A stretch of DNA of 60,256 nt, filler included. It is 5 parts of 5 records of this genome, joined end to end, with 100 filler letters (N's around TTAATTAATTAA, not from the genome) between each part and the next. Parts side by side here need not be neighbours in the genome. Positions count along the whole stretch, not along the records: positions 21,676 to 47,942 come from SRR31156797_19898; 4 more parts are not named here. One strand, given 5' to 3'. The position numbers and the translations under genes are program-made. Position 1 is the stretch's first letter; each line of letters begins with the position of its first letter. The notes under the pieces were generated by a model, which saw only the letters and a program-made list of their open reading frames with translations, had not been told where the DNA came from and searched no databases. Below are positions 1 through 60,256 of the stretch, one piece after another.

Positions 1-260
1 CGCGACGATTGCCCCCCAAGCTCACGGGCCAGCGGCCACATGCTTCCGCGTGCCGACATCGCGGCCGGAACGAAACCCAGATTGTACGCAACGTCGATCA
101 GACGATCCCCGATCATCAAAACCTCCGACGGCTTCGGCGGTTCGGCTCCGGTTTTGACCGGGCCGGCCGATACCGATTGCGCACCGAGCATAAGCATCAA
201 TAGAGCAATCAACACCGAGCGGCCGGGCAGCAAAGCAAGCGTCACGAAAAAGTTGCGCAT
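1..260 (-). CDS. Periplasmic substrate-binding protein, probably iron-chelate/B12 ABC type (runs off window start)
   Basis: Not in the ORF track. AGGAGG RBS, then ATG at 260. Manual translation MRNFFVTLALLPGRSVLIALLMLMLGAQSVSAG... is signal-peptide-like, followed by EVLMIGDRLIDVAYNLGFVPAAM, resembling the N-terminus of class III binding proteins. Confidence 0.55.
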   Translation of the reverse strand, partial: MRNFFVTLALLPGRSVLIALLMLMLGAQSVSAGPVKTGAEPPKPSEVLMIGDRLIDVAYNLGFVPAAMSARGSMWPLARELGGQSS

Positions 261-327
261 GGGTTCATCTCCTCCTTCTACCTTCAACCCCGGCTAAGCC
301 GAGGCTCCGTTTGATGCGGTCCCGTTT

Positions 328-1158
328 TCAAGCCGCCGGCGCTTTTTCCGGAGGGTTCTTGAAACGCAAATGCACGATCCTGCTCGCCAAGCGCGGGCGG
401 ACGATCGGCAGCCGGGCAACGGCCCCGAACCACTTCCAACGCCCCTTGTAATGGTCGAAGTAGTTGCGCACCCCGACATGCTCGATACCGGAATGCCAGC
501 CCGTCAGATCCCGGCTGTCCTTCAGCGCCCATTTGAATTCCGCCGTGCCGTCCATGCTTTTGAGCGAGTCGTGCCGCTTGCTCTTTCCAACAAGGAATGG
601 GGCCAGCATCTCGAAAAGCATTTCGCCACCGGCAAACCGGTCGGCGATCGCCTTGAACAGGGATTTCAGTTCGTCCTCGGGAAAATACATGAACAGCCCT
701 TCGGCAATCAGCAGAACCGGCTTTCCGTCATCTTCGATCTCATCCATCCAAGAGAGGTCGAAGACGGATTTGGAAATAGATTTGCAACGGTCCGATTCTT
801 CGAAAAACCGCTGGCGCAACTCCAATGACTCGGGAACGTCCAAGTCGTACCAGGTTAAATCGCCGATCCGAATGCGAGACCGGCGTGTATCGAGGCCGGC
901 CCCAAGATTGACGACCGCGGCATCAGGTTTGCGGGCCTGAAATTCGTACACCGCGTCGTCGAACAGCTTCGTCCGCACGGCGACGCCGACCTGGGTTATC
1001 CAGGCTTTCTCGAATTTCGAAAAGTCGTAGTCGATCATGGAAACGATATCGGTCGCTTTCGCATCGGTGAATATCGGATCGGGTTTCGTGCTTTCCTCGG
1101 CCCGCGCCCAAAGTGGGATGAGCAGGGTTTCCGGGACACCGGAAAGGTCAATTTTCAT
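328..1158 (-). CDS. Class I SAM-dependent methyltransferase, LCM/TcmP-like family
   Basis: ETLLIPLWARA, VVNLGAGLDTR, WYDLDVPE and LLIAEGLFMY motifs. Confidence 0.85.
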   Translation of the reverse strand: MKIDLSGVPETLLIPLWARAEESTKPDPIFTDAKATDIVSMIDYDFSKFEKAWITQVGVAVRTKLFDDAVYEFQARKPDAAVVNLGAGLDTRRSRIRIGDLTWYDLDVPESLELRQRFFEESDRCKSISKSVFDLSWMDEIEDDGKPVLLIAEGLFMYFPEDELKSLFKAIADRFAGGEMLFEMLAPFLVGKSKRHDSLKSMDGTAEFKWALKDSRDLTGWHSGIEHVGVRNYFDHYKGRWKWFGAVARLPIVRPRLASRIVHLRFKNPPEKAPAA

Positions 1159-1218
1159 GGCTTCCTCGATTGTTCGGCCGGTCCTTGCATTCGATTCTTC
1201 AAAGACTGTCCTCCGACC

Positions 1219-1785
1219 TCACGGAGTTGCTCTCGCCCCCGAGTGCGATTTGTCCGACACCGAGGGTATCTGTCCAAACCCTTGGTCGGTCGACACCTGG
1301 CTTTCGGCAAACCGCCGTGTCGAGCGGACGACCGCATCACGGATCGGAATGCGCATGACCGGTCCCCCGGTTTCCAACGGCAGCGCCACGTCCAGAATCA
1401 ATTGCATGTGCCCGCCCATGGGGCCAGCGGCGTGATAGGCGGTTGCCCGCAGCGTCGCGACACGCCGCGGGCAGCCGACAATTCGTGCCGTTGCCACGAT
1501 TTCCGGAGCGCTGGGCGTGACCTGGATCCATCCAAGAGGGCCTTCGGCCGATGGCCGATCTCCTTGGAAAGAGACCGAGAGCCGGCGGCCGACCAATGGA
1601 TGACGTTCCCCGCACGAGGAATTTCCGACATCGTCATGATCGGCTGAAACCGGCCCGGAAAGCACGAACTCGGCGTTTCGGGCCGCCGGGTCGCGCCCGA
1701 TCATCTGGTTGGATATCGTAAATTCCGATACGTGCACGACAAAACGCGGCGGATCGAAATAGTCCTTCTGGCGGAGAACATTCAT
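1219..1785 (-). CDS. Hypothetical protein
   Basis: 188-aa ORF filling the gap between flavodoxin and methyltransferase on the same strand; no recognisable motif, weak RBS. Confidence 0.45.
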   Translation of the reverse strand: MNVLRQKDYFDPPRFVVHVSEFTISNQMIGRDPAARNAEFVLSGPVSADHDDVGNSSCGERHPLVGRRLSVSFQGDRPSAEGPLGWIQVTPSAPEIVATARIVGCPRRVATLRATAYHAAGPMGGHMQLILDVALPLETGGPVMRIPIRDAVVRSTRRFAESQVSTDQGFGQIPSVSDKSHSGARATP

Positions 1786-1831
1786 CTTCGTCTATATCCG
1801 GTTATTGCTGCCGAGAGGCCGGCTAAAAAAG

Positions 1832-2281
1832 TCAGGCCGCGGCCGCCACGCCCTTGGCCCATTCGCGGATTCCATCTTCCTCGTCGTAATGGGGGTCATC
1901 GATCTTCAAGGGTTCGACAACCATGTTGCCGCCACATGCTTTGACCCGTTCGACGATCATGTCGACGGCGCCGCAGAAGTGGGTGTAGATGCTGTCGCCG
2001 GTGCCGAACACAGCAATTTTCTTGCCTTTGATACCGGTCGCCTCCATGGCGTCGAGCACGGGTTCGAAGTCCTCCTGCACCTCGCAGGGATCATCGCCGT
2101 ATGTCGGGCTGCCGAAGACGATCAGGTCATACGGTGCGCATAAAGCATCCGGTGAGGACAGGTCGGCGCAATCGATCATTTTCGCCTCGTGCCCCTCCGC
2201 CTGCAGGGTTTCGGTGATCCATCCGGCGACATCCGTCGTGTTGCCGGTCAGCGATCCATATGCGACGAGTAGTTTCGACAT
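1832..2281 (-). CDS. fld: Short-chain flavodoxin
   Basis: YGSLTGNT FMN loop, GSPTYGD, AVFGTGD..YTHFCGAV; resembles Desulfovibrio-type flavodoxin; GAGG RBS. Confidence 0.92.
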   Translation of the reverse strand: MSKLLVAYGSLTGNTTDVAGWITETLQAEGHEAKMIDCADLSSPDALCAPYDLIVFGSPTYGDDPCEVQEDFEPVLDAMEATGIKGKKIAVFGTGDSIYTHFCGAVDMIVERVKACGGNMVVEPLKIDDPHYDEEDGIREWAKGVAAAA

Positions 2282-2363
2282 TTCCTCTGTTCCTTGGTTT
2301 TTCGGTTAACGACGTCGATGAGAAAGCGCATGCGGATCAGTTGCATCCCATACGCAAAAAAAA

Positions 2364-2636
2364 CTAGATGACATTTCCGGCTTTTCCGGGTTCGGGCGAT
2401 TTGTCGGAAAGGCCGGCGCCGGGGCGATCCTGGGCGACTATTTCCGCCGCTCCGCAGCATCCTTCCGCGCCGCATCCGGCGCAGGCGGTTTTCCCGGATG
2501 TGAATTTCCTCAGCAGATAGATCAGGGCAATCGCGACGACAAAGGCAATGAACGCCCATTCCCACCCGCCGATACTGTTTTCGGCGCCGAGATCGAATAC
2601 CGGCGCAGCTTCGCTGGCCGTGGTTTGCGGGCTCAT
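2364..2636 (-). CDS. FeoB-associated Cys-rich membrane protein
   Basis: One TM helix followed by CAGCGAEGCCG; overlaps the feoB stop codon. Confidence 0.8.
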   Translation of the reverse strand: MSPQTTASEAAPVFDLGAENSIGGWEWAFIAFVVAIALIYLLRKFTSGKTACAGCGAEGCCGAAEIVAQDRPGAGLSDKSPEPGKAGNVI

Positions 2637-5167
2637 TCTGCCGCCTCCTCCGTTGGCTGCCGGTATCTTGGCAAACGCAGAAACCGCCCATAGGGGCGCT
2701 TCAAGAGACCGACCAGAAGAAATAATCCGAGGGTCAGGAAATAGACCAAGGACATCATTTCGATGCCCGAAAACGCTAGCATATCGCCGATCACGTAGAC
2801 CAGACTGGCGACGGAAAGGCCGAGAAACGTTGGAAACACGATGGAGAACGCCATCCAGGCATAGGATGCCGTCTGCACGCGAACCATGATGGTGGTCGCC
2901 AGACAGGGCGGATAAAGGGCGAAGAACAACATCACGGCGACCGCCGTCAGGGCCGTATAGCCGGCGGCCTTACGCTCCGTCCCCATGCGTTCTTCAAGGG
3001 TTTTGTTCTCCCCTTCCGCCTGTTCGAACAGGACCCCGAGCGTGGCAACGCTGCTCTCGCGGGCGGCAAACGAACTGAGCAGGGCAACGTTGATCTTCCA
3101 ATCGAAATTGGCGAACTGCGTGACCGGCTCGAGCCCGCGCCCGATCTGACCGAGGAAACTGTTGAGAATCCGCTCGTCCTTCATTTCGCGGCGCAGGGTC
3201 TTGCGCGTCGTAGCGAGCTTTTTTAATGCCCGCGCCGCGTTGCGGGCATCTTTGTCCTTGCTGCGCTTGAGGAACGGAAAAAAGTTTTCATGCTTTTGCT
3301 TGAAGGATTCGTCGACGGCCTTGGAAGCTTCCTTGCCTTGAGCATTCAATTTCGCCGCCCTATAGGCGGTATAGGCGTTGACCAGGTCGACCAATTTACC
3401 CTGGTCGGAAACGGTGGCCGTCAACGGATTCTCTTTCATGTCCCTGTAGAACTGGGCAACGGCCGCCTCGGCCCGGCCCTGATAGTGGGCCTGCCGTTCC
3501 GGCGTCACGCCGGGAAACTGAAGCAGCATGTAAACAACGGCGGCAACCGCCACCACAACGGTGCCCACCTTCTTTATGTAAAGCCAGGTCCGGTCGACCG
3601 AACGGCGCAGAACCCCCATGATCGTCGGCATGTGGTAGTGCGGCAATTCCATGACGAAGGGCGCTGTCGCCATGTTCTTCAGGACCGAGACCGACAGCAA
3701 CTTGGCGACCAGCAAGGCCACCATGACGGTTATGGTCGACAGGTAGAAAAGCACCAGCCCCTTGGTTTCGACGAAATAGATGTTGATCAGCAGGGTATAG
3801 AGCGGAACCTTCGCCAGGCAGTTCATGAAGGGTACGGTCAAGATCGTTGCCAGGCGTGCGCGCTGATCCGGGATTCCCTTGGTCGCCATGACGCCGGGAA
3901 CCGCGCAGCCGCCGGCAAAGACGCCACCCAGAATGAATGGCAGGGTCGATTGCCCGTGAAGCCCGAAGCGATGCAGGACGCGGTCCAGGATAAAGGCGAT
4001 TCTGGCCATGTAGCCGGTGTCTTCCAGAATCGCGATCAGGGCGAAAAGAATTAAAAAGATGGGAACATAATTGAGCAGGGTATTGGCCGAATCCACCATC
4101 CAAAGACCCATGGCACGGGTTTGCGGATCGTGCAGGAACCCTGCTGCCGGCAGCCAATCCGCAACAAGATTGCGCAATCCGGCCAGCATCGGCCAAGTCA
4201 CCTTGGTCAGTTCGTATCCCTGGACGATCGACAGTTCGTAGATCAGCCAGACGGTCAAAACCAGAAACAGCGGCGCCAGCCAGCGGTTGAGCAGGAAACG
4301 GTCGACGCGCTCGGACAGCGGCACCGAATCGCGTTTGCGATCGGTCACGCAGGTCGAAACGATGTCGCCCGCCAAATGGTCGCGGCAGGCAACGATATGG
4401 TCGCCGGTTGAAACCTTGGCCTCGGCTTCAAAAGATTCCCGGGCTTTATGCGCCAGATCCAATAAACCATGGACGTTGTTCATCCGGTCGGTCAGCAGCT
4501 GCTCGGCTTCCCCGTCGCCTTCCAGCAGTTTAACCGCCAGCCACCGTGCCGTGATCTTCTCGGCGACGGACTGAAGTTCGCCCAGCCGGGATTGAAGGCG
4601 AACTACGGCGCCTTCGAGCATCTCGTAATTCAACGACGCGGAAACGGATTGGCCCTCCATCCCAACTCGGCGAATGGCTTCGCGCAATTCCTTGCGACCT
4701 TTGCCGGAACGCCCGATCAATGCCACGACCGGGACACAAAGCCGGCTTTCGAGGGCCTTCAGGTCGATTTCCAGGCCGCGACGATTGGCCACGTCCATCA
4801 TGTTCAGGGCGACGACGACGGGGTATCCCATTTCCAGGAGCTGGAAGGTCAGACAAAGGCTGCGACGTAGATTTGAGGCGTCAAGCACATTGACGACGAC
4901 GTCGGGCCGTTGCTCGATCAGGAACTGGCGCGCCACACGTTCCTCGAGCGAAAACGCTGTCAAGCTGTAGGTGCCCGGAAGGTCGACTAGTTCGACATGA
5001 ACGCCGTCGTCGTTGTAGCCGCCGCTTTTTTTATCGACGGTAACACCGGGATAATTTGCAATGTGCTGTCTGACGCCAGTCAGGGCATTGAAAATCGTCG
5101 ACTTGCCGGAATTTTGCTGGCCGGCCAAGGCGACCAACAAGCGTTTCTTCGAAGCGGCATCAAACAT
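2633..5167 (-). CDS. feoB: Ferrous iron transporter B
   Basis: GQQNSGKS (G1), NYPGVTVD (G2), DLPGTYSL (G3), NMMD (G4), gate domains LEDTGYMARIAF, GCAVP and PPCLAT. Confidence 0.95.
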   Translation of the reverse strand: MFDAASKKRLLVALAGQQNSGKSTIFNALTGVRQHIANYPGVTVDKKSGGYNDDGVHVELVDLPGTYSLTAFSLEERVARQFLIEQRPDVVVNVLDASNLRRSLCLTFQLLEMGYPVVVALNMMDVANRRGLEIDLKALESRLCVPVVALIGRSGKGRKELREAIRRVGMEGQSVSASLNYEMLEGAVVRLQSRLGELQSVAEKITARWLAVKLLEGDGEAEQLLTDRMNNVHGLLDLAHKARESFEAEAKVSTGDHIVACRDHLAGDIVSTCVTDRKRDSVPLSERVDRFLLNRWLAPLFLVLTVWLIYELSIVQGYELTKVTWPMLAGLRNLVADWLPAAGFLHDPQTRAMGLWMVDSANTLLNYVPIFLILFALIAILEDTGYMARIAFILDRVLHRFGLHGQSTLPFILGGVFAGGCAVPGVMATKGIPDQRARLATILTVPFMNCLAKVPLYTLLINIYFVETKGLVLFYLSTITVMVALLVAKLLSVSVLKNMATAPFVMELPHYHMPTIMGVLRRSVDRTWLYIKKVGTVVVAVAAVVYMLLQFPGVTPERQAHYQGRAEAAVAQFYRDMKENPLTATVSDQGKLVDLVNAYTAYRAAKLNAQGKEASKAVDESFKQKHENFFPFLKRSKDKDARNAARALKKLATTRKTLRREMKDERILNSFLGQIGRGLEPVTQFANFDWKINVALLSSFAARESSVATLGVLFEQAEGENKTLEERMGTERKAAGYTALTAVAVMLFFALYPPCLATTIMVRVQTASYAWMAFSIVFPTFLGLSVASLVYVIGDMLAFSGIEMMSLVYFLTLGLFLLVGLLKRPYGRFLRLPRYRQPTEEAAE

Positions 5168-5447
5168 CAGTCACCTCGATCCCGACGGCTTCGGCACGAC
5201 GCACCGTGACGAAGGAATCGCCGATGCGGATCTCAATCGGGTCCAGCAGTGGGGCGCTGCGCATGACGGTGACCTCGGTCCCGGGCACGAATCCCATATC
5301 GAGCAACCTTTGACGAACCGCCCCACGGCCGCGCAGACATTTGATGCGACAGGCCGTGCCGGGTTTGAGATCATTGAGACTGAGCGCTTCCGGAACCGCC
5401 CCTTCGCGCGATCCGGCGCGCCGCCGGCGCCGGCGACGATGCTGCAT
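5160..5447 (-). CDS. feoA: Ferrous iron transport protein A
   Basis: RQRLLDMGFVPGTEVTVMRSAPLLDPIEIRI..VRRAEA SH3-like FeoA motif. Start placed at ATG 5447 after GAGGA; the ORF track starts at 5477. Confidence 0.9.
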   Translation of the reverse strand: MQHRRRRRRRAGSREGAVPEALSLNDLKPGTACRIKCLRGRGAVRQRLLDMGFVPGTEVTVMRSAPLLDPIEIRIGDSFVTVRRAEAVGIEVTDV

Positions 5448-5495
5448 ACCTATTGTTCCTCGTGTTTCGCCAAACATCTTGAAGTTTTCCGCATC

Positions 5496-5595
5496 NNNNN
5501 NNNNNNNNNNNNNNNNNNNNNNNNNNNNNNNNNNNNNNNTTAATTAATTAANNNNNNNNNNNNNNNNNNNNNNNNNNNNNNNNNNNNNNNNNNNN
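5496..5595. other. Artificial contig linker
   Basis: N44-TTAATTAATTAA-N44 (stops in all six frames); base composition changes sharply across it. Confidence 0.97.
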
Positions 5596-6162
5596 TTGAC
5601 CTTCCCAAAGATCAGCACTTGGTTTTTTTGTTAAAATAGAGTTTGGGACTCCTAAATATTCACCAAAAGCAAACTCATCACTTTTATACATATTTCCTAG
5701 AGGGTTAATCGCACAAGCAGTATCACCATAGTGAGTCCCATACCCTAAAAGTATCTCAGAACGATTTGATGTTCCAACTACAATTGCATTATATTTTGCT
5801 GAAATGTCGTATAACACTGACATTCTCATTCTTGCACTAAAATTTCCTTTTCGAAGAGCACTTGCATCTTTTTCATTATGATCAAAGTATCCCTCTACCA
5901 TTGGTGCGATAGAGATTGTTTCATACTTTATAGAAAATTTTTCACAAAGCTCTTTTGCATCTTCTAGACTACTGTTACTTGAATATTGGGAAGGAAGTAA
6001 TACTCCATGTACTTTATCTCCAAAAGCCTCTTTACAAAGAATAGCAACTATAGCAGAATCAAGTCCCCCACTAATACCTATCACAACATCTTTTACCCCA
6101 ATCTTCTCAGCCTCATCTTTTAAGAATGTAACCATTTGATCTTTTATATTTTGATGATTCAT
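5596..6162 (-). CDS. nadE: NH3-dependent NAD+ synthetase (3' truncated by contig end)
   Basis: GISGGLDSA, GNFSARMRM, GTSNRSE..GYGTHYGD, KKPSADLWEGQ. Confidence 0.93.
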
Positions 6163-6333
6163 ACTCTCCCTTTTCAGTGAAGTTTTACATTAAGTTTTGA
6201 TTATAACAAATTTAAAATTAATAAATAACTTTTCTTACCACTTTGTAAATAGTGTAATTGGTAATAAAATATGACTTTTGTTTAAGAATAGAGGTGTAAA
6301 ATTATATTATAAATTATTCCTATAAGGGTTACA

Positions 6334-8169
6334 ATGGAAACTCAATCTTTATTGCAAAGAATCGCAACTCCTTTAGCTGTTCTTTTCATATGTTCAAGCT
6401 TAATACTTTTAGGGCTTTATCCTGATTTAAGTAGTATTTTAGGAGGAATTGCCCTCTTTTTAATTGGTATGGAATATATGGAGAGTGGATTTAAAGGCTT
6501 TTCTGGTGGTTTTTTAGAAAAAATATTACAAAAATTCACAAATAACACCCCTAAAGCTATTGCTACGGGTTTTTTTGCAACAGCTGTGGTACAAAGCTCT
6601 AGCCTTGTCTCAATTATTGTTATCTCGTTTTTAAGTGCAGGTCTTATCTCTTTAGCTTCAGCTATTGGAGTGATCTTTGGATCAAATATAGGGACCACTG
6701 CTACGGCTTGGCTTGTCTCATTGTTTGGTCTTAAAATCAAGATATCAGCCTATGCAATGCCAATGATTGTAATGGGTATTGCTATTCCACTTATATTAAA
6801 AAAGAGTAGCTGGAAAGGGATCGCTGCAATTTTTATTGGTCTTGGGATCATCTTTCTTGGAATCAACTATATGAAAGAGGGATTTGAGACTTTAAAAGAT
6901 GGGATTGATCTAGCAAGCTATGCTATGGATGGCTATCTTGGAATCTTTGTCTATGTTTTAGTGGGAGCAATTGCAACTATTGTGATCCAATCAAGTAGTG
7001 CAACTATGGCTCTTATTATCACAGCTCTTGCCACTGGACAAATCGAATATGCCAATGCATTAGCCCTTGCAATTGGAGCAAATCTAGGGACTACAGTAAC
7101 TGCAGTTTTAGGAGCCTTAAAATCAAATGAAAATGGAAAAAGATTAGCTTTAGCCCATTTTATTTTTAATATGATCACTGGACTTATCGCTATAGCTTTT
7201 ATCTATCAGCTTACAGACCTTGTAGATATTCTTGCCTCGATCGTTGGAATCACTAATGATAATATTGCTATGAAACTAGCTCTATTTCACACTATTTTTA
7301 ATATTATTGGGGTTTTAGTTTGCTCCCCTTTTATTACACAACTAGTAAGATTTTTAGAAAAACAGTTTATAGAGAGTAAAAAAGAAGCTGGAAAAGCTAA
7401 ATATTTGGATGAAAATGCTATTGCTATCCCTGATCTTGCGATATCTTTAATCAAACAAGAGGTTCTGCATCTTTTTAAAAATGGGTTTAAAATCATCGCC
7501 CATGGAATCAATGTAAAAAAAGAGAATCTTAAAACTAATATGGATAGTTCAGAGATCATCTCTAAGCCTTATTCAAGTGAATATATTGATATGGAAACTT
7601 TTTATGACCTTAAGGTAAAAAATCTTTATGGTCAAATTGTCGAGTTTGCAACAAAAGCCCAGCTGAATATGAATCATGATGAGATAGAACAGATATATAA
7701 ATTAAAACTTGCTTGTAGAGATATTGTTGAAGCATTAAAAGATACAAAACACCTCCAAAGCAATCTTGTAAAATACTCAAAAAGTGAAAACATAGAGATA
7801 AGAACTCAATATATCAATTTGAAAAAAGATCTTGTGGAACTTTTAAGATCTATCTTACAAATATCAAAACTTGAAGAGTCAGATGAGATCATCTTACTTT
7901 TATCAAAAACAAAAGTACAAATGGAAAAGTATGATCAAATAGCCAATGAAAAGCTTGATAACTTGATACGACAAGGAAATATCTCTTTAACGATGGCCAC
8001 TTCATTGATGAATGATAGTGGATATGTATATGATATCAGTAAAAACCTCATCGAGATGGCAGAAATTATCTTTGTAGATAAAAGTATCGTAAATGATATC
8101 TTAATAGATACCAACGATATTGATGAGATGTTAAATAAAAAGAACACAGGAGAAAAAGATGGGGATTAA
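6334..8169 (+). CDS. Na/Pi cotransporter family protein with PhoU-like helical C-terminus
   Basis: Two QSSS repeats (VVQSSS, VIQSSSAT) with GSNIGTT and GANLGTT; multiple TM segments. Confidence 0.9.
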   Translation: METQSLLQRIATPLAVLFICSSLILLGLYPDLSSILGGIALFLIGMEYMESGFKGFSGGFLEKILQKFTNNTPKAIATGFFATAVVQSSSLVSIIVISFLSAGLISLASAIGVIFGSNIGTTATAWLVSLFGLKIKISAYAMPMIVMGIAIPLILKKSSWKGIAAIFIGLGIIFLGINYMKEGFETLKDGIDLASYAMDGYLGIFVYVLVGAIATIVIQSSSATMALIITALATGQIEYANALALAIGANLGTTVTAVLGALKSNENGKRLALAHFIFNMITGLIAIAFIYQLTDLVDILASIVGITNDNIAMKLALFHTIFNIIGVLVCSPFITQLVRFLEKQFIESKKEAGKAKYLDENAIAIPDLAISLIKQEVLHLFKNGFKIIAHGINVKKENLKTNMDSSEIISKPYSSEYIDMETFYDLKVKNLYGQIVEFATKAQLNMNHDEIEQIYKLKLACRDIVEALKDTKHLQSNLVKYSKSENIEIRTQYINLKKDLVELLRSILQISKLEESDEIILLLSKTKVQMEKYDQIANEKLDNLIRQGNISLTMATSLMNDSGYVYDISKNLIEMAEIIFVDKSIVNDILIDTNDIDEMLNKKNTGEKDGD

Positions 8170-8404
8170 AAGTTTTATAGCAGACTTAAAAGATAGTTTT
8201 GGACTAAAGATCGATAAAAAACTAGGAAAGAAAAAAGCTCTCAAAGAGCTTTTGAAAAAGCTTCAACTAAAAGAGGAAAAGCTCACAAAAAAAATAGGAA
8301 AGAAAAAACATAAACAGGAAATTAAGGAGATAACCCAAGAGCTTGAAATCGTACAAATGCAAATAAAAAAATGTGACAAAATATTAAAAAAGCTTGATCA
8401 ATAA
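8159..8404 (+). CDS. Small Lys-rich coiled-coil hypothetical protein
   Basis: 81 aa, GGAG RBS, overlaps the cotransporter stop codon. Confidence 0.65.
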   Translation: MGIKSFIADLKDSFGLKIDKKLGKKKALKELLKKLQLKEEKLTKKIGKKKHKQEIKEITQELEIVQMQIKKCDKILKKLDQ

Positions 8405-8481
8405 ACTTTTTTTTTGTCTTTTTTCTATATAATATCTCTTAATTTAGTAATACGGTAATCATATAATTCAAAAGGAAAAAA

Positions 8482-9549
8482 ATGGATAACAACCTTATCA
8501 TAAAACTTTTTAGATTCAACCCTAAAACAGACTATCTTCCATACTACAAACAACACTCTTTGGTATATACTTCAGAAGATACGATCACAGATCTTTTAAA
8601 AAAACTCAATAGCTTAGAGAGATTTAGTTTTGAAGGAACAGAAGAATTTGGAGTAAAGGTAAATAACCTTTTTGTCTCAACTGAAACTCCAATCAAACAG
8701 ATTGTTGATAAAACATCAAATGAATTAACGATTGAACCTGTAAGTACATATAGGGCGATTCATGATCTTAGTATCAACAATAGTGACTTTTTAGAAAAAC
8801 TTGCACTCTTTGAAAACTACTTAACAGCGGAGCAAAAAGAAACATATACAAAAGAACTACAGCTTTATTATTATGCTTCTAATAGTTTGAATTTTCACAA
8901 AGATTATATTGGAGATCATTCAATTATTGTTGCAAGTGATATTCTTAAAAATACTCCTGAACTTCAAAAGGAGATCTATACAATTGTTTCAAACAAAGAT
9001 AATGGTATCTGGTATCACACTTCTTTGATGAATAGAATTCACAACATTGATGAAGCTAAACATGAAAAAATAGAACAACTTCTTTTAGATATTACAAAAC
9101 AACACCAAAATACAAGTGGGACACTTTTAGAAGATATTACAGATATTACTCAAGAGTTTAGTGATTTTAATATTGCAGTATATGATAAAAAATGTACAGG
9201 AGCTTTAAAAAAGATTGTGCAAAATAGTAAAGCAAATTTTGTAAATACAGCAACACAAAATGAAGATTTAGCTTTTCATTCTCTTCAAGCAGATGCAAAA
9301 TTCACTTATAAACTAGCGGGTCAAGTTCTTTTAGATGCCCTTGATAATAATGCAGACTTTATCCTTATAAATGATGAAGAAACATTTACTCTTTTAGACC
9401 AAAAACAAAAAGATATAGCTTGTACCATTGGAAGAGATATAGATTTACCAATCGTTACAGCTGAACAGTTCAGTGCCATGCTAAATGGTGAAAAAGATCA
9501 GGTAAAACTTGGTTTTAATAAACATAAAGTTTCTATTCCTTTCCTTTAA
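8482..9549 (+). CDS. Degenerate SdhB-N / CCG(SdhE)-C fusion protein (DUF5644-like)
   Basis: N-terminus KLFRFNPKTDYLPYY matches SdhB KVFRFNKDINYLPYY. C-terminus LDALDNNADF...IGRDIDLPIV matches SdhE LDAIDQNADM...MGRDIDIPVL. Only 2 Cys, no Fe-S motifs. Confidence 0.75.
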   Translation: MDNNLIIKLFRFNPKTDYLPYYKQHSLVYTSEDTITDLLKKLNSLERFSFEGTEEFGVKVNNLFVSTETPIKQIVDKTSNELTIEPVSTYRAIHDLSINNSDFLEKLALFENYLTAEQKETYTKELQLYYYASNSLNFHKDYIGDHSIIVASDILKNTPELQKEIYTIVSNKDNGIWYHTSLMNRIHNIDEAKHEKIEQLLLDITKQHQNTSGTLLEDITDITQEFSDFNIAVYDKKCTGALKKIVQNSKANFVNTATQNEDLAFHSLQADAKFTYKLAGQVLLDALDNNADFILINDEETFTLLDQKQKDIACTIGRDIDLPIVTAEQFSAMLNGEKDQVKLGFNKHKVSIPFL

Positions 9550-9560
9550 TTTTCTAATCC

Positions 9561-9611
9561 TCCTACTGATTCGTTTAGTAACAACCTTTTATAATCTTTG
9601 AATCAGTAGGA
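9561..9611. repeat. 12-bp perfect inverted repeat in the sdhA leader
   Basis: TCCTACTGATTC (9561-9572) and GAATCAGTAGGA (9600-9611). Confidence 0.7.
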
Positions 9612-9686
9612 ATCATTTAATTTTCTTATATATAAAACTTATGTAGAATAGATAAATTTTTATCTATCTTTACAAAAGGAAAGTAT

Positions 9687-11402
9687 ATGAGTATACCAAT
9701 TCATAAATATGATGTTGTTATTGTAGGGGCTGGACTTGCAGGATGTGCAGCAGCTAGAGAAGCAGCACATGCAGGTTTAAGTGTATGTGTTCTTACAAAA
9801 CTTCATCCACTAAGATCACACTCAGGAGCTGCCCAAGGTGGGATCAACGCAGCTTTAAGTGAGGAAGACACTGTAGAGCTTCATGAGTTTGACACTGTAA
9901 AAGGAAGTGACTATTTAGGTGATCAAGATGCTATTAAATTAATGTGTGAAAAAGCACCAGAGACAATCAGATGGGCAGAGAAAATGGGAGCTGTTTTTTC
10001 AAGAAACGATGAGGGAAAAATCGCTCAAAGACCATTTGGTGGACAAAGTAAACCAAGAGCCTGTTTTGCAAAAGATAGAACAGGTCTTACACTTTTACAA
10101 ACTATCTTTGAACAAGCGCACAGAGACGGAGTTGATTTTAAAGATGAGTATTATGTAGCTGATCTATTATACGAAGATGGTAAGGTTCATGGAGTTGTAG
10201 CATATAACTTAGTAGATACAAAACCTATGATCTTTAATGCCCGAGCCGTAATGTTTGCAACTGGTGGATATGGACGTGCTTTTAAGATCAATTCAAATGC
10301 CCATGCAAACACAGGTGATGCACTTTCTATTGTTGCAAGAAAAGGACTTCCTTTAGAAGATATGGAATTTGTTCAATTTCACCCAACAGGAATTGCTGGA
10401 TCAGGAGTTCTTATCTCAGAAGCAGCTCGTGGAGAGGGTGGAAGATTGTATAACTCAGAAGGGGAGCGATTTATGGAAAAATATGCTCCAAATAAACTTG
10501 AACTTGCGTCAAGAGATGTTGTAAGCCGAGCGATTACTCAAGAGATCCTCGAAGGAAGAGGTTGTGGTGTAAATAAAGATCATGTGAAGATCGATCTTAC
10601 ACATCTTGGTGCTGATATTATCAATGAAAGACTACCAGAACTTAGAGACTTAGCGATCACATTTTTGGGACAAGATATGATCGAAGAGCCTATCTCTATT
10701 GCTGCAACTGCACACTACTCAATGGGTGGAATCCCTGTAAATAAAGAGGGGCATGTAAGAAAAAATACAAAAGAGTTTGTTGAAGGATTCTATGCTGCTG
10801 GGGAATGTTCATGTGTATCAGTTCATGGGGCAAATAGACTTGGAGCGAACTCAGTGTTAGAAGCACTTTTCTTTGGACGACATGTTGGACAAACAATCGT
10901 AGAAGATGTAAAAGCTGGAATCTCTTTTAAAGATGCAAATGAATCAGATGCAGATTATACTTTTAATAAGATCAAAACTATTAAAGAATCAAACGGTAAT
11001 GAAAAGATCCCAGCTCTTAGAGAAGAGTTACAACAAAGTATGACTGATAATGCAGGGGTATTTAGAACGAAAGAATCACTTATAAAACAACAAGCAAACT
11101 TAAGAGAACTTCGAAAACGGTTTGCTAATATTAGAATTGATGATCACTCTACTGTATATAATACTGACCTTCAAGAAGCGATTGAGTTTAGTCATATGCT
11201 AGATTATAGTAAGTTTATTGTTGATGGTGCTATTCATAGAGAAGAGAGTCGTGGAGCTCATTATAGAGAGGATTTCCCAACAAGAGATGATGAGAAGTTC
11301 TTAAAACACACTATGGCTTATATGGATGAGGATAGAAATATCACTACAGAATATATGGATGTTGTTCTTGGTGATTTTGAACCTACAGAGCGAACATACT
11401 AG
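9687..11402 (+). CDS. sdhA: Succinate dehydrogenase/fumarate reductase flavoprotein subunit
   Basis: [16 protein letters not shown] (covalent FAD His), [29 protein letters not shown]. No N-terminal Tat peptide. Confidence 0.95.
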
Positions 11403-11408
11403 GAGATA

Positions 11409-12392
11409 ATGATGAGTCATAAACAAGAGATAAAAAGATTAACTTTTAAAGTTTTTAGATTTAATAAAGATATTAATTATCTTCCATATTACCAAACAAT
11501 TGAAATGGATGTAAATCAAGATGAATTAGTGCTTGATGTAATGAATAGAATCAAATGGGAGCATGATGGAAGCTTCACATATAGAAGAAGCTGTAGACAT
11601 GGAATTTGTGGATCGTGTGCTATAAAAGTAAACCAAAAACCAACCCTTGCTTGCAAAGACAATGTATTTGAACTAGTAGAAATCTTTGGAGAAGAACTTG
11701 TAATTGAGCCTCAAGATAAAACAAAAGCATATAAAGATATGGTTATCGATAAAAATAGCTTTTGGGAAAAGTATGATCAAGTACAACCTTATCTCGTGGC
11801 AGATATTGAAGAGTTTCCAACACAGGAAAACCTTGTAAGTCAAGAAGATGCTGAAAAGATCGATGAAGCTGATTATTGTATCGCCTGTGGAAGCTGTTTT
11901 TATGCTTGTCCTGCAGTTGAAGTAAATGATGAATATATCGGTCCAATGGCACTTACAAAAGCTTGGAGATTTAATGCAGATATTAGAGACAATGCTCATA
12001 ATGAGAGACTTGATACCTTACAAAAGCTAGGAAGCGGTATTTGGGATTGTGTAAAATGTAATGAGTGTGCCGAAGCTTGTCCAAAAGAGCTTGATCCAAT
12101 TGGAAAGATTACAAAACTACACCTACAAACATTTGAAAATGAAAAATCATTAAATAATGTAGCTACAAGACACGCCGTTGGATTTAAATGGTCTATTAAA
12201 AAGCATGGTATCTTAGATGAGGGTGAATTAGTACGATATTCTGAAGGAAACTTTGGAGTGATCAAACATATCCCTGAAGCCATTCCAATGTTTTTACGAG
12301 GGAAACTTGTAATGCCTTGGAATATGCCAAAATCTAAAAATCTAGATGAAATCAAAAAGCTAGTTGATATCACTTCAACAGCAAAATTTTAA
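11409..12392 (+). CDS. sdhB: Succinate dehydrogenase/fumarate reductase Fe-S subunit, type E
   Basis: CRHGICGSC..C [2Fe-2S]; CIACGSCFYACP and CVKCNECAEACP (two full 4-Cys motifs); C-terminal extension. Confidence 0.93.
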   Translation: MMSHKQEIKRLTFKVFRFNKDINYLPYYQTIEMDVNQDELVLDVMNRIKWEHDGSFTYRRSCRHGICGSCAIKVNQKPTLACKDNVFELVEIFGEELVIEPQDKTKAYKDMVIDKNSFWEKYDQVQPYLVADIEEFPTQENLVSQEDAEKIDEADYCIACGSCFYACPAVEVNDEYIGPMALTKAWRFNADIRDNAHNERLDTLQKLGSGIWDCVKCNECAEACPKELDPIGKITKLHLQTFENEKSLNNVATRHAVGFKWSIKKHGILDEGELVRYSEGNFGVIKHIPEAIPMFLRGKLVMPWNMPKSKNLDEIKKLVDITSTAKF

Positions 12393-12408
12393 GAAGTAAG
12401 GAGCCAAA

Positions 12409-13293
12409 ATGGAAAAATTAAAATACGCTTTATACACAGGTTGTACAGCAAGAGAATCAACTCCAGAACTTCTAATGTCAACACAAGCAATTGCTGATAA
12501 ACTAGGAATTGAGCTTGTTTTATTAGATGAAGCTTCATGTTGTGGAGCAAGCCATCTACAAGATTTTGATGATATGTTATCACTTGTGCTTAATGCTAGA
12601 AATATCGCTTATGCAGAAAAACTTGGGCTTACAATGGTAACTATTTGTAATACATGTCAATTAAATACAGCAGTTACAAAAGATAGATTAGATAATGATC
12701 CAGAATTAAAAGCAAAAGTAAATGAAAAACTTGCTGAAGTTGGACTAGAATATAAAGGAACAAGTGAAGTAAAACACTTCTTATATGCTCTTCAAGATGA
12801 GTATGGTTATGACAAGATAGCTGAAGCTGTAACGAATCCAATTGAAGATATTAATGTAGCATCATTTTATGGATGTCATAATATTAGACCAAGTCACTTA
12901 CAACATAAATCAAATAAAGGTGAAGATCCATACAAACCAACTTCTCTTGATAACCTTGTAATAGCTCTTGGTGGAAATGCCGTAGAGTATGAATCTAAAA
13001 ATAAATGTTGTGGTTTCCATGTGGAGCTTCAAAACCCTACAACAGCAAATAGATTAAGTGGAACTGCTATGCTTGATGCAATCGATCAAAATGCTGATAT
13101 GATGGTAACACCATGTCCATTATGTCATCTTAGAATGGATGTACAACAACACAATATCTCAAAAGAGATGGGGAGAGATATCGATATCCCTGTACTTCAT
13201 CTTCCTCAAATGGTTGGGATCGCTTTAGGAATAGACCCTAAAAAACTAGGACTCCAACACAATATTAATCAAACTGGTTTAAATGTAAAATAA
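12409..13293 (+). CDS. sdhE: CCG-domain (HdrB-like) anchor subunit of type E SQR/QFR
   Basis: YTGC, SCCG, CNTC, FYGCH, KCCG, PCPLCH. This is the type-E anchor SdhE, not the flavinylation factor of the same name. Confidence 0.88.
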   Translation: MEKLKYALYTGCTARESTPELLMSTQAIADKLGIELVLLDEASCCGASHLQDFDDMLSLVLNARNIAYAEKLGLTMVTICNTCQLNTAVTKDRLDNDPELKAKVNEKLAEVGLEYKGTSEVKHFLYALQDEYGYDKIAEAVTNPIEDINVASFYGCHNIRPSHLQHKSNKGEDPYKPTSLDNLVIALGGNAVEYESKNKCCGFHVELQNPTTANRLSGTAMLDAIDQNADMMVTPCPLCHLRMDVQQHNISKEMGRDIDIPVLHLPQMVGIALGIDPKKLGLQHNINQTGLNVK

Positions 13294-13294
13294 T

Positions 13295-13320
13295 TTCTAA
13301 AGAGAACTTTCTCTTTAGAA
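13295..13320 (+). terminator. Hairpin after sdhE
   Basis: TTCTAAAGAGA-ACTT-TCTCTTTAGAA immediately after the stop codon. Confidence 0.6.
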
Positions 13321-13477
13321 TATCGATCTATACTTTCTTTATAAAATCACTAAACACTATAATTTCATCCTTGCAAAATTACTCTTAACTTAAACTATTT
13401 CATTAAGGACTATTTTTATCTTTTTTATTAAAGTTTCTTTGAGTATAATCATGTGATTTAAAACTAAAGGAACCAAA

Positions 13478-13635
13478 ATGCCAAAAATTAATAAATACCA
13501 AGATATCAGCGAAGTTGAAAGAGAAGCAAAAAAAGATCTTATCGACAGACATTCACCATTTATCCATTGTGCAGATACTGCAAAAGCTGGAGAGCCATTT
13601 GAAGTAACTGTTAAAATGGGAAATGAATATACTCA
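13478..13635 (+). CDS. Class II SORL / desulfoferrodoxin-domain protein (truncated)
   Basis: AAGGA RBS; IDRHSPFIHCADTAKAGEPFEVTVKMG resembles the superoxide-reductase-like N-terminus. Confidence 0.75.
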
Positions 13636-13735
13636 NNNNNNNNNNNNNNNNNNNNNNNNNNNNNNNNNNNNNNNNNNNNTTAATTAATTAANNNNNNNNN
13701 NNNNNNNNNNNNNNNNNNNNNNNNNNNNNNNNNNN
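13636..13735. other. Artificial contig linker
   Basis: N44-TTAATTAATTAA-N44. Confidence 0.97.
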
Positions 13736-13798
13736 ATCAAACGTAAGGTTTGTGCGTGTGCCGCACAGGCACGGTTTTAAGAATTTGTGAGGTGAATT

Positions 13799-14593
13799 AT
13801 GAGTAATATATTGAGAAAAAATGAAATTGCAAAGATTTTGGGAATGAATCGATCAACTATCAGATATTATGAGCAAATAGGCCTAATCAAACCTCATATT
13901 GATGATAATCAATATAGAGATTATGGTATTGAAGAACTAAAACAACTTAGCCAAATTAATTTTTTAAGAGCCATAGATTTAGATATTAAAACTATAAAGG
14001 AAATAATGAATGGCAATTTGGATGATCCTTCTAAAATTTTACTTCAAAAAAAAGATGAGTTAAATGATTCAATTCAAATATTGAAAAATAACATAAAAAA
14101 AATCGAGGAAATATTCCAATATAGTAATTCAGAAAATAATTATAGGGAATATCAGATTCTTGAGTTTCCAGATAGATATCTTTACGCATTAAAATCTACT
14201 AATAACAGTGATTTAGATAGTTTCTATAAAGAAAATCAGGAATTTTTTGAAGGGAATAAAATTGAACTGGGAGATTGGTTTATCAATATAATTGATGCTA
14301 AAGATTTTATTGATAAGGATACATTTGATTTTGTAGAGTGTGTAGAGATCAAAACTAAAGAAAAAGAGGGGGCTATATTAATTTCAAAAGGTAAATTTGC
14401 GTGTTTTGATATAGTTCTCAATGATAAAAATTTTGAAATATTTGAATCAATACTAAGTGAAATCAAGAATATTCTCAACAAAAATTTATTAGAAATAAAA
14501 AATGGAAAAGTTTTATTCCTAAATAAAGATAATATGAATTTGAATTTCAGTAATTCCAAACGAATAATATCTATTCAAATCCCTATTATTTAG
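13799..14593 (+). CDS. MerR-family transcriptional regulator with GyrI-like C-terminus
   Basis: EIAKILGMNRSTIRYYEQIGLIKP..NQYRDY; GAGGTG RBS. Confidence 0.88.
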   Translation: MSNILRKNEIAKILGMNRSTIRYYEQIGLIKPHIDDNQYRDYGIEELKQLSQINFLRAIDLDIKTIKEIMNGNLDDPSKILLQKKDELNDSIQILKNNIKKIEEIFQYSNSENNYREYQILEFPDRYLYALKSTNNSDLDSFYKENQEFFEGNKIELGDWFINIIDAKDFIDKDTFDFVECVEIKTKEKEGAILISKGKFACFDIVLNDKNFEIFESILSEIKNILNKNLLEIKNGKVLFLNKDNMNLNFSNSKRIISIQIPII

Positions 14594-14629
14594 GTATTAT
14601 ATAAGAGAATTCACTGATTAGGAGGCGAT

Positions 14630-15031
14630 ATGAAAAAAAGAATAACTTATCTGATTTCATCAATTGTAGTTTTCATAGCCTGCATATTGATAGTAATTTT
14701 ATTTGCTAATAATCATTTGATTCGAGGTTTTATAGGTGATGTTCTAGTTATCACATTAATTTATAGCTTTATCAAAATATTTATAGATGTAAAGCCACTT
14801 AAACTTTGTATATACATTTTGTTTTTTGCCTATACTATTGAGATTCTCCAATACTTTAAATTTGTTGAATTAATTGGACTTGGGGAATATCGAATAGCCA
14901 GAATAGTAATAGGAACAACATTTGATGTACGGGATTTACTCGCATACTCATTAGGGGCAATATTTACTTACACGCTAGAAACACTACTCTTTAAGAAATT
15001 ATCAAACAAAGAAAATGAACTCAAAAAATAG
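14630..15031 (+). CDS. DUF2809-like membrane protein
   Basis: IRGFIGDVL...IEILQY...RIVIGTTFDVRDLLAYSLG. Confidence 0.8.
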   Translation: MKKRITYLISSIVVFIACILIVILFANNHLIRGFIGDVLVITLIYSFIKIFIDVKPLKLCIYILFFAYTIEILQYFKFVELIGLGEYRIARIVIGTTFDVRDLLAYSLGAIFTYTLETLLFKKLSNKENELKK

Positions 15032-15072
15032 ATGAAGAAAACTTAAAATCCTGATTTGGAGGTGATCTCAGT

Positions 15073-15663
15073 ATGGAATTTATTCATAAAATTGAAGCTG
15101 ATATGCGAAAGAAAAATATACAAGTCTCTCAAAGCGAATGGAATAATTTTGTATCATTATTGACAGAAAAAAAGTATCCCCCGAAATCTAAAATTATTAG
15201 TCAAACTAATTTTTGTGATGAAGTTTTATTTATTTCTGAAGGAATTGTTTCTTCTGAGTATATATTGGAAGATGGAAAAAGGATTATTTCGAGATTTTTT
15301 ATTGAAGATAATTTATGCACGAATGTTGTAAGTGCTATGACAAAAAAGCTGGCTTCAGATAATATAGTTGCTATTACAGAGGTAAGTGCCATCTCTATTC
15401 CATTTAAAGTTTTTTATCAATACTATTTAAGAGAAGGAAAGATCGGTGAATATTTTAGAATTAAACTCTTGGATAATCTCTTAGAAGCTAAAAATTTTAT
15501 ATCAATAAAAACTATATCAAAAACTGAAGAAAAGTATAACTTTTTAGAACAAAATTATCCTAGCATCTTACAATTTGTACCTGCCAAAGATATTGCCAGC
15601 TTTATTGGTATTACTCCTGAAGGTTTTAGTCGTTTTTTAAAAAAACGATATAAAAAGTCTTAA
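15073..15663 (+). CDS. Crp/Fnr-family regulator
   Basis: cNMP-binding-like N-terminus; C-terminal KDIASFIGITPEGFSR HTH. Confidence 0.85.
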   Translation: MEFIHKIEADMRKKNIQVSQSEWNNFVSLLTEKKYPPKSKIISQTNFCDEVLFISEGIVSSEYILEDGKRIISRFFIEDNLCTNVVSAMTKKLASDNIVAITEVSAISIPFKVFYQYYLREGKIGEYFRIKLLDNLLEAKNFISIKTISKTEEKYNFLEQNYPSILQFVPAKDIASFIGITPEGFSRFLKKRYKKS

Positions 15664-15775
15664 CCCAAATCAATTACTTTCTTATTTCATACTGATATAC
15701 TATATCCAAGTTACTATAGTGTATTTCATTCATGAGGAAATGGTATGAAATTTTTTTTAAGAATAGGAGATTGAT

Positions 15776-16633
15776 ATGAGTGAATTAAAAATGCCGGTTG
15801 AAAGAGATTTTGGATGGAAATTGAAGAAAAGTGAATCAAGCTATTTTGGGATTCATAAAAAAGAAAATGGACAATTTTGCGTTGTATTAAACCATTCGCT
15901 TATTAGAGGTTGTACTTCTGAAATGATTCATTGGTGGTTTCTAAATTTCCCAAAATTAAAAGTTAAACTAAGAGATATAGAAGTATATGACGAGAAAACT
16001 GTTCAAGCTTATTTTCTTTGGCATCCATCTGATCATCACAGTGTTTCGATCAATGGAAATTTGGGTCAAGGAAATACCTCTAAAACAGGAGCAGCAATTC
16101 ATATTCGGGAAGCAATGCAATATAAAAAATTTGCTTGGAAATATCAAGTAGACAATCAAATGAAAATATTTTATTGTGACTCAGATGGTTGGGCTATGGG
16201 AAGAGAAATTCCAATATTTGGAAAAGCAATGGTATTAAGAATTAATTACAACGATGTTTACGAGGGGAACCGTATAATTGGTGTACATTATCATTATGAA
16301 ATTGTAGTAGGAATTAATGGAAATAATCCTATTTCAAAAATGATAAATAAAAAAATAACTTCACATTTTACACCTGAATTTTTTGAAGCTTGGCAGCTTC
16401 ACAATGTAATTGAAGTTGGTACTTTCGAAAACTTTTTACCTGCTTTATACAAACAGAAGCATAATTCTAATTCAATGATTTTTAGTAAAACAATGAATTG
16501 TATAACTGACACAGAGAATAGACAAACTGGTTATGACGAGAAGTTTTTCGAAGAGCGTTTAAATGGATATAAAGAGGCTTCAAATGTTTATGACTATCAG
16601 AAGTATAATGCTACTTCTTTCATAAAATCATAG
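15776..16633 (+). CDS. DAPG hydrolase PhlG-like protein
   Basis: GCTSEMIHWWF and YFLWHPSDH motifs; late WQLHNVIE His/Glu pair. Confidence 0.7.
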   Translation: MSELKMPVERDFGWKLKKSESSYFGIHKKENGQFCVVLNHSLIRGCTSEMIHWWFLNFPKLKVKLRDIEVYDEKTVQAYFLWHPSDHHSVSINGNLGQGNTSKTGAAIHIREAMQYKKFAWKYQVDNQMKIFYCDSDGWAMGREIPIFGKAMVLRINYNDVYEGNRIIGVHYHYEIVVGINGNNPISKMINKKITSHFTPEFFEAWQLHNVIEVGTFENFLPALYKQKHNSNSMIFSKTMNCITDTENRQTGYDEKFFEERLNGYKEASNVYDYQKYNATSFIKS

Positions 16634-16650
16634 TAAAAATCAATAAAAAC

Positions 16651-16675
16651 AGCCACCTCATTTTACGAGGTGGCT
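16651..16675. terminator. Hairpin between convergent genes
   Basis: AGCCACCTC-ATTTTAC-GAGGTGGCT, with an A-rich tract on its left (U-tract for the minus strand). Confidence 0.75.
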
Positions 16676-16678
16676 TCA

Positions 16679-17578
16679 CTATTTGTCAGCTAAAGTACTA
16701 AAATATTCAATTTTTTCTTCACAGATTTGCTTAGTTAGTTCTTTCAATATCTCAACTCTGCTTGCAAGATATTCTAACTCTTCTTTTGTAATCTTATAAT
16801 TTGATCTATATCTAGAATCAATATACGCATCCTTAAGAAGTTTAAATAGTCTCTTATCCTCTTTTGTTACTTGAGGAAATACTTCTTTAAACCTTATATC
16901 ATGACTTCGTACCATTCTATATAATTTGAATAGATTATGAGTTTTCGGTGCATAATCTGTATAGATCAAGCAGATTGCATTAAAAAATCTTTCCGTTGCT
17001 TGATGCAATTGAAAAGCAGCGTTCTTCAAATACAAATCACCCTTCTCCGCATTATTATAATGAATATAATATGTTTCAAAAAAAACACTAGCACTCCCAA
17101 ACCAATCTTCAAAGTACTCCTTAGATTTTTCAAATCTTAATTCATTTGAAATTTTACTTGGTTCCTCAAACTCTCTATTCCTAAGATTACTTAAAACATA
17201 TCCTTCGTAATATATATCGCAGAAGAAATATCTTTTCTCTTTTAACATATACTTAATGTATGGGTAACCATGATATATTAATCCAACTGGTGTTTTAAAA
17301 CCTAAAGCATCAATTTTATCTTCCAACTTATGCTGAAAATTTCCTTTTTTAGCTTTTTTTTCATCACTGGTTACAACTAATAAATCGTAATCACTTAAAT
17401 ACTCATATGTAGTTCCTCGCTGATCTTGATACATATCCTCAACCCAAGTTCCTCTGGCATAACTCCCATACAAAATTACCATATTTACATTTGGAAAATC
17501 CAATTCAATTAGCTCAACAATTCGTTTTAATTCTTCCTTTTTTCGATCAGGTAGAAATTTTGGTATTCCTGTTTTCAA
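16679..17578 (-). CDS. Minimal nucleotidyltransferase-HEPN fusion protein
   Basis: ILYGSYARG..SDYDLLVV (MNT), then AAFQLHQATE..KTHNL..AYIDSRY (HEPN); TTG start after GGAGG. Confidence 0.88.
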   Translation of the reverse strand: MKTGIPKFLPDRKKEELKRIVELIELDFPNVNMVILYGSYARGTWVEDMYQDQRGTTYEYLSDYDLLVVTSDEKKAKKGNFQHKLEDKIDALGFKTPVGLIYHGYPYIKYMLKEKRYFFCDIYYEGYVLSNLRNREFEEPSKISNELRFEKSKEYFEDWFGSASVFFETYYIHYNNAEKGDLYLKNAAFQLHQATERFFNAICLIYTDYAPKTHNLFKLYRMVRSHDIRFKEVFPQVTKEDKRLFKLLKDAYIDSRYRSNYKITKEELEYLASRVEILKELTKQICEEKIEYFSTLADK

Positions 17579-17818
17579 TGGGGTTACCTCCTAAAATAAG
17601 CAGTTTCTCACTAAAAGTTCAAATGAGCATAGTCTATTATATCACAAATCAGAATTAGAATATCAGATAAAATTACTCTTAAATTTTACCTGGTATTATT
17701 TTACTTGTTAGATGATTAATTATGATAAATAGTTCGGTTTTTCATCATAGTTATCGTTATTCCACTTATTTTTAAAACCACAATACAACTTTGTGTCTCT
17801 TTGTGTAGTCAATTTGTC

Positions 17819-17847
17819 TTGATGCATAGTTTTGATTAGGGTATAAT
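17819..17847 (+). promoter_or_regulatory. Sigma70-type promoter, candidate cassette promoter (Pc-like)
   Basis: TTGATG-N17-TATAAT about 100 bp upstream of the first cassette core site. Confidence 0.55.
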
Positions 17848-17865
17848 ATTGTATTGAAATAAAAT

Positions 17866-17959
17866 ATAACGCGCAATGGAAGTTGCGTGTTATGGGTAAA
17901 TATGGATGGATAGACGCAAGTTTTTTGTTATTTATGGCGTCTATAGATGAGTTATCAGA
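17866..17959 (+). mobile_element. Putative attI-like recombination site
   Basis: Ends in GTTATCAGA (17951-17959), the exact reverse complement of TCTGATAAC at 19657-19665. Further GTTAT cores at 17889 and 17927; two inverted repeats (17866-17893, 17910-17944). Confidence 0.45.
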
Positions 17960-17985
17960 AAGTAAAGATAAAATTAGGAGAAAAT

Positions 17986-19647
17986 ATGATAAAGCTATTA
18001 AAGAAACATTACACTTATTTGAAGATACATTATAAAAAACTACTAATAACTTTTAGTATTCTTGGCTCAGCACTTGTATTGAAATTCTATTATGAAGACA
18101 TTATTAATAAAATTTCACATATCTTTGAAGGTGAGACATATAAAAACATAACTACAAATATTGTTTTTTTACAGTTTAGTCTAACATTTTTAGTTGTAAG
18201 TATACTATCAATTACTTCTTCAAAAACAAATGAAAGATTATATGGTGAAAAAATAATTGATATAGTTTTTAAAAATATCAAATTTTTAATTAATTTATCT
18301 ATTGTAATTTCACTGTTAAATTTATATTTTTTATTAAATAATAGTTCCGATATTAAAATAATCTTTTGCTTCTTATTAGGAATTCTTTTACTATATTTAT
18401 TTATAAGAAAAATACTAATACTAATTTTTAATCCCCATGCTTCTCATGAAATTATAAAAAAAAGAACTCTAAAGGAAGTTGAAAAAGATATTAAAAAAAT
18501 TCTTAACAAAGAATACGGAAAGCAAAATAATCATCTTATTAGATTAGTTGATAGTAGTATCGTTGGGATAAAAACTAATGATTTATTGCCCGTTTTTGAA
18601 AATATGAATTATTATGATGAGTTATTTTTTGAAATACTCACACGTAAAAATAAAGAAGTGTGTCTATGCTACTTCAATAGCAGGTTTTTAATACCAAATT
18701 TTTATTCTCACTATATAACTTTACTAAACTATTTGATTTTTGAGGCAAAAGAGTATCGATATACTTTTTCAAAATTAAACTCAGTCATTGACACTTTTAA
18801 TAATACGGAAGTATATTTCATAACCCAAAATTTTAACAAATTTGTAAATAAGTTAATTGAAAGCATAAAATATTTAAAAGACCCTAATGAAATTACTTTA
18901 ATTAGTGAGTTTTTTTCAAAGTTATTTGAACAACTAAATTCTATAGTTAATCTAGAAGATATTAATATAGTCAAATTTAGGCAAAAGTATAAAGTTATGT
19001 TAGAGGCTATACCTGTAAATTGGATTGAAAAATTTTATATAAATATGAAATCTAATAATCATTTAAATGAAAAGGAACAGTTAGAGATACTTAATAACTT
19101 TATATATAAAATCCTTCGAGTTCCAAATTTTATTGAATTTAGATTTAGTTTCGAAAAAAAAGATAAATTTAATGAAAACTATTTTTCATTTTCATTAGCT
19201 TATCTATTAATTAAATTAGGAGATTCACAAGACGAAAATAATTTAAACTTAATTATGGGAAATCATAATAACAAATATTTTTATAAAGTAAACTTCCTTT
19301 TGATGCTTTCAACCTATAAGAAATTTTTGAGACCAGAAAATAGCATAACATACATTAAGACTTGGTTAAGTAAAAACTCAGAAAAGTTTATATTCTCCGA
19401 AAATAAAACTATTGAAACATACAATTTTATACTAAAACATTGTAATAATGATTTTGTACTATCCCCAAGTCCATATTTATTAAATGGAAAAACATTCTTT
19501 AACAAAATCACAATCTTTAATTTTTACTATAATTATGCATTAATTTTTAACTATCAAAGTTTAAATGAACTTATTAAATGTGATAATCATGATAAAGTTA
19601 TACTTAATGAAAATAAGGACTTTTTTGATATTTTTGATAATATTTAG
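17986..19647 (+). CDS. Hypothetical membrane protein, probable integron cassette gene
   Basis: About 4 N-terminal TM segments and a long soluble AT-rich tail. GGAG RBS before ATG 17986 (in-frame ATG also at 17947). Stop lies 10 bp before the attC. Confidence 0.7.
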   Translation: MIKLLKKHYTYLKIHYKKLLITFSILGSALVLKFYYEDIINKISHIFEGETYKNITTNIVFLQFSLTFLVVSILSITSSKTNERLYGEKIIDIVFKNIKFLINLSIVISLLNLYFLLNNSSDIKIIFCFLLGILLLYLFIRKILILIFNPHASHEIIKKRTLKEVEKDIKKILNKEYGKQNNHLIRLVDSSIVGIKTNDLLPVFENMNYYDELFFEILTRKNKEVCLCYFNSRFLIPNFYSHYITLLNYLIFEAKEYRYTFSKLNSVIDTFNNTEVYFITQNFNKFVNKLIESIKYLKDPNEITLISEFFSKLFEQLNSIVNLEDINIVKFRQKYKVMLEAIPVNWIEKFYINMKSNNHLNEKEQLEILNNFIYKILRVPNFIEFRFSFEKKDKFNENYFSFSLAYLLIKLGDSQDENNLNLIMGNHNNKYFYKVNFLLMLSTYKKFLRPENSITYIKTWLSKNSEKFIFSENKTIETYNFILKHCNNDFVLSPSPYLLNGKTFFNKITIFNFYYNYALIFNYQSLNELIKCDNHDKVILNENKDFFDIFDNI

Positions 19648-19656
19648 TAATTCAAA

Positions 19657-19744
19657 TCTGATAACATGTCGGCAGATTACATTTTATCGTCTTACGCTAT
19701 CGCTGAGGACTCAAAAACGTCATCTGTCCGCAGGGACGTTAGAT
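19657..19744 (+). mobile_element. attC: Integron attC site
   Basis: TGATAAC ... GTTAGAT, 88 bp, GC-enriched imperfect palindrome; CGGCAGATTAC pairs with GTCATCTGTCCG with one extrahelical base. Confidence 0.78.
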
Positions 19745-20152
19745 AAAATAGTTGCTAAATCTGAAGAAAAGCAATTTCAAATAATCTTTAAAAATTTTGC
19801 TGATTTATTTTTTGAAAATGTTGATATTGATATTTCATCAGAAGTTCATACTGGTAGAGGAATTGTGGATTTTAAATTTAGTATTGGTAAAAAATATCGA
19901 GCATTAATCGAAATAAAACTTGATTCAAATACTAATACCGAAAATGGCTTAAATTATCAGCTACCAATATACTTACATGCTGAAAATGTTGATATCGGAA
20001 TCTTTTTACTAGTTATTTTTAAAGAGCAAACAATAGAAAAAATATCTGAATATAAGCAAATGACATTACAGCTCAGTGAGAAGTATAAGAAAGACTTTCA
20101 TTTTTATTATATTGATGCAAGAAACAATATAAAATCTGGTTCAACAATATAA
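19742..20152 (+). pseudogene. 5'-truncated PD-(D/E)XK nuclease-like cassette gene
   Basis: SEVHTGRGIVDFKFS..ALIEIK..YQLPIY motif. No ATG or RBS just after the attC; the track ORF from 19565 only exists by reading through the attC. Followed by ATCTAAC at 20195-20201. Confidence 0.6.
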
Positions 20153-20231
20153 AACGCTGATGAATTACTTCTTTGAAAAATGAGTTTGTACAACATCTAA
20201 CAAAAAACATAATTTTTAATTCAAACAATTA

Positions 20232-20268
20232 AAAAGATTTCTTACAGATGTCTTGTAAGAAACCTTTT
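20232..20268 (-). terminator. Hairpin downstream of the TA operon
   Basis: AAAAGATTTCTTACA...TGTAAGAAACCTTTT. Confidence 0.55.
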
Positions 20269-20275
20269 ATAAACA

Positions 20276-20548
20276 TTAGTAAACATCATCATGTGAGCCG
20301 ACATTAATTGGTATTATTGTATCATCTTCTATAATAAAATCAATTGTAATTCGATAAGACATGTTAATTGAAACAGAATAAATTTCTGATAACTTCCCTT
20401 TTAATTTATGTAGTCTTAAAGATGGGTGATGAGGATTTAATTCCATTAATTTTAGAGTTTTTTCATATTGAGAAGCAATTTCAGGATGTTTTTTTATAAA
20501 TTTCTTTGCAATTTTGACATAGGAATCAGTAAAAACAAGTTTAGCCAT
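20276..20548 (-). CDS. Type II toxin, RelE/ParE superfamily
   Basis: 90 aa; HPSLRLHKLKG..YSVSINMSYRI..VGSHDDVY. Confidence 0.88.
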   Translation of the reverse strand: MAKLVFTDSYVKIAKKFIKKHPEIASQYEKTLKLMELNPHHPSLRLHKLKGKLSEIYSVSINMSYRITIDFIIEDDTIIPINVGSHDDVY

Positions 20549-20795
20549 TTTTTATTCTTTCCATATGCTCATCTACAGACTCTGTAGTGTAATTGCCATT
20601 TTTTAAATCGTTTCTTGCTTCTAAAAGAGCCGCTTCAAGCTCACATTCTCGCAAGTAATTATATTTTTCTAAAGAGAGAACAACATATTTATTTTTTCCT
20701 CTAACTGAAATCATTAATTCTTCATCATTTTGAATTACATCATTAAAAGCAGATACACCTTTTGTTTTAATATCATTAGCTGTGATACTAAGCAT
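20541..20795 (-). CDS. Type II antitoxin, Phd/YefM-like
   Basis: ITANDIKTKG..ISVRGKNKYVVLSLEKY; overlaps the toxin start; GGAGG RBS. Confidence 0.85.
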   Translation of the reverse strand: MLSITANDIKTKGVSAFNDVIQNDEELMISVRGKNKYVVLSLEKYNYLRECELEAALLEARNDLKNGNYTTESVDEHMERIKNG

Positions 20796-20825
20796 TATTT
20801 AACACCTCCACAAAACTATTTAGAA

Positions 20826-20862
20826 TACTATTAATAGTACTATAAAAAATACTTTTAGTCAA
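20826..20862 (-). promoter_or_regulatory. TA operon promoter with palindromic operator
   Basis: Minus-strand TTGACT-N17-TACTAT; perfect palindrome TACTATTAATAGTA (20826-20839) overlaps the -10. Confidence 0.65.
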
Positions 20863-20946
20863 GATGCTAAAAAATCTGTATTAAGAAAAAATAAATTAAA
20901 ATGAATAAAAGACTATTACTTAGAAAAGACTTTAAAGATTAAAAGC

Positions 20947-21001
20947 GTATAACACTAGCCAGATGAAATGAAACCCACACTTCATCTATGTCATTCAACG
21001 T
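20947..21001 (+). mobile_element. Degenerate attC-like remnant
   Basis: GTATAAC-ACTAGC-CAGATGAA...TTCATCT...CAACGT shares the TAAC..CAGAT..CATCT..ACGT skeleton with the 19657 attC but lacks an intact GTT. Confidence 0.45.
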
Positions 21002-21179
21002 CCCCCCCAACATTCCCCTCTTCTACTTTTTAAATCGGATATACATTATCTATTGATTCAGCTAACCGAGCTTATGACAAAAAAATACTTCATACGTTTC
21101 ACACCTAAAAAAGTTAATAATAATTGGCCGAGTTTGCGTTATAATATATTCACTATTTCACGCATTTTAAACAATATTC

Positions 21180-21421
21180 TAAATTTTGAAAAATGTTATT
21201 TTGATGAATCCTGGTACACTGTATCTCTTAATGATAGTTTACTTTCATTGGCAGATAGAAAACTTTCAACTTATATAAATTCATTAGCTAAAGCTGGTTT
21301 TGTAATTGAAGAAATGGTTGAAGAATCCGAAAATAAATATCTGGAAAATAATGATAGCCTTTTTGCTCAGAAAGCTCAAATGTTACCTGTAACTTTTGTA
21401 ATTAAAGCAAGAAAACAGTAA
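21180..21421 (+). pseudogene. C-terminal fragment of a class I SAM methyltransferase
   Basis: YFDESWY..RKLSTYINSLAKAGFVIEEMVEE..PVTFVIKARK; no SAM-binding motif upstream; followed by ACCTAAC (21432-21438). The 5' boundary is approximate. Confidence 0.55.
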
Positions 21422-21575
21422 CAATTTTAATACCTAACAAACATTATAAATTGCATTTACTTATGTAATCTAATTTTGATAATTTATTGGACATAATTTT
21501 TTAGTACTAAAGTATGTTTGAATTTATTCATTCACGTGGTATAACTATATTATATAAATTTTAATTAGTTTCTTA

Positions 21576-21675
21576 NNNNNNNNNNNNNNNNNNNNNNNNN
21601 NNNNNNNNNNNNNNNNNNNTTAATTAATTAANNNNNNNNNNNNNNNNNNNNNNNNNNNNNNNNNNNNNNNNNNNN
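21576..21675. other. Artificial contig linker
   Basis: N44-TTAATTAATTAA-N44. Confidence 0.97.
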
Positions 21676-21685
21676 TTCTCCGCCA
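21676..21685 (+). tRNA. Probable 3' end of a tRNA (Ser-like) or its att duplicate, cut by the contig edge
   Basis: TTCTCCGCCA directly followed by a terminator hairpin; only 10 nt visible. Confidence 0.45.
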
Positions 21686-21691
21686 TATTTT

Positions 21692-21725
21692 AAGGGCTTA
21701 CGATGTAAATCGTAAGCCCTTTTTT
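21692..21725. terminator. Terminator hairpin, direct-repeat copy 1
   Basis: AAGGGCTTACGAT-GTAA-ATCGTAAGCCCTT followed by a T-tract. Confidence 0.85.
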
Positions 21726-21727
21726 CG

Positions 21728-22750
21728 TTATCTCTTTAGTGCATTGACTAAGAATTCAATAGTTTTTGTGTTGTATATCGATGGGGTGGCCGTTGGGATT
21801 TTGCCATGTTGTAGATATTCGTCTTCGGCTGTCTTATTGCGAAAGTTAAACATAGAATACTCTGTGTTGAACTTGAGCTTATTGTCCTTGATGGCATTCC
21901 ACACATCTGCTTGGCTTACATATGATAGTTTTGCGCGGACTTCTTTATCGACTTCTAAAGCTGACAAGGGATATTGTTTTAGAGTGTTCTCTTTTATCTT
22001 TGTGGTTAGTTCAACTTGTGTCACAGGGACGACCTCTCCAACCAGTTTTAGCGTGGTCGCTCCATCTTTTTCGTCGAACGAGCCTTCTTTGATGAATTTG
22101 ATTTGATCGATTAGTTCTTCATCGACAACCAAAATATTGTCTGGGTCTTTTTCGATCACTCCATTTTCAGTATCAAGTATTGCTGCATTGCCAGGGCCTA
22201 CCTTTCCTATTCTTTCCATCAGATGAACCCATTGCGAGTTGGTTTTTTCGATTCTTTTGTTTATAATGTTTTCTAATTCTGCAAAGAGTATTTTTTGAGT
22301 ACGCCCACCATATCGGTAGTAAATTTCACCATTTCGGATATTTCCGCGATCATCACTTTTTTTTGCAATTACAGGTTTGGTGTTAGCTTCAAATATTCTT
22401 AAAACTCCGATGGTTATGTCGTTCAATTCGAAGGTTGCTTGTTCCCATGAAATGCTCGGAGTAAAGAAGTCCAGCAAGAAACCGGTGATGGCTTCAGGGT
22501 CAATTTTATCAAATTGTTTTTTTGATTCATCAGTTAATCCGCAAGGTATTCTTGGCGAATCTTTAATTCCGAAAATGATGTATCCACCCTTATTGTTTGC
22601 GAACGCTGCAAAGTCTCTAAAATAGTCTGCAAGGCCTGCGAAATTGAACTGTTCTTTATATTCCAATTCTTGACTCTCTCTGTGAAAGAGAGAGTTGCCT
22701 TTTAGCCTTAGAAATTCTTTAATAATTGTTTCTTTCATAAAGATTTCCAT
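21728..22750 (-). CDS. Schlafen/AlbA_2-domain protein
   Basis: ESQELEYKE..FAAFANNKGGYIIFGIKD..IYYRYGGRT; visibly lower GC than neighbouring genes. Confidence 0.85.
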   Translation of the reverse strand: MEIFMKETIIKEFLRLKGNSLFHRESQELEYKEQFNFAGLADYFRDFAAFANNKGGYIIFGIKDSPRIPCGLTDESKKQFDKIDPEAITGFLLDFFTPSISWEQATFELNDITIGVLRIFEANTKPVIAKKSDDRGNIRNGEIYYRYGGRTQKILFAELENIINKRIEKTNSQWVHLMERIGKVGPGNAAILDTENGVIEKDPDNILVVDEELIDQIKFIKEGSFDEKDGATTLKLVGEVVPVTQVELTTKIKENTLKQYPLSALEVDKEVRAKLSYVSQADVWNAIKDNKLKFNTEYSMFNFRNKTAEDEYLQHGKIPTATPSIYNTKTIEFLVNALKR

Positions 22751-22965
22751 TTTGTTATGAATAATTTATTGTTGTGTATAGTCTTTTGCAACTGCTTTGT
22801 AACTAATTAGTTGTTTTACGAGGCTATAAGTGGGGTTTTATGAAACTAGAAGGCAACGCAAAATTATAAGATTAGCTGTTTTCAAGTTTATACGATTTGT
22901 CATAAGAATATTCTTCTAATCTATCTAATTGTTAACTGGTGGCAAAATGCTTTTTTAACTATTTC

Positions 22966-23032
22966 GAGATTCCAATCTCTCCTTTTTCGTCAAATTTCAA
23001 GGGCTTACGATGTGTGTCGTAAGCCCTTTTTT
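22966..23032 (+). repeat. Degenerate tRNA-3'-end duplicate plus terminator, direct-repeat copy 2 (attR-like)
   Basis: GAGATTCCAATCTCTCCTTTTTCGTCA resembles a decayed T-arm/acceptor end, followed by AAGGGCTTACGA-TGTGTG-TCGTAAGCCCTTTTTT. Confidence 0.7.
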
Positions 23033-23086
23033 GTGCTGAAATTAAGAGGTGTGGAATATTGTGTATCTCGACGTTGTCGAAACACC

Positions 23087-23120
23087 AAAAAAAGGGAGGG
23101 CTGCATATGCAGCCCTCCCC
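23087..23120 (-). terminator. Rho-independent terminator of the bet operon
   Basis: GGGAGGGCTGCA-TA-TGCAGCCCTCCC with an A7 tract on the left. Confidence 0.85.
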
Positions 23121-23145
23121 TTAAATCTCAGAATGAGGGTTATAC

Positions 23146-24099
23146 CTAGATCTTGGAATCCAGATATGCCTTGAAGGCTGTTGTGGCGGGTTTGCCGTCG
23201 GCAGTGGTGACGCCTTTGAGCCAATTTTCGTATGTGGCGGGATTGGCCTTGAGCCATTTGAGACCGGCTTTGCTCAGGCCGATGGTCTTGTCATTGTGAA
23301 CGGAAGTCATGATCTGGTTCATCATGGACACGGGGAAGGTCATGTTTTTGAACAGCTTGGCCACGTTGGGGTTGTCTTGTTCCAACCCTTTGCGGATGTT
23401 GGTGTAGACAGTTGCGGTCCCGTCGTTATCGCCGAAGGTCTGGGCCGTGCTGCCGGTAAGATAGGTCATGTCGATGCGTTCGTTCATGCTGTGTGGAGCC
23501 CAGCCGAGGAAGACGATCCACTTGTTGTTCTGTGCGTAGGCCTTTGCCTGAGCGAGCATGGCAACTTCGCTGGAGGCAACCAGCTTGAACTTGCCCAGTC
23601 CGAACATGTCTTTGTCGATCATGTCCTGAATGATCATGTTGCCGTCATTGCCGGCTTCGATACCGTGAATTTTCCAATCGAGCTTGTCGCCGTATTTGGC
23701 GATATCGCTAAAGTCCTTGAGGCCTGCTTCTGCGCAGAAAGTCGGTGTGGCGAGGGTGTATTTCGCGCCGGGCATATTTGCGACGTATTTGATGACCTTG
23801 CCGGTTTTGAAGAATTTGTCTGCGATGTTGGCCATGGAAGGCATCCAGTTGCCAAAGAATACATCGGCATCGCCGCTGGCAAGAGCAGTGTAGGTGATGG
23901 GTACGGAGAAGACTTTGTTCTCTGATTTGTAGCCAAGGCTTTCGAGAACGGAAACAGCGATTTCCGATTTGATGGTTACTCCGGTCCAGGAAACGCTGGC
24001 GACGGTAATTTTTTCAGCTGCATGTGCAGCGAAGGCGGAGCAGAAAAGGGTTGCGATGATGAACGAAGCGAAGATAATCCGCTTAAGGCCAGAAGACAT
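23146..24099 (-). CDS. Glycine betaine/choline ABC transporter substrate-binding protein (ProX/ChoX/OpuAC family)
   Basis: Signal peptide; SVSWTG, DVFFGNWMPS, GIEAGNDGN, FLGWAPHSMN. Confidence 0.88.
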   Translation of the reverse strand: MSSGLKRIIFASFIIATLFCSAFAAHAAEKITVASVSWTGVTIKSEIAVSVLESLGYKSENKVFSVPITYTALASGDADVFFGNWMPSMANIADKFFKTGKVIKYVANMPGAKYTLATPTFCAEAGLKDFSDIAKYGDKLDWKIHGIEAGNDGNMIIQDMIDKDMFGLGKFKLVASSEVAMLAQAKAYAQNNKWIVFLGWAPHSMNERIDMTYLTGSTAQTFGDNDGTATVYTNIRKGLEQDNPNVAKLFKNMTFPVSMMNQIMTSVHNDKTIGLSKAGLKWLKANPATYENWLKGVTTADGKPATTAFKAYLDSKI

Positions 24100-24183
24100 T
24101 AAACCTCCACGGTTAAAATTGCTGGGACAGCTGCTGATTAGTGAGCCGTTCCCATACGCACGAATGTGCGCGTGATGCTATAC

Positions 24184-25659
24184 TCAGCCGCCAAACCAGT
24201 TGAGGGGCTTGGTGGCATAGTTGCGGTAAATGTGTTTGACCTCGGTGTATTCTTCGAGGCCGATTTTTCCGAGTTCACGGCCCAAGCCGGATTGTTTGTA
24301 GCCGCCCCAAGGGGCTTGTACGAAGTATACATTGAAGTCGTTTACCCACACCGTTCCAAAACGGAGCGCCTTGGAAACACGTTCGATGCGGTCGACATTG
24401 CTGGTCCAGAATCCTGCGGACAGACCATAAATGGTGTCGTTGGCCCGTTCTATGGCCTCTTCTTCTGTATCAAACCGTTCGATCGTGATGACGGGGCCGA
24501 AAACTTCTTCCTGTACAATGCGCATGTCATTCGCGCATTCGGAGAACAAAGTCGGCATGCAGAAATACCCTTTTTGCAGGGCTGGATCAGTCGGGCGTGT
24601 TCCACCCAGAAGGAGCTTGGCACCCTCGTTTTTTGCTATTTCAATGTAGTTTTCCACCTTGGCGAGATGGGGGGCGGAGATGAGCGGTCCCATTTGGGTC
24701 TTTTCATCAAAACCGTTGCCTAGAATGATGCGCTCCATGCGCTGACGCAGGGCTTCCACAAAGCGGTCGTGGATGCCGGACTGTACCATGACTCGGGCGC
24801 CAGCAGAGCATATCTGACCTGCATGGAAGAAAACGCCGTTGAGGGCGTAGTCCACGGCAAGGTCAAAGTCTGCGTCATCGAAAATGATATTGGGATTTTT
24901 GCCGCCCAGCTCCAAGGCCACTTTTTTCACGTTGCCTGTTGCGGCCCGCATGATGGTCTTGCCGGTGGCAATACCGCCAGTAAAGGAAATGAGGTCGACG
25001 TCATCACTCTCAGCCAGTTCTGCGCCTACCTCGGGGCCGGGGCCGAGCACAGTGTTGATGACACCAGCCGGAAATCCGGCTTCTTCAGCGAGTTCTGTTA
25101 CCTTGAGGGTGGTCAGCGGGGTGATCTCGCTTGGTTTCATGACGATGGTACACCCTGCGGCCAGCGCCGGAGCCATCTTCCACGACGCCTGAAGCAGTGG
25201 GTAATTCCAAGGAGATATTTGGCCGCACACACCCACCGGCTCACGTATCACTGTGCTGGTTGAGTCCGGGTTGGGCGAGGCGATAACTTCGCCACCATCC
25301 TTGTCTGCCAGTCCTGCGAAGTAACGGAAGATACCCGCGATATCATCCATATCCCACCGGCTTTCTTCCACCGTCTTTCCTGTGTCGAGGCTTTCCAGTC
25401 GGGCCATTTCTTCGTGGTCGCGCTCGATAAGGTCGGCTAATTTGAAGAGAAGCCTTGCCCGTTCAGATGCCGGGGTTTGCGGCCAGCCTCCCTTGTCGAA
25501 GGCATGGCGGGCCGCCTTGATGGCCGCTTTGGTATCATCGCGATTCCCTTCGGCGACTTTTGCGATAGTCGAAGCGTCAAACGGGTTCAGTATGTCGCGC
25601 TCTTTGTCGGAGCATGATTCGACCCATTGGCCGTTGATATAGAGTTTGCCTGTGATCAT
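24184..25659 (-). CDS. betB: Betaine aldehyde dehydrogenase
   Basis: ISPWNYP, KPSE, FTGG, LELGGKNP, AGQICSAG, EEVFGP; adjacent to betA. Confidence 0.9.
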   Translation of the reverse strand: MITGKLYINGQWVESCSDKERDILNPFDASTIAKVAEGNRDDTKAAIKAARHAFDKGGWPQTPASERARLLFKLADLIERDHEEMARLESLDTGKTVEESRWDMDDIAGIFRYFAGLADKDGGEVIASPNPDSTSTVIREPVGVCGQISPWNYPLLQASWKMAPALAAGCTIVMKPSEITPLTTLKVTELAEEAGFPAGVINTVLGPGPEVGAELAESDDVDLISFTGGIATGKTIMRAATGNVKKVALELGGKNPNIIFDDADFDLAVDYALNGVFFHAGQICSAGARVMVQSGIHDRFVEALRQRMERIILGNGFDEKTQMGPLISAPHLAKVENYIEIAKNEGAKLLLGGTRPTDPALQKGYFCMPTLFSECANDMRIVQEEVFGPVITIERFDTEEEAIERANDTIYGLSAGFWTSNVDRIERVSKALRFGTVWVNDFNVYFVQAPWGGYKQSGLGRELGKIGLEEYTEVKHIYRNYATKPLNWFGG

Positions 25660-25674
25660 GGTTACTCCCGCAGG

Positions 25675-27312
25675 TTACTTTTTATGCTTGTAAAAGGGGG
25701 CGGTGTCAGGAGCCAATGGCGTATTACCAAGAATCAGGTCAGCAGCTTTTTCTGCGATCATCATGGTTGGAGCGTAGATGTTGCCGTTGGTCACGTAGGG
25801 CATGACTGATGCATCAACGACACGCAGTCCTTCAACGCCGTGTACGCGCAGTTCCGGGTCTGTAACGGCCATATCGCCGGTGCCCATGGCACAGGTGCAA
25901 CTCGGATGGTAGGCAGATTCACCTTCGTTCGCCACGAAATCCAGAATCTCCTCGTCTGTCTGAGCCTGTATTCCGGGAGCGAGTTCTTTGCCTCGGAATT
26001 CATCAAACGCAGGCTGGGTCATTATTTCGCGGGTTTTGCGGATGGCTTCGACCCATTCACGTTTTTCCTGTTCGGTTGAAAGGTAGTTGAAGAGGACGCT
26101 TGGATATTCGTTGGGGTCCGATGATTTGATTTTTACATGACCGCGTACATCGGTATTCATGGGGCCGACGTGGACCTGATACCCGTGACCCTCGTTCGGA
26201 GCAGAGCCGTCGTAGCGGATGGCGATGGGCAGGAAATGATATTGGATATTGGGGTACTCAAGCTGGTCGTTGCTGCGAATGAAGCCGCCCGCCTCGAAGT
26301 GGTTTGTCGCAGCTTCGCCTTTGCCCGCAAGGAGCCATTTCAGACCAATCAATGGCTGGTTATACCACTTGAGAGCAGGGTACATGCTCACCGGTTTCTT
26401 GCAGGCATACTGGACGTACAATTCAAGGTGATCCTGAAGATTTTCGCCAACGCCCGGAAGGTCTTGAACCACATTAATGCCGAGATCTGAAAGCTCTTTG
26501 CCGTTGCCTATCCCTGAGAGTTGGAGCAACTGCGGGGAGTTGATGGACCCACCGCAACAAATGACTTCACCGGCGTACGCCTTCATGACCTGTTTGGCGC
26601 GAGTGTATTCCACTCCCACGGCGCGATTGCCTTCGAACAGGATGCGCGTTGTCATTGCCTTGCATTTGACGGTCAGGTTGCGGCGGTTTTTGACGGGATG
26701 GACATATGCGCGGGCGGCATTCCAACGGCGGCCTTGATACGTCGTGCGGTCAAATTTGCCGAACCCTTCTTGCTGGTAGCCATTAACATCCTTGGTCAAT
26801 GGATAGCCTGCTTCCTGCACGGCATTGAAGAAAGCGTTGAAGAGCGGATTGTCGCATTCCGGTTCTGTCAGATAGAGCGGCCCGACAGCTCCCTGATATT
26901 CATCAGCACCGGCAGTGCGTCCTTCAAATCGTTTGAAATACGGAAGGCAATGGGCATACGACCAGTTTTCCAGTCCATCTTCCTTGGCCCATTTTTCGTA
27001 ATCCATGGCGTTGCCACGGATGTGGATCATGCCGTTGATGCAACTGGAACCGCCAAGTACTTTTCCCCGCGGTTGATAGATACGGCGGTTGTTCATGTGT
27101 GGTTCCGGCTCGGATTCGTACCACCAGTTGTAGGTTTTTCCGGCCAGAGGGTATGTCAATGCGGCAGGCATATGAATGCGGAAATCGAATTTGAAATCAG
27201 GCAGGCCCGCTTCAAGGACGAGGACTTTGTTTTTGGGATTGGCACTCAGGCGGTTGGCAAGAACAGACCCTGCGGAGCCGCCACCGACAATTATGTAATC
27301 ATATCTTTTCAT
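25675..27312 (-). CDS. betA: Choline dehydrogenase (GMC oxidoreductase)
   Basis: GGGSAG, RGKVLGGSSCINGM, GENLQDHLE, AYHPSCTC, NGNIYAPT. Confidence 0.93.
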   Translation of the reverse strand: MKRYDYIIVGGGSAGSVLANRLSANPKNKVLVLEAGLPDFKFDFRIHMPAALTYPLAGKTYNWWYESEPEPHMNNRRIYQPRGKVLGGSSCINGMIHIRGNAMDYEKWAKEDGLENWSYAHCLPYFKRFEGRTAGADEYQGAVGPLYLTEPECDNPLFNAFFNAVQEAGYPLTKDVNGYQQEGFGKFDRTTYQGRRWNAARAYVHPVKNRRNLTVKCKAMTTRILFEGNRAVGVEYTRAKQVMKAYAGEVICCGGSINSPQLLQLSGIGNGKELSDLGINVVQDLPGVGENLQDHLELYVQYACKKPVSMYPALKWYNQPLIGLKWLLAGKGEAATNHFEAGGFIRSNDQLEYPNIQYHFLPIAIRYDGSAPNEGHGYQVHVGPMNTDVRGHVKIKSSDPNEYPSVLFNYLSTEQEKREWVEAIRKTREIMTQPAFDEFRGKELAPGIQAQTDEEILDFVANEGESAYHPSCTCAMGTGDMAVTDPELRVHGVEGLRVVDASVMPYVTNGNIYAPTMMIAEKAADLILGNTPLAPDTAPFYKHKK

Positions 27313-27330
27313 GTGTGTTTTCTCTTTTCG

Positions 27331-28113
27331 CTATTGTTCGTCTTTTTGGAGGAATTCCGCATCCGGCTCATTCGTAAGTGCTGCCTTTTCATCGATGCAT
27401 TGGCGCAAAAGCACATAGTGGTACCCGATGAATGCCAAGGCTCTCATGAGTTCGCCTTGAGCGATTGCACGCGCCGTGTCACTCCAGTTGGCCGCAGCCC
27501 GTTCGCGGTAGGCCGCATCTTCGTACAAGGCGTAGTCATGGGAACTGAATCCCATCTGAATGGCGTGCATGACCCATTCGAAAAGCGGGTTACGGGCCAT
27601 ACGAGCCAGCATAATGTTCAATTTCCGATCCAGCTCACTGCTGGCGATAAAGTCTGGTTCGTCTTCCCGAAGCATTGACTCCAAGCGAAGTGCTTCTTTG
27701 AACAGCTCGTCCTTTTCGGCTTGATCTGCATGCGCGATGGCGAGTTGTGTAATCGTTCTATCTATGGTTTCGCGAAATTCGATGAGCTTTTCCGGGTTCA
27801 CAGGATTTTGCTTGAGAAATAAGGCAAGAGATTCTGAAACATTATCGACATCCAGCTGTCGGATATAGGCTCCGCCCTTAGCTCCTTTCTTTACCTCAAG
27901 GAGTCCTTTTTGTTTGAGGATTTTGATGGCTTCACGAACGACGCCGCGCCCGGTTCCAAACTGTGATTGCATCTCCCTTTCGCTTGGCAAACGTTCGCCG
28001 GGCGATAAGCGTCCATCCATGATGGCTGCTTCAATTTGGAGAGCAACTTCCTCGCTGGCACGTCCGGCCTGAACGGGAATGAACATTGTTTGAAGAGTAA
28101 TATTGTGAGGCAA
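27331..28113 (-). CDS. GntR/FadR-family regulator
   Basis: PGERLPSERE..FGTGRGVVREAI wHTH followed by an FCD-like domain. Confidence 0.9.
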   Translation of the reverse strand: MPHNITLQTMFIPVQAGRASEEVALQIEAAIMDGRLSPGERLPSEREMQSQFGTGRGVVREAIKILKQKGLLEVKKGAKGGAYIRQLDVDNVSESLALFLKQNPVNPEKLIEFRETIDRTITQLAIAHADQAEKDELFKEALRLESMLREDEPDFIASSELDRKLNIMLARMARNPLFEWVMHAIQMGFSSHDYALYEDAAYRERAAANWSDTARAIAQGELMRALAFIGYHYVLLRQCIDEKAALTNEPDAEFLQKDEQ

Positions 28114-28176
28114 TGGTACTACCTAATAGTCGTATTTACGGCTTGGATATAAGTTTTGAAGGTCATTTTCTTATGT

Positions 28177-28217
28177 TTGGTCGGACCATTGTAGGCATGC
28201 CAATTCGATTCAGTCAA
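28177..28217 (-). promoter_or_regulatory. Sigma70 promoter with FadR-type operator
   Basis: Minus-strand TTGACT-N18-TACAAT abutting the palindrome TGGTC-G-GACCA (28178-28188). Confidence 0.7.
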
Positions 28218-28343
28218 GAAGGCGGCAGGGAATAGCAAGAGGGGCGGGCATTAAAACCGGGGCATTGGGTTATAAGTATTTTCTAATTTTTGATATACTG
28301 GTATGTTGATTTCATCTGATAATTCAAATGGTAAAGATGTACG

Positions 28344-29897
28344 ATGAAACCAGCTGCAATACACGATTTGTTCCCGGATATTGACCCCGGCTCTGTTCCT
28401 TTTCTTGCCATCCTTGACCAGTTTTATATGGGAGTGGTTATAACGGATACTGTCGGCAAGATTTTGTATTTCAACGATGTTCAGGCGCGCATCGACAACC
28501 TTGATCCGAATGATGTGATCGGACAAAAGGTCATGGATTATTATCGCGTGGATGATGATGTTACTCCCATCATGAAATGCGTTGAATCAGGGGAGATCGT
28601 TGACAACTTTGCCTGTTATTATCGTACTCGGTTGGGGAAGGTCGTTAACTCCATACACAATGTTTACCCTTTGTATTCCCATGAAAAATTGATTGGTACG
28701 ATCTGTTTCGTGAGAGATTACAGCATCACTCGGGAGACTTTCGAAACCATTTCGCAACCCCACGCAAGCCGTGAACTGCGGACTTTTAATATCCCGGCTA
28801 CTCCCGCCAAGAGTCGTGATCTGGGAAATGGAACTCGTTTCTCGTTCAAAGATATCATTGGAAAGTCTACAGAATTCGTCAAAGCAGTGGAGTCTGCCCG
28901 TACGGCGTCGAATTCGCCTTCCTCCATCATGCTCTACGGAGAAACCGGTACCGGGAAAGAGCTTTTGGCTCAGTCCATTCACAACAAAAGCGCGAGAAAA
29001 GACAAGCCGTTCACCGCGATCAATTGCGCGGCTATTCCTGAGCATTTGTTGGAAGGAATCCTCTTTGGCACGGCCAAGGGTGCTTTTACCGGAGCCATGG
29101 ATAAGCAGGGGCTTTTTGAACAGGCCGATGGCGGCACGTTGTTTCTTGATGAGATAAATTCAATGTCCATCGGATTGCAGGCAAAGTTGTTGCGGGTTGT
29201 TCAAGAACGAAAAGTACGTCGCGTCGGTTCCTTGAAAGAAACCGACATGGATATAAGAATTATCAGTTCGGTGAATGAGGACCCTCATCAAGCCGCAGAA
29301 AGAGGGGCTCTTCGATATGATCTGCTCTATCGCCTTGGTGTTTTGATTATCAGAATTCCACCTCTCCGGGAGCGAATGGGCGATCTGGAAAAATTGCTTC
29401 GTCATTTTTTGTATAAGTATAGCGTTCTTCTTGATAAAAATATTAACGCTATTTCAGCTGATGTGATGGACATATTTCACAATTATCATTGGACCGGCAA
29501 TGTCCGTGAATTGGAACACGTCATTGAAGGAGCGGTGAATTTGGTCATGGATGGCGAAGCCATTGCAATTCAACATTTGCCAGCTCATATTTCTAAAACG
29601 ATCGTCTCTCCATCTAACGAAGTCGTATTTCCTTCTCGTCAGACTGAGAGGAGGGACGTTAGCCCCGCGAATTCGCTCAATGTTGTTTTCCCGACAGATT
29701 CTTCGGGTACAGCGTGCCCGCAAGATATGTCTTTGGCGAAAATTCAGGCTGACAACGAGAGCCAGACTATTCGCGAGATGTTGGCTTTTTTTCAGGGGAA
29801 TGTTTCAAGAGCTGCCAGAAAACTTGGACTTTCTCCTCAGCTTCTCAATTATAAAATGAAGAAACACGACATTCGCAGAAGCGATTTTCTTGTGTAA
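28344..29897 (+). CDS. Sigma54-dependent activator (PAS-AAA+-Fis HTH, RocR-like)
   Basis: GETGTGKE, GAFTGA, FLDEI, WTGNVRELEH, C-terminal GNVSRAARKLG. Confidence 0.93.
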   Translation: MKPAAIHDLFPDIDPGSVPFLAILDQFYMGVVITDTVGKILYFNDVQARIDNLDPNDVIGQKVMDYYRVDDDVTPIMKCVESGEIVDNFACYYRTRLGKVVNSIHNVYPLYSHEKLIGTICFVRDYSITRETFETISQPHASRELRTFNIPATPAKSRDLGNGTRFSFKDIIGKSTEFVKAVESARTASNSPSSIMLYGETGTGKELLAQSIHNKSARKDKPFTAINCAAIPEHLLEGILFGTAKGAFTGAMDKQGLFEQADGGTLFLDEINSMSIGLQAKLLRVVQERKVRRVGSLKETDMDIRIISSVNEDPHQAAERGALRYDLLYRLGVLIIRIPPLRERMGDLEKLLRHFLYKYSVLLDKNINAISADVMDIFHNYHWTGNVRELEHVIEGAVNLVMDGEAIAIQHLPAHISKTIVSPSNEVVFPSRQTERRDVSPANSLNVVFPTDSSGTACPQDMSLAKIQADNESQTIREMLAFFQGNVSRAARKLGLSPQLLNYKMKKHDIRRSDFLV

Positions 29898-30111
29898 ACA
29901 CGAGGCGTCAACTCTAGACCTACTGAGTGGTTTTCAAGAATTTTGTGGAAAGGTTTTTTAAAATATTTTTGTCTTTTTAAAATGTAGTTTTAAAATAGCA
30001 CAATCTGATTGTGTATACTCCCTTCATTTTTTCTTTCTTTTTTTTGTTTCCGTCAAATATTTAGTTGTTTTATCAGATGTTTGCATTGATTTCCCCCTTT
30101 GCTGCCGTCTG

Positions 30112-30127
30112 TGGCATGTCCGTTGCT
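30112..30127 (+). promoter_or_regulatory. Sigma54 -24/-12 promoter
   Basis: TGGCATGTCCGTTGCT (GG at 30113-30114, GC at 30125-30126); IHF-like TATCAGATGTTTG at 30071-30083. Confidence 0.8.
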
Positions 30128-30338
30128 TTCTCTCAATCAAAAGGCTCGGAATTTGATGGGCAAATGTCCATGAAATTGTATCGGAAGGGCTTTGAGAGTG
30201 GCGCGACATCTGGGAGACCATGGTTGTCGCCTTGAATACCAACGAATTATGGATTTGGTGCATCCTTTGAAACCGTCTGCTGGTTGCCAAGAGATTGTAC
30301 GTAGAATTCATAGCAACTTTCATTCAGGAGACCTCGTT

Positions 30339-31232
30339 ATGGAAAAGAAAATGAAATTGGGATTGCACACCTATACTTTGCATCTTTGGGGACTCGGTCA
30401 GAATTGGGGTATGATAGCAAAGCCACGCCCCAAGGAAATGAATTTGATGCAGTTGATGGACAAAGCTGTGGAATGGGGGCTGGACGGGCTTCACATTACC
30501 GGTTGCGATTTGGAAACCAAAGACGATCAGCGTTTGAAAGAAGTCAAGGAAGCCGCTGAAGCTCGTGGCCTTTATTTGGAGTACAATTTTTCTTTGGATG
30601 AAGAGTTTGATCCTCGTTTGAGCGATAGCGTGGAGGAAGGTATTCATATCACCGAGAAGATCGGTGCTGATTTGGGTAAGATCAGTTTGGATATCCGTCG
30701 TCCCCGTCCGCTTTATGGCAGCTGTTTTCATCCTGACGTAATGAAACAGCTCTGCGCAGTCTATGACGAGGTGAAGGCAGCGCTTCCCTTGCTGGAGAAG
30801 ACTGGTATAAGGTTGGCCCTGGAAAATCATACTGAAACTTTTGCTGATGAGATTCTATGGTTGATCGAAAGAATCAATCATCCGCTGGTGGGTGCTTGTG
30901 TTGATACGGTGAATTCCATGGGTGTGCTGGAGAATCCGGAAACGGCTGTGGCGAAATTGGCACCGTATGCTTTTTCAAATCATTTTTGCGATCACAAACT
31001 TGATCGGGATCAGTTCGGTATTCGGTTTCATGGCGTCGCACTTGGTGATGGGGATATCGACTGTTTCAAGACCTATAACACCATAAAAGAGTTGTCTCCG
31101 ACAGACCGTATTACTTTCGAAATCGAATGGGATATGGGGGAAGATTCTCTTGAGGTCGCACGAGAAAAAGAATTGGATGCCTGCATCAGAAGTATTAAGT
31201 ACGCCCGTGAGGTTCTCAATATAGGAGCATAA
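30339..31232 (+). CDS. Sugar-phosphate isomerase/epimerase-like TIM-barrel protein (AP endonuclease 2 family)
   Basis: LALENH, CVDTVNS, HFCDH, GDGDID, ITFE metal ligands. Start placed at ATG 30339 after AGGAG. Confidence 0.82.
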   Translation: MEKKMKLGLHTYTLHLWGLGQNWGMIAKPRPKEMNLMQLMDKAVEWGLDGLHITGCDLETKDDQRLKEVKEAAEARGLYLEYNFSLDEEFDPRLSDSVEEGIHITEKIGADLGKISLDIRRPRPLYGSCFHPDVMKQLCAVYDEVKAALPLLEKTGIRLALENHTETFADEILWLIERINHPLVGACVDTVNSMGVLENPETAVAKLAPYAFSNHFCDHKLDRDQFGIRFHGVALGDGDIDCFKTYNTIKELSPTDRITFEIEWDMGEDSLEVAREKELDACIRSIKYAREVLNIGA

Positions 31233-31245
31233 AGGAAATCAACAT

Positions 31246-31277
31246 AAAAAAGGGGACGTTCTTTGGAACGTCCCCTT
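31246..31277. terminator. Terminator between convergent genes
   Basis: AAAAAAGGGGACGTTC-TTTG-GAACGTCCCCTT. Confidence 0.85.
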
Positions 31278-31301
31278 GTGTTTCATTGTGTGGAGAGTTG
31301 G

Positions 31302-33029
31302 TTACTTAACCTTGCCAGCCTTCCATGCTTCGAGCAGCTTGTCGTAATCGACAGTTTCACCCTTGGGCTTCTCGTTGGCGAGCTTGGCCTTGGGGGAACC
31401 CGGCTTGTTCAGCCAGTATGACTCTTCGCGGGGCTTGTTCAGCTTGGGACCGCAGTCGCCGAGGATGCCTGCACGTTCGAGGCGCATGAGAATCTTGTCC
31501 TGTTCCTTGGCGAGGTTGTCCATGGCGGTGTCGACGGTGACTTCACCGGCAACAGCTTCACCGATGTTCTGCCACCAGAGCTGAGACAGCTTCGGGTAAT
31601 CAGGAACGTTGGTGCCGGTAGGCGTCCAGGCGACGCGGGCCGGGCTGCGATAGAATTCCACCAGACCGCCCAGCTTGGGAGCGCGTTCGGTGAAGGATTT
31701 GTCGTGGATGTCAGAGTTACGAATGGGGGTCAGACCAACGTGGGTCTTCTTCAGGGACGTGGTCTTGGCGACGCAGAACTGTGCGAACAGCCATGCAGCC
31801 TGACGACGTTTGATCGGAGTGGATTTCAGCAGGGTCCAGGAACCGCAGTCCTGATAACCGAGCTTCTGGCCTTCTTCCCAGTACGGGCCGTGCGGGGACG
31901 GAGCCATACGCCATTTGGGTGTACCATCAGCGTTGACGACCGGAGTTCCTTCCTGAACCATGGAAGCGGTAAAGGCGGTGTACCAGAAGATCTGCTGGGC
32001 AACGTTACCCTTGGCAAGGCTGGGGAGGGACTGATAGAAGTCCATGCCCAAAGCACCCGGAGGGGCGTATTTACGGAGCCAGTCCATATATTTGCGCAGT
32101 GCATACTTGGCGGCGGGGCCGTTGGTGGCGCCACCACGAGCAACAGAAGAACCGACAGGGCGGCAACCTTCTACACGGATGCCCCATTCGTCGACAGGCT
32201 TGCCGTTGGGGATACCCTTGTCGCCAGCACCGGCCATGGACAGCCATGCGTCAGTGAAACGCCAGCCGAGGTCCGGGGCTTTCTTGCCGTAATCCATGTG
32301 GCCGTAAATGGCCTTGCCGTTGATTTCACGGACATCTTCACTGAAGAATTCAGCGATATCTTCGTAAGCGGACCAGTTGACCGGAACGCCGAGGTCGTAG
32401 CCATATTTGGCCTTGAAGGCTTTTTTCAGTTCAGGTTTCTGGAACCAGTCATAGCGGAACCAGTACAGGTTGGCGAACTGTTGGTCAGGCAACTGATAGA
32501 GCTTGCCGTCAGGACCGGTGGTAAAGGATTTACCCATGAAATCGTCGATATCAAGGGTGGGCAGAGTGACGGATTTTCCTTCGTTTTCCATCCAGTCGGT
32601 CAGGTTGACCACGTGGCCGGAACGGAAGTGGGTACCGATCAGATCGGAGTCGTTGATGTAGGCATCAAAGACGTTTTCGCCAGATTGGAATTGGACCTGG
32701 AGTTTTTCAATGACATCACCTTCCTGAATCAAGTCATGTGTGACCTTGATACCGGTGATTTCATAGAAAGCCTTGGCAAGCACTTTGGATTCGTACTCGT
32801 GGGTGGGGATAGTCTCAGAGACAACTTTGATTTCCATGCCTTTGAAGGGGGCGGCGGCTTTGATAAACCACTGCATTTCCTTCATCTGTTCCTCTTTTGT
32901 CAAAGTGGATGGCTGGAACTCGTTGTCGATCCATTTTTTGGCAGCCTTGGTGTCGGCAAAACCGACACTGGCGAGGCTGAGGCATGCTACTGTGAGCACG
33001 CCTGTCATCAATAAACGCCGCAACTTCAT
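31302..33029 (-). CDS. glpV: Glycerol ABC transporter substrate-binding protein
   Basis: WIDNEFQPSTL, ETIPTHEYES, TGTNVPDYPKL; 575 aa; gene order matches rhizobial glpSTPQUV. Confidence 0.85.
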   Translation of the reverse strand: MKLRRLLMTGVLTVACLSLASVGFADTKAAKKWIDNEFQPSTLTKEEQMKEMQWFIKAAAPFKGMEIKVVSETIPTHEYESKVLAKAFYEITGIKVTHDLIQEGDVIEKLQVQFQSGENVFDAYINDSDLIGTHFRSGHVVNLTDWMENEGKSVTLPTLDIDDFMGKSFTTGPDGKLYQLPDQQFANLYWFRYDWFQKPELKKAFKAKYGYDLGVPVNWSAYEDIAEFFSEDVREINGKAIYGHMDYGKKAPDLGWRFTDAWLSMAGAGDKGIPNGKPVDEWGIRVEGCRPVGSSVARGGATNGPAAKYALRKYMDWLRKYAPPGALGMDFYQSLPSLAKGNVAQQIFWYTAFTASMVQEGTPVVNADGTPKWRMAPSPHGPYWEEGQKLGYQDCGSWTLLKSTPIKRRQAAWLFAQFCVAKTTSLKKTHVGLTPIRNSDIHDKSFTERAPKLGGLVEFYRSPARVAWTPTGTNVPDYPKLSQLWWQNIGEAVAGEVTVDTAMDNLAKEQDKILMRLERAGILGDCGPKLNKPREESYWLNKPGSPKAKLANEKPKGETVDYDKLLEAWKAGKVK

Positions 33030-33132
33030 ACGTACCTCCGTATGCTGATTAAAATAACACCTCTACCTCTAGTACCTCTTTACAACCGCAGATCTTCTCA
33101 ATGCGGGTTTTGGAAGTGCCATGTGTCGGGGA

Positions 33133-33411
33133 TTACCCCCAGCGCATGACCACAATGAGAAAACACACGGATATTACCGTTGCAATCCAAACACTGAAAT
33201 CAGTCAGTCCTACCCATGACAAATGTATATATGCGCTGCCCAGCAGCCCGATGAAAAGGCGGTCTCCACGAGTTGTGGTCAGCGGCAGTATGCCGCGTCT
33301 GGCCACACAGGGAGAAACCACTTCCCATATTGTCATCCCGATGAGCATCAAAACGATGACGCAAAAAAACCCAGCCGTGACCGGTGTCCATGCCATCCAT
33401 TCCAGATTCAT
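33133..33411 (-). CDS. glpU: Small integral membrane protein (DUF2160)
   Basis: WMAWT..TTRGDRLFIGLLGSAYIHL. Confidence 0.85.
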   Translation of the reverse strand: MNLEWMAWTPVTAGFFCVIVLMLIGMTIWEVVSPCVARRGILPLTTTRGDRLFIGLLGSAYIHLSWVGLTDFSVWIATVISVCFLIVVMRWG

Positions 33412-33426
33412 ATCCGTATCCTTTTC

Positions 33427-34226
<800 letters not shown>

Positions 34227-34230
<4 letters not shown>

Positions 34231-35099
34231 GATTTTTCTCCTGTCCCGACTGCCTGAAGAGCTTGATAGAACAGCCAGCAGAACAACAGGATGATGAGGA
34301 AGTAGATCAACGAGAATGCAGCAGCCGGACCAAGGTCGAACTGACCGACAGCTATTTTGACAAGGTAGATGGACAGGAAGGTCGTTGAGTTACCGGGCCC
34401 GCCGCCTGTGAGGACGAAAGGCTCTGCATAAATCAGGAAGCTGTCCATGAATCGCAACAGCAGGGCGATAGTCAGAACGCCGCGCATCTTTGGGAGCTGG
34501 ATGAAACGGAAAATAGCCCAAGCCGAGGCGCCGTCAATCTTGGCCGCCTGATAATACGCTTCGGGAATGGCCCGAAGCCCTGCGTAGGCCAGCAGGACGA
34601 CAAGTGGCGTCCAGTGCCAGACCTCCATGAGCATCAATGTCGTCCATGCGTCAAATGCATGGGCCGTGTGATCGAACGAAATTCCGGCTCCGTTGACGAG
34701 ATAACCGAACAGGCCGATATCCGGTCTGGTGAAAATGATCCAGATTGTTCCAATGACATTCCAGGGAATCAGCAATGGCAGGGCTAGAATGACGAGACAT
34801 GCGGAAGCTGCCCATCCCTTTTTGGGCATGGTCAACGCAATGGCGATTCCAAGCGGCATTTCAATGAGTAGGACAAGTCCCGAGAATGCCAATTGTCGCC
34901 ATAGGGCGTCATGGAGTCGGACGTCCAACAGGACCTCTTTGAACCATTCGACGCCAACGAAGAATCGCTGCCCCGGCCCAAAGATATCCTGCACCGAATA
35001 GTTGACAACGGTCATCAACGGAATGATCGCACTGAAGGCCACGATGATAAAGACCGGGAGAATGAAAAACCATGCTTTGTTATTGTTCCATTTATTCAC
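34227..35099 (-). CDS. Glycerol ABC transporter permease (rhizobial GlpP equivalent)
   Basis: YYQAAKIDGAS EAA loop; LTGGGPG. Confidence 0.88.
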
Positions 35100-35111
35100 A
35101 GTCGCCTCCCG

Positions 35112-36197
35112 TTATTTGACCAGTCTTTCGTCGCAGTAAATCTTTGTTTTTTCGGGCGGAAAGGTCAGCCAGCATGTACCCTCCGGAATATTCCGGTTAT
35201 CTTTGATTCTGGCTTTGATGTCGTTGTCACCGAATCGAGCTGTGACAATACGACAAAAACCTTGATCTTCGACGCTGACAACTTGAGCGGCAATGCCTTT
35301 CTCAACTTCCGTGTCATGGATTTTAACGTACATGGGGCGAATGCCGATTTTGAGTTTGCCACCTAATCGAGTGGCTTTATCGGCATAAGAAGGAGTCAAC
35401 GGGATGGCTACGTCATTAACCAGAGCCGTACTGTCGGTTACTGTACATTCCATAAAATTCATGCCCGGGCTGCCTATGAAATATCCGACAAAGGTGTGGT
35501 CCGGGTTTTCAAAAAGTTCTTCCGGTGTACCTGTCTGGACAATTTCACCTTCGTACATGACTACTATTTGATCCGCGAAGGTCATTGCCTCCACTTGATC
35601 GTGTGTGACGTAGATCATGGTTAATTTGAATTCTTTATGGATTTCCTTGAGCTTACGTCGAAGATCCCATTTGAGATGCGGGTCGATGACCGTGAGCGGC
35701 TCATCAAAAAGGATGGCTGCGACATCGCTTCTGACTAACCCTCGGCCAAGGGATATTTTCTGTTTTGCGTCAGCGGAAAGTCCGGCTGCCCGTTTGTGCA
35801 AGTCCTGTTTCAGGTCGAGAGCCTCGGCGATTTCATCAACGCGTTTGTTGATGTCCGCCTTGGGCACGCCTCTGTTTTTCAGGGGAAATGCGAGGTTCTG
35901 ATACACCGTCATGGTGTCGTACAGGACCGGGAACTGGAAAACCTGAGCGATATTCCGTTGTTCCGGCTGCATGGCAGATACGTCTTTGTCATCATAAAGG
36001 ATGCTGCCGTGCGACGGTTTCAGCAACCCGGATATGATGTTCAGCATCGTGGTCTTGCCGCAACCTGACGGGCCGAGCAGAGCATAGGCTCCTCCATCTT
36101 CCCAAACCGTGTGGATTCGCTTGAGCGCGAAGTCGTCTTCATCCACCGGATCAGGGCGATAGCTGTGCTTGATTTCCTTGAGTTCAATGCGCGCCAT
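35112..36197 (-). CDS. Glycerol ABC transporter ATP-binding protein (rhizobial GlpT equivalent)
   Basis: GPSGCGKT; variant signature LSADAKQK; ILFDEP. Confidence 0.9.
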   Translation of the reverse strand: MARIELKEIKHSYRPDPVDEDDFALKRIHTVWEDGGAYALLGPSGCGKTTMLNIISGLLKPSHGSILYDDKDVSAMQPEQRNIAQVFQFPVLYDTMTVYQNLAFPLKNRGVPKADINKRVDEIAEALDLKQDLHKRAAGLSADAKQKISLGRGLVRSDVAAILFDEPLTVIDPHLKWDLRRKLKEIHKEFKLTMIYVTHDQVEAMTFADQIVVMYEGEIVQTGTPEELFENPDHTFVGYFIGSPGMNFMECTVTDSTALVNDVAIPLTPSYADKATRLGGKLKIGIRPMYVKIHDTEVEKGIAAQVVSVEDQGFCRIVTARFGDNDIKARIKDNRNIPEGTCWLTFPPEKTKIYCDERLVK

Positions 36198-36209
36198 GAG
36201 ATCTCCCGG

Positions 36210-37289
36210 CTAGTCAGTCTCTGGCGAGAGTATGAGTTCTCCCGCCTCGTTGAATACATAAAAGGCACTCGGATGGACATAGACCGAAACCTGGCTTCCT
36301 GTTTTGTGAATGTGGACGCCATCATCCTGAACGACGAGTGATTCGTCGCCGTGCTTGATGTGAACAAAGGTTTCGGACCCGTTGATTTCCGATAAGGCCA
36401 CTTCGCCCACGATACAGACGTGGTCGTCACTGTCGCAGACCATGCTGAGCTGATTGGAGCGAACGCCGAAAATATAGTTGTCCTTGGGGAGGTCGGCCAT
36501 TGTCGAAGCTTTTTGAAAGGTCAATCCATTGACCATATCTACCGTGCCGTTACTGATCGAACCGTGCATGAAATTGATGGGCGGATCGCTGAAGACTTCG
36601 GCAACCTGAGTGGTGGCGGGGTGCTGATACACTTCGGCGGTTGGTCCGATCTGGAGGACTCGGCCTTCGTGCATGACAATGACATTGCCGCCGAGCATGA
36701 GTGCTTCGGTGGGCTCCGTCGTCGTGTAAACAACAACCGAGTCACGTTCAATGAAGATTTTTTGCAATTCGTCTCGAAGTTCTTCTCTCAATTTGTAGTC
36801 GAGGTTGACGAGAGGTTCATCTAGCAGGAGAAGGTCGACGTTTTTGACTAATGCGCGGGCGATTGCTGTCCGTTGCTGCTGCCCTCCAGAAAGTTCAGCG
36901 GGGAGTCGGTCGAGTAGGTGTTCAATATGCAGCATGGAGGCTGCTTCCATGACACGTCTTTCGATTTCGTCTTTTTTTACGCCGTGAATTTTTAAGGGTG
37001 ATGCGATGTTTTCGTAGATGGTCTGGGACGGGTAATTGATGAATTGCTGGTAAACCATGGCGATACTACGCTTGCGAACGGTGACGCCTGTGACGTCTTG
37101 TCCATCAGCGAAGACGGAACCCGACGTGGGGCGATCAAGGCCTGCCATGATTCGGAGGAGCGAGGTTTTCCCTGCTAAGGTCCGTCCCAGAACCACGTAG
37201 CGAGAGCCAGAATCGAACTCCAGGTTGATCTCGTTGAGATGGACTTCCTGTCCAACCAATTTATTGATGCCTTTGAGCTGTAAACTCAT
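36210..37289 (-). CDS. glpS: Glycerol ABC transporter ATP-binding protein
   Basis: GRTLAGKT, LSGGQQQR, LLLDEP, TOBE-like tail. Confidence 0.88.
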   Translation of the reverse strand: MSLQLKGINKLVGQEVHLNEINLEFDSGSRYVVLGRTLAGKTSLLRIMAGLDRPTSGSVFADGQDVTGVTVRKRSIAMVYQQFINYPSQTIYENIASPLKIHGVKKDEIERRVMEAASMLHIEHLLDRLPAELSGGQQQRTAIARALVKNVDLLLLDEPLVNLDYKLREELRDELQKIFIERDSVVVYTTTEPTEALMLGGNVIVMHEGRVLQIGPTAEVYQHPATTQVAEVFSDPPINFMHGSISNGTVDMVNGLTFQKASTMADLPKDNYIFGVRSNQLSMVCDSDDHVCIVGEVALSEINGSETFVHIKHGDESLVVQDDGVHIHKTGSQVSVYVHPSAFYVFNEAGELILSPETD

Positions 37290-37366
37290 AAATCGTACTC
37301 CCGGTGGTCTATTCCGGTCAAAATTTTCACAACATATTCACAATATGACGTAGCATTGTCAGTAAA

Positions 37367-37382
37367 TGTTCGCAAGTGAAAA
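37367..37382. promoter_or_regulatory. Putative GlpR operator upstream of the ABC operon
   Basis: TGTTCGCAAGTGAAAA, similar to the E. coli GlpR core TGTTCG-N4-CGAACA. Confidence 0.6.
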
Positions 37383-37436
37383 CGATTTTTCCATGACTCC
37401 TGAGTTATTTACTTTTTTAAAAAATACCTGTTTGAA

Positions 37437-38246
37437 CTACTCGGCAACATGGAGTTCGACGTCGTTGTGCTTCATTATCTCAACGAGTTCAGCCGGTGGC
37501 AGCTTGTTAGTGAACATGGCATCAACTTCGCGGATGTTGCCCAGTCTGACCATGGCGTTTCTGCCGAATTTAGTGTGATCTGTGACAAGAAAGACTTTGC
37601 GAGAATTTTCAATGATGGAACGTGCGGCTGTGACTTCGCGATAATCGAAGTCGAGGAGTGTGCCGTCTTTGTCTACACCGCTGATTCCAATGATGCCGTA
37701 GTCGACTTTGAACTGGCGTATGAAGTCAATGGCTGCCTCTCCTACGATGCCGCAGTCCTTGTGTCGTACGATTCCGCCGGAAACGATAACTTCTATGTCT
37801 TTGTTTCCGCTTAATGTCTTGGCAACATTGAGATTATTGGTGATGACACGGAGCTTGTCATGGTGAACTAAGACTTTTGCGACTTCTTCGGTGGTTGTTC
37901 CCATATTGATAAAAAGCGAAGACTTGGTGGGGATGTTTTGGGCAACCAATTTGGCGATGACCTGTTTTTCCCGAAGGCAGAGAATCTTGCGATCAGTGTA
38001 GTCGACGTTTTCCGTGCTGAGTATGGGTCCGGCTCCCCCGTGGTGTCTTTGAAGGAGTCCTTGATCACAGAGCGTATTGATATCTCGACGGACAGTTTGC
38101 GGGGTGACATTGAACTTTGTGGACAAGTCTCCAATGGCAATAAAGCCCCGTTCTCTGACAAGGTCGACTATTTGTTTGTGGCGTATTTGGACGGAGGCGT
38201 GTTTGCCGCCTTTGTTTGTGGGATTGCCTGAATTTTGATCCGACAT
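37437..38246 (-). CDS. glpR: DeoR-family glycerol-3-phosphate regulon repressor
   Basis: FNVTPQTVRRDI HTH, RHHGGA, GTTTEEVA, DHTKFGR; located within the glp cluster. Confidence 0.9.
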   Translation of the reverse strand: MSDQNSGNPTNKGGKHASVQIRHKQIVDLVRERGFIAIGDLSTKFNVTPQTVRRDINTLCDQGLLQRHHGGAGPILSTENVDYTDRKILCLREKQVIAKLVAQNIPTKSSLFINMGTTTEEVAKVLVHHDKLRVITNNLNVAKTLSGNKDIEVIVSGGIVRHKDCGIVGEAAIDFIRQFKVDYGIIGISGVDKDGTLLDFDYREVTAARSIIENSRKVFLVTDHTKFGRNAMVRLGNIREVDAMFTNKLPPAELVEIMKHNDVELHVAE

Positions 38247-38269
38247 AACTCTTCCTTAACTCTATGGTA

Positions 38270-38319
38270 TGTTCAATTGCGAAAATAAATATTGGTGTTT
38301 TCTTGTTCGAAAGTGAAAA
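38270..38319. promoter_or_regulatory. Two putative GlpR operators in the divergent glpR/glpA region
   Basis: TGTTCAATTGCGAAAA (38270-38285) and TGTTCGAAAGTGAAAA (38304-38319). Confidence 0.6.
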
Positions 38320-38502
38320 AAATAATGACGCAATCCCTGTTTTTAGGTATGTTAGAGCTGCTTTTTTGCTTTGTTGCGTTTATAATTTTCTTTTTTACTC
38401 ATAACAGTTTCATTTTTTTGCTACAAGAGAAAATCGAAAGTTGTTGTTTGAATGATCCATTTCTACATGTTTGCAGTTATTTGGGCATAGGGAGCCGTCA
38501 TT

Positions 38503-40092
38503 GTGAAATCACTTCAGACCAGAGTTCTTATATTAGGTGGGGGAGCCACCGGAACCGGTTTGGCCAGAGATTTGGCCCTGCGGGGTGTCCCGTGCCTTTT
38601 GGCAGAACGACGAGATATCAACGCCGGTGCGTCCGGCGGCAACCACGGTCTTCTGCACAGCGGAGCACGGTATGTTGCCTCTGATATGGAAGCCGCTGTG
38701 GAGTGTCGGGAAGAAGGGGCCATCCTCAAGGCCGTTGCTCCTCAGTGTATTGAGGATACCGGTGGTCTTTTTGTCGCTGTTGAAGGTGATGATGAGCAGT
38801 ACGTGGCTGACTTCGAGGGCATGTGTCAAAAGAGTATTATCCCGGCCAAACAGCTTGATCTTGATGAAGCCCGTGAGATTGAACCGTTGCTTTCAGAGAA
38901 ACTTATTTCCGCCTATGCCGTTGAAGACGGTGCTGTTGATCCGTTTATGCTGTCGCTCGACAATATGGCGCACGCAATGACTCTTGGGGCGAAATCGATC
39001 AGAAATGCCAAGGTGGTTGGTTTTACCATGGGCAATGGTCGAATCCAACGGGCGTTGTTTCTGGATGAAACTTCGGGCGAGTCCTTCGAGGTAGAAGCGG
39101 ACCTTATAGTCAATGCAACCGGAGCGTGGGCAGGGCTTATTGCGGCCCTTGCTGGTGCTGAAATTCATATTTTGTATTCCTCTGGCAGTCTGCTCGTGAC
39201 GCAGGATAGGTTGACCAAACGTGTCATCAACAGACTCCGCAAGGCGTCGGATTCAGATATTCTTGTTCCAGGCGGAACCGTGTCTGTTTTGGGGACAACA
39301 TCGGTGACCATCGACTCTCCAGATGATTGCCGTCCGACAGTGGCAGAGACCGACAGGATTATCGAAGACGCTCAGGCAATGATTCCGGTCTTGGCAACAA
39401 CCCGCTATATCCGGGCTTATGCTGGTGTGCGGCCTCTTGTCCTTTCGGGTGAGAGCGGCGACGCGCGGAGTGTCAGCCGAGGCTTTTCCCTTATCGATCA
39501 TGCCCGTGACAATGTGGACAATTTCATCACCATTACTGGCGGTAAGCTGACGACGTATCGACTTATGGCCGAAAAGACGGCGGATATGGTCTGCAGGAAA
39601 CTCGGTGTGAAAGCTCCATGCCTGACGCGAACCGAGCCGTTGCCAGCATCAACTATGGGGCGGTGGACCGAACCGGGGTTAGCTCCAAAATCGTGGGTAC
39701 GGAACCGGGATGAGGATGATCTCATTTTGTGCGAGTGTGAGATGGTGTCACGTAATTCCATTGATTCCATCATTGAAAACATGCCGGGTATGCGTGGTAA
39801 TTCCATGCTCAAGGCCATTGGCATGCGCAGTCGTGTCGGCAAAGGCCCGTGTCAGGGGGGCTTTTGTGGACTGAGGATTACTGGACATCTCTACGACCAA
39901 GGGCATGTGTCCAACGCACAGGGATTGAATGAACTTAAGACATTTGTTGGTCGACGATGGCGCGGTTTTTCACCTGTCTTGTGGGGACTCCCCATGGTGC
40001 AGGCAGACTTGCAGGAAGCCTTGTATTGCGGTGCGCTTGATATGGAACTTGATCATAATACGGATGATTTTACCTGCGAGGATGACGAATGA
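38503..40092 (+). CDS. glpA: Anaerobic glycerol-3-phosphate dehydrogenase subunit A
   Basis: GGGATG, NHGLLHSGARY, GVRPL, GGKLTTYRLMAE, C-terminal BFD-like CECE..GPCQGGFC. Confidence 0.93.
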   Translation: MKSLQTRVLILGGGATGTGLARDLALRGVPCLLAERRDINAGASGGNHGLLHSGARYVASDMEAAVECREEGAILKAVAPQCIEDTGGLFVAVEGDDEQYVADFEGMCQKSIIPAKQLDLDEAREIEPLLSEKLISAYAVEDGAVDPFMLSLDNMAHAMTLGAKSIRNAKVVGFTMGNGRIQRALFLDETSGESFEVEADLIVNATGAWAGLIAALAGAEIHILYSSGSLLVTQDRLTKRVINRLRKASDSDILVPGGTVSVLGTTSVTIDSPDDCRPTVAETDRIIEDAQAMIPVLATTRYIRAYAGVRPLVLSGESGDARSVSRGFSLIDHARDNVDNFITITGGKLTTYRLMAEKTADMVCRKLGVKAPCLTRTEPLPASTMGRWTEPGLAPKSWVRNRDEDDLILCECEMVSRNSIDSIIENMPGMRGNSMLKAIGMRSRVGKGPCQGGFCGLRITGHLYDQGHVSNAQGLNELKTFVGRRWRGFSPVLWGLPMVQADLQEALYCGALDMELDHNTDDFTCEDDE

Positions 40093-41357
40093 CCAAAAGT
40101 GAAGACATATATGATGTCATGGTCATCGGAGCGGGCTTTGCTGGAATGGCTGCCGCGTTTTTTGCTTCGGCGCAAGGACTCAAGGTTGTGCAGACCGGAG
40201 CTACCGGGGGCATAGATTTCAGTACGGGCTTCATTGACCTTATGGGCGTTCATCCCATCGCCGAAGGGAGGCGGTGGAAGAATCCATGGTCAGCCATTGA
40301 AGCCGTGGTGCATGATTGTCCGAATCATCCATATGGGCTGCTTTCCAGTGATGAAATATTCGAATCCGTGGACTTGTTCACCCGATTCCTCGCGGAACAA
40401 GGGTTGGAATATGTTGGTTATACAGATCGCAATACCTGCTCCCTTACTCCGGCCGGAACAATCAAACGAACATATCGTGTTCCCAAAACGGCATGGGACG
40501 GGTCCGTGGCTCTCGGAACAAAGGCCCCGACACTGATTGTTGATTTTCATGGACTCAAGGGATTTAGCGGTACGCAACTTGTTGAGACACATAAGCATCA
40601 CTGGCCGGAGCTCAAAACTGCACGAATACAGTTTCCCGGCGGTCGAGGTGAGTTGTATCCCGAACATATGGCGTGGGCCTTGGCCGACCCGGCTGTTCAG
40701 GAAAAGATGATCGCCGCCATCATGCCTCATGCCGCTGATGTCGAGTATATTGGATTCCCTGCGGTTCTCGGTCTTAATGATCCTCAAAAAGTTGTGGATC
40801 ATCTGGAAGCGTTGTCTGGGAAAAAGATATTTGAAATTCCGACATTGCCACCATCCATTGCCGGTCCTCGTTTGCGTGCGGTTTTTGACCGTGGGCTTCC
40901 CGCTCAGGGCGTTCGCACTCACTCTCAAAAAATGGTGACGGATGTGAGGGAATTGGACAGCGGTATGTTCGAGTTCATGGTGGGGACGGGCGCAGCCATG
41001 CTCCCGGTGGTGGCAAAAAAAGCAATATTGGCCACCGGACGTTTTTTTGGCAAAGGGCTTCGTGCCGAGCGAAAGAATCTTGTTGAGCCGGTGTTTGATC
41101 TTCCTGTTGTGCAGCCTGAAACTCGTGAACAATGGCATAAACAGGATTTTTTTGCGCCGCAGGGGCATTCGGTGAACAGCGCGGGCATAGAGGTCGATGA
41201 AAGGCTACGGCCTCTCGGCCAATCAGGACGCCCTGCGTATGACAATCTTCATGCGGCAGGAGCTGTCTTGGCTCATCATGACTGGATGCGTATGAAATGC
41301 GGAGCCGGGCTTGCCATTGCCACGGCATACAAGGCTGTGAAGGAATTGATGCGATAA
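40089..41357 (+). CDS. glpB: Anaerobic glycerol-3-phosphate dehydrogenase subunit B
   Basis: GAGFAG, FEIPTLPPSIAGPRL, LATGRFFGKGL, CGAGLAIATA. Confidence 0.9.
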   Translation: MTKSEDIYDVMVIGAGFAGMAAAFFASAQGLKVVQTGATGGIDFSTGFIDLMGVHPIAEGRRWKNPWSAIEAVVHDCPNHPYGLLSSDEIFESVDLFTRFLAEQGLEYVGYTDRNTCSLTPAGTIKRTYRVPKTAWDGSVALGTKAPTLIVDFHGLKGFSGTQLVETHKHHWPELKTARIQFPGGRGELYPEHMAWALADPAVQEKMIAAIMPHAADVEYIGFPAVLGLNDPQKVVDHLEALSGKKIFEIPTLPPSIAGPRLRAVFDRGLPAQGVRTHSQKMVTDVRELDSGMFEFMVGTGAAMLPVVAKKAILATGRFFGKGLRAERKNLVEPVFDLPVVQPETREQWHKQDFFAPQGHSVNSAGIEVDERLRPLGQSGRPAYDNLHAAGAVLAHHDWMRMKCGAGLAIATAYKAVKELMR

Positions 41358-41391
41358 CGGCGCACCCGATAGCGGGCAAGAAGGAAGGGGT

Positions 41392-43035
41392 ATGATTTTT
41401 TTTGATATCGGCCTGACCTTGGCACTCACCATATGCGTGATCGGTATTATCTACCGTGTTGCCCGATGGCGCGGGGAATGGACTTCCCGCATGCCACAGC
41501 CTTCTTCCGGTTTTCTCTTGTGGATCGGTCGTGCAGTCAAAGCACTGATTCTTGATGTTGTGCTTTTGGCGCGAAGTGGCAGGACAAGCTTTTTACGGTG
41601 GCTGGCACATAGCCTCGTCTTTTTGGGTTTCATGGGGCTTCTTTTATTCCATGCCATGGACGAGACGGTCACGGCGACCTTTTTCCCTTCCTACGAGTCC
41701 ACCCTTGACCCTTGGCAGTTCCTGCGCAACCTGTTTGGAGCCATGACGTTGGTCGGGCTTGTGCTCATGGTGTATCGCCGGGTGTGTTCAACCAAACTTC
41801 GTTTTTTGACGCATTTTCAGGACTGGGCGGCATTGTTGATTCTCGGTTGTATTATCGTCTCGGGATTCTTTTTGGAGGCATCAAAGATCATGTCTCCAGC
41901 GGTTTTTGATCGGATGACCGATGAATATTTCGTTCCGGGAGAGGTCGGTGATCTGACTGCCTTGAAGGCTTATTGGGCTCATGAATACGGTGTTGTTTTT
42001 TCCGTGGAGTACCCCATGGATGAAGAAACACTCGAACTCGGGGCAAGTCTTGACGAAGACAGTTGCGTCGACTGCCATGCCAACACAGCCACCGCGTTTG
42101 TTTCGCGTCCATTGGCAACAGCCCTTACCCCGGTGGCGTTTGCCTTGAATACGAGCAGGGCGGATCAGGTCTTTTGGTATTTTCATGTCATATTTTGTTT
42201 TATCGCGTTGGCTGCCTTACCGTTTGGGAAATTTTTCCATCCGGTGTCCACGCCGATCAATCTGGTTGTGCGACAAGGGCGGCGGGATGATCTTGAAGAA
42301 TTTCAGCCTTCTGATGTATGTCGGAGCATAGGCATGGATGCTTGCACCCGGTGTGGGGAGTGCAGTCTGCATTGCAGTGTGGCTCCGGCTTTTACGGTTC
42401 TCGGAAATCAAAACATACTGCCTTCGGAAAAACTCGCTTCCCTCAAGCAGTTTCAGACTGGTGAGCTCATATCTCAAGCCGGTCTGACCGCTTTTTCGGA
42501 AGGGAGTCGTATTTGTACGGAATGTCTGCGGTGCACGGATATCTGTCCGGCCGGAATCAATCTTCAGGATTTATGGATTGCATCCAAAGCCCGGATAACC
42601 AAGCTGGCACCGAGTCCCAATGATCTGTTGCGAAATAAAACGGCAACTCAGCGAGCGCGAGTCTTTGATGATTTGTGCAAGTCTTCATCCATTTTGCCAG
42701 CCGTGACCGGGCTTGCGGACGACTCCGCCTCCTATTGGGCCTGTGTGCAGTGCACTACCTGTACGAGTGTCTGTCCAGTGGTTGCGGTTTGCGAAGATCC
42801 ATCACGCGATCTTGATCTTTTGCCGCAACAGATCATGAATTTGCTGCGAATGGGACTCAAGGAAGAAACGCTTGGAGCACGCATGATTTGGAGTTGTACG
42901 ACCTGTTATAAATGTCAGGAACATTGTCCACAGGATATCCGTGTGGCCGACGTCCTTTATGAATTGCGAAATACCGTTGCCGCCCGAGTTCGGGATGGCG
43001 GTGCCAGTTGCGAAGGAAACGGAGAATCTTTGTGA
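41392..43035 (+). CDS. Membrane-bound NarI/HdrE-like plus HdrC-like Fe-S protein with a CxxCH motif
   Basis: About 5 TM helices with His (WLAHS, LFHA, YFHV, KFFHP); CVDCH in a loop; four ferredoxin motifs (CTRCGECSLHCS, CTECLRCTDICP, CVQCTTCTSVCP, CTTCYKCQEHCP). Confidence 0.8.
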   Translation: MIFFDIGLTLALTICVIGIIYRVARWRGEWTSRMPQPSSGFLLWIGRAVKALILDVVLLARSGRTSFLRWLAHSLVFLGFMGLLLFHAMDETVTATFFPSYESTLDPWQFLRNLFGAMTLVGLVLMVYRRVCSTKLRFLTHFQDWAALLILGCIIVSGFFLEASKIMSPAVFDRMTDEYFVPGEVGDLTALKAYWAHEYGVVFSVEYPMDEETLELGASLDEDSCVDCHANTATAFVSRPLATALTPVAFALNTSRADQVFWYFHVIFCFIALAALPFGKFFHPVSTPINLVVRQGRRDDLEEFQPSDVCRSIGMDACTRCGECSLHCSVAPAFTVLGNQNILPSEKLASLKQFQTGELISQAGLTAFSEGSRICTECLRCTDICPAGINLQDLWIASKARITKLAPSPNDLLRNKTATQRARVFDDLCKSSSILPAVTGLADDSASYWACVQCTTCTSVCPVVAVCEDPSRDLDLLPQQIMNLLRMGLKEETLGARMIWSCTTCYKCQEHCPQDIRVADVLYELRNTVAARVRDGGASCEGNGESL

Positions 43036-43889
43036 AGTACGCCTATTTCCCGGGGTGTAAAATCCCTCACCATCTTCCTGAATACGGTGCATCCGTTGAA
43101 GCCGTATGCAAAGCTTTAGCTATTGAACTGGTGCCGCTTGAATTCAACTGTTGCGGCTGGCCTGTGCGGCATGAAAATGAACTGGCTTCAATTTTTTCGG
43201 CGGTACGAAATTTTGCGGTTGCCGAAAAGGCAGGGTTGCCGATTTTTACTCCCTGCAAATGTTGTTTCGGTAATCTGAAATATGCCCAGTCCAGAATGGC
43301 GGAAGACGAAAAACTCTCAGCTCAGGTCGAATCCCTTTTGGTTCAAGATGGTTTGGCGTTACCCAAGTCCATGGATGTTTTTCATATGTTGACAATTTTT
43401 GACGAACAGGTCGGGGCCGAAATCCTCTACCGACGGACCGCAAATCCTTTGGAGGGAGTGAAGGTGGCTTGCCATTATGGTTGTCATGCACTCCGTCCGG
43501 GGAATGTCACTGGGTTTGATGACCCCATGGCCCCGACCGTGTTCGAAAGAATCATGCAGGCCATTGGAGCAGAGCCTGTTGATTGGGATTTACGGTTGGA
43601 ATGTTGCGGATATCCCTTGCGTGGGCGTGATGACACTATTTCCGAAGCCCTGATGCGTAAGAAACTTGAGGATGCGGCTTCGGTTGGTGCTGATGTCATG
43701 GCCACGGCCTGTACGTATTGTCAGCTTCAGTTTGATAAGGAGCGTGACGGGCTTCCGTATAGTGATCCGCTTCGGAAGGCACCGCCTGCAGTGCTCGTCA
43801 GTCAGTTGATAGGTATTGCCTTAGGATTGGAGGCGAATGCGCTTGGACTGGAGAGGAATTGTCTTCCTTGGCAGCCACCTGGTTTTTAA
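43032..43889 (+). CDS. HdrB-like CCG-domain protein
   Basis: YFPGC, NCCG, PCKCC, HYGCH, ECCG, ACTYC; GTG start overlaps the upstream TGA (GTGA) after GGAG. Confidence 0.88.
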   Translation: MKYAYFPGCKIPHHLPEYGASVEAVCKALAIELVPLEFNCCGWPVRHENELASIFSAVRNFAVAEKAGLPIFTPCKCCFGNLKYAQSRMAEDEKLSAQVESLLVQDGLALPKSMDVFHMLTIFDEQVGAEILYRRTANPLEGVKVACHYGCHALRPGNVTGFDDPMAPTVFERIMQAIGAEPVDWDLRLECCGYPLRGRDDTISEALMRKKLEDAASVGADVMATACTYCQLQFDKERDGLPYSDPLRKAPPAVLVSQLIGIALGLEANALGLERNCLPWQPPGF

Positions 43890-43961
43890 GGATGTATCTT
43901 TATGGTATAGACGCAATCATCATCATGAATGTCACGTTTGGGATTGAATAAGGAGAGCGAC

Positions 43962-45473
43962 ATGGCGAAATATATCGGAGCCGTTGATTCCGGGACCACG
44001 AGCAGCAGATTTATTATTTTTGACGAACGTGGCCGTATTGTCGGTCTTGATCAGAAGGAACATGAACAGATTTATCCCAAACCGGGATGGGTCGAACATG
44101 ATCCCATGGAGATATGGAACAATACGCAGGAAGTTATCAAGGGAGCCTTGACCAAGTCCGGTATCAAGGGGTCGGAACTGGCAGCCATCGGTATCACCAA
44201 TCAGCGTGAAACTACGATTGTTTGGGATCGATATACCGGGAAACCTTTCTACAATGCCATTGTCTGGCAGTGTACCCGTACCCACAAAATTTGTAAGGAA
44301 CTCACGGCCGATGGCGGTCAAGATCGTTTTCGCGAGAAGACCGGCCTGCCTATCGCAACATATTTTTCCGGCCCGAAAATCAAGTGGATTCTGGATAATA
44401 TTCCTGAAGCACGTGCCGCTGCCGAAAAGGGTGATGCCATGTTTGGTACCATCGAAACGTGGATCATCTGGTGGCTCACAGGCGGGCCGAAGGGCGGTGC
44501 TCATGTCACTGATGTTACCAACGCCAGTCGGACAATGCTCATGGATCTCAAGACCCTGGAATGGGATGAGGATATTATGAAGGTCATGGGCATTCCTGCC
44601 GAGGGCCTTGCTCGCATTGTGCCGTCATCTGATCAGGCAACATGGGGACCGACATCGGAAAGTGGGCCTCTGGGCGCACGTGTTCCGGTTTGCGGTGCGG
44701 TGGGCGATCAGCAGGCTGCATTGGTCGGCCAGACGTGTTTTGCGCCGGGGCAGGCAAAGAATACTTACGGCACCGGTTGTTTCTTGCTCATGCACACAGG
44801 GCATAAGCCTATTCAGTCCAAGCATGGCTTGATCACGACACTCGCCTATCAGTTCAGCGGACGTAAACCGTCATATTGTCTTGAAGGTTCCATCGCCATT
44901 GCCGGTGCGTTGGTCCAATGGTTGCGAGACAATCTTCAGATGTTTGATTCCGCTCCCGAAGTCGAAGCATTGGCAAAAAAAGTGGAAGATACCGGCGGTA
45001 TGTATATTGTCCCGGCTTTTTCAGGCCTGTATGCACCATACTGGCGACCTGATGCCCGGGGAGTCATGGTCGGCCTGACTCGATATATCAATCGTAACCA
45101 TATTGCCCGTGCCGTTCTGGAGGCCACCGCCTATCAGACCAAGGACATTGTGGAAGCCATGAATAAGGATTCCGGCGTGGTCTTGGAAACCCTCAAGGCT
45201 GATGGTGGCATGGTTTTCAATGAATTACTCATGCAGTTTCAGTCGGATATTCTGGATGTTCCGGTTGTTCGCCCCAAGGTGGCTGAGACCACTTGTCTCG
45301 GAGCAGCCTATGCAGCGGGTATCGCCGTTGGCTTCTGGTCTGGGCGTGAGGAGTTGTACAACAACTGGGAAGAAGACAAGACGTGGCAGCCGGACATGGA
45401 TGAGAAGGATCGGACCGAAGGATACAACGGGTGGAAAAAGGCTGTCGAACGCACGTATGATTGGGTTGATTAG
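43962..45473 (+). CDS. glpK: Glycerol kinase
   Basis: [53 protein letters not shown] before ATG 43962. Confidence 0.96.
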
Positions 45474-45551
45474 GCCAAGTATCTGAAATATGATAGAGCA
45501 AGGCGGTCGAGTGTGGCTGCCTTGTCTTTTTCAGCGTGAGTGAGGCTCGAA

Positions 45552-46670
45552 ATGCAGATGTACACGTCCCCTTCGAAACGAATTCCCATGCTCGATATTG
45601 CCCGTTTTTTCGGTATGATATTGGTTTATTATGGCCATATTATTGAACGGATAATGTATCTCGAAAATCCAACAGCCACTGCTCAATACAAATTTATTTA
45701 TTCATTCCACATGCCCTTTTTCTTTCTTCTGGCCGGGTTCACTCTTGCGCCGGAAAAGATGGTGCTACCTGTGGGGAAGTTCTTCAAAAAGGTGTTGGCT
45801 TCACGACTTGTTCCCTATTTTGTTTTTACCGCCGTATTGGCGATTTTGAGTCTGCTTTTTGTTGGTCATTTCGTGGTTATCGATCTGTCAACTGCAGACG
45901 GGTACCTCAAGGGGATAATCGCGACCCTGTTGGGTTTCCCTGTGTTTAACATCCCTCTCTGGTTTATGGCCTGTTTGGTCTCCGTCGAAATATTGCATTT
46001 CTTTGTCGGCCGATTCCTCAACAGTACGTTTAGGATTCTTGGTGCAGCCATTGCCTTTTATGTTGGGGGATACGCCTTGACCGCGACCATTCAGTTTATT
46101 CCCGGTCCCAATTTTTGGCTTATTCATGAAGCCCTGGTTGTGTATGCCTTTTATCTGGTAGGTGTATTGTTCCGTCGCAACGGCATTATGCTTGGCAGAC
46201 AGCCGCGGTGGCGGCTTCTTTTTGCGACCGCAGTGTGTCTGCTGATTGTGGTGTTTACCTATGATGTGAACGAAGGACCATTCAGACTCTTTGACGCTGT
46301 TGTTATCGTCTTGTCAGGACATGGAAATATTTTGCTTTTCCCGCTCACGGCGTTAGCTGGCAGTTTGATGATCCTTTTGCTTGCGCGAAGCTCAGGTGCC
46401 AACAACTTCCTGATGTTCATGGGAGAAAATGCTTTGATTCTTTTTTGTCTCAACGGCATTTTTTACCATTTTTTCAACGGGCCGTTTGCCGCATGGTTCG
46501 TTGCGACATTCCCCGGTCACAGGATGGCAGTAACAGGCGCGGGAATGGCGTTTACCGTTGTTAGTCTGACATGTTGCGTTCCGTGTGTCTGGTTGCTCAA
46601 CGCCTATGTGCCGCAACTGGTCGGCAAGCCACGGCAGCAAGGGCCGCTTCTTCCCAGATTTTTGCGGTAA
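45552..46670 (+). CDS. Acyltransferase family 3 membrane protein
   Basis: DIARFFGMILVYYGH, IYSFHMPFFFLLAG, PLWFMACL; multi-TM. Confidence 0.85.
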   Translation: MQMYTSPSKRIPMLDIARFFGMILVYYGHIIERIMYLENPTATAQYKFIYSFHMPFFFLLAGFTLAPEKMVLPVGKFFKKVLASRLVPYFVFTAVLAILSLLFVGHFVVIDLSTADGYLKGIIATLLGFPVFNIPLWFMACLVSVEILHFFVGRFLNSTFRILGAAIAFYVGGYALTATIQFIPGPNFWLIHEALVVYAFYLVGVLFRRNGIMLGRQPRWRLLFATAVCLLIVVFTYDVNEGPFRLFDAVVIVLSGHGNILLFPLTALAGSLMILLLARSSGANNFLMFMGENALILFCLNGIFYHFFNGPFAAWFVATFPGHRMAVTGAGMAFTVVSLTCCVPCVWLLNAYVPQLVGKPRQQGPLLPRFLR

Positions 46671-46674
46671 TGTT

Positions 46675-47829
46675 TTAAAGCGCCAGATTGAGGATTTCAG
46701 TTAGTTCGGTTTTGCTTAAAAGAACAGGATTCCCTTTCATACTGCTGGCAGCGGCGGCTTTGTCGGCCAGATCGCTGAAATGTGTGGTCTCTACTCCCAT
46801 GTCTTTGAGCGTGGGGATTTTCATGTTCGTACAGAGTTCCCGTACCCATTTGATGCCATCTTCCGGCGTTGCGTTGACGTTTCCGGTCAGTATGACGGCT
46901 GTTTCCGTATATGCATCAAGGCTCGGAGATTTCGGCTCACGTTTCCTGAGAGCGTTGATGTTGATTTCCATTACAGAAGGGAGCAGGGCTGCGCATACAG
47001 CACCGTGCGGTGCCTTGAATTCGCCGCCGAGGGGAGCGGCAAAACCATGGACTGCGCCGAGTTTGGCATTGGATAATGCAATGCCGGAAAAAAGGCTGGC
47101 AAGGGCCATGTCTTCACGGGCTGAACTGTTTGAACCTTCAACATACGCGACATGCAATGAACGGGCAGCGCGAAGCATCCCTTCGCGGCACAAGGCATCG
47201 GTTATGGGATTAGCCTTGTTGGAAACAAACGCTTCCATGAGTTGAGTCAGGGCATCCATGCCCGTGGCAGCGGTCAGACTTGGCGGCATATCCTTGGTCA
47301 GTTCAGGATCGACCACAGCAATATTCGGAATCATTCCCGATGAACGCATACTGACTTTCACGCCATGTCGAGGTGAGAGAATGACGGCGTTAGATGTGAC
47401 TTCCGAACCAGTGCCTGACGTTGTGGGAACCGCGATGAGCGGGACAGGAGCTTGCGTGAGTGGTTGTCTTTTTCCAATGACTTCAAGGTAATCAAGAAGG
47501 TCGGCGTGGTTGGTAAGAAGTGCGGCCAAAGCTTTCCCGGCGTCAAGCACACTCCCGCCGCCAACAGCCACAACGACATCACATCCGGCTTGGCGTGCAG
47601 CTACTGCATTTTGTGAGATTGTTTCTACATTCGGTTCGCCGGATATGGAGATGATATGTGGAGTAAGCCCTTTATTTTTCAGACCGTCGATGGCCCATTG
47701 CACTCGTTTGGAGGAACTGCCGATAACAAGGCAGACTGAAGTCCCCAGCGTTGCAGCCAAGTCGGGAATATCTTTTGAGGAGTTGGGGCCGAAAATTATT
47801 CGTGGAGCGGTGGCGAATTCAAATTGCAT
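46675..47829 (-). CDS. Iron-containing alcohol dehydrogenase
   Basis: GGGSVLDAGK, PTTSGTGSEVT, DALTQ, GAVHG, HGAVC. Start placed at ATG 47829 after AAGGA. Confidence 0.9.
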   Translation of the reverse strand: MQFEFATAPRIIFGPNSSKDIPDLAATLGTSVCLVIGSSSKRVQWAIDGLKNKGLTPHIISISGEPNVETISQNAVAARQAGCDVVVAVGGGSVLDAGKALAALLTNHADLLDYLEVIGKRQPLTQAPVPLIAVPTTSGTGSEVTSNAVILSPRHGVKVSMRSSGMIPNIAVVDPELTKDMPPSLTAATGMDALTQLMEAFVSNKANPITDALCREGMLRAARSLHVAYVEGSNSSAREDMALASLFSGIALSNAKLGAVHGFAAPLGGEFKAPHGAVCAALLPSVMEININALRKREPKSPSLDAYTETAVILTGNVNATPEDGIKWVRELCTNMKIPTLKDMGVETTHFSDLADKAAAASSMKGNPVLLSKTELTEILNLAL

Positions 47830-47942
47830 GGGGTGATCCTTTGGAATCGGTTCTGAAATGCTCATGCCGTTTTGAATATCATTTCGATTCAGTCCCTTCA
47901 AGCGGGGGGGGGGCCTCCGGCGGGCCTACCGGCGGTCGCTTT

Positions 47943-48042
47943 NNNNNNNNNNNNNNNNNNNNNNNNNNNNNNNNNNNNNNNNNNNNTTAATTAATTAANN
48001 NNNNNNNNNNNNNNNNNNNNNNNNNNNNNNNNNNNNNNNNNN
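47943..48042. other. Artificial contig linker
   Basis: N44-TTAATTAATTAA-N44. Confidence 0.97.
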
Positions 48043-49236
48043 TCCTATCATCTCACCCATTTGTGCCATTTTTGCTTGATTGAAAAGAAGCTCTTCTTGG
48101 ATCTTGTTTTGTTTTTGAAGCTCCATATTTAGCTCAGTAATCTGTGTAATATCATTTAAAAATAGCTTGATGATATTATCTTCCAGCATAGTTCCATAAT
48201 GCCCTTTTATTTGATAATACCGTTTATTTATTACTATGGTTTTATGAAGTACCATACTTTGTTTTAGATCTTCTAGTATCTGTTCCCAAAGTTCAGACGG
48301 AATAACTTTTGTGATTGGATCATCAATATGCACATCAAAGTTTGCTTTTGTGATCCCATTAGTCCAAAAGATCACTTGCTCATCACCAAGATCAAGTATC
48401 TCTATCACATACTCTTGTAGTGCATTAAAAGTATCTCGTGCATCATAAAGTTTTGATTCTAAAAATGTGGTATAGTTTCCTTTAAGACCACTTACAAGAT
48501 CTTTGGTGCTTAAGATATGAAAAGTTTCAAACTGATCATCATTTAAAACTATTTTACGAATATTATTGGTTCTCATAATTGTAATAATATCACTTAAAGA
48601 ATAGTTGACATCTGCTTGAATTAACGGGGATCTTGCAAAGTTTTTTACCGCTTGATTTTGGTCTATATTTTGCTGGGCAAGTTTTACGATATCACTCTCA
48701 GAGATGAGTCCATAAGGGATATTCTCTTTTGCTATTAATACTGCTGAGAGTTTATCTTTTACCATACTAGAAAGCACATCTTTTAAGTGAGCACTTTCAT
48801 CAAAGATATTTGCTTGATTATCTGGCTTTAAAAGTTGGTGAATATTGATACTAGTTCGATTGAGTTGATCTTCTAGTTCATAGACGATTCGCTCTTGCTC
48901 TATACACCCTACATATTCCCCTTTTCCATTGATCACAATAACTCTTTTGATATTATTATCGATCATCATACTTAAAGCATGATTTACCATACGTGAGCTA
49001 TGGAGAGTGATAAGATTTTTTAAAGCAAAATCAAAAACCTTTTCTTTAAAACTCACATGCTCTTTAAAAAGTCTCAAAATATCACTTTGGGTAATGATCC
49101 CTGTAGGGATTTTCTTTTTATCTAAGATAACAAGATGGTGAAGATGATATTTTGACATAATATCAATAGCTTCTTGCAAGCTTATATTTCGAGTGATTGT
49201 GTCATTGGATTCATAGATAAAATTCTTTAAAAACAT
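48043..49236 (-). CDS. CBS-domain sensor, probably a histidine kinase (3' truncated)
   Basis: Four CBS repeats (GIITQSDI, GCIEQERI, GLISESDI, ILSTKDL), a PAS-like segment, then LLFNQAKMAQMGEMIG pre-H-box. Confidence 0.8.
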
Positions 49237-49359
49237 TTGAAATTATACTCTAAAATACTAAAAAATATTATTAATATACTATTTTTTAAAAAATTACAAT
49301 TGTAAGCTCTAATTATGTTCATGATAGAATATAAATAAATAATAATAAAGGTTTGGAAA

Positions 49360-51201
49360 TTGATTAAAGTTTTGTATGTTGATATTGATAATGCTTTTAG
49401 CAAAAAATTTTTAGATAATCTTATTGATCATAATTATGAAGTAAGATATTCAAACAATATAAAAGAAGCTTTATCTTTAAACTCTTTTTTTGAACCACAA
49501 CTAATAATTTGTGAATATTTAATAGATGGACAAAATACGGCCAGATCACTACTAAGTAAAATTAAAAAAAATAACTCAATAGTTACATCTATTATCCTAA
49601 CAGATAATCCTACACAAGAGATTCTTTTTTCTGCGATTGAGTTAAAAATAGATAAAGTTTTATTAAAAAGTAAAAGTTTTGATGAGATACACAAGGAGAT
49701 CAAAGCTTTTAAGATTGAACCAATCACAAGTGATGAACCTAAACAGCCTATGATCTATCATTTGGGAGAAGAGTTTTATTACTCAACAGAGCTAAAAGAG
49801 ATAATGAAAAATGAACAGATAATCCCTCTTACTTTCCAAGAAAAGCTTTTAGTGCAAAAGCTTATAGAAACAAAAGGAAGTTTTGTAGAGTTTGAGACAC
49901 TTCAAATTTCTATAGGGAAAGAAGAATATACCACTATACAAACATTACGTACAGTAATTAAAAAAGTTCGAAAAAAGACTTATGATAAGATAATTCAAAA
50001 TAAAAATGGAGTAGGGTATAAAATTAATCTTGAGCAGTCGATTGATTTAAAAAGTAAATTTAATATAGATGATACTATTAAGGTTGATTCAAGTATTTTG
50101 ATTTTAAAAGGTGATAAACAAAAAAGTGATATTTTAAAATATAACTTACAGAGACTAGGCTTTGAGTGTGAAAATGTTTATACGATCAATGATGCAAATA
50201 TTTTACTTGAAATAGAACATTATGATTATATTATAGTTGATTTGAGTCTTCCTGATGGAGATGGGGTAGATTTTATTCGTGATCTAGAACTTAAAAATTG
50301 TTCTAAAGTGATCATTTTATCAACAAGTACGGATATCCACTATAAAGAATATCTTTATTTTAGAGGAATATTAGACTATATAGTTGATACACATGACCTT
50401 GATTATCTATCCTATAATATTTACAAAACAATAATAACAGTAGAAACAAATACTACGTATAATCATATTTTGATCATTGAAAGATCAAAAAAAGTTTCGG
50501 AGCAATTAAAAGATATACTCTTACCAAGAAATTATGAAGTTACCCTTGTGAATAAAATAGATACGGCACTTGATATTTTAAATAATGCACATTACAATTT
50601 AGTTATTCTAGATCTAGATTTTGAGAATTGTTATGAGTTTCTAGGCCAAGTAAAATCAAATATCAATAGTAGCATACCTTTTATAATGCTCTCAGATGCA
50701 AATAGAAACTATGAAGTAGTAAGAGAAGCTTTTAAAAATGGAGCTAGTGAATGTTTACGAAAGCCTATATTTGCTGAAGAGTTTATTTTAAAAGTTGATC
50801 AACTTATGTCTACATCAAAAATGATAAGTAGTTTACATGAACAAAAAGATTTTATGCAATCATATCAAGCGATTGTTGATAGAACAACGATTGTATCCAA
50901 AACAGATCCAAATGGAATAATAACGTATGTAAATGAGATGTTTTGCAAAATATCTAAATATACCCAAGAGGAACTAGTAGGAAAATCCCATAATATAGTA
51001 AGAGATCCTAGTCTTTCTAAAGAGATATTTAAAAAAATGTGGCAGTGTATTAAAAAAGAGAAACAGGTCTGGCAAGGGATTATTTCAAATAAAGCAAAAG
51101 ATGGCTCAATTTACACAGTTGATACTACTATTATGCCTATAATTGATGCTAAAGGAAATATTGTAGAGTTTATAGCATTAAGAAAAGAGGTTTCATTATA
51201 A
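49360..51201 (+). CDS. Multi-domain response regulator REC-wHTH-REC-REC-PAS
   Basis: LTFQE..LRTVIKKVRKK..GVGY wHTH; IIVDLSLPDGDG; LVILDL..LRKP; C-terminal PAS SKTDPNGIITYVN. Confidence 0.82.
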   Translation: MIKVLYVDIDNAFSKKFLDNLIDHNYEVRYSNNIKEALSLNSFFEPQLIICEYLIDGQNTARSLLSKIKKNNSIVTSIILTDNPTQEILFSAIELKIDKVLLKSKSFDEIHKEIKAFKIEPITSDEPKQPMIYHLGEEFYYSTELKEIMKNEQIIPLTFQEKLLVQKLIETKGSFVEFETLQISIGKEEYTTIQTLRTVIKKVRKKTYDKIIQNKNGVGYKINLEQSIDLKSKFNIDDTIKVDSSILILKGDKQKSDILKYNLQRLGFECENVYTINDANILLEIEHYDYIIVDLSLPDGDGVDFIRDLELKNCSKVIILSTSTDIHYKEYLYFRGILDYIVDTHDLDYLSYNIYKTIITVETNTTYNHILIIERSKKVSEQLKDILLPRNYEVTLVNKIDTALDILNNAHYNLVILDLDFENCYEFLGQVKSNINSSIPFIMLSDANRNYEVVREAFKNGASECLRKPIFAEEFILKVDQLMSTSKMISSLHEQKDFMQSYQAIVDRTTIVSKTDPNGIITYVNEMFCKISKYTQEELVGKSHNIVRDPSLSKEIFKKMWQCIKKEKQVWQGIISNKAKDGSIYTVDTTIMPIIDAKGNIVEFIALRKEVSL

Positions 51202-51210
51202 ATAGAGTAT

Positions 51211-51228
51211 TTGTTCATTTCTTGTTCA
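51211..51228 (+). promoter_or_regulatory. Direct repeat, candidate OmpR-family binding site
   Basis: TTGTTCA-N4-TTGTTCA (11-bp period) upstream of a TATTAT -10-like element. Confidence 0.45.
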
Positions 51229-51273
51229 CACATTTTAGTTATTATTTTTATAATGTAAAATAATGGAGCTAAA

Positions 51274-53481
51274 ATGAACTCTTCAGTGAAAAAAAACCAA
51301 GTTGTCCTAACTATTTTAGGAGTATTTATAATTACTTTTTCAATAAATGCTTTGATAATTTATCAAGATAAGAAAAGTGATATAACCTATATACAAACAA
51401 CTATTCAAAAAAGGATCACTAACTTATATAATGAAGTCTCCTCTACGATGCTTCAAAGACAGCTACAAATGAGAACAAAATCTCTTCTTGGTAATAGTAA
51501 TAAAATAGAAAAGCTACAAGCTTTTAAAAATAAAGACAAAGAGAAGCTCATTGAATTATTTCAAGTGCAATTTGAAACACTCAAAGAACAAATAAAAGGT
51601 TTTGAGATTATGCATTTTTATGATAGAGATGGGATATCGGTATTAAGAATGCATAATCTTGGCAAATTTGGAGATGATCTAAAACTCTTTCGATCATGTA
51701 TCGCATCTGTGGTCCAAAATCCAAGGAGTTGTTCATTCTTTGAAGTGGGATTACAAGGTTTGGCTTATAGAAGTGTAACACCAGTATATTTTAAGAATGA
51801 ACTTTTAGGTTTTTTTGAACTAGGTGTAAAGCCACAAATACTTCTTGAAAAAATAAAAAGTGTTTTTGGTTTACAAGCTTATTTTTTAATAAAAAATGAA
51901 TATATTCCTCAAAATATGAACAAAAACCTCAATACAATAAAAACAGAACAATACACATTGTGTCAATTTTGTTCTAAAAAAGATGAGTTTATCACTAAAA
52001 TTACAAAAAATACAAATCATGATTTTACTCACCACTCAATAGTAAAAGATCAAGATAAAGTATATACAACTATTATAAAAGAGATTTTTGATGCACAAAG
52101 TAACCATATAGGTAATATTGTTTTATTTCAAGATATTACCATTTTTCAAGACCAAATAACTAATCTATTAATAAAATTTGTTGTTGTATTTATCATCGCT
52201 TCATTTATAATCTATTTTATTTTAAATGGATATATTACTTTAATCTTTAAAAAACTTAATAAAGCAAAATTTTTACTTGATAATACAAATGATGCAGTGT
52301 ATGTTATAAAACTAGAAGATGGCTCAATAACAGATATCAATGAACGGGCTTCATTAATGCTTGGATTTTCTCAAAAAGAGCTTTTAAATAAAACTATCTT
52401 TGGTATTAAAAAGCCTCTTCCAAATACTACACTTCAAAGTTGGGAAGATCAAATAAGAGACTTAAAACTTAAACATTTTATCACAAGTAGAGCCATTTAT
52501 CTTAGAAAAGATGGCTCAAAATTTCCTATTGAAGCGAGTCTTAGTTATATTCAAAATGATGGTGAATTTATGATCGCCGTCGTAAGAGATATTACAAAAC
52601 AGCTTGATATGGAAAATAAGATCAAATCTAAAGCAGATGAATTACAAAGACTTCAAAATATCATTAGCAAATCTGTTTTATATAGTACTTCTAACCTTGA
52701 TGGAAAAATCACTTCTGTTTCTAAAGCTTTTGAGCAATTGAGCGGATATAAAGAATCTGAGCTTATTGGAAAAAACCATTCACTTTTTAGAAACCCAGAT
52801 ACTCCAAAAGAGTTTTATAAAAATATGTGGGAAACACTTTGTAATGATGAGCAATTTGTAGGAGAGATAAAAAACTACACAAAAGAAAAAGGTGAATATT
52901 GGATAAAGATTACTATTGATCCAATCTTTGATGAACAAAATAATAAAATAGGATATAGTTCTTATAGGGAGAACATAACAGATAAAAAAGAGCTTGAATA
53001 TATCTCTACACATGATGCTCTTACAAAGATATTTAATAGAGCCTATTTTGTTGATGAGCTTTCTAAAAAAATAAATGCTGCAAGACGATATAAGCAGCAA
53101 TTTGGACTTGTGATGTTTGATATAGATCATTTTAAAAATGTTAATGATACTTATGGGCATCATGTGGGAGATGAAGTGCTCAAAGCTATGGCAAGTTGTA
53201 TACAAACACATATTAGAGAAGATGATATATTTGCTAGATGGGGTGGTGAAGAGTTTGTTATTATAGCAAACGGTTCTGATATTGAACATTTAAAGCTTTT
53301 AATTGAAAAATTACAAAATGAGATTATGAATACTTCTTTTACTCCTGTACCTAAAGTCACCGTTTCATTTGGACTTACTATTTATCAAAATGGTGATAAT
53401 GAAGAATCTATCCAAAAAAGAGCAGATAAAGCACTCTATATAGCTAAAGAAAATGGGAGAAATAGATATGAATTTTTATAA
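51274..53481 (+). CDS. Diguanylate cyclase (Cache-PAS-PAS-GGDEF)
   Basis: Two TM helices around a periplasmic domain, two PAS domains, DIDHFKNVNDTYGH, RWGGEEF with REDD I-site. Confidence 0.92.
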   Translation: MNSSVKKNQVVLTILGVFIITFSINALIIYQDKKSDITYIQTTIQKRITNLYNEVSSTMLQRQLQMRTKSLLGNSNKIEKLQAFKNKDKEKLIELFQVQFETLKEQIKGFEIMHFYDRDGISVLRMHNLGKFGDDLKLFRSCIASVVQNPRSCSFFEVGLQGLAYRSVTPVYFKNELLGFFELGVKPQILLEKIKSVFGLQAYFLIKNEYIPQNMNKNLNTIKTEQYTLCQFCSKKDEFITKITKNTNHDFTHHSIVKDQDKVYTTIIKEIFDAQSNHIGNIVLFQDITIFQDQITNLLIKFVVVFIIASFIIYFILNGYITLIFKKLNKAKFLLDNTNDAVYVIKLEDGSITDINERASLMLGFSQKELLNKTIFGIKKPLPNTTLQSWEDQIRDLKLKHFITSRAIYLRKDGSKFPIEASLSYIQNDGEFMIAVVRDITKQLDMENKIKSKADELQRLQNIISKSVLYSTSNLDGKITSVSKAFEQLSGYKESELIGKNHSLFRNPDTPKEFYKNMWETLCNDEQFVGEIKNYTKEKGEYWIKITIDPIFDEQNNKIGYSSYRENITDKKELEYISTHDALTKIFNRAYFVDELSKKINAARRYKQQFGLVMFDIDHFKNVNDTYGHHVGDEVLKAMASCIQTHIREDDIFARWGGEEFVIIANGSDIEHLKLLIEKLQNEIMNTSFTPVPKVTVSFGLTIYQNGDNEESIQKRADKALYIAKENGRNRYEFL

Positions 53482-53494
53482 AATGAATTTTCTA

Positions 53495-55741
53495 TCAATT
53501 TTTTACAAATTTAAAATATAAAGAGATCGTTTCTATAAGTTTTGTTTTATCGATAGGTTTTGCAAGATGATGATCCATTCCAGCTTCTAAAGCGAGCTCT
53601 TTATCTTTTTGCATCACAGCAGCACTTAAAGCAATAATAGGGATATCACTATTAAAAGTACGTATCTGTTTACTCGCTTCATAGCCATCAAGTACAGGCA
53701 TCTGAATATCCATAAATATAATATCAAAAGGAGTCTCTTTTGCCATCTTGACAGCTTCTTCCCCATTATTTGCGATCTGTACACTAAAGCCAAGTTTTGA
53801 TAATATTTTTTTTGCAACTATTTGATTTACTTTATTATCTTCAACAAGTAAAGCCGATTTTGACTCTTGTAGTATAAGGGTGGTTTTTTGAGTAGAGTTT
53901 TCTAATATATTTAGATCTTTTTTATTTGCTGAGTTTTCTAGTTGTACCGTAAAGCTAAAAGTACTTCCTTTATTCTCTTTACTTTCAAACCATATTTTTC
54001 CACCCATAAGTTCAACTAGCTGTTTTGATATGATCAGTCCTAGTCCGCTTCCTCCGTACTCTTTTGTAGTTGAACTGTCCCCTTGTTCAAAAGGGTGAAA
54101 AAGTTTTTTTTGTTTTGATAGAGCGATTCCAATCCCTGTATCTTGTATATCAATTTGCAATGTGGTTGTATTGTGTTTTTGGTGTTTGATAAAAAAATTG
54201 ATAGAGATAGATCCTTTTTTTGTAAACTTTAAACTATTGCCTATAAGATTATTTAAAACTTGTGTAATACGAAGATTATCGCCTATAAAGTATGTAGGTA
54301 TATCTTTATCAACTTTAATGAAGAAGTTTAACCCTTTTGCTTTGATCTGATATTCAAAGATATTATGTACATTTATAATAAGTTCATATATATTAAACTC
54401 ATGGTGCATTATTTCTAGTTTACCTGCTTCAATTTTACTATAATCTAAAATATCATTGATAATATTCAATAATGACTTTGATGAAGACTTTACCTTTAGA
54501 AGATAGTCTTGTTGCTCTTTTGTAGGAGATGCGGAGAGTAAAATATCATTGAGTCCAATAATCCCATTAAGAGGTGTTCTAATCTCATGGGACATATTTG
54601 CTAAAAACTCCGATTTTGCTTCATTAGCTTTTTTTGTTTGTTGTAGTGCTGTTTCTAAGTTTTTATTTTTCTCTTTTAAAAGTCTGTTTTTTTCTAACAC
54701 CTCTTGTTCTAGCTCTTCATTATGTATATTTGTTATTTTGAGTTTTGTTTGGAGTTTTTTAAAGAGTTGAATCACTATTAAGGAGATAATAAGTGTAAAA
54801 AAAAGTGTAGTAAAGAGAATGATCATTTGGTGTTTTTGATATAAAACTCCTTGGTTTTTCAAATGAATATCGTTTACACGTAAAAGTAAAATAAGACCAC
54901 CCTCAATAGGTAGATCTAGTTTTTTTGAGACAAACTTTTCTGATAAGATCAAATCTTTAGAAAAAAGAATCCTTTTATAATCTTGCGGATACTCCTGTGA
55001 GATATTAAAGTTTTTATCTGTAAAGGGTGACCAGTTTTTCTTTGTATCATAATGGATCAAAATATCCCCATTATAGTTCATAAGGATCGAGTCATATAAA
55101 GGCATTCGTAAAAAACTATTTAAAAAAGTTTCCATAAAATAGTTGATGATTAAAATTCCATGAAACCCCTCTTTATGTTCAACTGGATAGATCACACGAA
55201 AAGTAGGCTGGTGTGGGACTTGTACTTTTTTGTGTTCAATATTGAGATCTATTTGTGTGTACCATACCTTTTCTAGTGGTTTTTCTATAGAGTTGATAAA
55301 ATAATAACGGTGGGATTTGTTTTGTAAACTATCTTTTTTAATGATAGTTGGGGATGATTGGTAAGTATTTCTATCAACTCTTATTTGCTCCATCCCATTT
55401 TGATCTATATATCGTAGCTGCATAAAATTTGGATTGCTTTTTACAAAGGCTAAAAATATATTTTCAAGATCTTTTTGTGAGCTATTTATTTCATTTAAAT
55501 AGGATTGGAAATGGGGCAATTCTCGTATCGATTGGAGTTGGTACTCTGCATTTTGTAAAAAAGCTTTAAAAACCTTTTCTCTTTCAAGAAGTTTCTTTGG
55601 ACCATTCTCTTCTAAGGTCACCTTAGGAATAATATCACCTAAATAGTAATCTTTGATAAAAAAATTTGTAATAGCAAAAATAAGAGCAAAGGTAAAAAAT
55701 ATTAAAAATATTTTTCCTGCATGTATAGATGTGGTCTTCAT
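53495..55741 (-). CDS. Hybrid sensor histidine kinase (Cache-HisKA-HATPase-REC)
   Basis: [41 protein letters not shown]. Confidence 0.93.
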
Positions 55742-55897
55742 AGATAAATTTTATAGAAATTTTACTTTATGCAATCTTGCATTCAAATTTTAATTCCAAC
55801 AATAGTAACATTATCGTTTCTTTCCTCTTTCTTAGTGATTTAAAATTTTTGTTGCGATAGGGTGCATGTTTTTTAGATCTAATCTTCGATTTACTCT

Positions 55898-57895
55898 TTA
55901 TGCATAGAGGCGTTGTTCTTCTAAAGGTTTTCCAAAAAAGTACCCTTGCGAATAATCTACCCCTAGTTGACTGAGGATATTGAAGATATTCTCATTTTCC
56001 ACATACTCTGCAATTGTTTCAATATTTTGTTTTTTTGCAAATAAAACGATGGTTTCTACAATATTTTGACTAAATTTGTCATTTTCAATATTTTTTACTA
56101 AAGAGCCATCTATTTTTAAAATATCAGGTTCAAACTCTAAGAGTCTTTCAAAGTTTGAATACCCAGCACCAAAGTCATCAATAGCGATCTTGACACCACG
56201 AGATTTTACTTTTTGAATAAAACTTTTTATAAGTGAAAACTCTTGTACATTTTCATCTTCTAAAAGTTCAAAAACAATTCTTTCATTATCTTGTTTATAT
56301 TCATCTAAAAGTTCAAAAATTTTCTCTCTAGTGTGTTGTTTCTCAATATCTGTAACAGAGATATTGATAGAGAGTTTTGTTTTGATTTTATGGAGAATCT
56401 TAAAAGAGTTTTCTAAAACTCTCTCTGTGATCTTATTATAATAATTTCCTTGTTTTGAGATGTCTAAAAATGCAAAAGGGGAGATGATATTTTCATTTTC
56501 ATCAATAAGTCTTACAAGAGATTCGTATTTTTCTATCTGTTTGGTTTGATTATTGATGATAGGTTGAAAATAGGAGACTATATTATAGTTTTCTAAAGCG
56601 ATCTTTACAGTTTTTATCATATCGAGATTCTCTTTTGCATTTTTTGAAGCAAGAATAGAGTAATCATTTGAAAAATTGAGTTTTATTTTTTCATTTAATG
56701 CTTTTTCTAGGCCTGCTTTTGCATCTTCATACAACATGTGCTTTCCTATAGAATAACTCACCGTAATATGAAGATCAAATTCCATCTCATCAAATTTTAA
56801 AGTAGACTCTTTTACATTTTGTACGAACTCTTGTAAATATTGTTCAATATTGAGTTTTGAACTATCAAAAGTATGAAAGTCAGTTAAAAGTGCATATCTT
56901 CCACCCCCTAATGAGTGAACATTTTCAAAACGGTACTCTTTTGGAAGATATGAAAGAAGATTAAAAGCAAAGTTTTTTTCTATTTGGTCTATGGTCATTG
57001 GATTATAAAACTTATCTAAGATATCAAACTCATTGATCTCTAAAAGTACTAAGATCGATAATTTATTAGATTCTATTTTTTCAAAAAGATATTTTTTATC
57101 ATCAATGATAGAGTTTAAATTATCCCTTACAGCAATATACTCAATTATTTCACCATTTACATTTTTAATAGGAGTAATGATGGTCTTTACATAATAAGAG
57201 CGTCCATTTTTTGATTGGTTTTTTACCATCCCCTCCCAGCTTTGTTTTTTTACTTTTATAGTATGCCACATATCTTCATAAAGCTCTTCTGGATTATCTT
57301 TATGTCTTGTGAGATTGTGTTTATTTCCTATAAGTTCCTCTTTTGAATAGCCACTGATTTTACAAAAACTATCATTCACATAAGTAACCTTTCCCTCAAT
57401 ATCTGTTTTAGAGATAATAGTACTTTTATCTATAAGTGAGAGATACTGTTGGAGATGAAATTGATGGTTTTTTGATTCTTGGTCAATTTTGATCTTTTCT
57501 ACGATCTTTGCGATATTATCTATAAGTAGATCAAACTCTACTGGTTTTAAAATATATCCATCCACATTTAGTTGGATACTTCTTAATAAGATATCTGCTT
57601 CATTGTGTTGAGAGAGTATGATGATATATGTCTCAGGGTTCATCTCTCTTACCTGTTGTGCTAGATCAAGACCATTGATCTTTGGCATCATAATATCAGT
57701 GATAAGAATATCAATATTGTTTTCTTTATACTTTTGTAGTGCTTCTTCCCCATCAGTAGCAATAATAACATCTGTAAAGATCTCGTTTAATAACTCACTT
57801 ATCGTTTCTCTTGCTATTGGATCATCTTCTGCATATAATACTTTAATATTTTGAGCATAGTTGCTTATACTTTCTATTTTTTCAAGAAGAGTCAT
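55898..57895 (-). CDS. c-di-GMP phosphodiesterase (REC-PAS-degenerate GGDEF-EAL)
   Basis: ITDIMMP; PAS; GGGRY in place of GGDEF; YESLVR, DDFGAGYSN, KIDG, AEYVE, QGY. Confidence 0.9.
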   Translation of the reverse strand: MTLLEKIESISNYAQNIKVLYAEDDPIARETISELLNEIFTDVIIATDGEEALQKYKENNIDILITDIMMPKINGLDLAQQVREMNPETYIIILSQHNEADILLRSIQLNVDGYILKPVEFDLLIDNIAKIVEKIKIDQESKNHQFHLQQYLSLIDKSTIISKTDIEGKVTYVNDSFCKISGYSKEELIGNKHNLTRHKDNPEELYEDMWHTIKVKKQSWEGMVKNQSKNGRSYYVKTIITPIKNVNGEIIEYIAVRDNLNSIIDDKKYLFEKIESNKLSILVLLEINEFDILDKFYNPMTIDQIEKNFAFNLLSYLPKEYRFENVHSLGGGRYALLTDFHTFDSSKLNIEQYLQEFVQNVKESTLKFDEMEFDLHITVSYSIGKHMLYEDAKAGLEKALNEKIKLNFSNDYSILASKNAKENLDMIKTVKIALENYNIVSYFQPIINNQTKQIEKYESLVRLIDENENIISPFAFLDISKQGNYYNKITERVLENSFKILHKIKTKLSINISVTDIEKQHTREKIFELLDEYKQDNERIVFELLEDENVQEFSLIKSFIQKVKSRGVKIAIDDFGAGYSNFERLLEFEPDILKIDGSLVKNIENDKFSQNIVETIVLFAKKQNIETIAEYVENENIFNILSQLGVDYSQGYFFGKPLEEQRLYA

Positions 57896-57904
57896 CGAAT
57901 ACCT

Positions 57905-58327
57905 TTATAATTTATCAATTTTTTTTAATACTTGTTCGATCGCTAAAAATAGATCATGAAAGTTGATTGGTTTTAAAACATAGCTATCTACTTTTAAAAG
58001 CATACTTTCCATAAAAATATTCAAATCATTATGTTGTGTTAAAATGATGATTTGAGTAGCACTATTTATATTTTTTATATGTTTTGCCAATTCTAATCCA
58101 TCCATTTTAGGCATATTTACATCGCTTATAACAATTTGAATATTTTGATTCTGTTGAAATTGATCTAAGGCATCTTCACCATTTGTAGTGATGATAACTT
58201 CAGCAAAAAGTTCCTCTAAAAGTTCAGAAATAACTTCTAAAGTGGTATAATCATCTTCCACATATAAAACTTTCATTTTCTTAGTATACAATGAAATTGC
58301 TTCCATCTTATCTAACATATTTTCCAT
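57905..58327 (-). CDS. Single-domain response regulator
   Basis: YVEDD, ISDVNMP, VLKP. Confidence 0.9.
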   Translation of the reverse strand: MENMLDKMEAISLYTKKMKVLYVEDDYTTLEVISELLEELFAEVIITTNGEDALDQFQQNQNIQIVISDVNMPKMDGLELAKHIKNINSATQIIILTQHNDLNIFMESMLLKVDSYVLKPINFHDLFLAIEQVLKKIDKL

Positions 58328-58345
58328 TTTTATAAATTCCCCTTG

Positions 58346-59044
58346 TTATCTTATAAGCGGATTGCTGATCTTTATGATCTTCTCAATATCTTGTATTGAA
58401 GCATTTTTAAAATCAAAGAGTTCAAATTTGTTGATGATATTTGACAGTTTAGTAATCTCTTGGGAAATATAATTAATATCACTAATCTCCTCTTCACTAT
58501 CTTTATATTTATTCATACGTTTTTTAAACTCAAAGCTAGAAGAGAGTAGTAAAATAGAACTAAGTGGTTGTTTCCAATGGTGTCCTATCTCTTTAACTAT
58601 GGATAATATAAGCTCTATTTTCTCACGATTGAGTTCGATCTCTTTGAGTTGTTCCAAAGTTTTCTTTTCATATATCTCTTTAGCAAGAGACTCTAAGACA
58701 TTTAAAACTTTTTCATCATACACAGGTTTTGAAATAAAAGAATCAATACCAAGTTCAATCGCTTTTTTTAAACTCTCATTGTTTTCGCATCCTGTGATTA
58801 AAATAATTGGTTGATCTTTTGATTCTTGTTTTATGATTTTACTCATTTGTAATCCATCAAGTTGTGGCATACAAATATCACACAATACAATATCTGGTTT
58901 GATCTTAGAATAAAGATCTAACCCCTCTTCACCATTATCAGCAAAATGTATATTTTTGACTTTATCAAACAATAAAGTTTCTAGATATTGCTGAGCAATT
59001 TTATTATCTTCAACGTAAAGTAAGTTTAGGTCTTTTAAATACAT
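58346..59044 (-). CDS. Receiver domain fused to a HisKA-like (DHp) domain, no ATPase domain
   Basis: YVEDN, LCDICMP, ISKP, then EIGHHWKQPL; the protein ends about 70 aa later. Confidence 0.8.
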   Translation of the reverse strand: MYLKDLNLLYVEDNKIAQQYLETLLFDKVKNIHFADNGEEGLDLYSKIKPDIVLCDICMPQLDGLQMSKIIKQESKDQPIILITGCENNESLKKAIELGIDSFISKPVYDEKVLNVLESLAKEIYEKKTLEQLKEIELNREKIELILSIVKEIGHHWKQPLSSILLLSSSFEFKKRMNKYKDSEEEISDINYISQEITKLSNIINKFELFDFKNASIQDIEKIIKISNPLIR

Positions 59045-59087
59045 TTTTTACTCCTTATTTATAATTATGATACAATTACAAGTTTAT

Positions 59088-59143
59088 TGTAAAATTATAA
59101 AATAGAAATCTAAGTAACTTTTCAATACAATCTTAGGAATCTT
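59088..59143 (-). repeat. 56-bp imperfect inverted repeat, left copy
   Basis: 46/56 identity (manual count) to the reverse complement of 59831-59886. Confidence 0.8.
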
Positions 59144-59159
59144 TGAATAGGTAGAATAG

Positions 59160-59825
59160 ATGCTCATAAAAAACAAAATATTACTCATAGAAGATGATAC
59201 TGATATCATAATGTGGATTCAAAGTTATCTTGAAGAGTTTGGTTTTGAGGTGGCTGCATTTGATACAGTAACTGACGCAATTTCACATATCAATCAATAC
59301 CACTATGATATTATTCTTTTAGATATCAATCTTCCAGATTTTTCAGGCTATGAAGTGCTTAAATATATAGAAGAAAACGATAAAGATATTCCTATTATTG
59401 TTGTAAGTGCCCATTCAGATCAAAAGACAAAACTTCATGCTTTTAAATTAGGAGCGAGTGATTTTATGGTAAAACCTCTTGATCTTGAAGAGCTAGAGGC
59501 TAGAATCAGAGTCCATACAAAAAAAAGAAAAGTTGTACAAGATATAAATAAAGAAGATATCTTTTATATAAATAATAATCAAATATTTTTTAATGATATT
59601 GCTTTATCTTTAACCAAAATAGAATTTGATATCTTATCTTTATTGATACAAAACAAAAATACTACGATGCAAAGATCACTTCTTTGTGAGTCTTTATCAT
59701 CGGTAAGTTCAGAGCGCTCTTTAGACTATCATATTAGAAATATTAGAAAAAAGATTGGAGATAATGTACAAAATCCAAAGTATCTTATTACAGATTATGG
59801 AGTAGGGTATAGATTAATATTTTAA
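59160..59825 (+). CDS. OmpR/PhoB-family response regulator
   Basis: IEDD, LLDINLPD, VKP, LTKIEF, HIRNIRKKI, GVGY. Confidence 0.93.
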   Translation: MLIKNKILLIEDDTDIIMWIQSYLEEFGFEVAAFDTVTDAISHINQYHYDIILLDINLPDFSGYEVLKYIEENDKDIPIIVVSAHSDQKTKLHAFKLGASDFMVKPLDLEELEARIRVHTKKRKVVQDINKEDIFYINNNQIFFNDIALSLTKIEFDILSLLIQNKNTTMQRSLLCESLSSVSSERSLDYHIRNIRKKIGDNVQNPKYLITDYGVGYRLIF

Positions 59826-59830
59826 AAACT

Positions 59831-59886
59831 AAGATTCCTCGTATTTTTTTGTAAACTTACTTAGATTTTTAGTTTATTATTTTACA
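59831..59886 (+). repeat. 56-bp imperfect inverted repeat, right copy
   Basis: AAGATTCCT...TTACTTAGATTT...TATTATTTTACA. Confidence 0.8.
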
Positions 59887-59926
59887 TAATATTTATAAGA
59901 CTATTAAAAGTAAGAGAGTGTAGATT

Positions 59927-60256
59927 ATGAATGAAAATGAATATATAAAAAAAGAAGAATATGATAGAGTACAAGAGGAAAAAGAGGCTTTAGAGCGTAA
60001 AGTAAAAAAGTTAGAGAAACGTCTAGACTCTATCGTAAAGATCAATGATAATACCTTTAAAACCATTTTTAATAAAAATACATCTTTAGAAAAAAATGTA
60101 TATAGGTTTGATAGGATATTACAACAAAGTGATCGTCAAGGAAAATCGATTCTTATTCAAAAAGAGGAGCAAGAAAGACTTCTTTTTGCTCAAGCAAAAA
60201 TGGCTTTAATGGGAGAGATGATCGATAATATTGCTCACCAATGGAGACAGCCTTTA
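59927..60256 (+). CDS. Cytoplasmic histidine kinase with coiled-coil N-terminus (runs off window end)
   Basis: Not in the ORF track. Manual translation MNENEYIKKEEY...LLFAQAKMALMGEMIDNIAHQWRQPL (H-box). Confidence 0.85.
   Translation, partial: MNENEYIKKEEYDRVQEEKEALERKVKKLEKRLDSIVKINDNTFKTIFNKNTSLEKNVYRFDRILQQSDRQGKSILIQKEEQERLLFAQAKMALMGEMIDNIAHQWRQPL

Follow-up and report, generated by a model that had tools for sequence, protein, structure and literature searches.

What allows integrons to recombine folded single strands is held to be the insertion in the integrase IntI together with the bulged attC bases, and integron finders search for these same features. Sedentary chromosomal integrons combine IntI, attI, Pc, and an array of attC sites. 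CALINs, attC clusters without an integron integrase, are pictured as integrons that have degraded or been split (Cury et al., 2016, PMC4889954), and a CALIN needs two or more attC sites recognized by an attC model (Cury et al., 2016, PMC4889954; Neron et al., 2022, PMC9024848). The DUF1874 motif, a structured repeat between consecutive ORFs, was proposed to be an integrase-less attC of unusual form (Weinberg et al., 2017, PMC5737381).

The window analyzed here, a stretch of 60,256 nucleotides, consists of five joined contigs, and the array of interest is located on the contig at 13736-21575 (7840 bp, 26.5% GC, depth about 40). From the letters alone, this region had been described as a decaying array without an integrase but with toxin-antitoxin (TA) cargo, of the CALIN type. 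The first part of that description was borne out: the 7.8-kb contig contains no recombinase or remnant of one, and cargo genes are truncated. The array is genuine though decayed, and it resembles CALINs in its TAAC...GTT hairpins, complementary ends, lack of a nearby integrase, TA cargo, and decay. It is not a standard CALIN, however: none of its sites passes the canonical model, its hairpins have no bulged base at position 9 and are spaced differently, and it retains an entry site like those that accompany short recombinases. The sequence-only reading had itself tied the CALIN assignment to covariance-model support and further copies of the first hairpin; because site 1 fails the covariance model of IntI-linked attC and no further copies were found among the sequences searched, that assignment is not supported. 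The DUF1874 motif differs in being multistem (Weinberg et al., 2017, PMC5737381).

Two features had been overlooked, the entry site at 17862-17957 and a second degraded hairpin at 20947-21006, and it is these that connect the array with a system whose recombinase is short and not an IntI. By their sequence, the docking and cassette sites appear to match this little-known system, whose recombinase lacks the segment defining true integron integrases. We consider it likely that the region is the frozen, decayed remnant of a short-recombinase platform for cassettes that is built like an integron.

Cassette arrays headed by short recombinases

Short tyrosine recombinases of 330-360 aa, which lack the IntI insertion and fail the IntI cut-off, were collected from genomes of the phyla of Fusobacteriaceae- and Spirochaetia-titled records. 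Compared with IntI, they show gaps of 31 and 10 residues in place of the insertion and possess an N-terminal extension. They head cassette arrays, the largest having 33 sites in 42 kb (G528); in this array, 28 of 30 successive junctions match over 9-10 bases. Family sites were found near the short recombinase in 12 of the 35 genomes with fetched loci, and many of the other loci stop at a contig end. The family hairpin starts with TAAC and 4 further bases, continues with an 8-bp stem that has no breaks and encloses a variable middle, and finishes with 6-8 bases and GTT; the right arm of the stem carries AC(G/T)T-C. Intact relatives share the layout, the G^TT crossover, and the tens of cassettes of sedentary chromosomal integrons; in contrast to the latter, the short recombinase usually points toward the array, and a structured entry site follows 70-150 bases past its stop codon.

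Array logic places the crossover point at G^TT. The enzyme would cut there and insert circular cassettes at the entry site, which would leave complementary ends on each cassette. Linkage and junction logic suggest that the short enzyme recombines its own sites, and by analogy its substrate may be a folded single strand. The length of the end match does not separate the site families (7-10 bases for canonical sites, mostly 9-10 for non-canonical ones).

IntI was found in none of 151 genomes in the phylum of G001, in none of 101 in the order of G002, and in 19 of 201 Spirochaetota genomes. Our literature search found no description of a short-recombinase cassette system. We lean toward the view that it represents a second, undescribed class of integron, with an insertion-less recombinase, its own structured entry site, and hairpins of another geometry, which forms tens-of-cassette arrays in Spirochaetota and Fusobacteriota and has related sites in Bacillota, all of them lineages in which standard finders detect integrons rarely or not at all, and which shares cargo families with true integrons; the window would then hold an orphan entry site with a lineage-specific site variant.

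Entry site and upstream flank

The attI-like entry site (17862-17957, plus strand) contains two hairpins (folding z = -5.5) and was recognized by its likeness to the DNA directly after short recombinases. It aligns with this DNA of G046, with a score of 44 versus a null maximum of 34 (0/794 nulls as good), and of G141, for which the alignment is borderline (3/794 nulls). Only 2 of 23 post-recombinase stretches score near or above the null maximum against it. The same interval was the top match of a post-recombinase profile (nhmmer) in the 60 kb, but with an E value of 0.17. The crossover would lie between G17951 and T17952. A similar solo entry site is present in G148, in which the first gene is flanked by complementary ends; a search of this genome with one query found no short recombinase, and downstream of its entry site the family model yielded nothing significant.

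The position of the recombinase in intact relatives is occupied here by a fused nucleotidyltransferase-HEPN gene (16679-17578, minus strand; Pfam HEPN and NTP_transf_2), which lies outside the array and has several similar contigs in the same sequencing run. IntI and short recombinase queries (tblastn) gave no match to the contig, which holds only 4.2 kb upstream. A possible C-terminal remnant of a recombinase spotted by eye at 17750-17840 was rejected, its profile scores being below zero. A candidate sigma-70-like promoter directed toward the array (TTGATG-17-TATAAT, 17819-17847, plus strand) matches the consensus at 10/12 positions, but is weak evidence because 40 such sites were found versus 37 expected.

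The host had been suggested to belong to a lineage in which integrons are poorly documented. The relatives of the entry site fit this suggestion (no IntI over the cut-off in the 151 genomes of their phylum). An assignment of the host to Fusobacteriota was not established, the Crp-like protein being found in 0/151 genomes and the nucleotidyltransferase-HEPN protein in 0/190.

Cassette 1 and its site

Only cassette 1 (17952-19738, plus strand, 1787 bp) is intact among the cassettes; it was delimited by the 9-base complementarity of its ends and carries its own RBS and a 553-aa membrane-protein ORF (17986-19647). The paired ends noticed earlier are exact, both GTTATCAGA at 17951 with TCTGATAAC at 19657 and GTTAGAT at 19738 with ATCTAAC at 20195, so that 9 bases are complementary for cassette 1 and 7 for cassette 2. 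The chance of a given word per 100 bp at the composition of the contig is ~0.0006 for a 9-mer and ~0.008 for a 7-mer. The end logic of circular cassettes holds at least for cassette 1 with its 9 complementary bases; such ends were looked for in the TA and methyltransferase units as well, and none were found. The description of the cargo protein as an orphan is correct in that it has no close relative: one search was empty and another returned five weak matches (best E 5e-6, 20-34% identity). DUF2254 is a lead only for this protein.

Cassette site 1 (19659-19744, plus strand) is a degraded, non-canonical attC-like hairpin with spacers of 5 and 9 bases and 6 of 8 stem pairs. It was the sole match of a strict signature scan of the 60 kb, which matched 4 of 2000 simulated contigs and nothing in 386 kb of control DNA. 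It had been called an 88-bp attC hairpin. The bottom strand of 19657-19744 does fold as one hairpin, but this fold is weak (-11.3 kcal/mol, z -2.0, 8/200 shuffles equally good) and not that of a canonical attC; the top strand folds differently (z -2.3). A canonical attC covariance model, which we built from 32 IntI-linked or array sites, gave site 1 only 7.7 bits (E 4) versus 28-60 bits for IntI-array sites on the modelled strand. Site 1 lacks the geometry of a canonical attC, which is defined by R''-5 nt-L'' with an extrahelical base at position 9 and a 5-7 nt R' spacer: its L boxes form 3.5 of 7 pairs, compared with 6-7 pairs in 27 out of the 42 candidates harvested, which included false or misoriented ones, and it has no extrahelical base at position 9. 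A canonical attC on the minus strand was ruled out (2.5/7 pairs).

Models of the non-canonical sites did not recognize site 1 either. With the family covariance model it scored 9.4 bits (E 2.3), the outer box alone being matched, versus 13-57 bits for held-out family sites. With a Cohnella-only model it reached 11.4 bits (E 0.08) in a shifted alignment; this model found no site in 150 genomes in the phylum of G001 and is too narrow, since it also missed the sites of L062. The further copies predicted for the element at 19657 did not appear: there is no second one in the window, and searches yielded one chance match in viral contigs in one search and none in others, a 34-base chance match on plasmids, and, in metagenome contigs, no match in one search and ten matches in another, all representing a single coding stretch. 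Patterns of its right arm were found in 0/301 Spirochaetota genomes and in 0/5 and 0/13 of further sets.

Older cassettes and their cargo

Cassette 2 (19739-20201, plus strand) is a remnant identified by homology and the 7-base end match. What is left is the 3' part of a PF28130 gene, which lacks a start and runs to 20152, together with an R''-like 7-mer at 20195-20201 that stands bare, its hairpin being gone. From 19754, the ORF aligns at 48% identity with residues 235-372 of a Peribacillus protein of 378 aa. The claim of a truncated nuclease is thus right as to the truncation, with about the last 140 of 378 aa left, while the label nuclease is tentative and derives from a PD-(D/E)xK-like pattern presumed for the PF28130 protein.

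The reverse-oriented TA pair is confirmed, with a RelE/HigB-like toxin (20276-20548) and a Phd/YefM antitoxin (20541-20795) on the minus strand, both in open frames, followed by a terminator-like hairpin of the operon (20232-20268, minus strand). Its relatives sit between cassette sites in both L062 (non-canonical) and L018 (canonical), a cargo family common to both kinds of arrays. Farther along is the methyltransferase fragment (21170-21421, plus strand), which indeed encodes the C-terminal 82 residues of a 269-aa class I SAM methyltransferase, with 66% identity to a Paenibacillus and 57% to a Cohnella homolog, the latter located between family sites. Three Cohnella recombinases are linked to the array there by position only. 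The family cassettes thus contain relatives of the methyltransferase in Cohnella and of the TA pair in L062. No PADLOC family was assigned to the cargo, and an Rfam scan of the region (E<=5) gave two chance snoRNA matches and no other family.

Cassette site 2 (20947-21006, plus strand) is a degraded hairpin of the site 1 type with spacers of 4 and 9 bases, 5.5 of 8 pairs, and GTC instead of GTT at R'. It was reported neither by the family model at E<=3 nor by the canonical model at E<=10. A relaxed signature scan of the 60 kb returned sites 1 and 2 only; one of 1500 simulated contigs had one match and none had two. The null rates of the scans are optimistic because the scanner was widened (5/9 spacers, 5-6 pairs, GTC) after the sites of the window had been seen. 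The TAAC remnants noted earlier exist, but at 20950 and 21435, 20947 and 21432 being the starts of the 7-mers. The last 7-mer (21432-21438, plus strand) is bare, without a hairpin before the contig end (fold z -0.1), and may be a chance match; the contig ends 154 bp past the last ORF. The boundaries at 20195 and 21432 are thus 7-mers alone.

Both hairpins share the strand of the entry site, are located just past gene ends or at the cassette end, and have the non-canonical motif with partial stems. They also share a CAGAT/CATCT stem core and a right spacer of 9 bases, a length found in 0/50 family sites. At this locus, the recombinase gene is absent, and cassette 1, still whole, would be the most recent insertion. 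Deletions would have removed 5' parts and hairpins from the older cassettes, with the TA pair kept intact probably because its loss is toxic.

Competing interpretations

It is unlikely that the same system is still alive here, with a short recombinase encoded elsewhere in the host acting in trans on the solo entry site and the 9-base spacer being the site variant of that host. The spacer and stem core common to both sites suggest a lineage variant, cassette 1 and the entry site appear intact, and G148 likewise has a solo entry site; moreover, no recombinase remnant lies upstream, so that a recombinase gene may never have accompanied this site. Against this, site 1 has mismatches at 2 of 8 stem positions, site 2 lacks GTT, two cargo genes are truncated, and the one query of G148 found no short recombinase. 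No joint exactly skipping a cassette was seen among the matches listed, which is weak evidence as these are contigs only.

Slightly less credible still is an ordinary CALIN, whose canonical attC sites would have decayed past recognition after loss of the IntI gene. The R boxes and the 9-base end complementarity also fit canonical arrays (7-10 bases), relatives of the toxin are present in IntI arrays, and the picture of CALINs as degraded or split integrons given by Cury et al. (PMC4889954) suits such decay. However, the gap between 7.7 bits and the 28-60 bits of array sites and the missing extrahelical base at position 9 argue otherwise, and the DNA beside IntI genes has AT-rich heads with no obvious likeness, by eye, to 17862-17957, while the DNA after short recombinases resembles it. 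Chance occurrence of R-like words and weak hairpins in AT-rich DNA between the decayed genes of an island is very improbable: no model scores either hairpin significantly, the fold of site 1 reaches a z of only -2.0, and a second copy was found nowhere among the sequences searched, but chance would have to produce ends that match over 9 bases, an entry-site look-alike at that very end, and two same-strand signature hairpins within 3 kb.

Significance of a proposed second cassette system

The copy in the window is probably a fossil, and the system itself is the interesting part; the decayed copy mainly serves to illustrate an orphan entry site and the erosion of such arrays. If an insertion-less recombinase builds equivalent arrays, the capture of gene cassettes is undercounted in whole phyla. 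Hairpin recognition would then have a second mechanistic solution, testable with the intact enzymes and sites of G141 and G528.

The array and its contig

The array lies on a contig of 7840 bp and 26.5% GC (window 13736-21575). Two contigs of a public run match it without difference (13736-20747 and 20724-21575; depth 39.6 and 41.5), and its layout is therefore not a mis-join, while the run may be the contig's own source, so that this agreement is not independent support for the layout. The five contigs of the window, connected through N linkers, span 27-59% GC and almost certainly come from different organisms; judging from their translations, one carries a fumarate reductase/succinate dehydrogenase-like operon (5596-13635) and another a series of genes for response regulators, PAS/GGDEF/EAL proteins, and kinases (48043-60256). 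The first bases of the array contig (13736-13780) are GC-rich, in contrast to the remainder, and are possibly the end of an assembly-breaking repeat. The contig also encodes an intact DAPG hydrolase (PhlG)-like gene (15776-16633) neighboring Crp-like and MerR-like regulators. Several diverged copies of its nucleotidyltransferase-HEPN gene (16679-17578) occur among the contigs of that public run at comparable depth (37-42), and the host may therefore carry many paralogs.

The sequence-only reading had proposed a decaying cassette array without an integrase, and its two complementary word pairs at the cassette ends and two further remnants (7-mers starting at 20947 and 21432) are all present. 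The ends of cassette 1 (17952-19738) are complementary over 9 bases (chance ~0.0006 per 100 bp) and those of the cassette 2 remnant (19739-20201) over 7 bases (~0.008 per 100 bp). The bottom strand of 19657-19744, which the same reading had singled out for folding, forms one long hairpin, but a weak one (z -2.0). The cargo is also as described: the membrane-protein ORF of cassette 1 (553 aa, 17986-19647) comes with an RBS of its own and has just five relatives, all weak; the truncated gene is a start-less PF28130 protein piece beginning 16 bases past the junction and matching residues 235-372 of a 378-aa protein; the Phd/YefM + RelE-type toxin-antitoxin (TA) pair is reversed and intact; and the methyltransferase fragment retains the last 82 of 269 residues. 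A tandem pair of R''-like 7-mers located 3' of the PF28130 fragment (20186-20201) may be a scar left by a cassette deletion. For the region 20275-21001, the public run also contains a further copy of the TA pair, ~85% alike, at depth 28.5, and a contig at depth 27.7 that matches the hairpin at 20947-21006; another organism may carry the same cassette.

A non-canonical site family and a linked recombinase

A methyltransferase relative in Cohnella herbarum (NZ_CP051681) sits between long TAAC...GTT hairpins. A model of 12 Cohnella hairpins finds 23 in two loci, where successive sites have complementary ends, matching over at least 9 bases at 7 of 11 junctions. Three XerC/D-like recombinases (312, 323, and 341 aa) lie side by side ~220 bp from the start of the Cohnella array (L168 2129-6092; L149; L150; NZ_CP051681); they are distinct from the Spirochaetota enzyme, and their link to the array is positional only.

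In 2 of 79 loci (L041 and L062), sites of a related kind lie to either side of toxin relatives; the genomes of these two loci have no IntI over the cut-off but do encode a 356-aa recombinase. In genome G528 this recombinase is followed by 33 sites across 42 kb in the same direction, and 28 of 30 junctions match over 9-10 bases. Many G528 cassettes (L182 136-11652) are just ~260 bp, too short for a usual gene, and are possibly non-coding. Family sites have a left spacer of 4 bases (49/50 sites), an unbroken 8-bp stem, a right arm carrying AC(G/T)T-C, and a right spacer that spans 6, 7, or 8 bases. Intact arrays show the crossover to be at G^TT and follow the logic of circular cassettes.

The 356-aa enzyme lacks the insertion that defines IntI (gaps of 31 and 10 residues versus three IntI proteins). 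Its relatives turned up in 38 of 251 genomes from the G003 phylum (Spirochaetia record), although some of the weaker matches may be other recombinases, and in 3 of 190 from the G001 phylum (Fusobacteriaceae record). Among the 35 genomes for which loci were retrieved, 12 have family sites near the recombinase gene; many of the other loci break off at a contig end. Both systems coexist in G003 (L093-L096, L186-L187), where canonical attC sites accompany an IntI integron and, in another place, non-canonical sites accompany a short recombinase that is broken. In the literature covered (listed papers and the openings of their abstracts, largely outside subscription journals), we found no description of cassette arrays whose recombinase lacks the IntI insertion.

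The entry site

The DNA immediately following the stop codon of the recombinase in G046, G141, and several Spirochaetota terminates in a common block ahead of the first GTT, and window 17862-17957 aligns with this DNA. The alignment with G046 scores 44 against a null maximum of 34 (0/794 low-GC stretches as good), and that with G141 is equaled by 3/794 null stretches; alignments with the remaining 21 of 23 post-recombinase stretches did not pass. A profile from all 23 stretches ranks 17903-17968 first in the window (E 0.17). Searching 190 genomes with the entry site returned 31 weak DNA matches, nearly all short, the best being in G148 (76% over 62 bases, E 5e-4), where a similar site without an adjoining recombinase precedes a gene with complementary ends. 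In the window the place of the recombinase is taken by the nucleotidyltransferase-HEPN gene, facing away, and no recombinase remnant is detectable at the array head. Arrays and entry site are linked to the short recombinase, and these alignments indicate that the window's array head most likely belongs to the same system. With cassette 1 excised, an ATG in the entry site (17934-17951) would share the reading frame of the start-less PF28130 piece, an agreement in frame that chance alone gives one time in three.

Family sites or canonical attC sites

A strict signature scan of the 60 kb matches only site 1 (19659-19744), while 4 of 2000 simulated contigs and none of 386 kb of control DNA fire. 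A relaxed scan adds one match, with its right end at 21006 (site 2, 20947-21006); single matches arise in 1 of 1500 simulations and two in none, both scans having been widened to admit the window spacers after these were known. The two sites have the same stem core, and in both the right spacer is 9 bases long, a length seen in 0/50 family sites. The family covariance model (27 sites) gives 13-57 bits on held-out loci and is silent on two canonical arrays; in the window it matches just the entry-site hairpin and site 1, the latter at no more than 9.4 bits (E 2.3), site 2 not being reported. Sites 1 and 2 agree with the family only as degraded versions of its sites; the arrays of G046 and G141 contain many worn sites as well.

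For canonical attC sites, 42 candidates were gathered from the neighborhoods of IntI genes and from loci of toxin homologs, and 32 entered the covariance model, 10 being dropped as doubtful, redundant, or misaligned. Across 18 loci this model gives 44 matches, the best 39 at 28-60 bits, non-training sites among them. For site 1 the score is 7.7 bits (E 4), with the outer box alone matched; its canonical L-box pairing reaches 3.5 of 7 pairs, and position 9 has no bulged base. Bulged attC bases govern IntI recombination (PMC3053210), and an attC-site cluster lacking an integron integrase (CALIN) requires two attC sites (PMC4889954, PMC9024848). There is no IntI similarity anywhere on the contig. 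The array is real, decayed, and without a recombinase, as the sequence-only reading had it, but its sites fail the canonical model, and it is not a canonical attC array.

Host and origin of the array

The best genome match of the toxin (81%) is a Fusobacteriaceae record, and the nearest look-alikes of the entry site are in the same phylum. In that phylum none of 151 genomes has an IntI over the cut-off. On the other hand, relatives of two other contig genes are found in 0/151 and 0/190 of its genomes, and two cargo fragments are nearest to Bacillota proteins. For Firmicutes, PMC9024848 gives one complete integron and a few CALINs.

Cassette 1 extends between the entry site and site 1, which form its boundaries, and would be the last insertion. 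The short recombinase is presumably the enzyme that recombines these sites, acting on the bottom strand in folded form if it works as IntI does. Downstream units would have decayed through deletions that removed two gene starts and one hairpin, while addiction may have kept the TA pair. The cut of the PF28130 gene at the junction may stem from recombination with a GTT that occurs by chance within it, given an end match of only 7 bases.

This real, decayed, recombinase-less array, CALIN-like in its working, probably descends from a non-canonical integron-like system, and very probably so if a solo-site variant is counted in. The window copy is fossil, and the models score it weakly. The TA family of the window is a cassette in both a non-canonical array (L062 352-1238) and a canonical attC array (L018 1139-2270), which suggests that the two systems share a cargo pool.

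Follow-up and report, generated by a model that had tools for sequence, protein, structure and literature searches.

A glpAB-glpK operon with a heterodisulfide reductase-like membrane module and no glpC in a Pseudodesulfovibrio-like sulfate-reducing bacterium

Association of glpAB with a heterodisulfide reductase (Hdr)-like membrane protein has been in print since 2009. In Desulfobacterium autotrophicum HRM2 the two-gene HdrF1/F1′ adjoins glpAB, and electrons were proposed to pass to quinone or Hdr (Strittmatter 2009, PMC2702500). Two species descriptions of 2024 named a cluster glpK-hdrBC-glpBARSTPQUV, with the membrane gene labelled simply hdrC (PMC11505543, PMC11678503); its carriers Pseudodesulfovibrio methanolicus and P. 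karagichevae use glycerol for growth in the presence of sulfate (PMC11505543, PMC11678503), Desulfomicrobium baculatum has a homologous cluster and no growth on glycerol, and the function of the cluster was graded "not yet confirmed" (both PMC11505543). In their available text, the HRM2 and Pseudodesulfovibrio papers offer annotation only and mention neither CXXCH nor haem ligands ("CXXCH" occurs 0 times in that of PMC2702500). These reports show that the arrangement had already been noticed. The statement in a sequence-only reading of the present locus that biochemical characterisation was lacking agreed with our literature searches, which retrieved no biochemistry of a glpAB-Hdr-like arrangement and no mention of its haem-c motif.

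Three known enzyme types resemble parts of the locus. In EMO/EtfD enzymes, the ETF:(methyl)menaquinone oxidoreductases, a cytoplasmic flavoprotein dehydrogenase is connected with menaquinone through three domains that recur here, one NarI-like with five helices and haem b, one HdrC-like and di-cubane, and one HdrB-like and non-cubane; in EMO structures electrons enter at the non-cubane domain and leave via the haems to (methyl)menaquinone, and Syntrophus aciditrophicus EMO (SaEMO) has a third haem at the distal site (bioRxiv 10.64898/2026.08.18.745454). GlpABC of E. coli and Haloferax shares homologous GlpA and GlpB, a third component with [4Fe-4S] clusters and CCG motifs, and a glycerol regulon. 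Methanosarcina HdrDE and DsrMK/TmcBC share a di-haem NarI-like membrane subunit with a cytoplasmic Fe-S/CCG subunit, and carry electrons from quinol, phenazine or periplasmic cytochromes to a disulfide or trisulfide.

The window (the whole stretch of DNA analysed, 60,256 nucleotides) contained four spacers, N44-TTAATTAATTAA-N44, at 5496–5595, 13636–13735, 21576–21675 and 47943–48042, and jumps in GC content coincided with all four. These results indicated that the window was made of several molecules, so the operon finding is confined to the 26.3-kb contig at 21676–47942, which ends at the fourth spacer and belongs to a Pseudodesulfovibrio-like bin of a sulfate-reducing bacterium.

On this contig glpA, glpB, a gene for a 547-aa membrane protein, a gene for a 285-aa HdrB-like protein and glpK formed one tight unit, all on the + strand, with two 4-bp overlaps, gaps of 34 and 72 nt and a single strong terminator 3′ of glpK, confirming the gene order and short junctions that had been read from the sequence. 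glpA (38503–40092) encodes the catalytic FAD subunit (TIGR03377, 564.4 bits, cut-off 552.8), which shares 41% identity with E. coli GlpA; the four cysteines of its CxC...CxxxC motif, for a BFD-like [2Fe-2S] site, are aligned. The glpA stop overlaps by 4 bp (ATGA) the start of glpB (40089–41357; NF003725, 580 bits, cut-off 345), whose product, the second flavoprotein subunit, is 29% identical to E. coli GlpB. The HdrF1-like membrane gene (41392–43035; PF02665 NarI-like domain and Fe-S motifs) begins 34 nt past glpB after a Shine-Dalgarno-like GGAAGG, and its stop overlaps by 4 bp (GTGA) the HdrB-like gene (43032–43889; two CCG domains, PF02754 matched twice). The start of the latter was placed at GTG 43032, not at the ORF start 43008, by a 285-aa database protein (P0272) 99% identical over its full length. 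glpK (43962–45473; TIGR01311, 739 bits, cut-off 590), encoding glycerol kinase, starts at ATG 43962 with AAGGAG 6 nt ahead, in an ORF open from 43929. A hairpin scan found only one strong terminator-like hairpin, with a 12-bp stem, just past glpK at 45498–45525; together with the T-rich tail that follows, the element spans 45498–45535 on the + strand.

Divergent from this unit, on the − strand, lay glpR (37437–38246), for a DeoR-family repressor (HTH_DeoR and DeoRC domains; NF008154, 319.7 bits, cut-off 331) whose position is kept in related loci, and genes for a glycerol/G3P-type ABC transporter (31302–37289; Pfam SBP_bac_1, BPD_transp_1, ABC_tran). The transporter set comprised a solute-binding protein (31302–33029), permeases (33427–34230 and 34227–35099) and ATPases (35112–36197 and 36210–37289; 268 bits to NCBIfam UgpC-like, under the family cut-off). 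Matching genes stood upstream in most related loci, and are named glpSTPQUV in PMC11505543. Between glpR and glpA, sequence inspection revealed an AT-rich divergent control region (38247–38502); a sigma-70 consensus scan of it called no promoter-like site, and a promoter presumably lies within it.

No glpC was found within the window, where the sole match of E. coli GlpC was to the HdrC-like portion of the membrane protein (45.8 bits); absence of glpC here refers to contig 21676–47942 and related genomes. GlpC reached its cut-off in 0 of 3 cluster-bearing related genomes (best 141 bits against 279.9) and in 36 of 301 sampled genomes of the phylum, including the same order (e.g. locus L066). 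Canonical glpABC thus occurs in the same phylum and order, indicating two alternative modules and not a drifted GlpC. Some Desulfovibrionales glpAB loci had no adjoining Fe-S partner gene (3/3 such loci inspected); apparently GlpAB can also work with partners whose genes lie elsewhere.

Among 43 related loci, the sequence ahead of the membrane gene extended for at least 1.3 kb in 35, and GlpB was encoded directly upstream of this gene in 32 of these; the HdrB-like gene came next in 41/42 loci, and glpK after it in 35/43. A relative (at least 44% identity) occurred in 27 of 151 sampled genomes of the same order, with GlpA within 3 kb in 24 of the 27. All hosts found were labelled Desulfovibrionales, Desulfobacterales or Syntrophobacteraceae. 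The clusters of P. methanolicus and P. karagichevae are of the same locus type (PMC11505543, PMC11678503); in that of P. karagichevae (locus L005) the membrane subunit was 61% identical and the genes ran in the same order, with glpR, the ABC transporter and an acyltransferase also present. HRM2 GlpAB-HdrF1/F1′ (glpAB, then a two-gene membrane Hdr-like protein) also belongs to this type, a likeness resting on the published description (PMC2702500) and not on sequence comparison. The locus is real and conserved, as is the pairing of GlpAB with an Hdr-like module instead of GlpC that the sequence-only reading proposed; its gene order is already published, and its haem-c motif was not previously mentioned in the literature found.

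On balance, the locus probably encodes a four-subunit, membrane-bound G3P:menaquinone oxidoreductase with an HdrDE/EMO-type anchor, which together with glycerol kinase would form a glycerol-inducible operon. The HdrDE/EMO architecture ("HdrF") is split here over two genes, which would thus do the job of GlpC. EMO is a single chain with ETF as donor, whereas the non-cubane domain here is a separate gene product, an extra di-cluster domain raises the number of cubane clusters from two to four, and the histidines include a distal as well as a proximal pair. GlpC has neither membrane helices nor haems. Matches to TmcC, HmcE, TmcB and QmoC were weak, all scoring far under the family cut-offs, and, since a cytoplasmic dehydrogenase is attached, flow is probably outward, unlike that in HdrDE and DsrMK/TmcBC.

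The membrane subunit comprised a NarI-like five-helix domain, a loop (residues 168–256) and two di-cluster [4Fe-4S] domains, the second HdrC-like, with CX2CX2CX3C motifs at residues 318, 375, 451 and 502. The NarI-like domain and the four cluster motifs had been recognised from the sequence, but the haem ligands had been overlooked. Two haem-b histidine pairs, H73/H283 and H87/H265, were invariant in 121/121 aligned homologues, and H265 and H283, 18 residues apart, lined up with the distal and the proximal histidine in helix V of NarI. The loop carries M175 and C225-x-x-C228-H229 (CXXCH; codons for C-V-D-C-H at 42064–42078, + strand). The CXXCH was invariant in 121/121 aligned homologues and 42/42 related loci and occurred in 64/66 long representatives; M175 was likewise invariant in the aligned homologues. 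Four haem-b histidines and an invariant CXXCH and methionine in a predicted periplasmic loop together predict a b/b/c cytochrome, the membrane anchor being a putative three-haem transmembrane wire. The TM IV–V loop is, unlike that of EMO, an 89-residue domain, and its CXXCH and methionine would make the extra haem a covalently bound one. An AlphaFold2 model (mean pLDDT 82.8) had M. smegmatis EtfD as its best PDB match (9ojn, E = 1.2e-6), with NarI and HdrC next; sequence similarity to 9ojn was marginal (E = 0.051 with a TM profile).

Transfer from G3P to menaquinone is exergonic and does not need a transmembrane wire, which counts against the menaquinone reading. A possible, though rather unlikely, alternative is that the b/b/c wire exports electrons from G3P through the membrane into the cytochrome c3 pool of the periplasm, assisted by membrane potential as a reverse redox loop without quinone; the electrons would then go either to hydrogenases or formate dehydrogenases of the periplasm, as when glycerol is oxidised syntrophically or by fermentation, or back in via the Tmc, Hmc or Dsr complexes. 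Topology places the invariant CXXCH and M175 outside: their loop has 4 Lys+Arg against 15 Asp+Glu, the predicted cytoplasmic loops are basic, and the C-terminal Fe-S domains, which lack an export signal, must lie in the cytoplasm. The haem-c maturation protein CcmE was found in 3/3 host genomes, and the three host lineages are rich in periplasmic cytochrome c3. SaEMO offers a precedent for outward flow driven by proton-motive force (bioRxiv 10.64898/2026.08.18.745454), and Atlas clusters in which a NarI-like domain is joined to a multihaem cytochrome c (0.81 and 0.79 by score) are leads only. However, covalent haem attachment is itself predicted, a lone haem c, buried within a loop beside the distal haem b, may simply help to form a quinone site, as the second "twin" haem does in SaEMO, the operon has no cytochrome c gene, and the loop model alone gave 0 PDB matches at E ≤ 0.001 and no known cytochrome c fold.

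The HdrB-like subunit, predicted to hold two non-cubane [4Fe-4S] clusters, matched methanogen HdrB at E = 7e-40 (140 bits) with ten of ten cluster cysteines aligned, NCBIfam SdhE at 154 bits and E. coli GlpC at only 31 bits. It grouped with the HdrB branch, and the possibility that it is a split GlpC, which the sequence-only reading had left to phylogeny, was rejected. In complex prediction, GlpB with the HdrB-like subunit and Fe-S domains scored 0.56 in 3/3 runs, against 0.00 for the best of three controls; the runs agreed in at least 89% of contacts, with partner pLDDT of at least 80. In the calibration of the tool the mark was reached by 58/80 solved complexes and 2/110 mismatched pairs, but at scores of 0.60 or below, where both passing mismatches fell, by only 7/80 solved complexes; the prediction weakly suggests a GlpB/HdrB-like contact.

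Nearness to catalytic HdrB raises a more doubtful reading, in which this subunit would be catalytic, as in HdrABC, HdrDE and DsrK, and would pass electrons of G3P, menaquinol or both to DsrC or a different thiol carrier; the sequence-only reading had likewise allowed for menaquinone, a disulfide such as DsrC, or both as acceptor. Both CCG motifs, with their cluster cysteines, were intact in 20/20 orthologues, the distal cluster being degenerate in electron-transfer-only EMOs; but GlpC and SdhE-type proteins, thought to serve quinone chemistry or electron transfer, also keep intact CCG pairs (both bioRxiv 10.64898/2026.08.18.745454). The NarI-like, Fe-S and CCG parts are laid out as in HdrED and DsrMK, a sister clade of the two-gene module adjoins HdrA-like and formate dehydrogenase genes, and every host found lies within sulfate-reducer lineages. 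Nevertheless, neither dsrC nor a gene for a thiol carrier lies in the cluster. A donor docked on the non-cubane domain, in the way ETF docks on EMO, would leave no free site there for a disulfide; the weakly predicted GlpB contact depends on the HdrB-like chain, the score falling to 0.00 once it was replaced.

It is improbable that G3P electrons are bifurcated, with the Hdr-like module reducing menaquinone (exergonic) and the GlpB flavin NAD+ (endergonic). Schut et al. (2026) propose bifurcation for E. coli GlpABC, and the B-subunit flavin is central in FngABC, but by their own account no GlpABC has been shown to bifurcate (PMC13689815). The present GlpA and GlpB are truly homologous to the E. 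coli pair, and bifurcation would refine the menaquinone explanation, not replace it. Least probable is an independent Hdr-like membrane complex merely sharing the glpAB transcript: relatives of ~37% identity lack glpAB in 3/35 flanked loci (L035–L037, beside HdrA-like genes) and paralogues lie distant from GlpA in several genomes, but glp-linked copies form their own clade (38 rows, SH-aLRT 94, quick tree), the genes are translationally coupled between glpB and glpK, and the host genomes lack GlpC.

For the G3P:menaquinone oxidoreductase, we infer complex formation, cofactor occupancy, electron direction and acceptor as follows. G3P would be oxidised by GlpA (FAD and [2Fe-2S]), and electrons, probably relayed by the GlpB flavin, would reach the two non-cubane clusters of the HdrB-like subunit. 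Their path would continue in the membrane subunit, first over the four cubane [4Fe-4S] clusters of its cytoplasmic domains and then over the proximal haem b (H73/H283) and the distal haem b (H87/H265). Beside the latter would sit a c-type haem, probably covalent on C225/C228 and ligated axially by H229 and perhaps M175. At this outer haem site menaquinone would be reduced, and menaquinol would supply sulfate respiration through the Qmo and Dsr complexes. In M. smegmatis EtfD the proximal haem suffices (bioRxiv 10.64898/2026.08.18.745454). In the present family strict conservation extends to both haem-b sites and the CXXCH, hinting at a task on the outer face beyond plain quinone reduction.

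The glycerol-3-phosphate (G3P) dehydrogenase operon lay on the piece from 21676 to 47942. As judged by family scores, glpA (38503–40092, + strand) matched the TIGR03377 equivalog at 564.4 bits (cut-off 552.8) and E. coli GlpA at 41% identity, and glpB (40089–41357, +) matched NF003725 at 580 bits (cut-off 345) and TIGR03378 at 231.8 bits (cut-off 174.15). Next came genes for a 547-aa membrane/iron-sulfur protein (41392–43035, +) and a 285-aa HdrB-like CCG protein (43032–43889, +), and then glpK (from ATG 43962, +; TIGR01311, 739 bits). The glpA/glpB junction was an ATGA overlap and that of the membrane and CCG genes a GTGA overlap, while glpB was separated from the membrane gene by a 34-nt gap containing GGAAGG, and the CCG gene from glpK by 72 nt with AAGGAG ahead of ATG 43962. 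Because of the GTGA overlap, the CCG gene was taken to start at GTG 43032 and not at the ORF start, 43008; this start was backed by a 285-aa database protein of 99% identity, source-labelled Pseudodesulfovibrio sp. The best-matching named proteins point to Pseudodesulfovibrio as the host of the operon. Family scores, ORFs and junction sequences agreed, confirming the arrangement glpA-glpB-membrane Hdr-like-HdrB-like-glpK with overlapping or short junctions that the sequence-only reading had proposed.

A terminator-like hairpin (45498–45525), the only strong one of the region, was detected 3′ of glpK. A scan with the sigma-70 consensus gave 12 promoter-like sites against a mean of 9.4 in shuffled sequence, i.e. 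no excess. On the 5′ side of the operon lay, divergently, glpR and a five-gene ABC transporter. The glpK terminator was followed by a gene for an acyltransferase-3 family membrane protein (45540–46670), which is so placed in most Pseudodesulfovibrio clusters; an acyltransferase beside the glycerol cluster also appears in PMC11505543. The last gene of the contig (46675–47901, − strand) encoded an iron-type alcohol dehydrogenase. Spacers of the form N44-TTAATTAATTAA-N44 were read from the window sequence at 5496–5595, 13636–13735, 21576–21675 and 47943–48042. The five pieces had GC contents of about 0.59, 0.30, 0.27–0.30, 0.50 and 0.28, with jumps at three spacers (e.g. from 0.50 to 0.31 at 48 kb); the window is a chain of separate contigs, probably of one bin and perhaps from more than one organism. 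ORFs crossing a spacer (e.g. 47995–49236) were unreliable at the spacer end.

No glpC was found in the window, as had been noted earlier. The GlpC models (TIGR03379/NF008369) gave at best 45–51 bits on the membrane protein and 33.7 bits on the CCG protein against cut-offs of ~279, and none of three related genomes carrying the cluster reached the cut-off (best 141 bits vs 279.9). A GlpC split into two genes was rejected as a reading of the Hdr-like pair (the membrane and HdrB-like genes), since NCBIfam models ranked the CCG protein as HdrB (TIGR03288, 166.9 bits) and SdhE/MFR membrane-anchor CCG protein (NF042965, 154.3 bits) far ahead of GlpC, and it scored 140 bits to methanogen HdrB vs 31 bits, at 21% identity, to the C-terminal half of E. 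coli GlpC by BLASTP. A quick maximum-likelihood tree was built from 52 CCG domains, with SH-aLRT support only; 7 duplicate rows had been removed beforehand, along with 4 rows whose BLAST alignments covered <200 columns. The 38 glp-linked rows formed one group (SH-aLRT 94), sister to four rows from loci that were not, or not visibly, glp-linked, and then to two HdrB paralogues from one Desulfovibrio genome. E. coli GlpC, the one GlpC of the tree and on a very long branch, sat with HdrD-like paralogues, a branch of 99% SH-aLRT away from the HdrB-like group. Both the scores and the tree thus argue that the CCG protein is not part of a split GlpC.

The HdrB-like subunit matched solved methanogen HdrB over its whole length (E 7e-40). 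Ten cysteines of two non-cubane [4Fe-4S] clusters, in two CCG domains, all aligned with HdrB2 of 9sfi and were invariant in 20 of 20 HdrB-like orthologues, an alignment that leaves out the related locus L015. The HdrB-like stretch of L015 (9587–10444) contained two stop codons, which may reflect a pseudogene or a fault of the assembly. Scores on the window protein were below the cut-offs of both the HdrB equivalog (345.15) and the SdhE/MFR model (500). By these matches the CCG protein is classed as an HdrB-like homologue, not an HdrB equivalog, and its heterodisulfide reductase activity is putative.

The membrane subunit matched PF02665 (NarI-like) at 43.5–46.9 bits (cut-off 22.9). Hydropathy and an AlphaFold2 model (mean pLDDT 82.8, pTM 0.79) gave five long membrane helices (residues 2–27, 67–88, 108–132, 142–167 and 257–294), with short connecting helices after helices I and IV. 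The same layout is given for NarI and for the ETF:(methyl)menaquinone oxidoreductase EMO in bioRxiv 10.64898/2026.08.18.745454. Compared with the PDB, the model matched M. smegmatis EtfD best (9ojn, E 1.2e-6), with chains of NarI and HdrC next. When the subunit was aligned with 120 listed homologues of 45–96% identity, the histidine pairs on helices II and V (H73, H87, H265 and H283) were kept in all 121 sequences, and so were all 16 cysteines of four CX2CX2CX3C motifs. Among PDB sequences, E. coli NarI was found with a TM-domain profile (E 0.0017), with H265 and H283, 18 residues apart, aligned to the histidine pair of NarI helix V. Because of the helix directions, H73/H283 should ligate a proximal and H87/H265 a distal haem b. 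Two di-cluster domains came after helix V. The second (~443–532) was HdrC-like, matching solved HdrC chains at E 2e-13, and scored 51–66 bits, far under the cut-offs, with the NCBIfam QmoC, HdrC and GlpC N-terminal models.

Helices IV and V of the membrane subunit were joined by an 89-residue loop (residues 168–256), which the sequence-only reading had overlooked and which had block pLDDT values of ~86–96 in the whole-protein AlphaFold2 model. It contained a C225-x-x-C228-H229 motif, invariant in 121 of 121 homologues and kept in all 42 related loci, including paralogues without glp linkage. A phmmer search with residues 1–300 against 1.84 billion representatives gave 316 matches at E ≤ 0.001, and among the matches listed of at least 480 aa the CXXCH was present in 64 of 66. 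The loop residue M175, likewise invariant (121/121 homologues, 43/43 loop segments), is a candidate sixth haem ligand. Loops 28–66 and 133–141 were basic (Lys+Arg/Asp+Glu of 5/2 and 2/0), loops 89–107 and 168–256 were acidic (0/4 and 4/15), and no export signal was found for the C-terminal Fe-S domains. Since these domains must meet cytoplasmic GlpAB, and given the charge pattern and the NarI/EMO five-helix fold, we infer that the loop 168–256 faces the periplasm. Three of three related genomes carrying the cluster encoded CcmE, which marks the system that attaches haem c in the periplasm. On account of the invariant histidines, the CXXCH, M175 and the loop topology, the membrane subunit is predicted to be a b/b/c cytochrome with a putative covalent haem. 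A loop-only AlphaFold2 model (pLDDT 79.8) had no PDB match at E ≤ 0.001, and Pfam returned Haem_bd alone on the loop, with E 0.24 and so no significant family. With the TM-domain profile, c-type cytochromes aligned at the CXXCH accounted for 12 of the 18 PDB matches listed, all non-significant (E 0.11–4.6); these alignments were taken as motif matches and not as homology of the loop to c-type cytochromes.

To follow the arrangement in other genomes, 43 loci were collected by a pattern scan with one genome per species, and their neighbours were identified by tblastn with the window proteins. The loci were labelled Desulfovibrionales, Desulfobacterales or Syntrophobacteraceae, or carried old ‘delta/Proteobacteria’ MAG labels. 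In 41 of 42 loci the membrane gene had an HdrB-like gene on its 3′ side; in locus L023 none was detected. Upstream flank of 1.3 kb or more was available for 35 loci, and in 32 of them GlpB was encoded directly upstream of the membrane gene; in the three exceptions (loci L035–L037, 37% identity) the membrane gene adjoined that of an HdrA-like 936-aa protein. glpK followed in 35 of 43 loci, the other eight being L008, L029 and L040, at a contig edge, L035–L037, and L019 and L022, where flank was present.

An even sample of the phylum (301 genomes) and 151 genomes sampled from the order were also searched; their adjacency counts were read off position tables, and many genomes were fragmented. Of the 301 phylum genomes, 48 encoded a protein related to the membrane subunit (E ≤ 1e-40), 71 had GlpA (55 above cut-off) and 36 had GlpC above cut-off, mostly adjoining GlpA; GlpA adjoined the membrane-protein relative in only three (G001, G184 and G214). 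In the order sample 33 of 151 genomes had the relative, at 44% identity or more in 27. GlpA lay within 3 kb of it in 24 of these 27, the remaining three (G421, G395 and G399) having contig ends or GlpA on another contig. Together with the position of GlpB, this indicated that the pairing of GlpAB with the Hdr-like genes is conserved; within Desulfovibrionales and Desulfobacterales, the Hdr-like pair is common in a part of the members. The same order also contained a canonical glpABC (locus L066, genome G082) and loci in which glpR/glpAB were followed directly after glpB by ABC-transporter genes (L063–L065, genomes G308, G304 and G373), and glpAB had neither an Fe-S nor a CCG gene within 14 kb. 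Because the order holds the Hdr-like pair, canonical GlpC and glpAB without a neighbouring partner, the electron exits of GlpAB come in at least three alternative forms, of which the pair is one.

Other forms of the module were seen. Loci L035 (2700–8405), L036 and L037 (3859–13689) carried paralogues of the two genes with the CXXCH kept, beside the HdrA-like protein, and L037 also carried an HdrD-like protein and a formate dehydrogenase whose reading frame is interrupted at what is probably a selenocysteine codon; the predicted b/c anchor is thus re-used alongside other cytoplasmic redox modules. Three database proteins (P0180, P0190 and P0238; 711–716 aa) combined in a single chain a CXXCH-bearing TM domain, two CCG motifs and no more than two cubane motifs, and are fused, HdrF-like forms of the module. 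In EMO/HdrF-type proteins the TM haem, HdrC-like and non-cubane domains are in one polypeptide, whereas here the non-cubane domain is encoded by a separate gene. A second, unrelated Hdr-like set was present on the 30%-GC piece of the window (9687–13293), where a 571-aa ORF was followed by an HdrC-like stretch (~11862–12092) and an HdrB-like ORF (12409–13293; 31% identity to the glp-linked one).

According to bioRxiv 10.64898/2026.08.18.745454, the donor flavin of EMO docks on the non-cubane domain and electrons pass via cubane clusters and haems to (methyl)menaquinone, and in the part of PMC13689815 on FngABC the flavin of the B subunit is central. From these two analogies a path can be proposed for the operon. 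Electrons of G3P would enter at the FAD and [2Fe-2S] cluster of GlpA and pass to the FAD of GlpB, from there to the clusters of the HdrB-like subunit and the four cubane clusters of the membrane subunit, and then via the proximal haem b and the distal haem b (with haem c) to menaquinone at the outer face. The sequence-only reading had proposed a four-subunit complex, and complex prediction was employed for GlpB vs the HdrB-like chain plus residues 300–547 of the membrane protein. Each of three runs scored 0.56, as against 0.00 for the best of three controls, one of which had the HdrB-like chain replaced. When the method was calibrated, 58 of 80 solved complexes and 2 of 110 mismatched pairs came up to the mark; those that did so with a score of at most 0.60, the range of the present result, were only 7 of the 80 solved complexes and both of the mismatched pairs. 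The runs shared at least 89% of contacts, and the partner had a pLDDT of at least 80. The prediction thus set the proposed partners apart from the controls, at a score level also reached by mismatched pairs, and gives weak support to a contact of GlpB with the HdrB-like chain or Fe-S domains.

Electron transfer from G3P to menaquinone is exergonic and does not need a transmembrane wire. Since the wire and the predicted outer haem c are strictly conserved all the same, two rivals of the menaquinone path were kept. One is that electrons are exported to periplasmic cytochromes with the help of the membrane potential, for which the conserved wire, including the predicted outer haem c, speaks as being superfluous for plain quinone reduction. 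G3P electrons are at about −190 mV. In a far-reaching and rather improbable version, the anchor would be a wire of a new type with three haems (b, b, covalent c), connecting a cytoplasmic dehydrogenase directly to the periplasmic cytochrome c network past the quinone pool, with the membrane potential lifting G3P electrons to the potentials of cytochrome c3, hydrogenase or formate dehydrogenase. If that were true, the two-gene module, which recurs beside genes for HdrA-like proteins and formate dehydrogenase, would serve Desulfobacterota as a general port for electrons from cytoplasm to periplasm. The other rival, in line with the disulfide acceptor considered earlier, is that the HdrB-like subunit is a catalytic disulfide or trisulfide reductase, and the fully intact state of this subunit argues for it. 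A bifurcating NAD+ branch, after the idea of Schut et al. for E. coli GlpABC, would refine the menaquinone path.

The name HdrF for membrane Hdr proteins comes from Strittmatter et al. 2009 (PMC2702500), who saw HdrF2 and the two-gene HdrF1 (F1/F1′) beside glpAB and proposed electron flow to the quinone pool or Hdr. The string ‘CXXCH’ is absent from the text of that paper. As given in PMC11505543 and PMC11678503, ‘glpK-hdrBC-glpBARSTPQUV’ is the glycerol cluster of two Pseudodesulfovibrio species growing on glycerol with sulfate; it is present in 6 of 15 type strains, its function is called unconfirmed, and Desulfomicrobium baculatum has the cluster but shows no growth on glycerol. A survey of 4,273 GlpA/FngA contexts by Schut et al. 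2026 (PMC13689815) counts 118 without GlpB or GlpC, and its text contains no occurrence of Desulfo- taxa or Hdr-like anchors. A literature search, with most subscription journals outside its scope, turned up neither a study of the module's biochemistry, genetics or structure nor any reference to its haem-c motif, in agreement with the earlier statement that no biochemical characterisation was known. The feature is thus real and conserved and had been read correctly in outline, and its gene order is already annotated in print. What is new here is the predicted haem b/b/c anchor and the three alternative GlpAB partners in the same order; the operon is a variant on known GlpABC and HdrDE/EMO-type anchors.

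The route of sulfate reducers from cytoplasmic dehydrogenases (of lactate, glycerol-3-phosphate or acyl-CoA) to the sulfate-reduction chain is largely inferred from gene neighbourhoods. The operon is a compact and genetically tractable case of it, in which a single dehydrogenase with a single substrate has an anchor of its own, and is found in cultivated strains growing on glycerol. The occurrence in one order of canonical GlpC, the Hdr-like module or no neighbouring partner gene provides a natural comparison set for GlpAB. If haem c is indeed bound covalently as predicted, the NarI/HdrE/EMO family would gain with this anchor a b/c variant not described before, and the anchor could tell quinone reduction at the outer face from contact with periplasmic cytochromes.
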